From the NCBI GenBank assembly GCA_043228905.1, contig JBHGNT010000016.1, positions 3,472,001-3,536,000 on the forward strand: a DNA stretch of 64,000 nucleotides, read 5' to 3'. Source of the stretch: Azolla caroliniana. Lineage: Eukaryota; Plantae; Polypodiophyta. Below, in pieces: positions 1 through 64,000 of the stretch. Position numbers and translations under genes: made by a program. Position 1 is the stretch's first letter; the number at the start of each line of letters is the position of its first letter. The notes under the pieces were generated by a model. That model was given only the letters and a program-made list of their open reading frames with translations. It did no database searches and was not told where the DNA came from.

Positions 1-242
1 GAAAAGCGAAAAAAGCCAAAAAGCCAAAAAGCAAAAAGGGAGAAGAAAAAAGAAATAAAAGGGAAAAATTTGGACCGAAAAATCATTTTTTTTTACCCTC
101 ATTTCTTACATATTTGTTTTCATAATCTAATTTTTATTTTTAAATTCTTTTATAATTGTTTCTTGGGAGACAGGCTGGCGGGGGGGGGGGGGCGATCTGA
201 ATGCCAGCTGTCCAGCTGGCGCCGGCCCTTGCCAGGTGGCGA

Positions 243-355
243 TGACGTGGCAGCCAGCCAAAGGCAAGCCTCCCCTCGTCCACGTGGCGCGAGGGAGACA
301 CGTCATCGAGGAGTGGCTGGCGGTGGCCGTGACGTGGCAGGTAGGCACCCACGTG
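243..355 (+). promoter_or_regulatory. Cluster of five ACGT-core G-box/ABRE-like elements upstream of the NDL gene
   Basis: TGACGTGGC (243-251), CACGTGGC (281-288), CACGTCA (299-305), TGACGTGGC (330-338) and CACGTG (350-355) in a GC-rich patch, followed by a CT-rich leader. Confidence 0.55.
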
Positions 356-366
356 GGCTGTCTGTT

Positions 367-530
367 CTGTGTGTGTGTGTGTGTGTCTCTCTGTCTCTCT
401 GTGTCTCTCTCTGTTTCTCTCTCTGTCTCTGTCTCTGTCTCTGTTTCTCTCTGTCTGTCTGTCTGTCTCTGTTTCTCTGTGTTTTTGTGCATTTATTCAT
501 CTTCATCTTCATCTTCATCTTCATCTTCAC
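367..530. repeat. Compound microsatellite (TG)n/(TCTCTG)n/(TCTTCA)n
   Basis: Directly visible; accounts for the spurious ORFs at 70-682. Confidence 0.9.
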
Positions 531-785
531 TCATCCTTTGTCTCCTCCCTCTTGCTTCCTTCTGCTTCACTCTTCCTGCTTCCTTCCTTCTGCTTTTGGA
601 TCATTCTGTTACCTATTTTACTCCTCACCCCAAACCCCTTTTCAATACTATAATGTATATATATACATATAGGTCTGCTTAATCTCTAAGCTTTCTCTCC
701 CTCTGTTCATCGCTTTTCCGTGTCAGATCAGTTCAAAAACACCATCGTCTCCATCTCCATCTCCATCTCCATCTCAACAGAAAAA

Positions 786-3700
786 ATGTGCAATATTACA
801 GTTGATGCAGAGACCATACCATGGGGTGGACAGGTATACACTTGGCCGAACCATTTTCACCTTTCCCTTCCTTCCTTCTTACATACTTTGCATTCTGTGT
901 TTGATTCAATTTTTTAAAATTGAACCTCTCCCTTCTTTTCAATATCCCTACGTTGTTTTTCTTTGCTGTCTTCTCTTCAGGAACATGTCGTGAAGACGTC
1001 CTTTGGAGGCTCCTCTGTCTCTGTCTTTGTTTGTGGTGACCAATCAAAACCTGCTCTCATTACTTATCCTGACATAGCCTTGAACTGTAAGTATACGCAT
1101 ACACACGCCATACCAACTGATCCCATTACATCTTTTTTATCTTTCGATTGAATTTTTGAACTTAAGTAAATCTGTTTTTTTGCTGCTAAACCAAGAGTTT
1201 CCTTGTTCATTTATTTGGTTAATTACAGCCATGTATGTTTCAAGCTTTCAATTGAATTTTTGAACTATGAAAATCTGTTTTTGCTGCTACTCCAAGAGTT
1301 TCCTTGTTTATTTATTTGGTTAATTACAGAAATGTATGTTTCAAGCTTTCAAATTGAATTTTTGAACTGTGAAAATCTGTTTTTGCTGTTAATCCAAGAG
1401 TTTCCTTGTTTATTTATTTGGTTAATTACAGATATGTCATGTTTCCAAGGCCTCCTCCTCTGCCCTGAAGCAGCGTCTCTTATCTTTCACAACTTCTGTA
1501 TCTACCACATTGACGCACCTGGCCATGAGGTAATGGAAAAATGCAAAGAATGAGAAAAAATGAAAGAAATTAACGCTTCTACTAGGAAGAAAGATGGAGA
1601 TTTTGTTTTCTCATTATTCTAACAAATTCTGTTGGTGTTCTTCTTCTTCGCAATATATATAGTTGGGGGCAGCTGCAATACCTCCATGTGAACCCACCCT
1701 ATCCACAGAAGACCTAGCTGATCAAGTGGGTGAAGTATTGAACCACTTTGGGTGAGTTGTTTTGTAATTTATTTTACATTTCCGTGTCATTGCTTCATTA
1801 AGAACTGATGCTCCGATTCCAATGGCAATGCTTCCTCAAGAAAAGCCCTCTTTGTTTAATTTCCGTCACTAAAAACTCGAGTTCTCCTGTAGAGGTACAG
1901 AAGAACATAGGTGAATTGGCCTAACAACCAATCTATAGCTGGATTAAGGCCCAACATCTTATGAGATTTTATTGTGCTCATTGAGATATATACCAATAAC
2001 CTGTTAACATCTGGATTTGAGCCTTACATATAATCATATTGTATAACGTATGTTGGGATATAGACAACAAACCATCAAAATGTGTCTAAAACTTCTTGCT
2101 ATAAATAAAAGAGCATTGGATCACATCTCTCCCATGAATTCAGAAATGATCCTCTCATGCTGATACTGGCTAATTTTCTGGCTTTGCAGATTGCAGACAG
2201 TTATGTGTATGGGTGTCATGGCAGGGGCATACGTTCTCACTCTATTTGCTGTATGTATAGCTACTAAAAAATATATTTTTCTTCAGGCATTAATTTTCTA
2301 CTTTGTGAACCAGTGTATTATGCTTTTCGTTTTGTGATTCAGCTACGACATCCTGAAAGGGTCCTTGGCATGATATTGGTGTCTCCCCTTTGTCGAGCAC
2401 CTACTTGGTCGGAGTGGCTTTACAATAAGGTTCAAATTTTAATGAAGTTCCATATGAGTTGGGTATTTCCATGGTTTGAATATGATTTCCCTCAACTTTT
2501 CAACCTTTGTTGTTGTATGTGTGCAGTTTTTGGTGAATGTTCTTTATTTCTACGGCATGTGCAACCTTGTCAAGGAGACTTTGCTTCAAAGGTACTTCAG
2601 CCAGGTAATCAATAAAACTCTTTGGTGTATGGTATGTCAGTACTTTATAGTTGTGATCACATAAGCGAAAAATATAAGATTTTAAATTTCTCAACCAAAA
2701 ACCTCTATACATTTGAGAAATTAGCAATATGCGAGAAATTTTGAAGTAAGTGAAGAGTGTGTTTGTTGTTGTGTGAGAGGTTGTTGGGAAGATCCTAAAG
2801 GGAACCACTGTTGGAATGAGAAAATCCAATGCTATACATAATCTTATATGATAGTTGAACAAAGTAAACATGGAATGAAAAAATGCAAAATCTTTACTTT
2901 AATCTCCCTCTGAAAGGTGCTGATTGGTATAAACCATATCATTCTAGATGTTTCTTAGGCATGTGCCGTCCAATGATTATCAAGTTAGATTTAAATTAGA
3001 TAAGGTTGAAATAGATGTGTTTGGAGGCCAGAATCCAGTCATGTTTAAGTTTTTGCAGTGGAAATGACTATCAGGATCCAATCGATAAGAGCACATAAAG
3101 CTTATATAAAAATTTCTTCATTTTTTGTTATTGTTATTGTTCTTTGAGATCCTAATTCTCTTTTTATTATTGGGCGTAGGATATCCGGATGGTGGCTGGT
3201 TATGAGTCTGATATTGTGCAGGCATGTAGACGGGTAAGTAAGCATTGCCTTTAGATCAAGATGCAAGAGTTTTACAATTACCATGTATGAAACATTAGTG
3301 TTTTTTCTTGTTTTTTCCTCATATAAACAGTTGTTGGATGAAAGGCAAAGTACAAATGTGATAAGGTTACTTCAATCTATGGATAGGTGAGCTCATACAA
3401 AAAAATGTTCACTCTTTCTTCATGAAGATTTCTGCCTGTTTGTTTTGTTAGAACACATGTGCTTAGAATATGTGATTTATAAAACTCACTGTTTAAAACA
3501 GGAGATGTGATCTTACTGATGGTTTGAAGAAGCTCAGTTGCCGAACACTGGTTTTTGTCGGAGAGCATTCTCCCTTTCTCAAGGAGTCTATACATTTCTC
3601 CAAAGTAATGAACAGAAAATGTACTGCTCTAGTTGAGGTGGGTTTATTCATTATCTTCTGTTTTTAAGAATTAGATCGAACCATCCTACCAGCAGTATTT

Positions 3701-4215
3701 GCATTCAGATTCATTCATGTGGTTTGGCCTATATAATACATAGTAGATTGTGTAAACCTTTGCCAATGTCACACTAGCACTAAGATTACTTAATAATGAA
3801 ACTAATCCTACTGATAGCATTTGTATCCAGATTCATTCATATAACTCTTTATACACACCACTAGATTGTATAAACCTGACAAAATTATGCAAGGAAAACA
3901 ATTTAATATGTTTAAATTTTGATTGTACAGGTGCGAGCATGTGGGTCACTAGTTACGGAAGAGCAACCACAGTCGATGGTGGTACCATTGGAGTACTTTC
4001 TCATGGGTTGTGGCTTCTACCGTACTTCTCCGATGCATCATACCGATTTTTATTCATATGGCAAGGGCCACCGACGTTCGGCTTCGGCTTCTTCTCCAAC
4101 AACCCCACTTAGCCCTCCTTGTATCTCACCAGAGTTGCTCTCTCCAGAGAGCTTGGGACTTAAGCTGAAGCCCATCAAGACAAGGGTTACAGAAGAAGCC
4201 TTCGAGCAAGTATAA
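786..4215 (+). CDS. NDL: NDL (N-MYC downregulated-like / NDRG, pollen-specific SF21-like) alpha/beta-hydrolase-fold protein, 11 exons, 365 aa
   Basis: Exons 786-833, 981-1086, 1432-1529, 1663-1751, 2190-2250, 2343-2429, 2527-2604, 3180-3233, 3331-3386, 3502-3637, 3931-4215. All introns are GT-AG and the exons join in frame (1098 nt). Motifs [48 protein letters not shown] and [21 protein letters not shown] match plant NDL proteins. Confidence 0.95.
1147..1450 (+). repeat. Triplicated ~101-bp unit in NDL intron 2 that contains the 3' splice site
   Basis: Three copies of ttgaatttttgaact..aaatctgtttttgctg..ccaagagtttccttgtt.atttatttggttaattacag, with the AG ending at 1228, 1329 and 1431. Confidence 0.9.
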
Positions 4216-5060
4216 TGATATGATAGATGGGTGGCATTATGCTTTGTGATGGTGATGGTGATGAGTTGATGTAGGAACGTGGTAGTCATCAAGATGGTAA
4301 TATGCCAGATCTTCTGCATAGATGGATGGTAATAGTGCATTACCTTATCATGGGTGCATATTACATGATGATGTAAACTGTATGCACATTGCATGATTGA
4401 TGATGCAAACTGCACAATACACATTGCGAGATGATGTTGATGATGCAAACTGCAAAAACTGCATTGCATGACGATGATGCAAACTGCAAATCTGCATTGC
4501 ATGATGATGATGATGAAGCCTCGATGGGTTCTTCGAATTTTGTGTGGCAATTGATCATCACATGAATGACAATAGGCTGTGGAGTTGACACCATTTTCCT
4601 ACATAACAAATGCAGCTATGGAGATCTTGTTCTCCACCATTTTCATAATATGACTTCAATCATTAATGAATACAACATACTTTGGGTTTCTGCAAAATCT
4701 TTGTGTTTTGTCACACTACTACTACACATACATGGCTGTAAATAACTACCTTTTTCATCTTTTTAACCTTTAACCATTTTGATAGTTATTGAAGGTCTAC
4801 ATAGACACTTTATCATCCATCCAACTAACAGTCCCCCTACTCCCCCCTCCACGTTTTGTTGCTCCTTTTCTTTCCTCACCTTTTCTATCGGTGATTATTG
4901 AAAGATTGAGTAGTGTCGGTTCAACTAATTGTTAATGAGACCACCTTGTTACTCTCGCTTTTCTTTGGGACATCTTTCTCTCAATTGTCACTGACATAAA
5001 TGAGATAACAGTACAGAAGAAGGTTAAAAGGCCTTCTAGAAATGAAGGAAATTCTTTTAT

Positions 5061-5373
5061 GGGAAAAGGACCAAGATACCCTTGGAAGTTTGTCTATTTA
5101 TCAGAATGCCCCTAGAAGTTCCAAATTTACCAAACTACCCTTATGTCCAAAAAATTACATTTTATAAAGTAATTATACACTCAAATCTACAAGCCCTATT
5201 TACCAAAGATAGAAGAAATGGACCTGAACTAGCCCTATTTACCAAAGATTTGAGTGTATAATTACTTTATAAAGTGTAATTTTTTGGACATGGGGGCATT
5301 TTGGTAAATTTGGAACTTCTAGGGGCATTTTGGTAAATAGATGAACTTCTAGGGGTATCCTGGTACTTTTCCC
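5061..5373. mobile_element. Mutator-like (MULE) MITE, 313 bp
   Basis: Imperfect ~128-bp terminal inverted repeats (5061-5188 / 5246-5373; GGGAAAAG...CTTTTCCC) and a perfect 9-bp TSD TTCTTTTAT (5052-5060, 5374-5382). Confidence 0.9.
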
Positions 5374-5639
5374 TTCTTTTATTCATGTTTCTTGAAAACC
5401 TTCTCAGGCCGCCAATGCAAAACAAATCAAGCAATTTATGGTACTAAGGAAAACAAGTAACATTGTAGGAATTATGATTATAAAGCATTGTCGGTATTCT
5501 TTTAATGTGTCAATTTCCCTTTGCACCTGCTGTCTTATGTGCCAATGTTTGTCAAATGCATCCACTCACCTCACTATTTGGATTGATGTAAGTACCCACA
5601 TGTAAGTTGTTCTTTTCATTAATCTGTACATGGCGATGT

Positions 5640-6022
5640 AAAATCATATAGAAAACCATGGAGAATTATGTCTTTGTTGTGGCTACTCTCTTTGTCTCTG
5701 TCTCTCATATGTATCTCTCGACTTGGTGGTTTAAACCATAACTTTGAAGTCATAAAATTGAGAGTACCAAGTTTAATCTTCTCCATGGACTCAGCCCTAT
5801 TAGATGTGTTGTATTTGTTCCCATGTATGATAAAATCATATACACAACCATGGAGAATCATGTCTTTTGCCATGGCTCCTCTCTTTGTCTCTCTTTCTCT
5901 TGTATGTGTCTCTTAACTTGGTGGTTTACACCATAGCATCAAAGTCATAAAATTGACAGTTCCAAGCTTAATCTTCTCCATGTGCTCAACTCTATCATAT
6001 GTGTTGTATTTGTTCTCGTGTA
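5640..6022. repeat. Diverged tandem duplication, ~192-bp unit x2
   Basis: aaatcatata..accatggagaat.atgtcttt...agtcataaaattga...ttaatcttctccatg...tgtgttgtatttgttc occurs at ~5641 and ~5833. Confidence 0.8.
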
Positions 6023-7899
6023 CATGAATGCTCTCACTTATGTATGACAAAATTGATTTTCTATTCTTTCGTAATACAATAAAATTATAAAATCATTACC
6101 AATAAAGTAAAAAAAGAATTGCAAATAAAGTAAGGTTGTCAAATAAAGTGAAAAAGGTTGGATGGTTTGTGTCATCTTTTAGCGCTTGCGGTTTCACGAG
6201 GACAAATATCATTTTTGCAACGTTAAGTAAACTCACCATCTAAGGGCGTGTCAATTATTTTCATTGTAAAAATGTAAAATGTGATGTCCTATCATACATG
6301 AGATTGCAATAGGACAATAACAAAAATTGGGCACATTCCTTGATGATACAAAGAAGGATGGCATGTCATGATTGCTTAAATTGATAATCTATTTGCTAAA
6401 TCACATGTGCCAAGTAGGTCTGAGAAGACAAAAGCATACATGTTGAGATCTGGCTCGTTCTCATCCAAGAGCATCTCTTCTAACTCAATCTCAGTAGGAA
6501 TAAATGAGAACTACACCAACACCAACACCATGCATGAAATGCAATTGCAAAACACTCTAATCTGAAAGTCAAAATTGTAAAGTTGTTTGAAATAAAGTTT
6601 TCTCTATCCAAAACTTGTCAAGATCACATTCAAAGTTAACAAACATCTAAGACGTACTTGTACCACTTGTCTCACTCTTGATCTTATTTCTTTTTTAAAT
6701 GTTCCATTCCAAATGTTGTTGAACATGGGATGTGTTGTGTGAGAGTCTCGAGCTAGGACATTGCCAATCAAAGCTTCATGATGATAGCCAACTTGATTTC
6801 TCATCATGTTATTATGATATTGGTTTCAAACTTTGCAACCTCACATGCCATCTAGCAAGATCAATGAGTCTGAATGAGATCAAAACATGTTCATCGTAAG
6901 ATAAGACAATCAATGACATTCATCATGTAATTGTGCGAGAGACTCTATGGAAGGTAGCAATATGCTTAAGAATAACATAAGCTACCCTTTTTCTCAGGAG
7001 CAATGAAACCCAAACAAGAATGGCCTATCAATGGCGAATTATCCATTTCATGGAACAAAATTTGAGGATATTGATTAAAAAACTTTTCTTCTAGGTAATA
7101 GAAAGGATAGCATTTCGACCAGTAGGGACGCACAATACATATATACATAAAGGATGGGCTCTTGTGACATCCCAATATATCCCAAAATACACAAAAGTTA
7201 TCCTTAAACTTGATAACCTTGATCATTTCTACAAATTACATGGTTTTTCCAATTATAAAGTTATTGTTAAGCCTTCTCGTTATCCTGACACACTTGATGA
7301 CATGATCATATGTGCTGAAAATTATGATGATACTTTTGAGCATTGGTGGTCCACAAATTGATCTTTGTAGGGAAGGTGACACTAGTTTTTCATAAGTTGT
7401 TTCTTCATATGATTTTATGAGGATGATTTTTAAAAGTCGTCGTTGCTTTAATGCCATTCATAAGTAATGGCTACTTGTTGAGAAACAAAAAGGTAAATAA
7501 GGGAAGGTTAAGAGCAACAATTTCATTAGGAAAAGGTCATGAAGCACAACACTTGTTTCCGGTGCATGGTGCAATCCAAGAATGCAAAGTTCTTATTCTT
7601 GTGGATATTTATGGACAAACATAAAATCTTGCTAGAGAAATCTTAAATTGTTGGAGACTATCTCCATTGTCCAAACACTCATAAATATGTTCTATTCTCT
7701 CGTGTGTAAATAAGGATATATGCGATAACAAGCATGGTCACACATACCTTGACCCTCAAATTTCATGTTATGAACATGAAATGTGTTGATATAGTGCTTG
7801 ATAAAGTATGGTTATAGGGAAGAAGAAAGCTAGTTCTATTAGGACTTGGGTATTTGTTCTTTTGAATGATCATGTGCCTTTACTTCCCTTTCTTCCAAT

Positions 7900-8540
7900 A
7901 TCAACTGAATGACTTTGCAACTAGCCTTGTATTACAAGAATATGTTTCAAAGTGATTGCCTACTGAATTACATCCTAGACATAATGTTAGTCATGAAATT
8001 GATGTGGTTCTTTGTAGCCTGTGGATAAACTACCTTATAATTCTAGGCATGGGAAGCCTTCCGGTGTAGAATACCAATTAGTTGATTATCTTCAATGTAG
8101 TGGTATTAAATCCTTGTCCTTGGTTCGGAGATCTATTTTGTTGGTGGAAAAGAGCAATGGATCCATGCAAACATTGATAGACTATAGAAGAACAAGTATA
8201 TGTTGCCACTAATTGGATGATTTATTTAGCAAGGGAGCATTGTGTACACAAAGTTAAATTTGCCACCGTTGGGCTTATGAATAACTTTTATTGATTGCTT
8301 TTGGTGTCACTAATGCTCCAACATCTTTTATTACAATTACTATGGACATGTTATGAATAATTTTTAATGATAGCTTTTGGTCTCTCTAATGCTCCAAGAA
8401 CTTTTATCATAATTATTATGGATGGTGTCCACTGTTAATATTTGGGAGAATCATGTAGTCATTTTCCATAATGATATTTTTGTTGTTTTAAGCCCACTAA
8501 AGAGGAAATTTTAAGTTCTCCAAGGTGTATTTGAGAGTTT
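7900..8540 (+). mobile_element. Highly degenerate Ty3/gypsy reverse-transcriptase remnant
   Basis: Broken frames give HEIDVV, ILLVEKSNGSMQTLIDYR (cf. PVLLVKKKDGSMRMCIDYR), LDDLF and FGVTNAPTSF (cf. FGLTNAP). Confidence 0.65.
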
Positions 8541-9599
8541 TTGTGAATGAGAACTTTGATGCTTAGGAGTAGGTATACAAGATCTTGGTCATGTGATTCT
8601 TGATTGCAACATTCAAGTGAACCGTGGCTGAGGAAGGAATTTAGCATCACAAAAATGTAAAATGCCCAATTGCTTCCGACTTCAATCATCCATTCTAAAT
8701 GGATACATTGATAATTGCAATAATCTCTCTTCACTGTGCCTATTATTCCTTCCATTTACCTCACATGCCAAGTTGGCTTGCTTTTGTGAGCTCCACTCCA
8801 ATGCAATAAAATTATTTGCTTGCTATTTGATATGCTTTGCTTGCGGTGTTCAAACCCTAACAAGAAAGAAATGTTCAAAGGTAATGTGTTGCAAAGATAG
8901 GGTTAATACACACATGGCCCATCCCATCTATGGGAAATGACTACCTGGCCCAATTGTAGCATTGACATTGGAATATAGACAATCGATTGTAGCATCATAT
9001 AACACAAGCTATAATACCAATTAGAAAAAGACTATATCACTAGATGATCAGCATTCTAAGCAATCAAACTTGCACATGGGACATGAGATAGATAGGTGGA
9101 AACAAGAGAACTCTAACCCACTAAAAGATCATCATTTTTACGTATGCATAACTTAAAAAGAACCTTGCACTAGAAACACAAAAAGAACAAACAATCTCCC
9201 ACTTTGTGTTCAACCCAATTTAGTAAACATGTGTCCTGACATATATATATACCCAAAGGAGAACTAGCACCTGAGAGAACAAAATCCTTATCAGTAAACC
9301 GCATAATGAACCATTCATTCTTCTAAAAGAGTATTCCACATAATTGAAAGACAATAAAAAGAAAATGCACTGAGACCAATTGCCTCAGTATGCAACCCTC
9401 ACTTAGAATAAGTAAATGCCCGCAAATACAAAAACTACTCATGTCGTGAATGTGGTTGATGTACCAACGCACTGCCGAATATAACTATCAGAATTATGAA
9501 AAGATGTCTTCATCATTGTACTTACTACTGTAGTGGCAGAAAATATGTTGATAAGGCTCAAGCCTCAGCTAAGATTTCAAAGGGGAAACAGAGACATGT

Positions 9600-9826
9600 C
9601 CATGAAATGTTATATCTATATTCGCGCATGAAGTGGGACATGGCCATCAGAGGTCATATCCATATTTCACACATGATGTAGCACATTTCCATCAAAGGTT
9701 CCATGAAAGGTTATATCCATATTCGCACATGAAGTGGTACATGACCATCAAAGGTCATATCCACATTTCACACATGATGTAGCACGTGTCCATCAAAGGT
9801 TATATCCATAATCACACATGAGGTGG
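9600..9826. repeat. Degenerate ~45-bp minisatellite
   Basis: Repeated ccatcaaaggt(t/c)atatcca.att..cacatga units. Confidence 0.7.
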
Positions 9827-10586
9827 CTTGCTCATTTGGCTTGGCAAATGAGCATCCATTTGAGTTCAGAAGTTTGATTCCTACTTGGATGATGCACCAT
9901 GATCTCACCCGCTAACTTGTTCGATTTTTATTCTTTTTTAACCCATTTTAACATCAACGTTAAGCTCAAACATGTCGTGGTCTTCCTGCATTTTTCCTTC
10001 AATGATACTTATGCCACATTGGAGCAATTTCCTACCTGGGCAATGGTTATGAGCATGGTCCCAACACAATCTTCCATCAACACTGTTTTTTTATCAAAGC
10101 ATTTAAACTCTGTCAGAAGCAGTAAAGGATCGAACAAAAAAAATCTGTTGAACCAGGAAAAAAGAAGATTGGAAAGCAAATTGCGAGTATGTATTTTTTA
10201 CATACACACAAATAAAGAAAAAGGGGAAAAATACAAAAATACTCAAAAAGAACAAAGAGCAGTAAAAATACTGTAGTCATCCTACTGTGGCCTATTGATT
10301 GATCTGACCATTGAAATTAGACAAGAAGATGTGGGAAAAACAAGTGTATTTATATGTATATATTAATAGACCAGTAATCTAGTACTCAATGTGATTGAGC
10401 TAGCATTAGCAATGGAATCAGTAAACAAGAACAAGAACAAGAAGATGATGCTGATTGATGATGATTTGGGCAAAACAAACACTCACACACACATACATAT
10501 ATGCATGTATGAGACGATCAGTGAGCTAAGATACTGTCTGTACTCATGTAAATGGGCGATCCTTTTAAATCAGTACGAAGAATATT

Positions 10587-13260
10587 TCAATCAATGGACA
10601 TAGCGACCGCTGCAGATGATGTCCTGCTAATGGATACTAAGTCTGTGGCAGAAGTATTCATGTCCATGGAGACCTTACAGCAGGTGTTGGAATTTCCCAG
10701 GGTGAGCTCTAACCCTTCTTCTCCCATTAAGCAGACCTCCTCCTGAAGGATTGTCTCTCCTTCCCATGGCTTCACAATTATTGAAGACAAGGATGAATGA
10801 GATCCAGACCCAGCTGCCTTTGATCTAACCTCATGATGATGATCATCATTGTGAGATACTGTTCTTTTATCCCTGCACGAATTGTAAGTATCCATGTTCT
10901 GATCCAGCACATTGACGGCTTGATTTCTGATCAAGCTCTCCCGAACAATGTTTAATCTAGTGGAAGTTGAATCCTGTGTGGTTACTATAGATCTTGCTGC
11001 CGTCACCATGAAAGCTGAAGAAGTAGCTTGATGCTCTTTTATGTCTGTTTGATGTGATACATTATACTGTACTGCTGAAGGACAGGCCCATTTGCTAGGT
11101 GTGCTCGAACTTCTGATATCATGATCTGTGGAGAAGGAAAGATTAGACGATGGTGGAAGATAACCGTTACTAACTACATTAATTCTGGCCTCACCACTAG
11201 CTGGAGCAGAAATCTCTAAAGTAGACTTAGAATTATACGCTCTTGCAGAAGCATATTTAGCAGACTCTAATGGTTTACGATCTTCTGCTTCATCATCATC
11301 TTCTTCAATAGTATTATTATTGCCGTTGAGTTCCATAGCCAAACTTGGCTCAACCAGTCGTTTCGCAGGGTAAAGTGACGGTGGATTAATTTGCTTTGTT
11401 AGAAGAGAAATATAGTCTTCATCTTGAGATGGTTGTTGCTGTTTTTCTCCAAAGGTAGCTGTGAAATTGAAGTTGGTAAGGCTTCGCAGAGACGATGAAG
11501 GATGTGTGGGGGTAGAGGCTCCTGAGGCAGGGAAGGGTGTGGGGGAACCGCTGGAACAGGTATTATTGAAATTATTATATGGCGATGGAGTCGAAGATCC
11601 AGAAGTATTACTAAGAATGAGATTATTACTGTTGTGAAGAACAGGAGGATATGTTGGAGTAGATGTTCCTGACGCAAATTTGTTATTAGCATGAGTGTGC
11701 ATGGAAGAATTATTAGCTTGATTCACTGCCGTCATGAAAGTTTGGGCACCATAACTTCCTGTATTGCTCCTACAGAATGCTCCAGCACAGTCGGAATTAG
11801 AGCTAATCTCTAATCCTGGTTCTCCTTTAATAACACTTACCTGATGATGATGAAGATCAGTACTCCAATCACTTATGATCGGATACTTCCCATTGCAGTT
11901 ATTATTATAAGACATCCTTGGGGAGCTTAATGGTGGAGTCACAGGAGCACTGCAAGTTCCTCCCCTCATCATTTGCAGAGGACGCAAGCCCATATTACTA
12001 CAGTAATTGTTAGTGTTTCGCACAGAAGAAGAATTGGAAGTTCCTGCCATAGCAACCTGATCAGAAGAGATTGAAGGTTTTTCCCCAGATGCCATTGTTA
12101 ATATGCCAGAAGGTGATGCCGAAAGACCTTTCAGCCATGGAATCAGAGATACTCCTTCTGTGGACTGATTAAAACCTGCATTAGCTCGATTCATCAGGAC
12201 TCCTTCAGATGCATTATAAGAAGATGAAGCAGGACTGTTTGTTGTTGATGTAGGTAGACTGCAAACTAGTTCTCTTCGATTATCTTGAGAAGGCTTGCAT
12301 CCCTTGAAAAAATGGTGCATATTAGTTTGAACAAAATTACAAAAACCTAATAATAACCATTATACAATTTGAAGATGATGTTGATTTTTAACAATCACAT
12401 AGCATTCGAGCTAATAACCAATGCACACAGATCCGTGGAGGCAATGCTGAAGTTAAGATAATAATCATCTAATTAGATCATTGCCAACATCGAACTCTTC
12501 TGCTACACACTAAACTAACAATAGTCCACATAGATCTGTTAGAAAATGTGCACGACAAGGTGAAGCTAATCTCATAAAAGATTACACAGAGGATCTGTAA
12601 GATAATATGCAATAGACATGCAGGAACCGATGGAGCTTAGCTAAAAATTATCTTCATAGCTCGTCTATAATTAGAATGTATAACGAAGCTATGATACTTC
12701 AGTCTACACAGATCTGTAAGAAAATGAGTGGGAAGACAACGAAACTGAACTTAACTAGATCTAATTTGATCAGTTGTGAAACAAATGTGCAGGAACTGAA
12801 GAAAATAAGTTAATCACTCTCTTTGATGATATGTGACGCATATGGCAAGAGTTCCGGTTGCGTTAGATAAGTGAACCATAGTGTGCACAGCTATCTGCAG
12901 GAATATGTGACAGCAAAGGAACAGGCAACAGTTTCATTGCAGAAGTTAAAGAAATCGCATCTCTGTGTACATACATATCAGATCCGTATAACAATGAGCA
13001 GGATACAATCCTAGGATGACTCATGGCGATCTTACCTTCTTGTATGTTGTTCCATCTTCTTCCACAGTCCATCCCGCTTCTCGACACAGAGCTTTCAGAA
13101 CTTCATTGTTATCGCAATGCTTGGGAAGCTTATAGTTTCCAAATTGTCTCAAGCCTGCAAAAATACGGGAGGCTATGGCCCGCCGTTTCCTCTCCCTCCT
13201 TTTGTTGTTCTCTCTCTCCTTCATTGTGGGGGCTCGACTGCTTGAAGCCGCTGCTGTCAT
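10587..13260 (-). CDS. BES1/BZR1-family transcription factor, 2 exons, ~646 aa
   Basis: Exon 1 13260-13036 encodes the BES1_N domain ([65 protein letters not shown]). The intron is GT-AG at the conserved TTYxK|GCKP position. Exon 2 12302-10587 has [25 protein letters not shown] and the EAR-like LELTLG. Confidence 0.93.
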
Positions 13261-25366: not shown

Positions 25367-28300
25367 TCACGCAGAAAATATACATTGAGGAAGGTCCTTT
25401 TCGTAATTAGGGTATGTCTTGACAATTGGATTGCTTTCAAAGAAGTTAGTTGGCTTGATTTCAAAGCTCTCGGTAACAGTTGGCATAATCGGGAAATCTT
25501 CTTGACATGGGATATGATGAAATCCAAGTGTGTACCAAACAACAATATCTCGATTTTCAATGGGACGATCCCTGAAACCACAAAAGTTCAAAGTTTTAAT
25601 CAAATCTCATCTTAAAATCACAAATAAGCATACATAGCCAGGTGGGTTGGCCAAGTGGTTTAGACTAAGAGTCCTCCTTTGGAAAATCGTACCGTATATG
25701 TCAAGACTTTAACTCAACTAAATTGTCACAAACAAGGTTAAAAAATACATACTTTCTTGTCCACCTAGACAAGGTGTCATCTCCATGGCTTTGATATGCG
25801 AAAACGCCTCCTGCATACTCTTCACTTCTATTGTATGGTGTAACCCAAATCTAAAAACATCATAAGCCAATTAGACTACTGTGTAAGGACTAAGTATGGA
25901 GAAGGATAATCCAAAATCTAAAAGCATCATAAACATCAACAATGATGAATAGACAAATTACTATTATTGGAGTACGTTGAAATGCACAATTATAATGCCC
26001 TCTGCGAAGAGAGCCAAGTCTAGAGAAATAATTAACCCGCATCTAAATGCATGACTTAACACCAAAATAACAATAAAGTACACCCACAATTATAACAGGT
26101 AGAAGGGGAAAGGGGTCACATAAAAAACAATATGATAAAGACACAATAAAACAATGATAAATAACAAATCTACAATTATAATTTATATCTTTGCAAGAGT
26201 TTAGAGAAAGAAAGAAAGAAAGAAATATTAACATCTACTAGAGGCCAAAATCTGCCTATGAGAGAGAGAAAGAGGATGAGGACCTGGTTATTTGTGAATG
26301 CAGCTCTTATTTGTGGTGGATCATCAAGCGCCAACAAACTTCCGGCTGTCTTTCCTGATACAATCTTATAAGAGACAGGGTTTCCAACCTTGGTCTTCTT
26401 GTTTGGATTTTCGACTGTATAATCCGCCGGCTTAAAAAGGCTGATCTTTACCTTGGCATCATCTTCGGTCTTAGCAATGACTTTCTCAACTCCCCAGTAG
26501 CTCTTCCTAGGTGACATCCTCTCAGGAACTTTCTTTCTCACCATCTTGTTCTGAACGAATGTGTTGTCGATGCCATCCACATCTAGGTCCAAGTAGAAAT
26601 TGATAAAATGGTCATGAATCACACCTACAGTCTTTTCTGCAAGCAGTGTTCCGTACAGCTCGTCATTTGCCTCGGCAGCCTCTGTGACTGTATCGTGGGT
26701 TGTGCCTTTCACCATCAAGATACCACTCATACCAACCTAGTTTTGCAAAAGCAGAGATTATTTCCCTATTTTATTTGCATAAAAGGGCATGTACTCTTGC
26801 ATAGAAAGTCCATGCCACTAGCAATCTAGGGGACACAATTCAACCATTTTCCAACTTATATCTTTCATTATCTCCATTCTTTTGTAACACGATTCATGCC
26901 ATTTTAGAATATTGGTCATACGAAAGCCAGTCTATTAGGAAAAATAGTGACCACCTTAATATTCTCATCATTATCCATGTCAAACCCCACAGAGATGTTT
27001 GTGATAATAATGCACAACATCAAGAGTGTTCATTATTATTTTAGCATTTACATTTTAAGACATCTTTATAATAGATTTTACTTCATCTATGCAACTTTAC
27101 AAACAGAGAATGTACTGCAAAATATTGATGTGGTTTGAAATTACTTTAACACGAATCAATCCATCAGTTTGAAATTCCCAGTCTAGTATGTAATCATAGT
27201 TTGCTACCGAAGCAATAACACGGATGACCAAAGTCACCTTTGGTCGCACTTCCCAAATCTGTATAAACAAAAGCTAGAGGATTAATATTGAAAAAAAATG
27301 GATCCTAAACAAATTTGAAAAATAAAAGAACCATTTTTTGGAACATAACTTGAAAGACTCAGAATTGGACGTCTTAAAATTAACATCAATAGATTGGAAT
27401 TCATGAAATTTGAGAAACACACAATTTGGAGAATAATTCAAAATCAACAGCAAAATTTGAAAAACATTTACAAAGTGACAAAATTTTGAAGAATACACAC
27501 AATTAGACTCAAAAGAAATTTGAAATAATGACAACTTGAAACAGCAATCGGAAAGTAATATCAAATTATGCGAATGAAAAAGCATCTTGAAATCACTAAC
27601 AAATTGAAAAACGCAATTCGAAACTAATGATAAAACTGAAGAGCATATCAAAATCATCGAAACATCAAAGTGAAGGATCAAATACCTCTTTATCTGATAT
27701 GGGGCTCTCAGTATGCCGCCATGCCACATCTCCTGCATAGCTCTCAAAAATACAAAGCATATTTGGTCTAACATATGGTTTCCCATGAGCATCGACAAAT
27801 ATCCCATCCATATAGTGTGCATTGCGAGGACAGTCATTGAGAGGTTGAAGAGGCATGCATTGCAGCCCGAAACCATATTCACCAGCATCCATGTATGTCT
27901 TAAAATACCAACCTTCTGTAGGATCCATATAAGGAACAAAAAGTTCTGATGCATAACCCTTATAGAGAACGCTGCGCAGAATACCAGTGTCTGGGTCTCT
28001 GACCAACGCTTGAGAGATTATGGATCCAACCCGAAAATCAGGCTTTACATGAAATTCCCAATTTGCCCATTTCACTCTATGCCCTTGGACTATGAAGCTT
28101 GGTCCATCCGGTTGCTCCAAAGAGATTGTGTTCAACGGATTTAAAAATGGTGGCTTTTGAGCCGAAAGCCTGAAATCTGTGCCTTCCGCTTTTGGTAGAG
28201 GCATATTGTCATGCTCGATGTACTTGATAATCTGGGATCAACGATGCATCACTTTTTATGTTAATTTCTCACAAAAAATGAGCATAGAATCCACAATAAA

Positions 28301-30381
28301 TATCTATTATTTTAACAAATAAATGTTCAATCTAAACACATCTCCAATAACAATGCTATAAAGGAGTACACTTGTTGGAGCTCTTAAATACAAATGGAAA
28401 GAAGAACTAAAGAAGAGAGTGCACAATAAGATAGGTATCCTTTTATATACCAATAAGCCCCAGGATAACATAGCCATTTAAAGACTGTAGAGATCTAGAT
28501 AAAAATTGCAAGAAATAACCAGCACATAAAAGCAATCACAATAAAGTAGCTATCCCTTAATAATGTTTGGCTATTGCCAGGTGATCATCCAGAAGCTAAT
28601 TGACTCCATTGCTGTAACCTTGAATAAAACACTACAGTTTTAAACCATCGCCCTAGAATCTAGATAGAACAAAATTTAATAATGAATAATTGAAAACCCA
28701 TAGACCCTAGCTATATCAAGTGTTAGATCAACAATTATTAATTATAAACCCATTGACTCCAACATCACCAAGAGTAAGATCAAGGATCAAAACTCATAAT
28801 AAATAAAACCTGGCTGTAACAAGAGTTAGATCAATACTTATATAGCACTATAAGTTTTACCAAGAGTTAGATCAAAGTTCAATCATTATAAACCAAGAGT
28901 CAGGTCTATGATCGATATTCATAAACCATAAACCATAAACCATAAACCCTAGCTATAGCAAGATTTTAACCAATACTTGTTGAATTTACAGAGTCTATTT
29001 CGTTTAAACCAGTAAATTAAGTCTGTTATGTGGAGGTCTCAGCCAATTATATAGATATCTACTTCCATAAACCCTATCTTCAACTCTAATACAACTCTAC
29101 AATTACAAATCCATAAAAAAACTTGCCTTCACAAAAGCCATATAAATACTAATAACCCAGAAACCCTTGCTATAGTAAGGGTGAGAACAAATACTAGTAA
29201 ATGAACCCATACATCCTAGATATAAATCTTACACAACCCTTTACATATAGACTCCATAAACCCCATCCATGAAAAACGGATATATAAATACAAATAAGCC
29301 ACCAAAAAACTCTAAAGTGATATCAAATACTGATAAGCCTAGAGTGAGATCAATATCGAAAAACTCACAAACCCTACATATTGGGAGGGTTGAGATCAAT
29401 ATATTAATAGAACCATAAAACCCTAGCTAGAACAAGGGTTATTTCAATCCTACAGATCCCAGAAAACCCTAAACCCTAACCTCAGCTACTATAAACAAAG
29501 ATCAATATGTGAATTGATGAAATGGAATGAATTGAGAGTAGAAATGGATCTCTTACCTTCTTCAAGTCCAGGTCTACAACAATGGTTATCCCTTCAATGG
29601 GTCTCATGTAATAGTTTGAAGTATCCTCTCCATAATAACACTGCACTTTGATGAGACGCTTTCCTCCTTCTTCTTCTTTAGTACCATACCATCCAACAGA
29701 AACAGGAAGACATAAAACCTCTTCCTTCTTCAAGTTCCTGCTCTTCAAAGACTCCAGAAACTTACCATACCCCACAGGGAGAGAAGTAGCAATGTTCATG
29801 TCTTCGAAGGTAAGAACAGGTTTCCCAGTACCATGGTAAGTCTCTTCTTTCTCAATTCCATTAGAGTTCAGATTTACCACCATTTGATGCATTGCCCCAT
29901 CCATCATGAGAGTGACAGCAGCTTTTCTCGGAAGAAGAGGGTGTCCTTCTTGCCATGCCAATACATCTTCTTTGTCTGGCTCTTCAAGCACAACAGAGTG
30001 GAGGTAAGGGGGGCCATTTTTAGGGTTTTTGCCGAGTGGGTTCCTCCTGGATGACCACTTAGAGTTAGGATTTGTGTTAATGTTAGTGGTATTGGGGTTA
30101 GGGTTGGGTCTGTTGAGGATTAGGGTCTGGATTTGCAGTATCTCTGAGAAAGTTAGCGGGTCTAAAGGGTGTTGTGGGAGATGCATACGAGCTTGTTGTT
30201 CTCGAGAGTATTTGGTGAAGAGTTTGTTCCCATTGGATGAGAGAAGAGGAGAGGATGTTTCTCTGCAAGAAGCGAACCATTTGGGGCACCTTGTGAAACG
30301 AGGCTGTTTGAACCATAGCTGAAGAGCAAAGAGGCCAACAATGGTTAAGCTACACAGCACAGTGAAGCGAAAACAGTTCAT
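25367..30381 (-). CDS. CuAO: Copper-containing amine oxidase (CuAO / primary amine oxidase), 6 exons, ~746 aa, N-terminal signal/anchor
   Basis: Exons 30381-29557, 28231-27686, 27258-27145, 26736-26284, 25850-25753, 25571-25367 are GT-AG and in frame (2241 nt). Motifs: [32 protein letters not shown], topaquinone consensus NYDY, copper ligands HDH and GFHH, and QEDFPIMPT. Confidence 0.95.
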
Positions 30382-30584
30382 TGTTCGTTCTTATGGTTCC
30401 TCCAATTTAGTTAATACAGACTTGAAGAACCTAATCTCTGTCTGTGAATCTCTCTCACTCTCTCTCTCTCTCTACAATCACACACACACAGACATACATA
30501 TATACAGCTAGCACTGTTTGGTACCAGAACACATGTTTATGCCATGCATCTATGGCTCTCTGTGTCTGTGTCTGAATCCAGGCC

Positions 30585-31325
30585 CCATACATACATACCC
30601 CATTCATTCATTCATTCATTCATTCCATGAGCATACACATCCATCCAGCATGCATGCATGCATGCATACATACATGATACAATCATTCCCATAAGTACAC
30701 ACATCCATCCATTCATTCCCATGAGAAAGCATACATATCCCACACATCCATCCATTCATCCCCATGAGAAAGCATACATATCCCACACATCCATCCATTC
30801 ATTCCCATGAGCAAGCATACACATCCATACATCATGCATGCATGCATCCATTCATTCATTCCCATGAGCAAACACCCACATCCATCCATCCATCATGCAT
30901 CCATTCATTCCCATAAGCACTCACATGAACATCCATATACACATCCATACATCATGCATGCATGCATCCATTCATTCCCATGAGCAAACACCCACATCCA
31001 TCCATCCATCATGCATCCATTCATTCCCATAAGCACTCACATGAACATCCATATACACATCCATACATCATGCATGCATGCATCCATTCATTCCCATGAG
31101 CAAACACCCACATCCATCCATCCATCCATCATGCATCCATTCATTCCCATAAGCACTCACATGAACATCCATCCTATCACACTCACCATACACACCCCCA
31201 TCCATTCATTGCATGAAGCACACAACCATCCCATCACCCCCCCCAACCATCAACACATACTCCATCCATCCATCTATTCCATGAGCACACACATCCCATC
31301 CATCATGCATGCATGCATGCATCAA
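30585..31325. repeat. CATC/CATG-rich compound minisatellite (units ~45-120 bp) upstream of CuAO
   Basis: Repeated cattcattcccatgag..aa.catac, catcatgcatccattcattcccataagcactcacatgaacatccat and (CATG)n. Confidence 0.85.
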
Positions 31326-33994
31326 TGTCACCCTTTTTCACCCCCATGCATTCCGTCCCTTCAACCTACATATGTATAGCAATACCATGTCTTTTACCGG
31401 TGCTCACGAAGGACCCACCTGTTTCAATGTCTTTGGGTTACTTTTTTCCGAGAGGAATCTTGTCTAGCCGCATGCACGCTCCTCGATTTTCAATGTTCAT
31501 TCAATCACCTAGAGAAAATGCCTACATTATCAATAGTTTTGTGATTGCAAAGTTTGCGGTTGTGATGATTGTTAATATTTGGGGATTGGACGTAAGGGTT
31601 TTGAGTGTTCTAAGTGGCCAATAAATGTAAAAGAAAATGTGCACACATCAAAACAACAATGTTCCATCTTAGGTAGACACCATTCCATCATCACCATTTA
31701 AACAATCACACTAAGATGCCACAATCTAAATGGAATCATTATTGTAGATTGGAACCCTAAGTGTGTGTGATTATATATAGTGGTCGAGCTAAGGGAAACC
31801 GGAGAAAACAACAAAGGAGCTCACAGAAACCAAACCTTTAGGGGTAGAAGGGACAAGTCATTGTCATTTTTGTCTCTAATGGTTGCAAAAATTGCATTCT
31901 AATGAGCATGAGAGAGGTGGGTACCTACCATCTAAGATAATTGAATCATTTATTGAGTTGGTGATGAGTTTTAGCAGAGGGATTGGTCGTGGATCATCCT
32001 TTTCTATCGACACGGTTCGACCTAGGTCGTCTTTTTTTCCAACATCGTGGCTTAATTTGATCACTCGAAACTTTTGGCTTATGTAATTATGAGACAAGGA
32101 AATGTATGCCCACGCTATAAGAAGGTAATTACATTAGGGGGAAGTGCATGTACGAGTTATATGAAGGTTTATGAGTGAGCACATTAATGTAGACAGAGAT
32201 GATCGTTATGTGTGTGAAATGGTCGTCTATTACGAGAGCTTATGGAAATGGTTGTCTTAGGTCTTTGGCGAATGTTAGGTAAACACTTTGCGTTACCCGA
32301 TTGAATTTGCTTCCATGATTATTGGATTATGTATATCTAGGGCATCATGGCACAATTCCAGTGGTGGTGATTATTGTTATCAATTTTCTTCTATTGCTTT
32401 GTTGGATCTTTTTTCTTCATTCCTGGGTTTGCCTTTCTTTTTCCTCATCTCTTCTTGTTTTTTCTTCTGATATTTTTCTTCATTGTCTGTCTTTCTTTCT
32501 TTTCATTGACATCAACATCTTTGTCGATGGATCATCATCTTATCTCCACTAGTTGCCATCTCAATTGTTGTTGAACTCACCATCATCATGATAGCCGCTA
32601 GCCACAACAAGCACCAAATTTTGACTCAACACTTCTTATCCAAGATTTTTGAGCTCGTTATTGTCATTGTTTGCATCTCAATTTGTGGTTGCAAAGTGTT
32701 TGAAAGGGTGGATATAGGAGTTGAGATGCCAGATGCCATGACAACAACCCAATAAGGTTTGGATGGACTCAATAGCACTTCATTACTCTATCGACTACTT
32801 CATATTAGTTGATTGCAAATAAATAAGTTGTTTTACTACACGAATGACATAGTCATGTAGAAGATAGCTAGTAGAATACCTAGTAATTGTATTTCATTGT
32901 GCTACTTTTTTACAACCAAACGAAACACCATTACATTTTTCGAAAGATGTATTTCAATTACATTAGCCAACAGTTTCAAAACGGAAAACGTAAATAATGT
33001 AGTTGTTCAGTGTTTCCAATAAAACTTCAATCCATGATCTTCACACATTGGGAAAGTTTATCTTGTTTTTGTAGTTTTTAAAATAGGCGATATTCTAAAA
33101 TTTTGATATTCTTTGAAATTGAATGCTTTTTCAAACTTCGCTACTATTAGAATTGATATTTTGACGAAGTGTAAGGAATCTTTTAAGGGATGAGTTTGAT
33201 TCAAATAACTCTCTATGGATAACGACTTGATGCTTTCTTTTTCACATATTTCTGAAGTTGTGGTCCATGTACATTACTCAGATGTAATGTGATTATTTAT
33301 CTTTTTATTAACAATCAAAGATAAGTGTAATAAATAAAGTATAGTTGTAATTCCAAACCCTAATAAACCCAAAGGTTTTTCGAAAAGAGCAATACATATA
33401 GTGCTTAATACCATATCGTTGTCACTACGATGAAAGGATAAACCCTAGAAAGAGAATTTTCATGAAAGTATTGATCCATTTGTTGTGCTCATGTTTTATG
33501 TTAGGTAAATTGATTAATTAGCAAATGGGAAAATACGTAAAACTTGTATTGAAATGAGTGGGGAAGTGACAAAGTGTCTAAATTCTCAAAAATGTGCATG
33601 ACATTACCTTTAGCTTGGTAAAGGATTACGTGGTAGGTTTTTGTTTATGATCCTTTGTCTTTTACCTTTGGAAACCAAAATCCAGTCTAAGGCATCAAAT
33701 TTCAATGCCACATCCTATCTTTTGATGAAATGGAAGTAGTGTTGATACCAAATTTCTTCAAAATGTTAAACATTACAATACATTAATTTGATTACAATGT
33801 TGTACATATATAAGGTTGTAGAACCATTGGCATTTTAATGATCGTCTTAAGTTTGACCAATGGAAAAAGTGGTTCATTTAATGGTTAGACGGGTTAGGAG
33901 TTATGGTTATCAACCTAATGTATTATAGGTAATAGGAACCTTAGAGAGAGTTATAAGTTAAATCTCATTATCAACCACTAAATTGTATTCCTAT

Positions 33995-34652
33995 CTTCTT
34001 CTTTTTCTTCTTTTTTCCAAAAAAAACTCCTTCCATTAGTTATAAAATTTTACATATGAGAATGTTATATACAAAATCCAACAAGGACACGATAGTTCCA
34101 TCTTATATGGAGGCCCACTGACTCAAGAAAGGGAGAGGACGACCATTGTTGGATTAAGGCTAATCATTGTCTTTCGACTCGATCAGATCTGCCCATGAGG
34201 TCATCGTATTGGCTCTTTAGAGTGCTACAACTTCACTCCATATCTCTTGTAATAACACTGCTTGATGCACGGTTTGATTGGAAAAGTCTCGTATACACGG
34301 TTGTTTCCAGAAAATCCAAAGAGTTATTGGGCAGACCAATTCCAACACAACTTGAGCTTTGGCATTAATAGGAGTCGAGTGGATATTGTCAATGGTGGAA
34401 AACAAAATCCCTTGTGCCTTTATCACCCATGTCATCCCCTCCTCCTGACGTTCGTACTTGTCAACTAGGGCCTGCCATAATAACCAACATACATTCCCCC
34501 ACTTGATTGTGCCTTATACCTAGCATAATTGCAAGAGGCGGCCAACCCCCCGCCATATTTGATGGGTTTTTGGGCAGTCCCACGAAGCATGTTGGATTGA
34601 CTATGTTACATTTGGGCACGCTACACAATTAGGAGAGCTAAGGATCCCACGC
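33995..34652 (-). mobile_element. L1-type LINE 3' fragment (same family as 16706-17410), interrupted by the Copia at 34663
   Basis: Colinear homology with 16706-17292. Homology resumes at ~36956-37080 (ccaac.ggta.tgaccta...gtgtggtgttgtttccat...ggggaacatgatat). Confidence 0.8.
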
Positions 34653-34662
34653 TGCCATGCTT

Positions 34663-34933
34663 TGTTGGGAAACAGGTCTCTTCGGATGGGATCCGGACGA
34701 GTTGAAGGAAGGAACCAGACTGGATGGGTTTGAAAGGTATCCGGATACTAGATCAAATGGATCCGGAAGGAATCCGACCGGATCTGGTATGAACTAGCAA
34801 CTAGGAACATATTAGTAAATATGTATAGACACGACCGTTGAGGTCATATTTATAAATAGCCTCAAAGTTATAGTAGTATAAATATAACTAGGGCAATACT
34901 ATTATGTATGATCATCATTGTAGTTGTTATTGC

Positions 34934-35005
<72 letters not shown>

Positions 35006-36952
35006 CTCTGTTGTAACCGTCGGTTGGCGAAGATAGAGCTCGAGGTCGTTGTGTCTGAGTCTCCCATTGTATCTTTCTACTCATAGTGATAGTTGGAGTT
35101 TGTGGGCTCCCGTGGTTTTTTCCCTATCAGGGTTTTCCACGTTAAACATCTTGCGTCGTCTCATTTCAGTTTATTTTTGTTTCTTCCATAGTGTGATTGA
35201 GACTCGGTTGTGGCCGAGTGCTATTTCTTACAAACTGGTATCAGAGCATGGAAGATCCATTTGGCGGCATGTTCAAGCTCACTGGCTCCAACTAACCAGT
35301 GTGGAAGTCGATGATGAGGAACATGTTGGTGGTTAAAGATCTCTGGCTGCTGGTATAGTTTGGGGACAAAAGACCCGACAAGATCAATGCTGCTACATAG
35401 GAAATAATGCACATGAAAACGATGGCATAGATTCGATGCTTCATCGACATGAGTTTGTACAATAACTTTATCACCTTCATGTTCCTTGTTCGGCTCGACT
35501 GTTGCCATCGTACTTCGATTCGTCTGGTCGGCTTTGATCAATTGATCGGTTACTTCCGTGTTGGGTGCTTATCGACTACTTCAGTGTCGCCTATTGTACT
35601 CCCCCTCAAGCTCGGCTAGGAGAAGTACATGAAAAAGGTGCTACGGTTCAACATGACGTATGTTAAGCCGGTCGGATCGACACTTCCGGCAAATTGCAAA
35701 CTATTCGGAAGGTAGAGTTCAAAGAAAAAGGCAGAGAAGTCGGAAATGATGAAGATAATGTATGCCTCTACCATCGGAAGCCTCATGTACACAATGGTGT
35801 GTACACGACCGGATATCAGACATGCAGTTAGAGTGGTCAGTCGGTTTATGAACGATTCGAGAACTGGACCGCAGTCAAGTGGATACTCCAGTACTTGAAA
35901 GGCACCTCGAGTATGTGCCTCCAATTTGGCTCAGGTAAACCCCAACGTGAAGGATTCACGGATTTAGATATATCGGCTGATGCGGATACCAGGCGGTCTA
36001 CATCTAGATATGTCATTACTTATGCACGGGGAGTTGTATTGTGCAGTCGAGGTTGTAGAAGTCTGTTGTACTGTCGACAACGGAAGTGGAGTACATGGCG
36101 ATTGTAGAAGCCGGTAAAGAGGTAATCTGGATGAAGGACTTCATTTGAGAGCTAGGGATCCGGCATGAGGAATTCTGGCTCTATTATGACAATCAAAGTG
36201 CCATCCACCTCGCGATGAACTTGGCCTACCATTCCCGAACCGAGCACATCCAGAGGAAATATCACTGGCTCCGGGAGAAGGTAGAAGATAAAGAGTTTTT
36301 GCTGACAAAGATCCATACGGAGGAGAACGGGTCGAACATACTGACCAAGGTGCTATTAGCCGACAAGTTGGATGTATGCCGGAGACAGATCAGACTAACG
36401 AGACATCCCATGTTGGAGTGAAGGGGGAGTTTGTTCGGAAACAGGTCCCTCCAAATGGGATCTGGATGAGCTGGATCGAATGAGCCGAAGGAAGGAACCA
36501 GACCGGATGGGTCCGGAAGGTATCCGGATACTAGATTAGATGGATCCGGAAGCAATCCGGCCATATCCGGTATGAACCAACAAATAGGAACATATTAGTA
36601 AATATGTTTAGACGTGACCGTTGAGGTCATATTTGTAAATAGCCTCAAAGTTATAGTACTATAAATATAACTAGGGCAATATTGTTATGTATGATCATCA
36701 TTGTACTTGTTATTGTACAGAGAGAGAGAGAGGTCTCTGTTGTAACTGCCGGTTGGTGAAGATAGAACTCGAGGTTGTAGCCTATGAGTCTCCCATTGTA
36801 TCTTTCCTCTCATAGTGATAGTTGGAGTCATGTGGATTTTTCCCTATTAGGGTTTTCCACGTTAAACATCTTGAGTAATCTCATTTCTGTTTTATTTTGT
36901 TTCTTCCATAGTGTGATTGAGACTCAGTTGTGGCCAAGTGCAATTTCTTACA
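34663..36952 (+). mobile_element. Internally deleted, degenerate Ty1/copia LTR retrotransposon
   Basis: 5' LTR 34663-35232 and 3' LTR 36432-36952 (TG...CA, diverged). PBS TGGTATCAGAGC (tRNA-iMet) at 35236-35247. Decayed gag start, RT-end/RNaseH remnant ~35616-36421 (YHSRTEHIQRKYHWLRE), and PPT GAGTGAAGGGGGAG. The TSD is not clean. Confidence 0.9.
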
Positions 36953-38460
36953 CGGTCCAACTGGTAGTGACCTACCTATGTATTACTACCCATTGGAACG
37001 TGGTCATTCACCTAGTGTGGTGTTGTTTCCATAAATATTTTGGCCAAAACTTGGTAATAATTACATGGGGAACATGATATATGTGCCAAATCTTCGTACT
37101 AGCTGGCTCTCAAGTGGTTTGAGCGACTAGAATGTGGTGTCCCAATCTAGTCGTGAATTGGAAGAAAGGGATGGCTTTGCTTCCTAGACCCACATAAGGA
37201 TCGCACCACGTCTATTACAAAGGGTCCCAACTTACCTTACGTAGCCATGTGTTTTCATGAATACATATGTTCCATTTTGGTTGTACTTTGATCGGATCAG
37301 GGTCTACAATCCATTTACGACTTGTATATGCGAGTACTCGAATTGCCATGCTCGATGTTGGTAGCTAATTGTTGAGCAGTTCATGGCCTTGGATCCTGTC
37401 CAACATTTCCCTACGGCTTGGGATCAAGGAGCCCTCCTTCTCTTAGCCTATCCATTTCTCTGTTGTCGTCCTTTGATTAGCAATTTCCCCAAGCAATAGA
37501 GTGTTCGTAATTTTAGAACTCATATTCCATACGCCCTTGATTCCATGGAGTATGTTAACTTGATCTTGTAGTGGCAATGACATAAACCGTCTCTAACATT
37601 CTATCCATAAAAAAATCCTCCATTGTATTAAAATAGTCCACTATTACAATAAATATTGCATGTGATGTGGTTACATCAGGTTTTAGACTTGATGTCAGCA
37701 TACATTTGAGACATTGGACAACCATATATCCATTGTGGTTTATTCCAAACCATTTTGTCATTGCAATATCCCTTGTTGATAGAGCATTGTGCTTCTTTGA
37801 TGTTGCCACATTTGCCATATGTATCTAAAGGATGTTGTTGTGGTTTATTCCATGATGCAATATCCCTTGTTGATAGAGCATTGTGCTTCTTTGATGTTGC
37901 CACATTTGCCATATGTATCTAAAGGATGTTGTTGACTAGGATCTAAAATAATAACTTATAATTTCATCTAATTGTCAAAGGCAACTCCCATTCAAAAATT
38001 CAATGGTGGACTTTATATACACATGCCCCCTCAAGATTGGTAGATCAAATGGACATAACTAACCTATGTACCTTCCAAAATTGTCCATGCTTCTGAAATC
38101 GCAGTTAAGCTCATAACATTGTCACTACGATTGGCCCAATCTTTTTGGCACGACACATCATATTCATCAAAATGCAATGCTGAATCCTCGGCATTGAAAT
38201 CAATTCATGGAATATGATCCCAATTTCATTAGTGTATCTTACTTTGATGACCTCAAATTTGGTGCCCAAACAGAGTCAGGCATGACACACATCTTTCTTC
38301 ACATTCATTAAAAATATGGTCCATTCTTTGGTATGAATTAAGATGACATCAAATCACACATTATGACCACAATTGTCAGCAATAATATGTTTACTCTGGT
38401 GATATCAAGTTCATTTTTCCTCCATCCTTTTTGCATGCTTGTAGTTGCATACATATTCAC
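36953..38460 (-). mobile_element. Continuation of the degenerate LINE, with an internal ~93-bp tandem duplication (37761-37934)
   Basis: The first ~125 bp continue the homology with 17293-17410. The rest is decayed and its extent is approximate. Confidence 0.5.
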
Positions 38461-38680
38461 CATATACATATTGTTGAGCGGCAAGCTCAATTGGAGTCGG
38501 ATAGGCTGGATAAGCCTGAGCCGGTGAGCAACCGAGCCGGCAAGCAACAAAGCCGGTGAGCTGGGGAGCCGGTTAGTCGGATCCAATCGGTAACCGGAAG
38601 CCTAGTATTAGTTTAGACTACTAGGCAGTTATAGTCTCGTAGTATGTGTTAGATACTCGTGTGAGCATTGAAGTACGCGG

Positions 38681-39198
38681 TGTCGCATTATTACGCGTGT
38701 GCGTGTAGAAGGGGCAGGACCACAGGGGTCTTGGACTAGGGAGTGGAGGAGAAAGAATAAGACAGAAAATGGAAGCTTAGCTCAAGAGGAGGTGAGAAAA
38801 AATAAGACAATAACGTAGAATAGACGGGCAAGATGCTCAACAAGTTAGCTTAAGGAAACACAAACGCTTTACAATGGTGGCCGCCATGGCCGCACCAAAC
38901 GACTATGAGAAAAACCCTAAAGGAAAACCCAAGAAGAAAACCCTAACCGAAACCCTAAAACCGAATAGTAAACCCTCGACCTAAGTGGTATACCTCTCTC
39001 CCTCGAAATAGGCAACCCTTCATAAGTGACCCCTCCCTTCCTTTTATAGCCCAAGGAGGGAGGGACCTTACAATGTGGGATAGAATTTCCCCTCTTATTT
39101 CTATACACCATTTCCTAGTATACATGTGCACATGGTGCACACCACCGATTTGCCTATTCCACCCCGGTTTCCGCCTATGGACGAAAATCTTCACGACA
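38681..39198 (-). mobile_element. Solo LTR (518 bp) related to the gypsy LTRs at 51695 and 63782
   Basis: TGTCGC...TCTTCACGACA termini shared with 51695-52391, plus the shared ggaccac.ggggtcttggac motif. Flanks GCGG/ACGG give a near-perfect 4-bp TSD. No adjacent PBS or PPT. Confidence 0.8.
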
Positions 39199-39888
39199 AC
39201 GGTACTTCTGTCAGTCCCACGAGGACTTATATAAATAGTGCTACTGAGTGCCGTACACCGCGCTCGGCCACAACCGAGAAATAGGATCAAATCACAGAAA
39301 ACAGGAAATACGAAATGCTCCAAGACTACAGAGAGAAGAGTACACAGGATATTTTACGTGGAAAACCCTAAATGGGAAAAACCACGGGAGTCCTCAAACT
39401 CCAACTCACACTATACACAGAGATGTACAATGGTGAAGCTTCAAGGCAACAACCTTGAGTTCACTGTCTTCGCCACAGGCGGCGGCAATACACAGAGGCG
39501 TCGACCTCTTCCTTTCTCTCTCTCTCTCTCTCGGCTGCTCTCACTTCGCTCTCTCACCAGAACATAGAATGAGCAACAACATAAAACTGTTTGCCCTAAG
39601 TCATATTTATACACATATGACTTTCGGGCTATTTACAAATATAGCCTCAAGGGCCCTTGGCAAACATATTCACAAATATGTCCCCGCATCCGGATCTCTC
39701 TCCGGGTACATTCCTCATCCGGCTCCGTAGCCGGGTCTTCGTCATCCGGCTCCGTAGCCGGGTACTCTTCATCCGGCTTCATGCCGGGTACTCTTCATCC
39801 TCCGGTTCCGTAACCGCAACCGGGCTTGCTGTCATTCATCTCCGGACATCCCATCCGGAGGGACCGTAAATCCCAACAAACTCCCCCT

Positions 39889-42800
39889 TCACTTCGGCAT
39901 GGGATGTCTCTCCAATCCGATCCTCTTCCGGCATGCTTCCAGCTTGTCGGGTGTAAGTACCTTAGTCAGCATATCCGACCCGTTCTCGTCCGTGTGGATC
40001 TTCGTCAGCACGAACTCCTTGTCTTCTATCCTTTCCCGGATCCAGTGATATCTTCGTTGGATGTGCTTCGTCCGGGAGTGATAGGCCGCGTTCTTCGCAA
40101 GGTGGATGGCACTCTGACTGTCGCAGTAGAGTCGGTACTCCTCCTGCAGGATTCCGAGCTCTCTAATGAAGTCCTTCATCCATATTATTTCCTTGCCGGC
40201 TTCAGCAGCCGCCATGTACTCCGCCTCCGTGGTTGACAGCGCAACCGTCTTCTGCAGCCTCGACTGCCACGAAACAGCTCCACCTGCATACGTCATCACA
40301 TACCCTGATGTGGACCGGCTGGTATCTGCATCAGCCGACATATCCGAATCGGTAAAGCCGTCGAATTCGGGCTTACCGGAGCCGAATCGGAGGCACACGT
40401 TTGCCGTGCCCTTCAGGTATCGGAGTATCCACTTGACCGCGTTCCAGTGCTCTTTGCCGGGATTGCTCATGTACCGACTCACCACTCCAACTGCATATGC
40501 TATGTCCGGTCTTGTACACACCATTGCGTACATCAAGCTTCCGACGGCAGAGGCATATGGTACTTTCATCATGTCCTCCTTCTCAGCCTTTGTCTTGGGG
40601 CTTTGCTTGCTGGACAACTTGCAGTTTGCCGGGAGGGTCGATCCAACCGGTCTTGCTTCCGACATGTTGAACCGTTTAAGCACCTTTGTCACGTACTTCT
40701 CCTGTGACAGCCACAACTGCTTCTTGCTCCGGTCCCGGATGATGTGCATCCCTAGTATTTGCCTCGCCGGACCCAGGTCCTTCATTGAGAAGGTTCGGTG
40801 AAGTGCTTTCTTCAGCCTCCGTATCTTGACCCGGTCCCGTCCGACGATCAACATGTCGTCCACGTACAGGAGGAGTATTAGGAAGTCTCCTCCTTCGAAC
40901 TTCTTCACAAACACGCAATGATCGGACTGCGTTTTGTGGTACCCTTCGTCGGTCATGAAAGAGTCGAACTTCCGGTACCATTGTCGGGGAGCCTGCTTCA
41001 GTCCGTAAAGGCTCTTCTTCAACCGGCACACCAGGTGCTCCTTCCCTTTCTTCTCGAATCCTTCTGGTTGCTGCATGTAGATCTCTTCTTCGAGGTCACC
41101 GTGAAGGAATGCCGTCTTCACGTCCATCTGTTCTACCTCGAGGTCCATGCTTGCCGCTATGCTCAGCACCGTCCGGATGGAGGTCATCTTCACTACCGGG
41201 GCAAATATCTCGTCGAAGTCGACGCCCTTCTTCTGCTGGAACCCCTTCACCACGATCCTGGCTTTGTATCTCGGGGGGTTTCCGGCATCTCCCGGTTTCA
41301 GCTTGAACACCCACTTGTTACGGAGTGCCCGTTTTCCTTTCGGCAGCTCCACCAGTTCATATGTGTGGTTCTCATGCAGGGAATCCATCTCGTCCTGCAT
41401 GGCACTCAACCACCTGCGGCTCTGGGTGTCATGCTTTGCTTCTTCAAAGCTCTCCGGCTCCCCCTCGTCGGTTAGCAGCACGTGCTCTGGTTCCGGAAAT
41501 CTCCGGGGGGCCCTTCTCTCTCTTAGAGGATATCTCCGTTCCGGAGCTTCGGTAACCGGTTCTTCCGATTCTTCTTCATCCGAATCCATTTCGGAATCGG
41601 GGCCGGTCCCGGTATCATTTTCATCTTCTTCGGCCGGTTCTGTTTCTTCACCGTCTTCGGCCGGATCCTCGAGTGCTAACCGGTCCCTTGCCGGTCGGGA
41701 CTGCTCCTCGTAGAGTTGATCCTCACCGGTCGACTTGGAGCTCTTCATCTTCTTCTCCGACTCCAAGTCGGCGAGTGTCTTGTCCTCCATGAAGATGATG
41801 TCTCGACTCCTGAATATCTTCTTGTCAACCGGGTCCCATACTCGGTAGCCGAACTCGTCGTCGCCGTAACCGAGGAATATGCATGGCCGGGTCTTTGGAT
41901 CTAACTTTCCTCTCCGGTCCTTTGCCACATGCACGTATGCGAGACACCCGAACACCTTCAGATGCCGGTAAGACACTTCCTTACCGGTCCACACTTTCTG
42001 CGGCGTGTCTCCGTCCAAAGGTACTGAGGGTGATCTATTTATCACATACGTCGCCGTCGACATTGCCTCAGCCCAAAATCCCTTGGGTAATTTCGCATGC
42101 GCCAGCATACTCCGGACCCTCTCCATTATGGTCCGGTTCATCCTCTCGGCCAGCCCGTTCAGTTCCGGCGTCTTCGGCACTGTAAACTCGAGCCGGATTC
42201 CCTTCGAGCGACAGTACTCCTGGAACTGCCCCCGGTATTCCCCTCCGTTATCCGCTCGTATCGCTTTCAGCTTCTTGCCGGATTCCCTTTCCACTCTCGC
42301 GTGGAGTTCTTTGAAGACGGACAACACTTGGTCCTTTGTCTTCATCGGTGCCGTCCACAGTCTTCGGCTATGATCATCTATGAAAGTTACGAAGTACTGG
42401 GCTCCGCCATGTGACTTCGTTTCTACCTGACACACATCAGTGTGCACCAGCTCCAATGGTGCGCTACGTCTCGTCGGTGGCCTTGAGTGGAAGGAGGCTC
42501 GGTTCTGCTTACCGGCCAGGCAATCGGTGCACTTCTCCAGGTGCACATGCTTCACTGGAATGAGGTTGTCTTCTGCAAGCCTCTTCATCCCCTTCTCGCT
42601 CATGTGGCACAGTCTCTTGTGCCACAGCTCACCGGCAGTGTCAGCTGCCACGTTCAGCTCCTCCGGACATAGCCGGGAATTCATCAGGTACAGTGTGTTG
42701 ACCTTCCGGGCCCGAGCCACTATCAGGCTCCCTTTGCTGAACTTCATGACACCGTTCCGTATGCTACCCGTGTAGCCTTCATCGTCTAGCCTCCCAGCCG

Positions 42801-43962
42801 AAATCAGGTTCAATCGAACCTCCGGAACGTGTCGGACATCCTTCAGCAGCATCTTGCATCCGGTTGATGTCATCAACCACACGTCTCCTATGCCGGCAAT
42901 CCGGCATGTACCTTCATTTCCCATCCGGACAAAACCGTGCTCGCCGGCTGTGTAGGATGAGAAGTATTTCTTCTCCGGGGTCAGGTGGAACGACGCTCCG
43001 GAATCGACCACCCAGGTCATCTCTACACCGGCAAGGTTCAGCTCCCTCTCTTCGGTAATGAGCATTATCTCTTCTTCACTTGCCGCGAGTGCTGTCGTTC
43101 CTTTCCGGTCCTGCCCTCGCCGATCCGGACCTCTCCGGTCCGTGGCTCCCCGGTATGCACCGTTTCTCTCCGGTGACTTCTTCGAATCGGTGTCGTCGGC
43201 TCCGTTGTCCTTTCGGTAATGCCGACAATTCTTCCGGAAGTGCCCCGGCTTTCCACAGTGGAAGCATGTTGGCCTTCCTCTTGACTGCGACCGGGTCCCC
43301 GACTTCTCCCGTCTTTGCGGACTCCGGTTCCATTGTCTTCCCTGATCCGATTCGGTAAGCAGCGCCTTCGAGTCGGTGGCCGGTTCTTTATCTCTCCGAC
43401 GCGCTTCTTCGTTCAAAATACTTGTCTTTACCGTTTGTAGAGACAAGTTATCTTCGGTGCAGGAGGTGCTGAGAGTCACCACCAAGTTCTCCCAGCTGTC
43501 CGGCAATGTACACATCAGGATGATGGCTTGCATTGCATCCTCCAACGGGAACTTGATCGCCGCAAGCTGGTTCACGAATCCCATGAACGTGCTTACGTGT
43601 TCCACCATACTCTCGCCGTCCCGGTACTTGAGATTCACAATCTTCCTCATCAGGGAGGTCCGGTTCAACGCATTCTTCCTCTCGTAGAGGCCCGACAGCT
43701 TCTTCCACATCTCATATGCGTTGGTGTCATTCGCCACATGTTGTAGGACGCTTACATCGACATATTGTCGGATCGTCGCTACGGCTTTCCGGTTCAGGAG
43801 CTTCCACTCCGACTCAAGTACTCCCTTCGGTATTTCCGACCTGTCAATCGGTTCGTACAGGTCCCGAACAATCAGAAGATCCTCCATCTTGATCTTCCAG
43901 TCGGCGTAGTTCTGCGCATTCAGCACCATCATTCCCGGCTGCCCGCTGCTGCCGCCTTCCAT
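39889..43962 (-). CDS. Copia Gag-Pol polyprotein (GAG, CCHC knuckle, protease, integrase, RT, RNase H), 1357 aa, uninterrupted
   Basis: First ATG after the PBS (MEGGSSG). Motifs CFHCGKPGHFRKNC, WVVDSGAS, LWHKRLCH, FIDDHSR..DNGGEY..ERMNRT, MDVKTAFLHG, LYVDDM, FTDSD..STTEAEY and RTKHI. Confidence 0.97.
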   Translation of the reverse strand: MEGGSSGQPGMMVLNAQNYADWKIKMEDLLIVRDLYEPIDRSEIPKGVLESEWKLLNRKAVATIRQYVDVSVLQHVANDTNAYEMWKKLSGLYERKNALNRTSLMRKIVNLKYRDGESMVEHVSTFMGFVNQLAAIKFPLEDAMQAIILMCTLPDSWENLVVTLSTSCTEDNLSLQTVKTSILNEEARRRDKEPATDSKALLTESDQGRQWNRSPQRREKSGTRSQSRGRPTCFHCGKPGHFRKNCRHYRKDNGADDTDSKKSPERNGAYRGATDRRGPDRRGQDRKGTTALAASEEEIMLITEERELNLAGVEMTWVVDSGASFHLTPEKKYFSSYTAGEHGFVRMGNEGTCRIAGIGDVWLMTSTGCKMLLKDVRHVPEVRLNLISAGRLDDEGYTGSIRNGVMKFSKGSLIVARARKVNTLYLMNSRLCPEELNVAADTAGELWHKRLCHMSEKGMKRLAEDNLIPVKHVHLEKCTDCLAGKQNRASFHSRPPTRRSAPLELVHTDVCQVETKSHGGAQYFVTFIDDHSRRLWTAPMKTKDQVLSVFKELHARVERESGKKLKAIRADNGGEYRGQFQEYCRSKGIRLEFTVPKTPELNGLAERMNRTIMERVRSMLAHAKLPKGFWAEAMSTATYVINRSPSVPLDGDTPQKVWTGKEVSYRHLKVFGCLAYVHVAKDRRGKLDPKTRPCIFLGYGDDEFGYRVWDPVDKKIFRSRDIIFMEDKTLADLESEKKMKSSKSTGEDQLYEEQSRPARDRLALEDPAEDGEETEPAEEDENDTGTGPDSEMDSDEEESEEPVTEAPERRYPLRERRAPRRFPEPEHVLLTDEGEPESFEEAKHDTQSRRWLSAMQDEMDSLHENHTYELVELPKGKRALRNKWVFKLKPGDAGNPPRYKARIVVKGFQQKKGVDFDEIFAPVVKMTSIRTVLSIAASMDLEVEQMDVKTAFLHGDLEEEIYMQQPEGFEKKGKEHLVCRLKKSLYGLKQAPRQWYRKFDSFMTDEGYHKTQSDHCVFVKKFEGGDFLILLLYVDDMLIVGRDRVKIRRLKKALHRTFSMKDLGPARQILGMHIIRDRSKKQLWLSQEKYVTKVLKRFNMSEARPVGSTLPANCKLSSKQSPKTKAEKEDMMKVPYASAVGSLMYAMVCTRPDIAYAVGVVSRYMSNPGKEHWNAVKWILRYLKGTANVCLRFGSGKPEFDGFTDSDMSADADTSRSTSGYVMTYAGGAVSWQSRLQKTVALSTTEAEYMAAAEAGKEIIWMKDFIRELGILQEEYRLYCDSQSAIHLAKNAAYHSRTKHIQRRYHWIRERIEDKEFVLTKIHTDENGSDMLTKVLTPDKLEACRKRIGLERHPMPK

Positions 43963-44252
43963 TTTCTGTGTTACCGTGCTCTGATACCACTTTGCCGTAC
44001 ACCGCGCTCGGCCACAACCGAGAAATAGGATCAAATCACAGAAAACAGGAAATACGAAATGCTCCAAGACTACAGAGAGAAGAGTACACAGGATATTTTA
44101 CGTGGAAAACCCTAAATGGGAAAAACCACGGGAGTCCTCAAACTCCAACTCACACTATACACAGAGATGTACAATGGTGAAGCTTCAAGGCAACAACCTT
44201 GAGTTCACTGTCTTCGCCACAGGCGGCGGCAATACACAGAGGCGTCGACCTC

Positions 44253-44297
<45 letters not shown>

Positions 44298-44577
44298 TTT
44301 GCTCTGTTCCTTCTCTCTCTCTCTCTCTCTGTCGCTAACGGCTCTCCCTGTCGCTAACGGCTCTCTGTCGCTGTCGTCGCCGTCGCCGTCACCGTCGCCG
44401 TCGTCTGCAGCCGTCGTCTGCAGCCGCAGCAACCGTCGCCGTCTGCTCTCTCTCTCTATCGCTCGCTTCCTCGTCTCTCTCTGTCGCCTGCTCTCTCTAG
44501 TGTCGTCGCCGTCGCCGTCGCCGTCGCTGCCGTTATCTGCGGCCGTCGCCGTCTGCCACCGTGCAGTCGTCCACCGT

Positions 44578-44725
44578 CTGCTACCGCCGGCTGCCGTCTG
44601 CTGCCGCCGTCTGCCGTCTGCTGCCGCCGTCTGCCGTCTGCTGCCGCCGTCTGCCGTCTGCTGCCGCCGTCTGCCGTCTGCTGCCGCCGTCTGCCGTCTG
44701 CTGCCGCCGTCTGCCGTCGGCTGCC
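44578..44725 (+). repeat. GC-rich 20-bp tandem array (CTGCCGCCGTCTGCCGTCTG)n in the LINE 5' UTR
   Basis: About 7 copies directly visible. Confidence 0.9.
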
Positions 44726-44949
44726 GTCGTCTACCGTCGTTTTGACGACTGCCACCGTCACGGGGTGTTTTCTTCTCCGTTCTTGATGTGGTGAAGTACC
44801 TTTTTCTCGACGAGTTTCGTGGGTGGGCTCTTTTGGTGTGCTCGTCCCGTGCTACAAAATGCCGATGTGATTGCGACACACACAAAAACTCGGCTAAGTC
44901 TCGAACCCATTTATTTATTTTACCTTCTTTTTTTCTTATTGACACCACA

Positions 44950-45762
44950 ATGACGTCTAGACGGACTAAGGAACTTAAGGATATACAAGACGAGGCTATA
45001 AGTAAGGAGGACTTTTTAGATATGTTTAATCGTTTAACAAAAATAGAGATGGATATGAAAAAATGGGCGAAAGACACCGAAACCTACAAGAAAAAAGATA
45101 GAGAGGAAAAAGACGCCCTCAAGGCCGAAATCGAACAACTTAAAATAGAAAACATCGACCTTAAAAAACAACTTAAGGACATCGAGGTATCTCGAGAAGA
45201 CGGTGAAATATCCTCTATAGAGGATATAAAGGACGAAATTAAAAAAGTTAAAGAGGAAGTTAATAATAACATAGAGTTAGCTAAAACGGGTTGGGTAGAT
45301 GTGGTTAAGAGAAACATTAAAAAAGAAATAAAAGATGAAAATATTGTTAACACCACCCTTGAAGAAGAGAAAATGCGTCAGGCCCGACGCTTAAATGTAC
45401 GTGTCACTGGGCTCAAGGAAGGTGCATCCCCAAATGAGGACGCACAAACACTTGGGAAAATGTTAGGGTACACAGAGGCCCTACCTATCACCAAAGCATG
45501 GAGGGCCGGGCGTGACACAACTAGGAAGAGAGCCTTAGTCCTTCAATTTAAAGACTTAGACTCTAGAATCACTTTCTTTAAGAAGAGACCAATCCTTCGA
45601 GGAATGGATGGGGACCCCATCTATCTCGATGAAGACCTCACTAAGATGCAAATTGAGCATCGCAAGAGTTGTATGCCACGAGTTATGCAAGCTCGTAAAG
45701 AAGGCCATCGCGCCTTTTATCGAGACGGGCGAGTGATCATAAATGATCGCACTACTAACTGA
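44950..45762 (+). CDS. LINE ORF1 protein (coiled coil plus RRM-like region), 270 aa
   Basis: ATG at 44950 (MTSRRTKEL), a heptad-rich K/E/L segment, then RRLNVRVTGLKE and IYLDEDLT, typical of transposase_22/L2-like ORF1 C-terminal halves. No CCHC knuckle. Confidence 0.85.
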   Translation: MTSRRTKELKDIQDEAISKEDFLDMFNRLTKIEMDMKKWAKDTETYKKKDREEKDALKAEIEQLKIENIDLKKQLKDIEVSREDGEISSIEDIKDEIKKVKEEVNNNIELAKTGWVDVVKRNIKKEIKDENIVNTTLEEEKMRQARRLNVRVTGLKEGASPNEDAQTLGKMLGYTEALPITKAWRAGRDTTRKRALVLQFKDLDSRITFFKKRPILRGMDGDPIYLDEDLTKMQIEHRKSCMPRVMQARKEGHRAFYRDGRVIINDRTTN

Positions 45763-45768
45763 CGGCGT

Positions 45769-48700
45769 GTGGCCCATGTGACAGAAAATGCACTTAGGAT
45801 GACCCTATGGAATTGTAATGGCGCACTTTGGGCACACCCCGGCCGCCTAGAGGAGATACTAAAGGTATCTGATATACTCTTCTTGGTAGAAACACATCAG
45901 AGCCCAAATAGAGGACTCCCACGGGTCGAAGGATTCCGTTGGGAGTCCGCTTTTAGACAAACCTCACGTCGACACACTACTAGGGGATCTGGAGGTGTCG
46001 CGATACTATTTCGTAGAGAGCTACATAATAGGATAGAAATAATGAAGATAGACCCAGAAGCTCGTTTTATGTGGGTGAAAGTCTCCACAAGCAAAGACCA
46101 TGCAGTATTTTTCGCCATTTGTTACTTTCCCCCAAAAGGATCCCGTTATAATATTAGTGGCTTGACGAGATTAGTCGATGAAGGAATGACACATGGGCCT
46201 TCTCCATACGAACCCCTATCGGATGACATAATCCGATATTCTTCCCAAGGAGAAGTATTTCTTGTAGGAGACTTCAATGCGAGAACCCAATCCCGACAAT
46301 GCACAGTATTTCAGATGAATAGAAACCTAGAAATGGTAAATGTTGATCCTTTAGACATAGGCACCACACGTAGATCAAAGGATCAAGGTGCGGACGCCAC
46401 GAGCTTTGGCCATCACCTGCTCGAACTTGGCAGTCGGCACCAGATGGTCATATATAATGGTTTAGCTAAGTGGCCGGGCTCGGAAGAGCTCACATGTTTC
46501 CCACATGGAGGAGGGGAAAGCACAGTTGACTATCTAATAGGGCGCCCGACAGCTACCGACTTGATTAACTCCTTCCGAGTGGCCCCATGCCCTATTGGCG
46601 CAGACCATAGCTTCTTATACTTCGAGCTAAAATGTGATATCTCTAAGGTCACCAAGTCTAGTCAACCATGCCATCACACCACAATACATTTCACACATGA
46701 GCTCTCTGACATATACTCTCAACATGTTCATGCCCATCTCCCCTCCATTGATCCCTCTCTACCGTTAGAAAGCCTTAGTACAAAACTCACACACATCCTT
46801 CACTCCGCAGCAGCTAGCAGTTTCCCATATACAAAACACTCAAATCAAGGTAGATCAGGATCAATGCCACAAAATAAATGGTATGACGAGGATTGTAGGG
46901 ACCTACATAGACAACTTACAGTATCGCAACTCAATGGTAGTATTACCTCCACACAAGCTCGCAAAGAAATGCGTAAGATGACACGTCGTAAGAGACGAGC
47001 GTGGGAGGCATCCCAATACTGGGAACTCTACCATATGCTCATGAGTAGCGATTGCGCCACGGCATGGAAGAGACTACGGGAGCCAAGACCACAAACACCC
47101 ATCGAAGATCCCGAAACTTGGCACACATATACAGAGAGACTTTACCAAATCCCAAACCAACCACCTTTTCCAATGCCTTCCACACCCCGGCCTACCACGG
47201 GGACACTTTTCACGACCTCTAGGGTCATGAAGGTCATAAAGAAATTACAACATAGGAAGTCCATGGACCACACAGGATTGCGAGCAGAACACATTATATA
47301 TGCGAGAGAGTGCCTAGCTCCCTTGCTAACTCTAATCTTCAATCGTGCCCTTGCGGAGGGTTTTCCACCACAATGGACTATGAATACAGTGACCCCCATA
47401 CATAAAGGGGGGGACCCCATGGACCCAAATACATATAGGACCATTATGATAGGCCATACCTTTGCTAAGTTATATGGTGCAGTAATGGAAGCAGAGCTTA
47501 GCGACTACATGGAGACCCTAAACCTTCGTGCACCTGAACAAGCTGGCTTTAGACGAGCCTTCTCCACTGTTGATCACATCTTCACACTTAGATGCCTAAT
47601 TGACCAAACTAGGGCTCGCAAGAAGAGATTATATTGTTGTTTTGTGGACTTCCGCAAAGCCTTTGACACAGTCCCTAGAGATCGGTTGTCTGATAGACTT
47701 AAAAGCTTGAGGATACCAGATGATATGGTATGGGCCATCTACGCACTATATGAACAAGTGTCCGGGTGTGTCCGATGCCCAGGTGGCCTATCCAATCGTT
47801 TCACTAGCACTATTGGTGTAAAACAAGGTTGCCCCCTATCACCGACGCTTTTTGGGATTTACATTGATGAGATCACAGATTTTATTGCTCGTGAGGGAGG
47901 CACCGGAGTGGTCCTTGGGGATACGCAGGTTCGTATCTTGCTCTATGCGGATGACATAGTTTTGCTCTCTGAATCCGAACACGACCTACAGAGGCACCTC
48001 AATGCCTTAGATGACTTTTGTGTACAACGAGGATTGGTAGTGAATCTAGGGAAAACGAAAGTCCTTATCTTCCACACATCGGCCCAAGTTAGAGCTAAGT
48101 GTCACCTAACTATCTCCCATAGCCCAGTCGAGGTGGTTGGATCATACGTATATCTCGGAGTCACTTTTAGTGCCCGCTCAGGTAAATTTTCGATGACACA
48201 GGCAGCGAAGGATAGACTCACGAGAGGACATGCATCCCTCTCACTCCTAGAGAGACAATGCCACCAAGCACACTTTCAAGAGCCACGGACTAAAGGGTGG
48301 CTCTTTGACTCATTAGTGACCCCCTCCCTCATGTATGCATCTGCGGTTTGGGCTCCAGGATTACCATCCGTCATGTGGACGCAATTAGAGAGACCATTGG
48401 TGATGATGCTATCACGCCAACTCCGAAGCAAATCGACTGTACCACATGACATTATTAGGGCCGAGTTCACGTTACCGCCAATGCTAGTAGAGGCACTTTT
48501 TCAACTTGTAGTCTTTATTGATAGGATACATAGCCAACCACATGATAGAATATCTCATCAAGCCTTTAAGGCCTCTCGATCATTGTATGAGTCCGGCCAT
48601 ACTAGCTCATGGTATGGCATGATGGTGACTTGGCTTCTTGCGAATGGTCTAGACATTAATAACCTACCTCCCCTTAGGTACAACCACACGAGTGATAACA

Positions 48701-49500
48701 CCTTAATCTCTCATGAGAACCGCAATAAAGTAATACGCCAAGAAATATGGCAAATTTACACTCGGTGTAAATGGATCACCCCACTAGAGCCACTCCCATC
48801 TAAAATGTCGTACTATAAGAAACACTTCATGCACTTCTCTGAGTTAGGTTTTATCACACGGCCAAAATATCTAGATGTATTCTTACCACATGCACTAAGG
48901 GTTGCCATAGGACAACTTAGAATATCATCTCACCAACTTGAGATTGAAAATGGCCGTACTAGTGGAGTCCCTAGGGAGGAAAGGATATGTAGGTTATGTC
49001 ACATAGAGATAGAGGATGAGTACCACTTTACTTGCAAGTGTCCAACCTATGCCGAGATAAGGGCACAATACCAAGACATACTTGGTCCGTCTCCCACCCT
49101 CCCCGAACTATTAGATACTCTAGATATAAAGAAATTAGGCAAATACATTCTAGCGCTAAAACAACACAGAGAGAATAAATTACAAAATGTTGACAATAAT
49201 GCTGCTAATGATCACGAACATGTAACAAATGCAGTTTTTCAGGAACCTGAGGAGACAACGAATGCCGACACACTTGCACCACTCGGCCTTTCCATTGATG
49301 AGGCAGAAAACCAGAGAAGAACCAGACGTCCTCGGGTGCCGGGTTTCAAAACAACTCAACGTGATGTGGACGCAATATTGAAAATAAGGGAACGTGAGCT
49401 ACACCGCCTAGAAGCCATGGCTAGGGCACTCTCTACATTGGAACCCACATCAAGACCCTTTGACCCCCCACTTCTTTTCGAGAGGCTTGGGTGGAAATAA
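45769..49500 (+). CDS. LINE ORF2: apurinic endonuclease + reverse transcriptase + C-terminal CCHC, ~1240 aa, uninterrupted
   Basis: WNCNG, LVETH, GGVAIL, VGDFNA, STVDY and ADH (APE); EQAGFR, FVDFRKAFD, GVKQGCPLSPTLF, LYADD and YLGV (RT); CRLC....EDEYHFTCKC. The first ATG is at 45799, but the frame is open from the ORF1 stop. Confidence 0.95.
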   Translation: MAHVTENALRMTLWNCNGALWAHPGRLEEILKVSDILFLVETHQSPNRGLPRVEGFRWESAFRQTSRRHTTRGSGGVAILFRRELHNRIEIMKIDPEARFMWVKVSTSKDHAVFFAICYFPPKGSRYNISGLTRLVDEGMTHGPSPYEPLSDDIIRYSSQGEVFLVGDFNARTQSRQCTVFQMNRNLEMVNVDPLDIGTTRRSKDQGADATSFGHHLLELGSRHQMVIYNGLAKWPGSEELTCFPHGGGESTVDYLIGRPTATDLINSFRVAPCPIGADHSFLYFELKCDISKVTKSSQPCHHTTIHFTHELSDIYSQHVHAHLPSIDPSLPLESLSTKLTHILHSAAASSFPYTKHSNQGRSGSMPQNKWYDEDCRDLHRQLTVSQLNGSITSTQARKEMRKMTRRKRRAWEASQYWELYHMLMSSDCATAWKRLREPRPQTPIEDPETWHTYTERLYQIPNQPPFPMPSTPRPTTGTLFTTSRVMKVIKKLQHRKSMDHTGLRAEHIIYARECLAPLLTLIFNRALAEGFPPQWTMNTVTPIHKGGDPMDPNTYRTIMIGHTFAKLYGAVMEAELSDYMETLNLRAPEQAGFRRAFSTVDHIFTLRCLIDQTRARKKRLYCCFVDFRKAFDTVPRDRLSDRLKSLRIPDDMVWAIYALYEQVSGCVRCPGGLSNRFTSTIGVKQGCPLSPTLFGIYIDEITDFIAREGGTGVVLGDTQVRILLYADDIVLLSESEHDLQRHLNALDDFCVQRGLVVNLGKTKVLIFHTSAQVRAKCHLTISHSPVEVVGSYVYLGVTFSARSGKFSMTQAAKDRLTRGHASLSLLERQCHQAHFQEPRTKGWLFDSLVTPSLMYASAVWAPGLPSVMWTQLERPLVMMLSRQLRSKSTVPHDIIRAEFTLPPMLVEALFQLVVFIDRIHSQPHDRISHQAFKASRSLYESGHTSSWYGMMVTWLLANGLDINNLPPLRYNHTSDNTLISHENRNKVIRQEIWQIYTRCKWITPLEPLPSKMSYYKKHFMHFSELGFITRPKYLDVFLPHALRVAIGQLRISSHQLEIENGRTSGVPREERICRLCHIEIEDEYHFTCKCPTYAEIRAQYQDILGPSPTLPELLDTLDIKKLGKYILALKQHRENKLQNVDNNAANDHEHVTNAVFQEPEETTNADTLAPLGLSIDEAENQRRTRRPRVPGFKTTQRDVDAILKIRERELHRLEAMARALSTLEPTSRPFDPPLLFERLGWK

Positions 49501-50209
49501 AATTAGGCTTAGTGTATAGTCACTTTCGAGTATACTACATATTGTACACTACTAGAACTCTTTTAGTTTAAGTTCTATTTTTTTTACTTAATTTTATTTT
49601 TAGTTATGATGACTGGATAAATACTCTATTGTTGTAAACCAATTGTCTCATGGGCCAAATTTGGCCTTAGAAGACGTTAATACACCTTTCTTTCTTTCTT
49701 TCTTTCTCGGCTGCTCTCACTTCGCTCTCTCGCCAGAACATAGAATGAGCAACAACATAAAACTGTTTGCCCTAAGTCATATTTATACACATATGACTTT
49801 CGGGCTATTTACAAATATAGCCTCAAGGGCCCTTGGCAAACATATTCACAAATATGTCCCCGCATCCGGATCTCTCTCCGGGTACATTCCTCATCCGGCT
49901 CCGTAGCCGGGTCTTCGTCATCCGGCTCCGTAGCCGGGGTCTTCCTCATCCGGCTCCGTAGCCGGGTCTTCGTCATCCGGCTCCGTAGCCGGGTACTCTT
50001 CATCCGGCTTCATGCCGGGTACTCTTCATCCTCCGGTTCCGTAACCGCAACCGGGCTTGCTGTCATTCATCTCCGGACATCCCATCCGGAGGGACCGTAA
50101 ATCCCAACACTGAGCACAGTTGTAAGTGAGAGAGTGTTTTTATTGTTTTGAATATAGCTTTTACGCTCACCGGCTCCCATTGGGTGTTGTGGCTCGTTTG
50201 TCTCGACCT

Positions 50210-51683
50210 CTAATCATGCCGACTTAGCTTTCGCCCGGATCGGTCTCGGCTGATCGAGTTCCGGTTTGGTCGGCTCCCTTCCGTAACCGTAACTGGCCGA
50301 TACATGTTTGTCCGCACAAATCCGGCCTTGCCGGCTCTTCTTCGGTTTGGGCCCGATTGACCACACCCTGCTCCAATCTTCTTCCGCCTCGTCTTCCGGT
50401 CGTGTCGGATTATCGACTGGTTCATCTTCCGATCGGGTCGGTTCCCGACTCTCTCCTCCTTGCCGCTCCCGGCCTCTCTGTCGGTCCTCTTGTATATGCC
50501 CGTTCCGGGCCTCACATCCTCATCTTCGCACATGTTTGCTCTGGGCCATGCCTCCTCATGGCCACCGTTCTTCTCTCCGATCTTATGTTGGCATTCGAGC
50601 GCAAGTGCCGTAGTCTCCGGCCCCGGTGTCGAGGGGTCTTGCCTCTGTCCACTACAATCTTCGTCGTTGTCTCGGTTGCCTGCCTTGCCGTTGCCACCGC
50701 CCGTCACTTTAGGACTCATGTCGGCACTTGGGCCGACCGCCGGAGCCTCTAGGACCGGTGCGTGTAAGGTCGCGACACCGCCACTCGTTATGTCCGTAGC
50801 CACCTCTATCTGGATGTCGTTGTCTGTGGCTACCCCGTCTCCGATCGTGGAAGCCTCGATTACACTTGCCGCCTCCTCTTCCTCGATCTCCTTGCCGTCG
50901 TCTTGGTTGCCCGCCTTGCCGCCGCCACTGTTCATCACTCTAGGTCTCACACCGGCTCTCGGGCCGGATGCCAGAGTCTCTAGAATTGGTGTGGGTAAGG
51001 ACCCGACACCACCGCTTGTCTCCTCCCCACTCGATGTTTCGGGCGGCCTCCATGGCCGTCCCTTCACCGCAAGGCAAGAGGGTCGCTTGCTCCGCACCCT
51101 CTCCCATGTCGCCGTCGCACGCTCTTCCGGCCTCCGTATAGGCCCCGTCTTCTACGCTTAGGGAGGCTTCTTCCTCCACATCCTCCGATCGCCTCCGGCC
51201 CGACTCCATAATAAACCCTTCTTCGGCTTCGATTTTCCCCTTCACAAGCTCGCATGCCTCCCGTATTAGCGCTTCTAGGTCGAGCTCCTCCGAACCGTTT
51301 TGCGTTGAGCTCTCTTTCGGTGGTAGTGTGTAGCCACTCACCGCCCTCTCTTCTCCACCGCTCGTGGGCCACGTTGTTGCCGATCGCTCCCCATTGAGTT
51401 GCCGGCATACCCACTCCGGTTTTGCGTATCCGTGTGCGTCCAATAGAGCTCCCTCAAAGGACTCCCATGACTCGTGAGCTTCTCGTAGCTCCTTGACCTC
51501 CTTGTGCACCAATACGGCCGCCACTCGAGGAAAATACTCTAGCCGTATCGCCTTGTCCACGCCCCCTTTCGCCATCTCGGCCTTGTAGGCTCTCAAAATT
51601 TTTGGGACCTCATTCCCATTGAAGCGGCCGACTCGATCGACCACCCTTTCGACGGCTTGTTGAGCCGCATTTCGCTTCGCCAT
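50210..51683 (-). pseudogene. Truncated gag-like ORF (51683-50940) plus an overlapping low-complexity ORF (51097-50210) of an older non-autonomous gypsy relative
   Basis: AVERVVDRVGRFNG..Y.AEM......RLEYFPRVA..EV.E....SWESFEG.LL..G aligns by eye with the gag at 63747-62449 (AIEAVVNTIGRFSG..YRAEM...RLAGFPRVA..EV.E...TWEEFEGRLL..G). No pol follows. Confidence 0.7.
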
Positions 51684-51765
51684 CTTCCGTCCGGTGTTGT
51701 GTTGTTACGTGCGTGCGTGGAGAACAAGGCGGGACCACTGGGGTCTTGGACCGAGGAATAGGTGA

Positions 51766-51801
<36 letters not shown>

Positions 51802-52540
51802 GCTCACTCACGTATAGACAAAGAAGCGCACGGGGACGCGGCACAACAACACAGGATACACGAGTTGAGAACACTAGAGTATGTATGTAAAAATAGGCAT
51901 GTATTTGTAAGTATGCAGACGACTCGAACGGTTACAGCCGATCAGGTCGGCGAGGTGGATGCCGACGCCTGAACACCCACGCACCACAAGAGAGCAAGAT
52001 GGAGATTTTGCCGGAAGCACACGGGCGTTCCACGGAGCAGAATCAGCCTCCTGAGAACCTGTGCAAAAGAAACTATGGAGGACGACAGAGAAGAAGAGCT
52101 CGGTCCCAGTCCGACAGCACTTCGTTCCCTCTAGTGCGTGATCCCCTTCTCTCCCCGTCTCCCTCTCTTTTATAGCTCAAGGAGGGAGGCCGTCTTACCC
52201 GTTTACATCACATTAATTCTCTGTCCTTTCGGACAGAGATACTCCTCGATTCTCCCTATAGAATATTGCTACCTAGGATCTGACCTTTGTGCCTACCTAT
52301 CTACTGTACAACAAGGGGCGTGCCCACGTGTAAGGGCCGATTCACACACGCTATACACGGTTTGTGCCTGGGGACGGTTTTCTTCACGACATCCGCCCCC
52401 ACCTAACCGCGCATCCACCGGTATGCGCTAAAATTGGGTTCCTACTGGAGAAAACCGGTCCTTGCTTTTATTCCTCGTTTACCGGTTCGTCCTCCACCTC
52501 GGGCTGCTCGTCGTTGCTGTCCGTGCCCCCTAGCTCCGAC

Positions 52541-55500
52541 TCACCGTCGTGTCGTTTCTTGAACGCTCTTCCCCGCTACCGGTATCGCCATTCTCGTACC
52601 GTCGAGCTCCGCGAGATGGTACGTGCCATTGTCGTTGGCGCATGTTACTACGTAAGGCCCGAAACACCTCCTTGCGAACTTCCGCGTGGCCTTGTGCTGA
52701 TTGTCGAGGCTGCTGTCGTAGACTAGCACCCAGTCGCCTTCCTCGATCTTCCTTGGCCAGAGCCGGTGTGTTCGGTCGAACCGGGCTTTGTTCCTTATCC
52801 TCGCTACCTGAAGTTTCTCCGTGGCTCGCTCTACATCCTCCGGCCTCCGCTCGAGCTGTCGAATCCAAGCCGCCAATAGTTCCTCCCGGCTCATCTCATC
52901 CCTCCAGTCCATCGTGGCTCACGAGGAGATCGTTCGCTTTGTTGGCATGATCGGCTTCTGTTCGAACATAAGCTCGGCCGGCATGAACCCTGTTACCGAA
53001 CTGTGTGTAGTCCGGTCCGCCCACAAGGCATAAGGTAGTAGCCGTGGCCAATTCCCGACTTGGCCTCCGCACGCTCGTACTAGCGCTTTGACAATTGGCC
53101 CGTGTCCGCGCTCCACCTTCCCGTTCGCCTCCGGATTGTACATTGTGGTGAGCGAAAGTTTGACTCCTCGCCGGTCGAACAACTCTTCGGCCTCTTCTGC
53201 GTTCAACTCACCACGGTCAGCCACGATCTTCCCTACGCACCCATATCGGCATACCACGTCCTCAATCAAAAACCGGCATACGGCTGCAGTCGTCTTGTTC
53301 TGTAGGGCTCGGCCTTCAACCTGGTTTGTTAGATCCTCCCGAGCCAGCACCAGATACCGCATCAGTCCGACCCCCATTGGCATCGTCACCAAATCCACCA
53401 TCCATTTGAAGTGGATGGTCGGAGGGTAGGTCGGGTGAAGCTCGTCCTGGTGTCGGATCATGGAGTGGACCTGGCAGCTTTCGCAAGTCGTCACGAACCG
53501 ATGCACGTCCCGGTATAGTCCCAACCACCAGTACTTCCCCTTTAGCTTTGCGAACGTGGCCCACGTTCCACGGTGTCCAGCCCAAGGACTGTCGTGGTAC
53601 GCCGCCATCAAATCTTCCTGTTCCTCCTTCTTTGCCACCACTTGGAGCGGGATGTCGTTCCTCTTCTTCGGGTGCTTCCATATGTACCCGTCCCGGATAA
53701 AGAATCGGTAGGCTTTCTTCCGAATCCGGTTGGCCTCGTCCGTTGTCCATGCCGCGTCCGGTGTCATCGTTTTCAGGAACCCATCGATCTGCAGCCACTC
53801 CCTGTCGTACTTGCTCTCGTCAAAATCATTAAGCGTTGGAGTGCATTCCCTGCCGGTTGTTAAGTGAGCCGCCTTGAAAAAGTCCACGCCGACTTCCTCG
53901 TCCTCCGAAACCATGCCGCCCTCGTTTTCGAACCTCGCCCTTGAAAGCATGTCGGCCATGGCATTGTCTTTCCCATAAATGTGTCATATTTCCGGATTCA
54001 GGGACTTGATGTACGCTATCCACCTGAGCATTGCCAGGTCCGGTGTCGCGCATTCGGAAACCATGCCAAGAATTGGTAGGCAGTCCGTCTCGATAATTAC
54101 CTCTGTCCCGATTAGGTAGTCTTTATCGGCCTTTACCGCCGAAACGATACCCCAGAGCTCGCGTTTAACCTGGGCGTATCCTCGTTGTCGCTCGCTGAGG
54201 ACCTTTGCGCCGAACCGGATCGGGAAACGCCTGTCGTCCTCGTCCTCTTGGTTGACGACCCATCCGATCCCGGTCGGACTCGTGTCTATCGTTACGTAAA
54301 TTGGAGTGTCCTTTCCGTAGACAGCCTTTCGGAGCGCCGAAGCTACGGCAAGTGCTTCCTTCATCTTTCGGACAGACTCCGTATGCTCATCTCTCCACTC
54401 GAATTTTCGCCCCTTTTTCAGCAACTCGTATAACGGCTCCGCGACGTGAGCGTAATGCGGGATCCATATGTGGTAGAATGCGCACGCTCCCAAGAACCTC
54501 CGAACCTCCGTGACCGAGCTACAGTCGTCCTTCATTGCGGAGATGGCTTCTACCTTAGCCGGAGACGGTTTCCGGCCGTACGACCCGCATAGGTGTCCGA
54601 CGACCATGATCTCTGATTGCCCGAAGGCCGATTTTCCCCTAGAGAAGGTGAGCCTCGCGCCCTCCAACCTCTGCAGCACCTTCTCGCAGTCATCGATGTG
54701 TGTCGCCACGAATTTCCGGCACCCGTCCGGTCCGATCGTCTCGTCCCTTTCCTCCACCGGGCATCCCTTGATCGGGACGTCGTCTAGAAACGGCATGGTG
54801 ATGTCCGGGATACAATCCCTCAGCACCTTGTTCATTGCGTTTACCATGTGAGCCACCGAGTTCGTCCCTCCTTGTGGTAGGGTACACATCCGTACTAGGC
54901 CGAGAGGAGTTCGCATCGTCATGATGTCTCTGCTCTTTATGGCTAGCTGGAACTGATCGTACCCCGAGTAGAGATCACCGACCGAGTAAATCGACCTTCC
55001 GGCGAAGGCATCCGCGAACTCGTCTATTGTCGGTCCGATTCCTACGTTTCAAATGGTCACCTTGTTGACCGGCTGCAGGTTTTGAATAAAGCGCAGCGTG
55101 CCGTCCTTCGGCATGGTAAACCACCGATTCGAGTATGGGGCACTCGACGGTTCGAGGATTCCCATCTCAACCTTCTGCTTTAACATCTCCATCAGCTTCG
55201 GGATGTGAGGTCTGGGTATTGGAATTGGTTTGAGACTCCACGGCACATGCAGTACCGTGAATATCACCATCGGTTCCACGACTGTCGGGTCTACGCACCT
55301 GATCTCCTCCGGCGAGAATGCGAAAGCCTTCCCGTGCCTTCCGAGCATCCCCTGAAAACGGTCCTCTTCCACCAACAGTAGGAAGCCGCCCCCACCGATT
55401 TTGAGCTTGCGCAATGTTATGTCGGTGAACGTGTGTCCTATGCTGGCCGGATTTCGTAAACTCGGGTCCGAAGCAACCCCCTTTATTCGCAACTCGCTGC

Positions 55501-55720
55501 CCTTCGGCAAGGGAGCCGCGACCGGCCTCACCTTCCGGTCCACAGTCTTGTACCTCGTGTCCACTCGTGCCGTTCGATCCGACTCGAGCCCTCTACTGAA
55601 GTCCGCGATGACTTCGTACATCCTTTCCGAACATACCGGAATCGTCCGGCCCTCTTTAAGGACTCCTCCGACTACCTCTCGCAGCTCCCCCAAGGTATCG
55701 ACGAAAGAGACCGCCTCCAC
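52541..55720 (-). pseudogene. Fragmented gypsy pol (RT, RNase H, integrase with GPY/F motif)
   Basis: ORFs 55720-55049, 54922-53984, 53959-52919 and 52912-52541, with PSSAPYSNRWF, FLDD, DTSPTGIG, HDSPWAGH..CESC, VADRGE, YNPEANGKVERGH and FGPY. Confidence 0.88.
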
Positions 55721-56325
55721 GGCTCCGTTGATTACCTCTCCAAGGCCGAGGATACCACATGCCCGAAGTTGCTCCTCCGCCTTTTTTTTCTTCTTGCCAA
55801 CAACATCGACTATCGTACACCCTCCGTTGTCGGAGAACCAAAATTTCCTACTTATAGTACAGGTCTATTTCGGTATCATACACTGGTGGGGTTTTCCCGG
55901 AGTGTCCGGACTATCGCGGCCCCACGCCTTGATAGCCCTCTCTAAAAATCCTCTCGGCTTTTGCCCCCGAGGGTCTCGCGGTTCCGCTCATGGTTCGGTC
56001 TCACCGTCAGGAACTGGACCGAGTGACGCCCATCCTGTCATAACTAGACTCGAACCCATAACCTTTTGTTACACGGGTCGAGACTTTACCATTAGGTTAT
56101 GAATTGTAATTTGAAGGATATTATTTTCATTTAGGTTTTATTGGGAAATTGATGTATATTCCAGATTTCTCTGGAACATTCTAGAAACTTCAGGAGTATT
56201 CTTGAAGACACTATAAAAGGAGGCGCAAGGCATTAGTTCGAACCAAATCGGTTCAACGCCAGTCTTAAGCCTTCTAACTACTGTTGTATATCTTCTGTCA
56301 TATAATACATATATCTTTCGCATCA

Positions 56326-56363
<38 letters not shown>

Positions 56364-56586
56364 ACTCATTCCTTCTCTCAAAGTTCGACACCTCTCATAG
56401 TACTAATCCTTCTCTGTCTTAGTACTATTCCCCAACAATAGTACTAATCCTTCTTTTAGTACTAATTCCTTCTCTGCCTTAATAGAGTTCCTGACAGTTT
56501 GAACCGATTTTTTGACTACTAGTCTCCCTCTTCCTTCTGTCTCCCTCCTTTCCTACTAGTCTCTTATTTCCCTTTTCCTTCATCCC

Positions 56587-57756
56587 ATGGCCACCGTTAG
56601 CGCTGAAGAGTATCAATCCGTTTTCTCGGAATTTCAATGCTTGAAAGAGAAGTTTCATGCTTTGGAACAAGAAAATCAACGCTTGTTGGGGGATCTTCAG
56701 CAAATTTCCTTAGAAAAGCAGCAAACGCAACAACAGCATGGGGAACTTGCGTTACGCGTGCAACAACTCGAAGCAACCATCGTAGCAATGCAACAACAAG
56801 GGCACGGAGCACAAGGGATTCATAAAGAACCCAAGATTGGCCTTCCCACGAAGTTCGATGGAACGCGATCGCAGTTTAGAGGGTTTCTTAACCAGGTACG
56901 GTTAGTTATTCAAATGCATCCGTCCCGATATCCCACCGATGCATCACGAGTGGGTTTAGTAGGCACGTTGTTAAATGGCTCAGCATTAGCATGGTTCGCT
57001 CCGCTACTAGAAAAGGAATCTCCAGTACTAAATAATTTTGAAGAATTCATAAGTGAGTTTAAAGCATGTTTTGGAGATACTGACAGCATAAGGACTGCAA
57101 TCAACAAAATCCGGCGATTACGCCAAGGTGACCGTCCAGCCTCCGCATATGCTGCAGATTTCCGCCTACTCGCCGCCGATATCCCCTGGGATGATCAAGC
57201 ATTGATGGAGCAGTTCCGCTATGGTCTACGCAACGATGTCAAGGATTTACTCTTGACTTTCCCTGAAGAGCCAAAATCATTAACAGAAGCAATCAGTCGA
57301 GCGGTCAGATGTGACAACCGCCTCTTCGAGCGACGTTCGGAACGACAATTTCAGATGCCGAGGGCAAGATCCGAGCCTACCTATGCCTCAGTGGTAGCGA
57401 AACCTTTTCAAAGGGAGTCACATAATGCGCCTCCAGTAAGTACTCCAACTCCAATGGAAATTGACACTACACGTCGTCGTGGGCCGCTATCGGAGGAGGA
57501 AAAGCAACGACGCCGAACAAACCGATTATGCCTTTATTGCGGTGGACCAGGGCATATCGCGATAAACTGTCCCCATAGACCAAGAAGGCAGGTAAACCAA
57601 GTCATTGTTAGTTCTGACTATACTAAACCCGAGTCTATTTCAGTAGGAATCTCTGATAATCCTCATAGTCATAATAGTCCTAATAGTACTAATAGTCCGA
57701 ATCTCGCAAACAAATTTGATGTCCTTAGCCAATTAGAAGAAGAGTTAAACGACTAA
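56587..57756 (+). CDS. Chromovirus Gag (PEG10/sushi-like capsid plus CCHC knuckle), 389 aa
   Basis: PTKFDGTRSQFRGF, LLNGSALAWF, LRQGDRPASAYAADF, FRYGL, PTPMEID and CLYCGGPGHIAINC. Confidence 0.95.
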   Translation: MATVSAEEYQSVFSEFQCLKEKFHALEQENQRLLGDLQQISLEKQQTQQQHGELALRVQQLEATIVAMQQQGHGAQGIHKEPKIGLPTKFDGTRSQFRGFLNQVRLVIQMHPSRYPTDASRVGLVGTLLNGSALAWFAPLLEKESPVLNNFEEFISEFKACFGDTDSIRTAINKIRRLRQGDRPASAYAADFRLLAADIPWDDQALMEQFRYGLRNDVKDLLLTFPEEPKSLTEAISRAVRCDNRLFERRSERQFQMPRARSEPTYASVVAKPFQRESHNAPPVSTPTPMEIDTTRRRGPLSEEEKQRRRTNRLCLYCGGPGHIAINCPHRPRRQVNQVIVSSDYTKPESISVGISDNPHSHNSPNSTNSPNLANKFDVLSQLEEELND

Positions 57757-60700
57757 GTCCAGCCAAAATAGGAGCCGTTTGGTTGGACAGCCCTAGATCT
57801 GTGCAGCCCATTAGTGGTTCCATTCCCTCTAAGCAAGTTAGTGATGTGTTCGTAGCCCAAGTAGCAGTTAGTACTAAAAGTACCCCTCCAGTACATACCT
57901 TAGCCCTTCTAGATTCCGGAGCTAATTCTTGCTTCATGGATAGGAATTTTGCCCGAGCTCATCAGATATCTCTCAGAAAGCTCCCATGTCCAGCCTCAGT
58001 AGTAGTCATTGATGGTCGTCCCATTGCTTCTGGTAATATCATAGAAGAGTCGGAACCCGTTAATATTGTCCTAGATAACTTAACATGTGTAGTATCATTT
58101 AATATTATTAGTATTCCAGAACATCCCATAGTTTTAGGATTACCATGGTTCGAGTTACATGACCCAGACATAGATTGGAGGACAAGGGAAATCCGGTTGC
58201 GACAAACCCAAGGATCTATCCAGAAGGTTGCAACCATTTCGCTACGTCAGTTGCGTGAGGAAGGGCGCAAGGAGGAAATGTTTCTCTTTGCAATATCAGT
58301 ACAACCCTCCAGCACCACCAAAGAGGAGTCCACCGTTCAACTTCCCGAGAAGTATCGTCAGTATGCTGATGTGTTCGATAAAGAACAAGCCAACACACTT
58401 CCTCATCATCGGCCGTACGACTGCGCCATCGACTTACAACCGGGAAAAGAGCCGCCATGGGGGCCGATCTACAATTTGTCACCAACCGAGCTAGAAGTCC
58501 TTCGAGCCTATATAGAGGAGAATTTGGAGAACGGTTTCATTCGGCATTCGAAATCTCCAGCCGGCGCACCCATTTTCTTCGTCAAGAAAAAAGATGGCTC
58601 GCTTCGACTCGTTGTAGATTACCGTGGCTTGAATAAGGTCACAGTAAGAAATAGGTATGCTCTTCCCCTTATCTCAAGTCTTTTAGAACGGATCAACGGT
58701 GCCAGGTTCTTCACGAAGATCGACTTACGAGGAGCCTATAACCTCGTACGGATCCGACCAGGAGATGAATGGAAGACCGCGTTTCGCACCAGATATGGGC
58801 ACTTCGAGTATACGGTCATGCCGTTCGGACTCACTAATGCGCCGGCAGTCTTCCAACACATGGCGAATGATATATTTCGAGATCTCTTGGATGATTTTTT
58901 GATCATCTATTTGGATGATCTACTGGTTTATTCAAAGACCCAAGAAGAACATGATTCTCATGTACTATTAGTACTAAAACGACTTCGAGAACATGGTCTG
59001 TATGCAAAGTTAGAGAAATGTAGTTTCGGGTGCAACCAAGTGGAGTTTCTCGGCTATGTCATCTCCTCAGAAGGCATATCTATGGACCCAGCCAAGGTCA
59101 AAACGGTGATAGAATGGCACACTCCGCGTTCGGTGCGGGATGTGCAATGCTTCCTAGGCTTTGCAAATTTCTACCGGAAGTTCATACAAAATTACTCAAA
59201 AATTGTGCTGCCTCTCACACAGCTCACCAGGAAGGGACAATCATTCATTTGGTCTAAAGAGACGGACATGGCTTTCGAGAGTCTTAAGAAGGCGTTTACA
59301 TCAGCTCCAATTTTAGGTCATGTGGATCCGGAAAAACCATTCATTATCGAAGCTGATGCATCGGATTTCGCATTGGGGAGCATTCTGTCACAACAGGGTA
59401 ACGACGAGAAGCTACATCCTGTGGCTTTCCACTCCCGTAAGTTTGACGCCGCCGAAATCAACTACGAAATTCATGATAAAGAGCTATTAGCAATAGTTGA
59501 TTCTTTTATGCAATGGAGGCATTTCCTGGAGGGATCTCCTCATCAGGTCACTGTATTCAGTGACCACAAGAACCTTGCCTACTTTCAAGATGCTCGTGTA
59601 CTGAATCGACGTCAAGCTCGGTGGGCCCACTTCCTCACACGCTTCGACTTCAAAATTACATATCGTCCGGGGAAGCACCAAGGGAAGGCAGATGCATTAT
59701 CACGGCGTTCGTATCTAACACCACGTCCCGGTGAGCCAGCTTTCGATAACCAGAAGCAAGTAATCTTGGGTCCAGCACGACTGCAAGCAGCACAGGTCTT
59801 TGACATGCCCGTGGATTCCGACATTACCAATACTATACGTGAGGACTTGAAGACTGACGCTTTCGCCCAAGCTATACTAGCACAAATTGACCCCTCTCGA
59901 GCGTCATGTTCACAATCACAATCACCAGGTACGGATTATCGGCAATTCAAATACTGTGATGGATTACTCTTCTTTAAAGAACTTTTGTATGTTCCTAATG
60001 GTTCTTGCCGCCTTCGAGTAGTACAAAACTGCCATGACACATATACAGCAGGACATTTTGGTAGTACTAAAACATTAGATTTAGTACAACGATCATTCTG
60101 GTGGCCCCGTATGCGACAATTTGTCGAAGATTTTGTTCGGACTTGCGATACATGCTGCAGAGCGAAAATGCCAAGACATCATCCATATGGTTTATTAGAA
60201 CCATTACCAATTCCAAGCAAGCCATGGCAATCCATTGCTCTTGACTTCATTACAGATCTTCCAGTCTCTAAGGGATTCAGTGCGATTCTCACAGTGGTGG
60301 ATCGATATACGAAGATGGCTCATTTCTTACCATGTACTAAAGAAATATCTAGTGAAGACACCGCCGAAATTGTCATGCGGGAAGTATGTCGGCATCATGG
60401 ACTCCCTGATAATATCATCAGCGATCGTGGACCCCAGTTTGTGTCAAAATTCTGGAAGCACCTTTTTAAAATGCTGAAGGTCACTTGTAACCTCTCCTCC
60501 GGCTACCACCCACAAACCGACGGTCAAGCCGAACGAACAAATCAAACACTGGAGCAGTATCTGCGGTGCTTTCTCAACTATCATCAGAATGACTGGGCAG
60601 ATATTCTTCAGTTCGCCGAATTTGCCTATAATAACGCTATCCACGCATCGACTAAAGTCACGCCATTCTACGCTTATACGGGATATCATCCCCGGTGGTG

Positions 60701-61340
60701 TGTCCTTGAAACCCCAGAAGTGTCCACAAATCCTTGCGCGGAGGATCGTTTGGAGCGGTTACGCAAGATACAAGCGGATTTATCTACTCAACTCCAGCAA
60801 GCTCAACAATCACACAAGGACTACGCAGATCGTCATCGACTTCCATCCAGTTTTAAGATTGGAGATCGGGTGTGGCTGCTACGACGACACATCAAGACTA
60901 CTCGCCCATGTGAGAAGTTGGATTATCGGCGATTAGGTCCTTTCCGTATTATCGGGAAGATTAATGATGTCGCTTTTCGTCTCGAGCTACCTCCGCAACT
61001 TCGGATACACCCGGTGTTTCATAGTTCTCTCCTCGAACCCTATCACGAGAGCACTATCCCAGGACGTACTATACAACCTCCACCTCCTATCGAGCTCGAA
61101 GATGGACCTGAGTATGAGGTCGCTGCCATCCTCGATTCCAAGATTGTTCGCAACAAGCTCTACTATCTAGTCGATTGGCTAGGATATAGTCCCAGCGAGC
61201 GTACTTGGGAACCGATCGAGAATGTGACCAATGCTCGTGCTCTTCTAGAAGACTTCCATCGACGATATCCCGAGAAACCGGGTCCTCAATCCAAAACGAC
61301 TCGTGAAACTCGTCGTTTTAAAGGGGGGATAGTGTCATAA
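57744..61340 (+). CDS. Chromovirus Pol (protease, RT, RNase H, integrase, chromodomain) in the -1 frame relative to gag
   Basis: ALLDSGA, PIFFVKKKDGSLRLVVDYR, YLDD, EADASDFA, H....GH..C..C, ISDRGPQF, HPQTDGQAER, GPF, and chromodomain EYEVAAILD...YLVDWLGY....TWEP. There is no ATG before the protease; the frame is open from 57729. Confidence 0.95.
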   Translation, partial: VKRLSPAKIGAVWLDSPRSVQPISGSIPSKQVSDVFVAQVAVSTKSTPPVHTLALLDSGANSCFMDRNFARAHQISLRKLPCPASVVVIDGRPIASGNIIEESEPVNIVLDNLTCVVSFNIISIPEHPIVLGLPWFELHDPDIDWRTREIRLRQTQGSIQKVATISLRQLREEGRKEEMFLFAISVQPSSTTKEESTVQLPEKYRQYADVFDKEQANTLPHHRPYDCAIDLQPGKEPPWGPIYNLSPTELEVLRAYIEENLENGFIRHSKSPAGAPIFFVKKKDGSLRLVVDYRGLNKVTVRNRYALPLISSLLERINGARFFTKIDLRGAYNLVRIRPGDEWKTAFRTRYGHFEYTVMPFGLTNAPAVFQHMANDIFRDLLDDFLIIYLDDLLVYSKTQEEHDSHVLLVLKRLREHGLYAKLEKCSFGCNQVEFLGYVISSEGISMDPAKVKTVIEWHTPRSVRDVQCFLGFANFYRKFIQNYSKIVLPLTQLTRKGQSFIWSKETDMAFESLKKAFTSAPILGHVDPEKPFIIEADASDFALGSILSQQGNDEKLHPVAFHSRKFDAAEINYEIHDKELLAIVDSFMQWRHFLEGSPHQVTVFSDHKNLAYFQDARVLNRRQARWAHFLTRFDFKITYRPGKHQGKADALSRRSYLTPRPGEPAFDNQKQVILGPARLQAAQVFDMPVDSDITNTIREDLKTDAFAQAILAQIDPSRASCSQSQSPGTDYRQFKYCDGLLFFKELLYVPNGSCRLRVVQNCHDTYTAGHFGSTKTLDLVQRSFWWPRMRQFVEDFVRTCDTCCRAKMPRHHPYGLLEPLPIPSKPWQSIALDFITDLPVSKGFSAILTVVDRYTKMAHFLPCTKEISSEDTAEIVMREVCRHHGLPDNIISDRGPQFVSKFWKHLFKMLKVTCNLSSGYHPQTDGQAERTNQTLEQYLRCFLNYHQNDWADILQFAEFAYNNAIHASTKVTPFYAYTGYHPRWCVLETPEVSTNPCAEDRLERLRKIQADLSTQLQQAQQSHKDYADRHRLPSSFKIGDRVWLLRRHIKTTRPCEKLDYRRLGPFRIIGKINDVAFRLELPPQLRIHPVFHSSLLEPYHESTIPGRTIQPPPPIELEDGPEYEVAAILDSKIVRNKLYYLVDWLGYSPSERTWEPIENVTNARALLEDFHRRYPEKPGPQSKTTRETRRFKGGIVS

Positions 61341-61622
61341 CTAGACTCGAACCCATAACCTTTTGTTACACGGGTCGAGACTTTACCATTAGGTTATGAA
61401 TTGTAATTTGAAGGATATTATTTTCATTTAGGTTTTATTGGGAAATTGATGTATATTCCAGATTTCTCTGGAACATTCTAGAAACTTCAGGAGTATTCCT
61501 GAAGACACTATAAAAGGAGGCGCAAGGCATTAGTTCGAACCAAATCGGTTCAACGCCAGTCTTAAGCCTTCTAACTACTGTTGTATATCTTCCGTCATAT
61601 AATACATATATCTTTCGCATCA

Positions 61623-61658
<36 letters not shown>

Positions 61659-62448
61659 TCACTCATTCCTTCTCTCAAAGTTCGACACCTCTCATAGTAC
61701 TAATCCTTCTCTGTCTTAGTACTATTCCCCAACAATAGTACTAATCCTTCTTTTAGTACTAATTCCTTCTCTGCCTTAATAGAGTTCCTGACACATCCTG
61801 GCTCTTGACCCTTGCATAGGCCGAGCCATTGTCCAGCACCTTGGTCTCCATCCGTGCTGCCGTGATGTACGGTTCTCCTAGTATAACCGGATGTGAGGAT
61901 GTCTCCTGCACGAAGAAGGGCTGGTCAATCTCGACATCGCCGATCTTTACTCGTACATTCGGGCAGGCTCCATGCAGTTCTTCGGTGCCACGCGTTGCTG
62001 CCCGTATCTTCCACCCGTGCTTGGTGTTGATCGGTCATTTCCCCTTCTTGTAGAAGTCCATGGACATCAAATTGATTTCTGAACCGTGGTCCACCAACGC
62101 CACCACTGGTTCATGAACTTCTCCGATCTTCACGGGGGTCTCCGTAGTCGCTCTGGCCTAGTGCGGCCTCAAATAGTGGCTCTCCGCCAACTCGTCTTCC
62201 AGTGCCATGTCCTCTATGTGCGTCGTTCGCACCTCCACTGGCTTCTCCGGTTCTTCCTCCGTTGACAACCTCTTCCTCTTCACCAAGTCTACGATGGAGT
62301 CGTGGAACTCCTTCTTGGCGATCCCGAGCACTTCCCTCAGCGACAGTTCCACCTTGCTGTCGAGGATTCGTTCTTCTAGGACCTTTCCCAGGTCCGTGGT
62401 TCTTTCGATTTCTGTGCCCAGCCGGTACCCGCCCCTCTTGGGAATATC

Positions 62449-63747
62449 CTAGGCGCCGATCACACCGGCCTCATTCCGCCTTTGCCCGAACCAAGTTTCA
62501 TATCGTTGCGAGGGCCCGGCTCCTCCGGTTTTCCCTACCCGCTTGTCCTCCACCAGAGCCTCGTAGTTTTCCGCGCGGTCCACCTCTTCTTTCCGTAGTC
62601 GCGCGCCGGCGAGGCCTTCTAGCATTGTCGGCCAGAACCCGGCTTTGTTCGTCTTCGGGGCCTCGCCACCTCCGACCCGAATACCAACTGACGTCGAGTA
62701 GTGGACGGTCTCCGCGTGACGAGCCGCCGCCTCCTCCATCAGCCTTTTCATACCTCCCCGCCCGACATTCAGGCCCAGGGCCCTTCGGGTCTCGCTGGCG
62801 TGCACCCGACCGTTCCACAGGTACACCACGTTGCTTCTCATCGCCTCGGCGAAGTCCCCGCAGTCTTTCTGGATGTGGCCAACCGCGTCACACCACATGC
62901 ACCTGTTTCCAGCCAGAGGTCGTCGGTCACGGCCCTGTTCGCCACCGTCCCTCCGTGCCTGGGCGATCTGGAGATCCTTTACCATCCGCGTCAGTTCCTC
63001 CAGAGTTGCTCCCCCGGACGAGCCCTTGACCATGCCGGTCGAATCCGATCCGGTCTCGAGCCAATCTCGGGTCTCTTCCCCTCGCGTTGGTGGTGTTGGC
63101 TCGTGCTTCCTTGCTGCGACAGGGCCCGCCCTCGTCGATCCTTTGTCCACCCTTTCCCGCCGTTTGTCGAAACGGCCACAAACCCTCTTCACCACGGCCC
63201 AGTCGGCCGTCAGCCCGTCATCAGTCTCCAATAGGAGGCCTACTTGCTCCCGATCTCGCTTGTCAACTGACTTAACAAACAATAGGACACAACTTGTGTC
63301 CAGAATGGTCCGGTCAAGCACCGAGAGGCGCGCGAAGCGTTCCTCAAACTCCCGAAGGAGCACCGACGCGTTCCTTCCTTTGTTGGGGGTCTCCACCCAC
63401 TCCATGAAGTCCTGCTTCGAAAGTCGAAGCGCATCTTCAAGCCCGTATTTTTCGAGGAGCCGACCTTCGAACTCCTCCCAGGTCCGGCTCTCGGCCCGTA
63501 CCTCGAGCACCTCCGAATGGATGCCCAGCATCGCCACTCGAGGGAATCCGGCTAGACGCCTCTCTTCCGGAATGTCCCTCATTACCATCTCAGCCCGGTA
63601 GGACGCCAAGTAGCTCGTGGCATCCTTCCCACTAAACCGGCCGATCGTATTGACAACTGCCTCGATAGCCCTATCAAGGGCGCCGGTGCCTTCGCGCGCA
63701 CTCACTATACGGTCCACAGCCGAAGCCATGGCTTCTATGAGGTTCAC
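62449..63747 (-). pseudogene. gag of the tRNA-Trp-primed gypsy element (CCHC knuckle), ending at a premature stop
   Basis: CMWCDAVGHIQKDC. It lies immediately downstream of the PBS, and the downstream frames are broken. Confidence 0.8.
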
Positions 63748-63758
63748 CTATGCCGCCT

Positions 63759-63777
63759 ATTCACGTCGGGTTCACCA
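63759..63777 (-). other. Primer-binding site complementary to the tRNA-Trp 3' end
   Basis: Plus strand ATTCACGTCGGGTTCACCA matches the plant tRNA-Trp(CCA) 3' end including CCA as I recall it; it lies 4 nt from the LTR edge. Confidence 0.85.
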
Positions 63778-63852
63778 AATATGTCGCGTTGTTACGCGCG
63801 TGCGTGGAGAACAAGGCGGGACCACTGGGGTCTTGGACCAAGGAATAGGTAA

Positions 63853-63890
<38 letters not shown>

Positions 63891-64000
63891 GCTCACTCAC
63901 GTATAGACAAAGAAGCGCACGGGGACGCGGCACAACAACACAGGATACACGAGTTGAGAACACTAGAGTATGTATGTAAAAATAGGCATGTATTTGTAAG

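Follow-up and report, generated by a model that had tools for sequence, protein, structure and literature searches.

A LINE on the + strand of Azolla caroliniana contig JBHGNT010000016.1 lies in a TC dinucleotide tract of a Copia retrotransposon on the - strand, which raises the question whether the element landed there by chance or belongs to a family that selects this microsatellite. The two elements occupy positions 39244-50114 of the window, i.e., the whole 64,000-nucleotide stretch of DNA that was analysed (Table 1). The Copia, whose LTRs end in TG..CA, is interrupted within its 5' LTR and is otherwise intact. Its LTRs are near-identical, as the first-pass annotation had reported, with no difference left of the insertion and with one substitution and one 55-bp tandem-unit indel in the right part. 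The empty (TC)9 site in the sister LTR, the (TC)17 and (TTTC)5-TC on either side of the LINE, and the two open reading frames described as intact were likewise all found. Insertion into a TC microsatellite was claimed to be precise; the microsatellite stands, and the precision does not, because TC hides both junctions and the exact insertion point is not demonstrable. The proposed extent (44259..49710) overshoots by 2 nt at its end, since host LTR sequence restarts at 49709. A (CT)n run ascribed to the LINE's 5' end is present as (TC)9 at 44312-44329, preceded by a 19-nt spacer (44293-44311); the spacer and the TC flanking it are foreign to the LINE, being absent from other full-length copies and matching another locus. 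In a check for insertion polymorphism, four runs yielded only short contigs of the highly repeated stretch.

Table 1. Features of the LINE and of its host Copia element (window coordinates)
Feature	Position	Strand	Remarks
Copia TSD, left	39244..39248	.	CTGAG, 5 bp, identical on both sides
Copia 3' LTR, empty	39249..39878	-	pre-insertion (TC)9 at 39515-39532; polypurine tract adjoins
Copia gag-pol ORF, 1357 aa	39889..43962	-	open; RVT_2, Retrotran_gag_2, rve
Copia 5' LTR, portion left of LINE	43993..44258	-	0/266 differences from sister LTR; primer-binding site adjoins
(TC)17	44259..44292	+	target tract fused with TC from the capture; longer than the entire empty site by 8 units
Captured 60-bp segment	44267..44326	+	(TC)13, 19-nt unique core (44293-44311), (TC)7; identical to G000:C16:6058412
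LINE 5' UTR	44312..44949	+	(TC)n start, then GC-rich short tandem repeats
ORF1p, 270 aa	44950..45762	+	coiled coil, RRM and CTD in predicted model
Stretch right behind in-frame ORF1 stop	45770..45783	+	13/14 complementary to 49644-49657
ORF2p, 1233 aa	45799..49500	+	APE endonuclease, RT (YADD at 716), C-terminal Cys/His motif
Two-part stem-loop at 3' terminus (predicted)	49645..49675	+	kept in relatives down to ~27% ORF2 identity
(TTTC)5 tail	49687..49706	+	followed by single TC, 49707-49708
Copia 5' LTR, remainder	49707..50109	-	includes last target TC unit; compared with sister LTR
Copia TSD, right	50110..50114	.	CTGAG, matches left copy

The element is an APE-type non-LTR retrotransposon, with APE followed by RT in ORF2, no LTRs and a tailed 3' end shared by its copies. 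Pfam places Exo_endo_phos at 4-265 and RVT_1 at 534-783 of ORF2, and the APE and RT motifs are intact and conserved in relatives. The ORF1 protein is predicted from its structural model to resemble human L1 ORF1p in fold; its sequence matched only coiled coils in a PDB search, and it lacks a zinc knuckle. RNAalifold recovered the outer 4-bp stem alone of the 3' stem-loop and missed the inner part because loop lengths vary. The genome contains 137 exact 3' ends of the young family and 1,617 of the wider lineage. Among 107 young copies 81 are 5'-truncated, LTRs are absent, the 3' end is common to all, and each carries at least one tail unit (range 1-13, mostly 4-6); with a median identity of 98.6%, the family is recently active. 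Homologs occur in ferns, one gymnosperm and one charophyte alga, and related lineages end in other tails, i.e., (TTC)n, (AATAG)n, (GAAA)n and (CAT)n.

The flanks of these copies are rich in TC. Directly behind the tail, 97 of the 107 young copies carry T, 78 TC, 56 (TC)2, 35 (TC)4 and 22 (TC)6, against background values after a TC of 10% for TC, 2.2% for (TC)2, 1.0% for (TC)4 and 0.6% for (TC)6, taken from 200 kb of evenly picked DNA with just 35 tracts of at least 12 nt. The probability of a further TC unit exceeds background at steps 1-3 (0.73, 0.72 and 0.82 vs 0.10, 0.22 and 0.58) and matches it at steps 4-6 (0.76-0.81 vs 0.77-0.83), a pattern in keeping with recognition of a short run and with tracts derived from the target. 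A TC run of at least 8 nt is found in the 3' flank of 41/107 young copies (0.7% by chance) and in the 5' flank of 23/81 truncated copies (0.7% of random 30-mers); the latter count bears on targeting because the tail cannot be its source. In the wider lineage (TC)4 occurs within 24 nt in 248 of 786 forward copies and (GA)4 in 1 of 1,617, gapped-pattern counts on the reverse strand being left out since a single copy was counted many times. Of 17 older copies inspected, five retain at least four TC units at the 3' junction. L1-like copies of the same genome were dropped as a negative control since they themselves prefer (GA)n, and the flank bias is therefore given without a neutral LINE control.

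An explanation without targeting, in which slippage by the element makes the tracts or copies merely persist in microsatellites, could draw on two full-length copies (L053 and L124) that add TC at their 5' side. We consider it very improbable, as the copies are young, the strand asymmetry is 248 to 1, and the tract is already present in the empty sister LTR at the window site and at L056 (97% identity). Furthermore, the ten LINE copies found in the LTR group of the window's Copia all lie in one orientation at a single spot, positions 266-295 of the 630-bp LTR, where the TC tract spans 267-284. A TC run of at least 8 nt was also found in 25 of the 36 best empty paralogs, most of which are 73-93% identical and so proxies for the pre-insertion state, about 4 of the 36 being poor or neighbouring tails.

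The targeting is loose. At most one TC unit follows the tail in 51 of the 107 copies, the next base is not T in 10, and copies inside the coding sequence of other elements (L053, L065, L120, L129) still sit at short CTCT. The scan of 81 truncated copies gave ordinary TSDs with non-TC letters in three, convincing in L115 alone; those of L130 (a tandem array) and L123 (a mere 9-nt match) were discounted. Random flanks with ordinary TSDs, which the first-pass annotation had named as the finding that would speak against a microsatellite-targeting family, were thus not found: TC is strongly enriched on one strand of the flanks and a clear TSD is present in 1/81. That proposal holds as a preference and fails as strict specificity; judged from the flanks, the family prefers a TC run of about 8 nt.

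On this sequence evidence, the most probable reading is that the window LINE, itself intact, comes from a recently active family with a one-orientation (TC)n preference, likely exerted through an APE nick on the GA strand and tail pairing. The APE would nick the GA strand of a TC run of about 8 nt, at a position that we infer, and the pyrimidine tail of the RNA would then pair with the freed end and start reverse transcription. Endonuclease specificity and RNA-DNA pairing are inseparable by sequence, since the downstream flank is where each of them acts. A loosely specific endonuclease could also suffice if the transcript 3' end, perhaps with (UC)n from the source flank, paired with nicked (GA)n, in which case the preference would be inherited from the location of the source copy. 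The enrichment on the primer side that fades after about three units agrees with such RNA-guided priming, as do the tails of related lineages, which should vary in this way if tails reflect targets; the element, however, encodes TTTC rather than TC as its tail, and the short-tract sites L053, L056 and L147 lack extra TC units on the 3' side. An unrelated young L1/Tx1-like family of this genome sits in the TC repeat as well, oppositely oriented, and, although A-tailed and so without a matching tail, is more strongly biased (50 of 74 copies). We regard RNA-guided priming as unlikely.

The 5' ends are also led by TC. In 19 of 22 near-full-length copies a TC run of at least 8 nt lies no more than 45 nt from the first leader motif, and L053 and L124, with 2-3 TC units in their empty paralogs, carry (TC)20 and (TC)43 on the left of the filled sites. 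The donor of the captured 60-bp segment in the window is LINE-free and upstream of a 5-phosphatase-like gene; a second capture, 41 bp at the 5' junction of L109, has a donor that is likewise LINE-free. Both segments are bounded by TC(T), and both donors are TC-rich and in gene 5' regions, either 2.5 Mb distant or on a different chromosome. A 5' transduction was rejected as the source of the 19-nt core since the LINE body is absent in 20 kb around the donor, a lost or unassembled copy being possible; the body is also absent within 10 kb of the L109 donor. L039 and L129 have odd 5' pieces too, and a search of the assembly for their donors returned only the pieces themselves. In the scheme that we favor, the (GA)n end of the cDNA would pair with the left target tract, often with the loss of a few target bases. 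In a capture it may first pair with a TC tract elsewhere, copy 20-60 nt and then join; promoter DNA or leader RNA could be the template.

The position of both donors in gene 5' regions is also expected if a GAGA-binding factor (in the host, BBR/BPC) or promoter accessibility attracts the complex and insertion follows at the closest short TCT. The use of the same repeat by two unrelated LINE families and the many targets in LTR tracts point the same way. Tethering alone, however, gives no reason to expect in-phase junctions or a strict orientation that is opposite in the two families, and the four insertions into coding sequence at short CTCT also weigh against it; it appears less likely still than RNA-guided priming.

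The choice of microsatellites by APE-type LINEs has been called poorly understood (PMC3812793), and two unrelated young families on opposite strands of one repeat in one genome allow endonuclease and tail to be tested against each other directly by domain swaps. The family disrupts other retrotransposons, as the window copy does the Copia 5' LTR, and its full-length copies add TC units at landing sites. TC/GA tracts are characteristic of plant promoters and LTRs, and the family is therefore a likely promoter mutagen. Its abundant, short, strand-specific target may interest builders of LINE-based insertion tools.

Members of the Tx1/L1 group carry zf-RVT in ORF2 and a zinc-knuckle ORF1, as does the L1-like family of this genome. 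Membership of the TC LINE in that group (Kibi, Koshi, plant L1) was rejected: its proteins gave no zf-RVT or zf-CCHC match in Pfam at E 0.1, and its ORF1 model is coiled coil-RRM-CTD. In a quick tree, in which the genome's L1-like L292 sits on a long branch and is the only stand-in for the L1 group, with no Tx1 reference, RT identity is 24% to L292, and 27 of 28 further relatives compared reach 39-89%; in the PDB search R2 outscores human L1 ORF2p. From its RT and C-terminal motifs, the element may be RTEX-like. Poly(A), the tail of 224 of 233 flowering-plant L1 families in PMC3472496, is replaced by a (TTTC)n-type tail in all 107 young copies, and membership of the plant RTE clade was rejected because the (TTG)n or (TTGATG)n tail given for it there is lacking. 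The RTEX families of green algae, as listed in Table 1 of PMC3472496, share with the TC LINE two ORFs, APE-RT and a short tandem-repeat tail (a trait that in that table is not unique to RTEX) in place of poly(A); their tabulated tails are CA, CAA, CCAT, ACAATG and CTTGTAA, not TTTC. RTE-X also appears in a Ceratopteris repeat table (PMC6890710). In the open-access literature no report turned up of an RTEX element that targets microsatellites, or of a plant LINE that targets TC. We put at about even the chance that land plants here show their first case of a LINE lineage other than L1/Tx1 homing on a microsatellite by means of TC at its two termini. In this reading a nick in the GA strand and tail pairing would act 3', a (TC)n leader at the 5' end would lengthen tracts and shuttle promoter fragments, and an unrelated L1/Tx1-like family would have converged on the opposite strand of the repeat.

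A family counts as microsatellite-targeting when over 20% of its flanks share a repeat (PMC4494074), a share that should also lie far above chance; with 41/107 young and 248/786 wider-lineage copies the TC LINE is microsatellite-targeting by this flank rule, and the cleavage specificity of its endonuclease is putative. The L2-clade ZfL2, as described in PMC4245944, is comparable in needing a specific 3' RNA end for priming and in its 5' junctions, which show microhomology, a small loss of target sequence and added nucleotides; a large share of the latter comes from the flanks in ZfL2, and in two TC LINE copies they come from distant TC-bounded loci. The Chlamys Penelope-like elements (PMC8557442) are likewise green-lineage, microsatellite-biased retroelements whose repeat hides TSDs, but belong to a different subclass with a GIY-YIG endonuclease and (CA)n or (C)n targets. 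Kibi with (TC)n and Koshi with (TTC)n in teleosts, and crocodilian Tx1 families with (TTCC)n/(TTTC)n (PMC3812793, PMC4494074), are APE-type non-LTR elements with a TC microsatellite preference. The earlier likening to Kibi and Koshi is thus sound in function and not in membership, given the different domains and RT. Compared with these teleost and crocodilian elements as described in those papers, the TC LINE has a plant host, a (TTTC)n tail, TC on the sense strand, a looser preference, and a TC-led 5' end with ectopic captures.

The LINE lies on the plus strand and interrupts the 5' LTR of a Copia element that runs on the minus strand and has an open ORF; the 5-bp target site duplication (TSD) of the Copia element, CTGAG, is intact. 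Inspection of the window bore out the first-pass annotation in that the sister LTR is empty and carries (TC)9 at the corresponding site, and that the filled LTR has (TC)17 on the left and (TTTC)5 followed by TC on the right; the complete order is (TC)17, a 19-nt spacer, (TC)9, LINE leader, ORF1, ORF2, 3' UTR, (TTTC)5 and TC. The two Copia LTRs differ by 1 substitution and one 55-bp tandem-unit indel, and both insertions are therefore recent, as had been claimed for the LINE. Elsewhere in the genome, LTRs related to those of the Gypsy-like element in the window were hit by the LINE family (copies L013 and L032).

Coordinates of the LINE, its surroundings and related loci (window positions unless prefixed)
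Feature	Position	Strand	Remark
ORF1	44950-45762	+	
ORF2	45799-49500	+	
Tail (TTTC)5	49687-49706	+	
Spacer	44293-44311		19-nt unique core between two TC runs
Empty-site (TC)9	39515-39532		sister LTR
Host LTR resumes	49709		
ORF1 stop and pairing segment	45760-45783	+	ORF1 TGA and the bases after it, of which 45770-45783 pair
Its partner	49644-49657	+	5' arm of 3' stem-loop
Gypsy-like LTR element	56036-61632		LTRs near-identical, TC tract in each
Older Copia-related element	34694-36952	opposite	(AG)34 tract in one LTR
Exons	26176-30381	-	presumably copper amine oxidase gene, from translations
Exons	10587-12320	-	presumably BES1/BZR1-like gene, from translations
Spacer donor	G000:C16:6058412-6058477		2.5 Mb from window
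L109 donor	G000:C9:3201842		also a scaffold duplicate
L123	G000:C7:21586117 region		very short copy
L1/Tx1-like family member	L293:324-6377		

In the genome, 137 exact matches to a 24-nt 3'-end pattern and 1,617 matches to a looser pattern were found. Merging identical flanks among 100 listed places and those from DNA searches gave 107 distinct 3' ends (about 29 of the 3'-end matches are left out), with a median identity of 98.6% to the window copy; 26 copies extend to the 5' leader, 81 are truncated, and in several of the full-length ones neither ORF is interrupted. Some copies are inserted inside fellow members of the lineage, or at or beside the 3' end of such members (L099, L101, L039, L046/L021).

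Tabulation of flanks against expectation, as the first-pass annotation had proposed, revealed TC enrichment directly after the tail: T in 97/107 copies, TC in 78, (TC)2 in 56, (TC)3 in 46, (TC)4 in 35 and (TC)6 in 22, against background rates of 10% (TC), 2.2%, 1.3%, 1.0% and 0.6% (positions following TC in 200 kb sampled at 20 round coordinates; binomial p <1e-25 for each class). Per-unit TC continuation exceeds background for units 1-3 only and tracks it afterwards; the selected feature is therefore about four TC units, tail overlap counted, and long tracts at insertions match genomic tract lengths. A TC run of at least 8 nt is found in the 5' flank of 23 of the 81 truncated copies versus 0.7% in background. 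The tracts pre-existed: among empty paralogs obtained for 36 copies (about four of them poor), 25 have a TC run of at least 8 nt and 18 of at least 12 nt. All ten copies with flanks matching the window's Copia LTR are at its TC tract in one orientation. In the wider lineage, (TC)4 lies no farther than 24 nt from the second tail unit in 248/786 forward copies, a count that may include the last TC of the tail, and (GA)4 in 1/1,617. TC targeting by this family is real, and microsatellite targeting as first suggested stands as one-strand TC enrichment, not as a strict rule, since 51/107 copies have at most one TC unit after the tail. Four or more units are present in just 5/17 older copies, and empty paralogs of TC-poor sites often have a short CTCT-like core (L053, L065, L120, L129).

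L1-like copies, intended as a control, have a terminal short A run that leads into GA repeats in the 14 ends inspected; the family has 138 exact ends genome-wide, and (GA)4 lies within 16 nt in 50/74 forward copies. This bias makes them unusable as a neutral flank control, but the family (zinc-knuckle ORF1, zf-RVT) is oriented opposite to the TTTC-tailed LINE, which argues against passive accumulation with no targeting, a reading we consider very improbable. This young L1/Tx1-like family (L293-L308; ORF2 with EN-RT-zf-RVT plus an extra zf-RVT frame), unrelated to the TTTC-tailed LINE, is possibly a plant counterpart of Kibi.

An ordinary TSD is convincing in 1/81 truncated copies (L115). The other junctions include a blunt join concealed within TC (L056), small target loss with 5' microhomology (L065, L147) and extra bases (L120, L133, L096), and resemble the annealing pathway of ZfL2 (PMC4245944). 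The leader starts with a TC run in 19/22 near-full-length copies, and the runs at L053 and L124 far exceed those of their empty paralogs, so the LINE carries its own 5' (TC)n. In L123, four plant-telomere-type TTTAGGG units, missing from empty paralogs, separate the 5' end of the copy from the TC tract of its target.

Foreign pieces were captured at 5' ends. The genome has three occurrences of a 21-mer spanning the spacer, one in the window and two at the donor locus, and window and donor are identical over 60 bp bounded TC to TC; no LINE body was found in 20 kb examined at the donor, which lies downstream of a TATA-like box and upstream of same-strand exons of a gene that we take, from motifs and Pfam Exo_endo_phos2, to be 5-phosphatase-like. 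L109 shares 41 identical bp with its donor, which is free of LINE sequence and lies on the 5' side of a ubiquitin hydrolase gene, apparently between divergent genes. Donors were found for two of four pieces tested, not for the other two candidates. In the simplest reading, the (GA)n end of the cDNA would pair with a foreign TC tract, in RNA or in DNA, and copy a short stretch.

ORF2 contains APE endonuclease and RT domains (Pfam), with the expected motifs conserved over 15 aligned relatives wherever covered. ORF1 had no hit in the Pfam search; in its predicted structure (mean pLDDT 81), a long coiled coil is followed by an RRM and then a C-terminal domain, and the top ten PDB hits of this model are all human L1 ORF1p (E 6e-7 to 7e-5). 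The nearest named protein homologs are from the ferns Adiantum, Ceratopteris and Pteridium, which makes a fern or other seed-free plant the likely host. Metagenome relatives L188 and L203 (47-51% ORF2 identity) retain a TTTC-type tail and farther ones use other repeats; distant ones (L208-L263) have (AATAG)n, (GAAA)n, (TTC)n, (CAT)n or A-rich tails and share a 3' stem-loop and a GAC(G/A)TTAA motif. The final 45 nt before the tail form a predicted two-part stem-loop that recurs with changed letters in most folded relatives, down to ~27% ORF2 identity, with both-sided changes at 3/4 outer-stem pairs (alignment of 13); this persistence suggests a stringent-type 3' recognition signal. The ORF1 TGA is in the same frame as ORF2, and bases after it are complementary (13/14) to the 5' arm of the stem-loop, a pairing preserved with altered letters in L190 (45% ORF2 identity) and equaled in score by 2/300 shuffles. 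This pairing and the stem-loop would be mutually exclusive, which suggests that the RNA may switch between being translated and serving as template.

Target-primed reverse transcription is established for APE LINEs. By this route the GA strand would be nicked at a TC target, the primer would be paired by the UUUCU end of the RNA, and the 5' end would be joined via TC/GA pairing. Targeting probably reflects endonuclease specificity with help from tail pairing; pairing alone is a rather unlikely source of the one-strand preference, and tethering to such sites a still less likely one.

Our tentative best guess for the clade of the LINE is RTEX. On this point PMC3472496 (Table 1), PMC3747384, PMC5753468 and PMC6890710 offer only tails and listings. 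Microsatellites are targeted by the animal LINEs Waldo, Mino, Kibi, Koshi and Dong (PMC3812793), by crocodilian Tx1 elements (PMC4494074) and by green-algal Penelope-like elements (PMC8557442). The earlier comparison with Kibi/Koshi holds for TC-repeat targeting, in which this LINE works like Kibi, but not for descent, as its domains, RT and ORF1 model fall outside Tx1/L1. No report of a TC-targeting plant LINE was found in the open-access papers searched. Microsatellite-targeting LINEs being already known, what appears to be new here is a plant LINE that targets TC and lies outside Tx1/L1 by these tests.

What the first reader, a model, noticed from the sequence alone, without database searches (positions are those of the whole stretch)
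45751..45845. LINE ORF1 and ORF2 are in the same frame, separated only by UGA-CGG plus a possible hairpin: candidate programmed stop-codon readthrough
Seen: ...ACT ACT AAC TGA(45760-62) CGG CGT GTG GCC CAT... continues in frame into the endonuclease with no other stop. The first ATG (45799) falls inside endonuclease motif I (LRMTLWNCNG), so it is a poor start. GTGTGGCCCA (45767-45776) can pair with TGGGCACAC (45829-45837) with one bulge. Established: UGA-CGG and UGA-CUA are leaky readthrough contexts in tobraviruses and alphaviruses, often aided by a 3' stem-loop, whereas L1 and SART1 ORF2s use reinitiation or coupling. Inference: the element makes ORF1p plus a minor ~1500-aa ORF1-ORF2 fusion, a retrovirus-like stoichiometry control that I do not know of in plant LINEs.
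Basis: partly seen in the sequence, partly recalled or inferred. Interest (0 to 1): 0.85.

Follow-up and report, generated by a model that had tools for sequence, protein, structure and literature searches.

The report
Fern LINE with virus-style stop readthrough
An intact jumping gene (a LINE) in what is likely a fern has its two genes in one reading frame, split by one stop codon that all 22 related junctions examined keep, and a short conserved sequence just after that stop is complementary to sites 0.4 and 3.9 kb downstream, so its copying enzyme is likely made, as in some plant RNA viruses, by ribosomes occasionally reading through the stop.

Summary
ORF1 (44950-45762) and ORF2 (45763-49500) share one frame. 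All 22 readable junctions (window plus 21 of 30 loci; ORF1 identity down to 34%) keep a stop at the same place: TGA 18, TAG 3, TAA 1, followed by CGG in 17. No linker holds a second stop, and linker length changes by whole codons. Three junctions have no in-frame ATG before the endonuclease, and ATG45799 lies inside its first strand. The local hairpin is chance-level (z -0.56). Instead, 45771-45782, 8 nt after the stop, is conserved as nucleotides and is predicted to pair with 46190-46199 (stronger than all controls in 6 of 9 loci) and with the 3' UTR at 49644-49657 (13 of 14). This matches viral type II readthrough cassettes. Readthrough about 0.72; restart near the stop remains the rival; nothing was tested at the bench. 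A ciliate LINE group is a published, sequence-only precedent. The scan noted similar layouts before, in other genomes and on another piece of this genome.

The parts
44295..49706 (+). Full-length, intact LINE inserted into the (CT)n run of a copia LTR; ends approximate because they lie in the microsatellite
   Evidence: 43993-44276 is 100% identical to the other LTR (39249-39532) and the LTR match resumes at 49685; both ORFs open
44295..44949 (+). 5' leader with (CT)n and GCCGTC-type repeats; three upstream ATGs out of frame with ORF1
44950..45762 (+). ORF1, 270 aa, predicted coiled coil + RRM + C-terminal domain of the human L1 ORF1p type
   Evidence: No Pfam hit; AlphaFold model pLDDT 78.7; best Foldseek matches are L1 ORF1p chains, E 1e-6
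45760..45765 (+). Single in-frame stop with leaky-type context, TGA-CGG
   Evidence: Stop at this place in 22 of 22 junctions, CGG in 17 of 22; type II hexamer in PMC13517186 and PMC3159437
45763..45792 (+). Ten-codon linker between the stop and the first endonuclease strand; predicted disordered at its start
   Evidence: No in-frame stop in 19 of 19 linkers read through to WNCNG; W at codon 16, 21 (L019) or 14 (L021); pLDDT under 50 for residues 1-7
45770..45783 (+). Post-stop element conserved at nucleotide level; helix starts 8 nt after the stop (45771)
   Evidence: Third bases fixed in 3 of codons +3..+6 while amino acids change, against 5 of 64 flanking codons (Fisher p 0.004, chosen after the fact); only two low-depth variant rows inside it
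45776..45781 (+). Out-of-frame ATG followed at once by TGA, inside the conserved element
   Evidence: ATG at this place in 18 of 19 linkers read, absent in L013
45799..45801 (+). First in-frame ATG of ORF2, third residue of endonuclease strand 1; a poor main start
   Evidence: Strand 1 is residues 11-17 of the model; ATG here in 16 of 20 junctions, ATT/ATC/GCG/TTT in the other 4
45829..45837 (+).
   Evidence: 45832 G>A is the majority in runs X4 and X5
45763..49500 (+). ORF2 frame, 1245 codons: APE endonuclease, reverse transcriptase, C-terminal Cys/His cluster
   Evidence: Pfam Exo_endo_phos E 2.9e-11, RVT_1 E 1.5e-32; model matches L1 endonuclease, Z 23.0, rmsd 2.8, 223 aligned
46190..46199 (+). 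Predicted mid-range partner (10 bp) of the post-stop element, about 430 nt downstream, in a variable loop of the endonuclease
   Evidence: Pair probability about 1.0 in 5 of 7 folds; strongest of 26 helices shared by 5 lineages over 1858 columns; 0 of 311 control 12-mers as strong in the window; one compensatory and two wobble changes
49644..49657 (+). Predicted long-range partner (13 of 14 Watson-Crick) in the 3' UTR, 3.9 kb downstream
   Evidence: Best of 1032 windows; the only 14-mer pair with 13 or more complementary bases in the element; kept in L002
49645..49675 (+). Predicted 3'-terminal hairpin that overlaps the long-range partner and would exclude it
   Evidence: -13.8 kcal/mol; not significant against shuffles of 49600-49710 (z -0.64); an orphan 3' end in L020 keeps the hairpin through changes on both arms
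49685..49706 (+). (CTTT)n tail

Best explanation
This intact LINE has ORF1 and ORF2 in one frame across a single conserved stop, and it likely makes its endonuclease/reverse transcriptase as a minor 1516-residue ORF1-ORF2 fusion by programmed readthrough of that stop, likely stimulated by a conserved element 8 nt downstream that is predicted to pair with distant parts of the same RNA. Shown: frame, stop, context, their conservation, the nucleotide-level conservation of the element and its complementarity to 46190-46199 and 49644-49657. Inferred: most ribosomes end at UGA and give ORF1p; a few insert an amino acid when UGA-CGG and a helix at the mRNA entry channel slow termination; the fusion would carry ORF2p into the ORF1p trimer on its own RNA. 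More speculative: pairing to the 3' UTR would confine ORF2 synthesis to full-length RNA and would alternate with the 3' hairpin that may be needed for reverse transcription, as in tombusviruses. Which partner matters is open.
For: Stop at the same place in 22 of 22 junctions, in frame with the endonuclease in 19 of 20 that have one (L016 has a 1-nt loss further on), no second stop in 19 of 19 linkers, length changes of +5 and -2 codons. ORF1 ends exactly 14 residues from the Y of YRDG in 74 of 81 homologs that carry the motif, of 214 proteins held. CGG follows the stop in 17 of 22, including L021 (38% ORF1 identity); the TAG lineages have TAG-GGA (2) and TAG-CGC (1). UGA-CGG and UAG-GGV are named readthrough hexamers (PMC13517186), and Virgaviridae keep xxA-stop-CGx-xxx-xxG with a stem 8 nt after the stop (PMC3159437); here codon +3 ends in G in 20 of 21 and the helix starts 8 nt after the stop. 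No in-frame ATG before motif I in L013, L016, L021. The codon two before ATG45799 is Leu/Ile/Phe with five different codons in 9 of 9 lineages listed and begins strand 1, so it is likely translated. Mid-range helix stronger than every control 12-mer in 6 of 9 loci; L013 has a changed element and two matching partners at other places. The elements of all 13 junctions tested pair with the window's 3' UTR site at 11 to 14 of 14 positions counting G-U.
Against: No ribosome profiling, peptide or reporter data. ATG45799 is kept in 16 of 20 junctions, and Met stands at that place in 29 of 41 protein hits with motif I (21 as first residue, so biased by gene callers). Codon +3 is ATG in 6 and GTG in 7 of 21 junctions, a possible restart site. 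Human L1 ORF2 is translated without its AUG (PMC4091050), so a missing ATG does not prove readthrough. No mid-range partner in L021 or L009, a weakened one in L022. Covariation is thin: one double change, 48 of 500 shuffles as high. Linked 5' and 3' sites exist only for the window and L002 (96% alike in ORF2); no such site in the 770 nt held behind ORF2 of L007. 3 of 4 RNA reads at 45778 carry a change that would break one pair. L024 has TGA-AGG, L011 TGA-TGG, L009 TAA-CGG. In Tca2 a similar-looking junction gave no readthrough in a yeast reporter (PMC2194720 abstract). The 22 junctions are not independent: 14 fall in one tight clade.
Confidence: 0.72

Rival explanations
1. Termination-reinitiation close to the stop, at codon +3 (AUG/GUG) or without AUG as in human L1, helped by the same paired element; ORF2p would be a separate protein.
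For: Codon +3 is ATG in 6 and GTG in 7 of 21 junctions and ATG is the majority in organism C. The whole-codon indels lie downstream of codon +3, so they fit this reading too. L1 ORF2 needs no AUG; SART1 coupling needs a downstream structure (PMC5972666 passage).
Against: Codon +3 is GCG, TCG or ACA in 8 of 21, and ATG and GTG alternate between near-identical high-coverage families. It does not explain the fixed CGG, the TAG-GGA context, the fixed frame between stop and linker or the lack of further stops. The codon lies partly inside the predicted helix.
Confidence: 0.17
2. Reinitiation at ATG45799, giving an ORF2p that starts MTLWNCNG; the linker would be a non-coding spacer.
For: ATG kept in 16 of 20 junctions; Met at this place in 29 of 41 protein hits with motif I, among them gene models from Adiantum and Ceratopteris.
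Against: Absent in L013, L016, L019, L021 and read as ATC in a depth-332 contig of run X1; it would cut two residues off strand 1, whose first residue is conserved as a hydrophobic one; an out-of-frame ATG precedes it in 18 of 19 linkers.
Confidence: 0.06
3. The long-range complementarity serves RNA folding, packaging, 3'-end recognition or escape from nonsense-mediated decay, and ORF2 comes from a spliced, edited or internally started RNA.
For: The 3' partner overlaps the terminal hairpin; Tca2 has a promoter in its gag-pol junction (abstract).
Against: No joint listed and no recurring in-frame joint across the stop; the 3 RNA reads that reach the stop align from 45760 on, which implies the T (very few reads); it leaves the leaky contexts unexplained.
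Confidence: 0.04
4. A private nonsense mutation in a single-ORF element.
For: Two decayed database proteins read a sense codon here (P0110, P0146), as do P0256, P0292 and P0293.
Against: 22 of 22 DNA junctions, 9 of them high-coverage contigs, have the stop; no variant at 45760-65 among the 40 best-supported of 222 rows; no intact natural ORF1-ORF2 fusion among 2 long hits or the best 150 profile hits.
Confidence: 0.01

Closest known systems
Type II readthrough of tobra-, peclu-, furo- and pomovirus replicases and alphavirus nsP3/4 (PMC3159437: abstract and passages seen; PMC13517186: passages)
   Same: UGA-CGG, G at the end of codon +3, 8-nt spacer, then a 10-13 bp stem whose arms lie far apart; UAA and CGC variants occur there too.
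   Different: A nuclear LINE, not an RNA virus; the loop is about 410 nt against 100-150 nt; codon -1 ends in A only in the divergent lineages; untested.
Tombusvirus PRTE-DRTE long-range readthrough signal (PMC3234231: abstract and section list only)
   Same: Pairing over 3.5-3.9 kb between the region 3' of the stop and a 3'-terminal element that has a mutually exclusive local fold.
   Different: There the proximal site is part of a large stem-loop and the pairing is proven; here the proximal site itself starts 8 nt after the stop, has a second predicted partner, and the pairing is only predicted.
Paramecium tetraurelia non-LTR retrotransposons, Group 3 (PMC5405496: passages seen; supplements not read)
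   Same: [quoted passage not shown]
   Different: A ciliate-specific clade; the passages name no context, structure or experiment.
Human LINE-1 (PMC4091050, PMC11485995, PMC5972666, PMC5009743: passages)
   Same: ORF1p fold, endonuclease fold, low ORF2 output from one two-ORF RNA.
   Different: L1 has a dispensable 63-nt spacer and uses termination-reinitiation; here one stop and a constrained coding linker.
Candida Tca2 LTR retrotransposon (PMC2194720: abstract) and gammaretrovirus gag-pol
   Same: Structural and enzyme genes in frame across one stop; the UAG-GGA of L013 and L016 equals the MoMLV hexamer.
   Different: LTR elements; MoMLV uses a compact pseudoknot; the Tca2 junction alone did not direct readthrough.

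Membership tests
Two-ORF APE-type non-LTR retrotransposon (LINE) | APE endonuclease and reverse transcriptase in one ORF | tested here: met
Two-ORF APE-type non-LTR retrotransposon (LINE) | Upstream RNA-binding ORF1, no LTRs of its own, simple-repeat 3' tail, insertion into a foreign sequence | tested here: met
   L1 ORF1p fold; inserted in a copia LTR, (CTTT)n tail
RTE-X (RTEX) clade | Place in a reverse-transcriptase tree with reference clades | not testable with these tools
   No reference sequences were fetched; the likeness of the C-terminal Cys/His cluster to RTEX is recalled, from no call
Type II programmed readthrough (Beier-Grimm) | UGA-CGG or UGA-CUA, in frame, conserved | tested here: met
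   TGA-CGG in 16 of 22 junctions
Type II programmed readthrough (Beier-Grimm) | Conserved stem beginning 8-12 nt after the stop | tested here: inconclusive
   Predicted and conserved in 6 of 9 loci; covariation weak; none found in L021, L009
Type II programmed readthrough (Beier-Grimm) | Measured fusion product | not testable with these tools
   No ribosome profiling or proteomics available
Tombusvirus-like long-range readthrough switch | Pairing of the post-stop region with the 3' end, exclusive with a local 3' fold | tested here: inconclusive
   13 of 14 bp, unique in the element, overlaps the hairpin; linked data for the window and L002 only
Tombusvirus-like long-range readthrough switch | Disruption lowers, and compensatory change restores, readthrough | not testable with these tools
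   Needs a reporter
SART1-type translational coupling | Overlapping stop-start (UAAUG) | tested here: not met
   No ATG overlaps the stop in any of the 22 junctions
L1-type termination-reinitiation | Dispensable non-coding spacer between the ORFs | tested here: not met
   Linker is frame-locked, stop-free and holds a conserved element
L1-type termination-reinitiation | Separate ORF2p made without need of an AUG | not testable with these tools
   Needs a reporter or N-terminal peptides

The most novel reading that the evidence does not exclude
Fern LINEs use a virus-type readthrough switch: a 12-nt element after the ORF1 stop pairs with the element's own 3' end 3.9 kb away, so that only full-length RNA makes the ORF1-ORF2 fusion, and the same 3' bases then refold into a hairpin for reverse transcription; this would be a sequence-encoded basis for cis preference and for the translation-to-copying switch in a LINE.
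Probability: 0.35. Interest if true: 0.88.

Novelty: new variant of a known kind. Interest (0 to 1): 0.72.

Why it matters
How LINEs make ORF2p from a two-ORF RNA, at low level and in cis, is still open; the tested cases are reinitiation (L1) and stop-start coupling (SART1). A LINE lineage that has kept the full anatomy of a viral readthrough cassette across ORF1 identities down to 38% gives a third route with named, mutable parts, testable in a plant extract. If the 3' pairing is real, it ties enzyme synthesis to RNA integrity. It also means that gene models of these elements start ORF2 too late.

Tried and rejected
No whole genome is held for the window, and the window has no second copy. 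No RNA holder was listed; run X21 gave 5 reads, too few to judge expression. One search lists differences only for 45766-45819, so it does not test TGA-CGG directly; one search shows 40 of 222 rows. Scans of viral contigs and prokaryote genomes found no relative; the 28 pattern hits encode nothing related. Nine of 30 loci were dropped from the junction counts: L014, L018, L020, L023, L026, L029 lack the ORF1 end, L012 and L028 are decayed across the junction, and L030 (26% identity, decayed) shows three in-frame stops before motif I and one after it, so it could not be read either way. Long hits P0001, P0002, P0167 and P0209 are gene models, not intact fusions. Sequence searches of solved structures found nothing. 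Rfam gave one chance-level hit. The consensus fold of the short junction alignment was about zero energy. A helix that includes the stop itself (with about 45841-46) appears in some folds but not across lineages. Literature: nine answered searches showed no plant LINE with readthrough; most subscription papers and Repbase are not covered, and Alisch 2006 was not held, so I rely on reviews for it. No supplements were read; those of PMC5405496 may give the Paramecium stop contexts.
Full report
What is there. The finding sits in a complete LINE of about 5.4 kb (44295-49706) that has inserted into the (CT)n run of one LTR of a copia element; the two LTRs are 100% identical over the 284 bases left of the insertion, so the insertion is recent. 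ORF1 (44950-45762, 270 aa) is predicted to fold like human L1 ORF1p. The ORF2 frame (45763-49500, 1245 codons) holds an APE endonuclease and a reverse transcriptase. Both are in one frame with one TGA between them; the fusion would be 1516 residues. The closest named homologs are from the ferns Adiantum nelumboides and Ceratopteris richardii, so the host is likely a fern. The family is highly repeated in four contig runs.

The stop is a family trait. An alignment of the window's ORF1 with 48 of the 69 homologs fetched 30 loci; 21 have a readable ORF1 end, giving 22 junctions with the window. All 22 have a stop at the same place: TGA 18, TAG 3, TAA 1. The next codon is CGG in 17, GGA in 2, CGC, TGG and AGG in one each. 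Twenty go on into an endonuclease; 19 do so in frame with no stop in the linker, and L016 loses one base after codon 14. The first Trp of motif I is codon 16 in 17 of the 19, codon 21 in L019 and codon 14 in L021. Among 214 proteins then held, 81 carry the YRDG-type motif and 74 of them end exactly 14 residues from its first letter. In the read lays no variant at 45760-65 is among the 40 best-supported of 222 rows, while the neighbouring 45759 is; loose ends show divergent copies that rejoin the window exactly at the TGA. These junctions are not independent: 14 form one tight clade, and the deep splits are few.

The first ATG is a poor start. In the endonuclease model (pLDDT 89.9) strand 1 is residues 11-17, and Met45799 is residue 13; short ExoIII-type enzymes align from model residue 11 to their residue 1. 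Residue 11 is Leu, Ile or Phe, with five different codons, in the 9 lineages listed. L013, L016 and L021 have no in-frame ATG before motif I; L019 has one only at codon +3. Against this, the ATG is kept in 16 of 20 junctions and Met stands there in 29 of 41 protein hits with motif I, of 120 listed, 21 as first residue. Codon +3 is ATG in 6, GTG in 7, GCG in 6, TCG and ACA in one each of 21.

The proposed hairpin fails. It is no stronger than shuffles, one pair is broken in 11 of 14 sequences, and no measure stands clear of the controls.

A different signal is present. Over 8 representative lineages, codons +3, +5 and +6 change amino acid but keep their third base; only 5 of 64 flanking codons keep it (p 0.004, picked after seeing the data). 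In the read lay the stretch 45770-45783 has two low-depth variant rows, while 45784-45791 varies at up to about a third of depth. The element has two predicted partners. The first, 46190-46199, gives a 10-bp helix that starts 8 nt after the stop. It forms with probability near 1 in 5 of 7 folds (L013 0.51 to another site, L021 none), is the strongest of 26 helices shared by five lineages of 68-93% identity, and beats every control 12-mer in 6 of 9 loci. L010 shows one double change and L007 two wobble changes, which alone is weak (48 of 500 shuffles). L013 has changed the element and has two matching 10-11 bp partners at +294 and +372. L021 and L009 have none in the DNA held, and L022 has a damaged one. 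The second partner, 49644-49657 in the 3' UTR, pairs at 13 of 14 positions. It is the best of 1032 windows and the only such pair in the element; about 1.7 would be expected somewhere by chance, but 3e-5 for this element with the 3' UTR. It is kept in L002, and an unlinked 3' end in L020 carries a variant that fits the L019 and L021 elements at 14 and 12 of 14 positions. It overlaps a predicted terminal hairpin. When both partners are offered, the nearer one wins in the computed ensemble (0.83). No such site was found behind ORF2 of L007. I wrote this lead down before seeing earlier notes of the scan that report the same kind of pairing; those notes are unchecked and are not counted as support.

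How it most likely works. Most ribosomes would stop at UGA and release ORF1p; a minority would insert a residue and run on to make the fusion. The anatomy matches what Firth et al. describe for plant virus replicases: stop-CGx-xxx-xxG, an 8-nt spacer and a stem with distant arms (PMC3159437, abstract and passages). The TAG-GGA of L013 and L016 is the type III hexamer (PMC13517186, passages). The 3' pairing recalls tombusviruses (PMC3234231, abstract). I put readthrough at 0.72, restart near the stop at 0.17 (L1 needs no AUG: PMC4091050 and PMC11485995, passages), restart at ATG45799 at 0.06, other routes at 0.05. All mechanism steps are inferred from sequence; none was measured.

What is known. 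Tested LINE routes are reinitiation and stop-start coupling (PMC5972666, PMC5009743, passages). Read-through was suggested, from consensus sequences, for Paramecium Group 3 elements (PMC5405496, passages; I reached this paper through the scan's notes). Searches showed no plant LINE case and no long-range signal in a LINE; the library is incomplete. PMC4559204 and PMC10294476 (passages) added nothing on readthrough. The clade was not determined; a likeness to RTEX is recalled only. Verdict: a real, conserved feature, a new variant of a known kind of recoding, interest 0.72.

Noticed in passing
window 39249-50109: Copia element on the minus strand with one open 1402-codon frame (39892-44097) and near-identical LTRs; the LINE sits in the LTR next to its primer site.
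   Followed up: partly
window 56560-61337: Chromodomain-bearing gypsy element with gag and pol overlapping in the -1 frame; the overlap holds G TTA AAC in the right phase for a -1 slip (57744-57750; the slippery pattern is recalled).
   Followed up: no
window 44260-44345, 49685-49710; L002 3' end; L020 163-250: All three 3' ends seen run into (CT)n or (CTTT)n, and in L020 a 3' end, a (CT)n run and another copy's 5' part follow each other: the family may target CT microsatellites.
   Followed up: partly
window 46502-46508: A third, 7-bp complement of the post-stop element (His-Gly codons of the endonuclease) is the second strongest shared helix; it may only reflect protein conservation.
   Followed up: no
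protein P0229: In this transcript-derived hit the normally out-of-frame ATG of the element appears in frame with the endonuclease; the frame ends after 219 residues, so it is probably a decayed copy, but a lineage that restarts there is not excluded.
   Followed up: no
proteins P0167, P0209: Distant gene models join an ORF1-like part to an endonuclease that lacks motif I, as if a predicted intron skipped the stop; the layout may reach beyond ferns.
   Followed up: no
window 52922-55864 and 62452-63747 (minus strand): Broken gypsy-type frames, the first split by in-frame stops.
   Followed up: no
window 29485-30390 and 10590-12359 (minus strand): First exon region of a copper amine oxidase gene, and a 590-codon frame with no Pfam match.
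   Followed up: no
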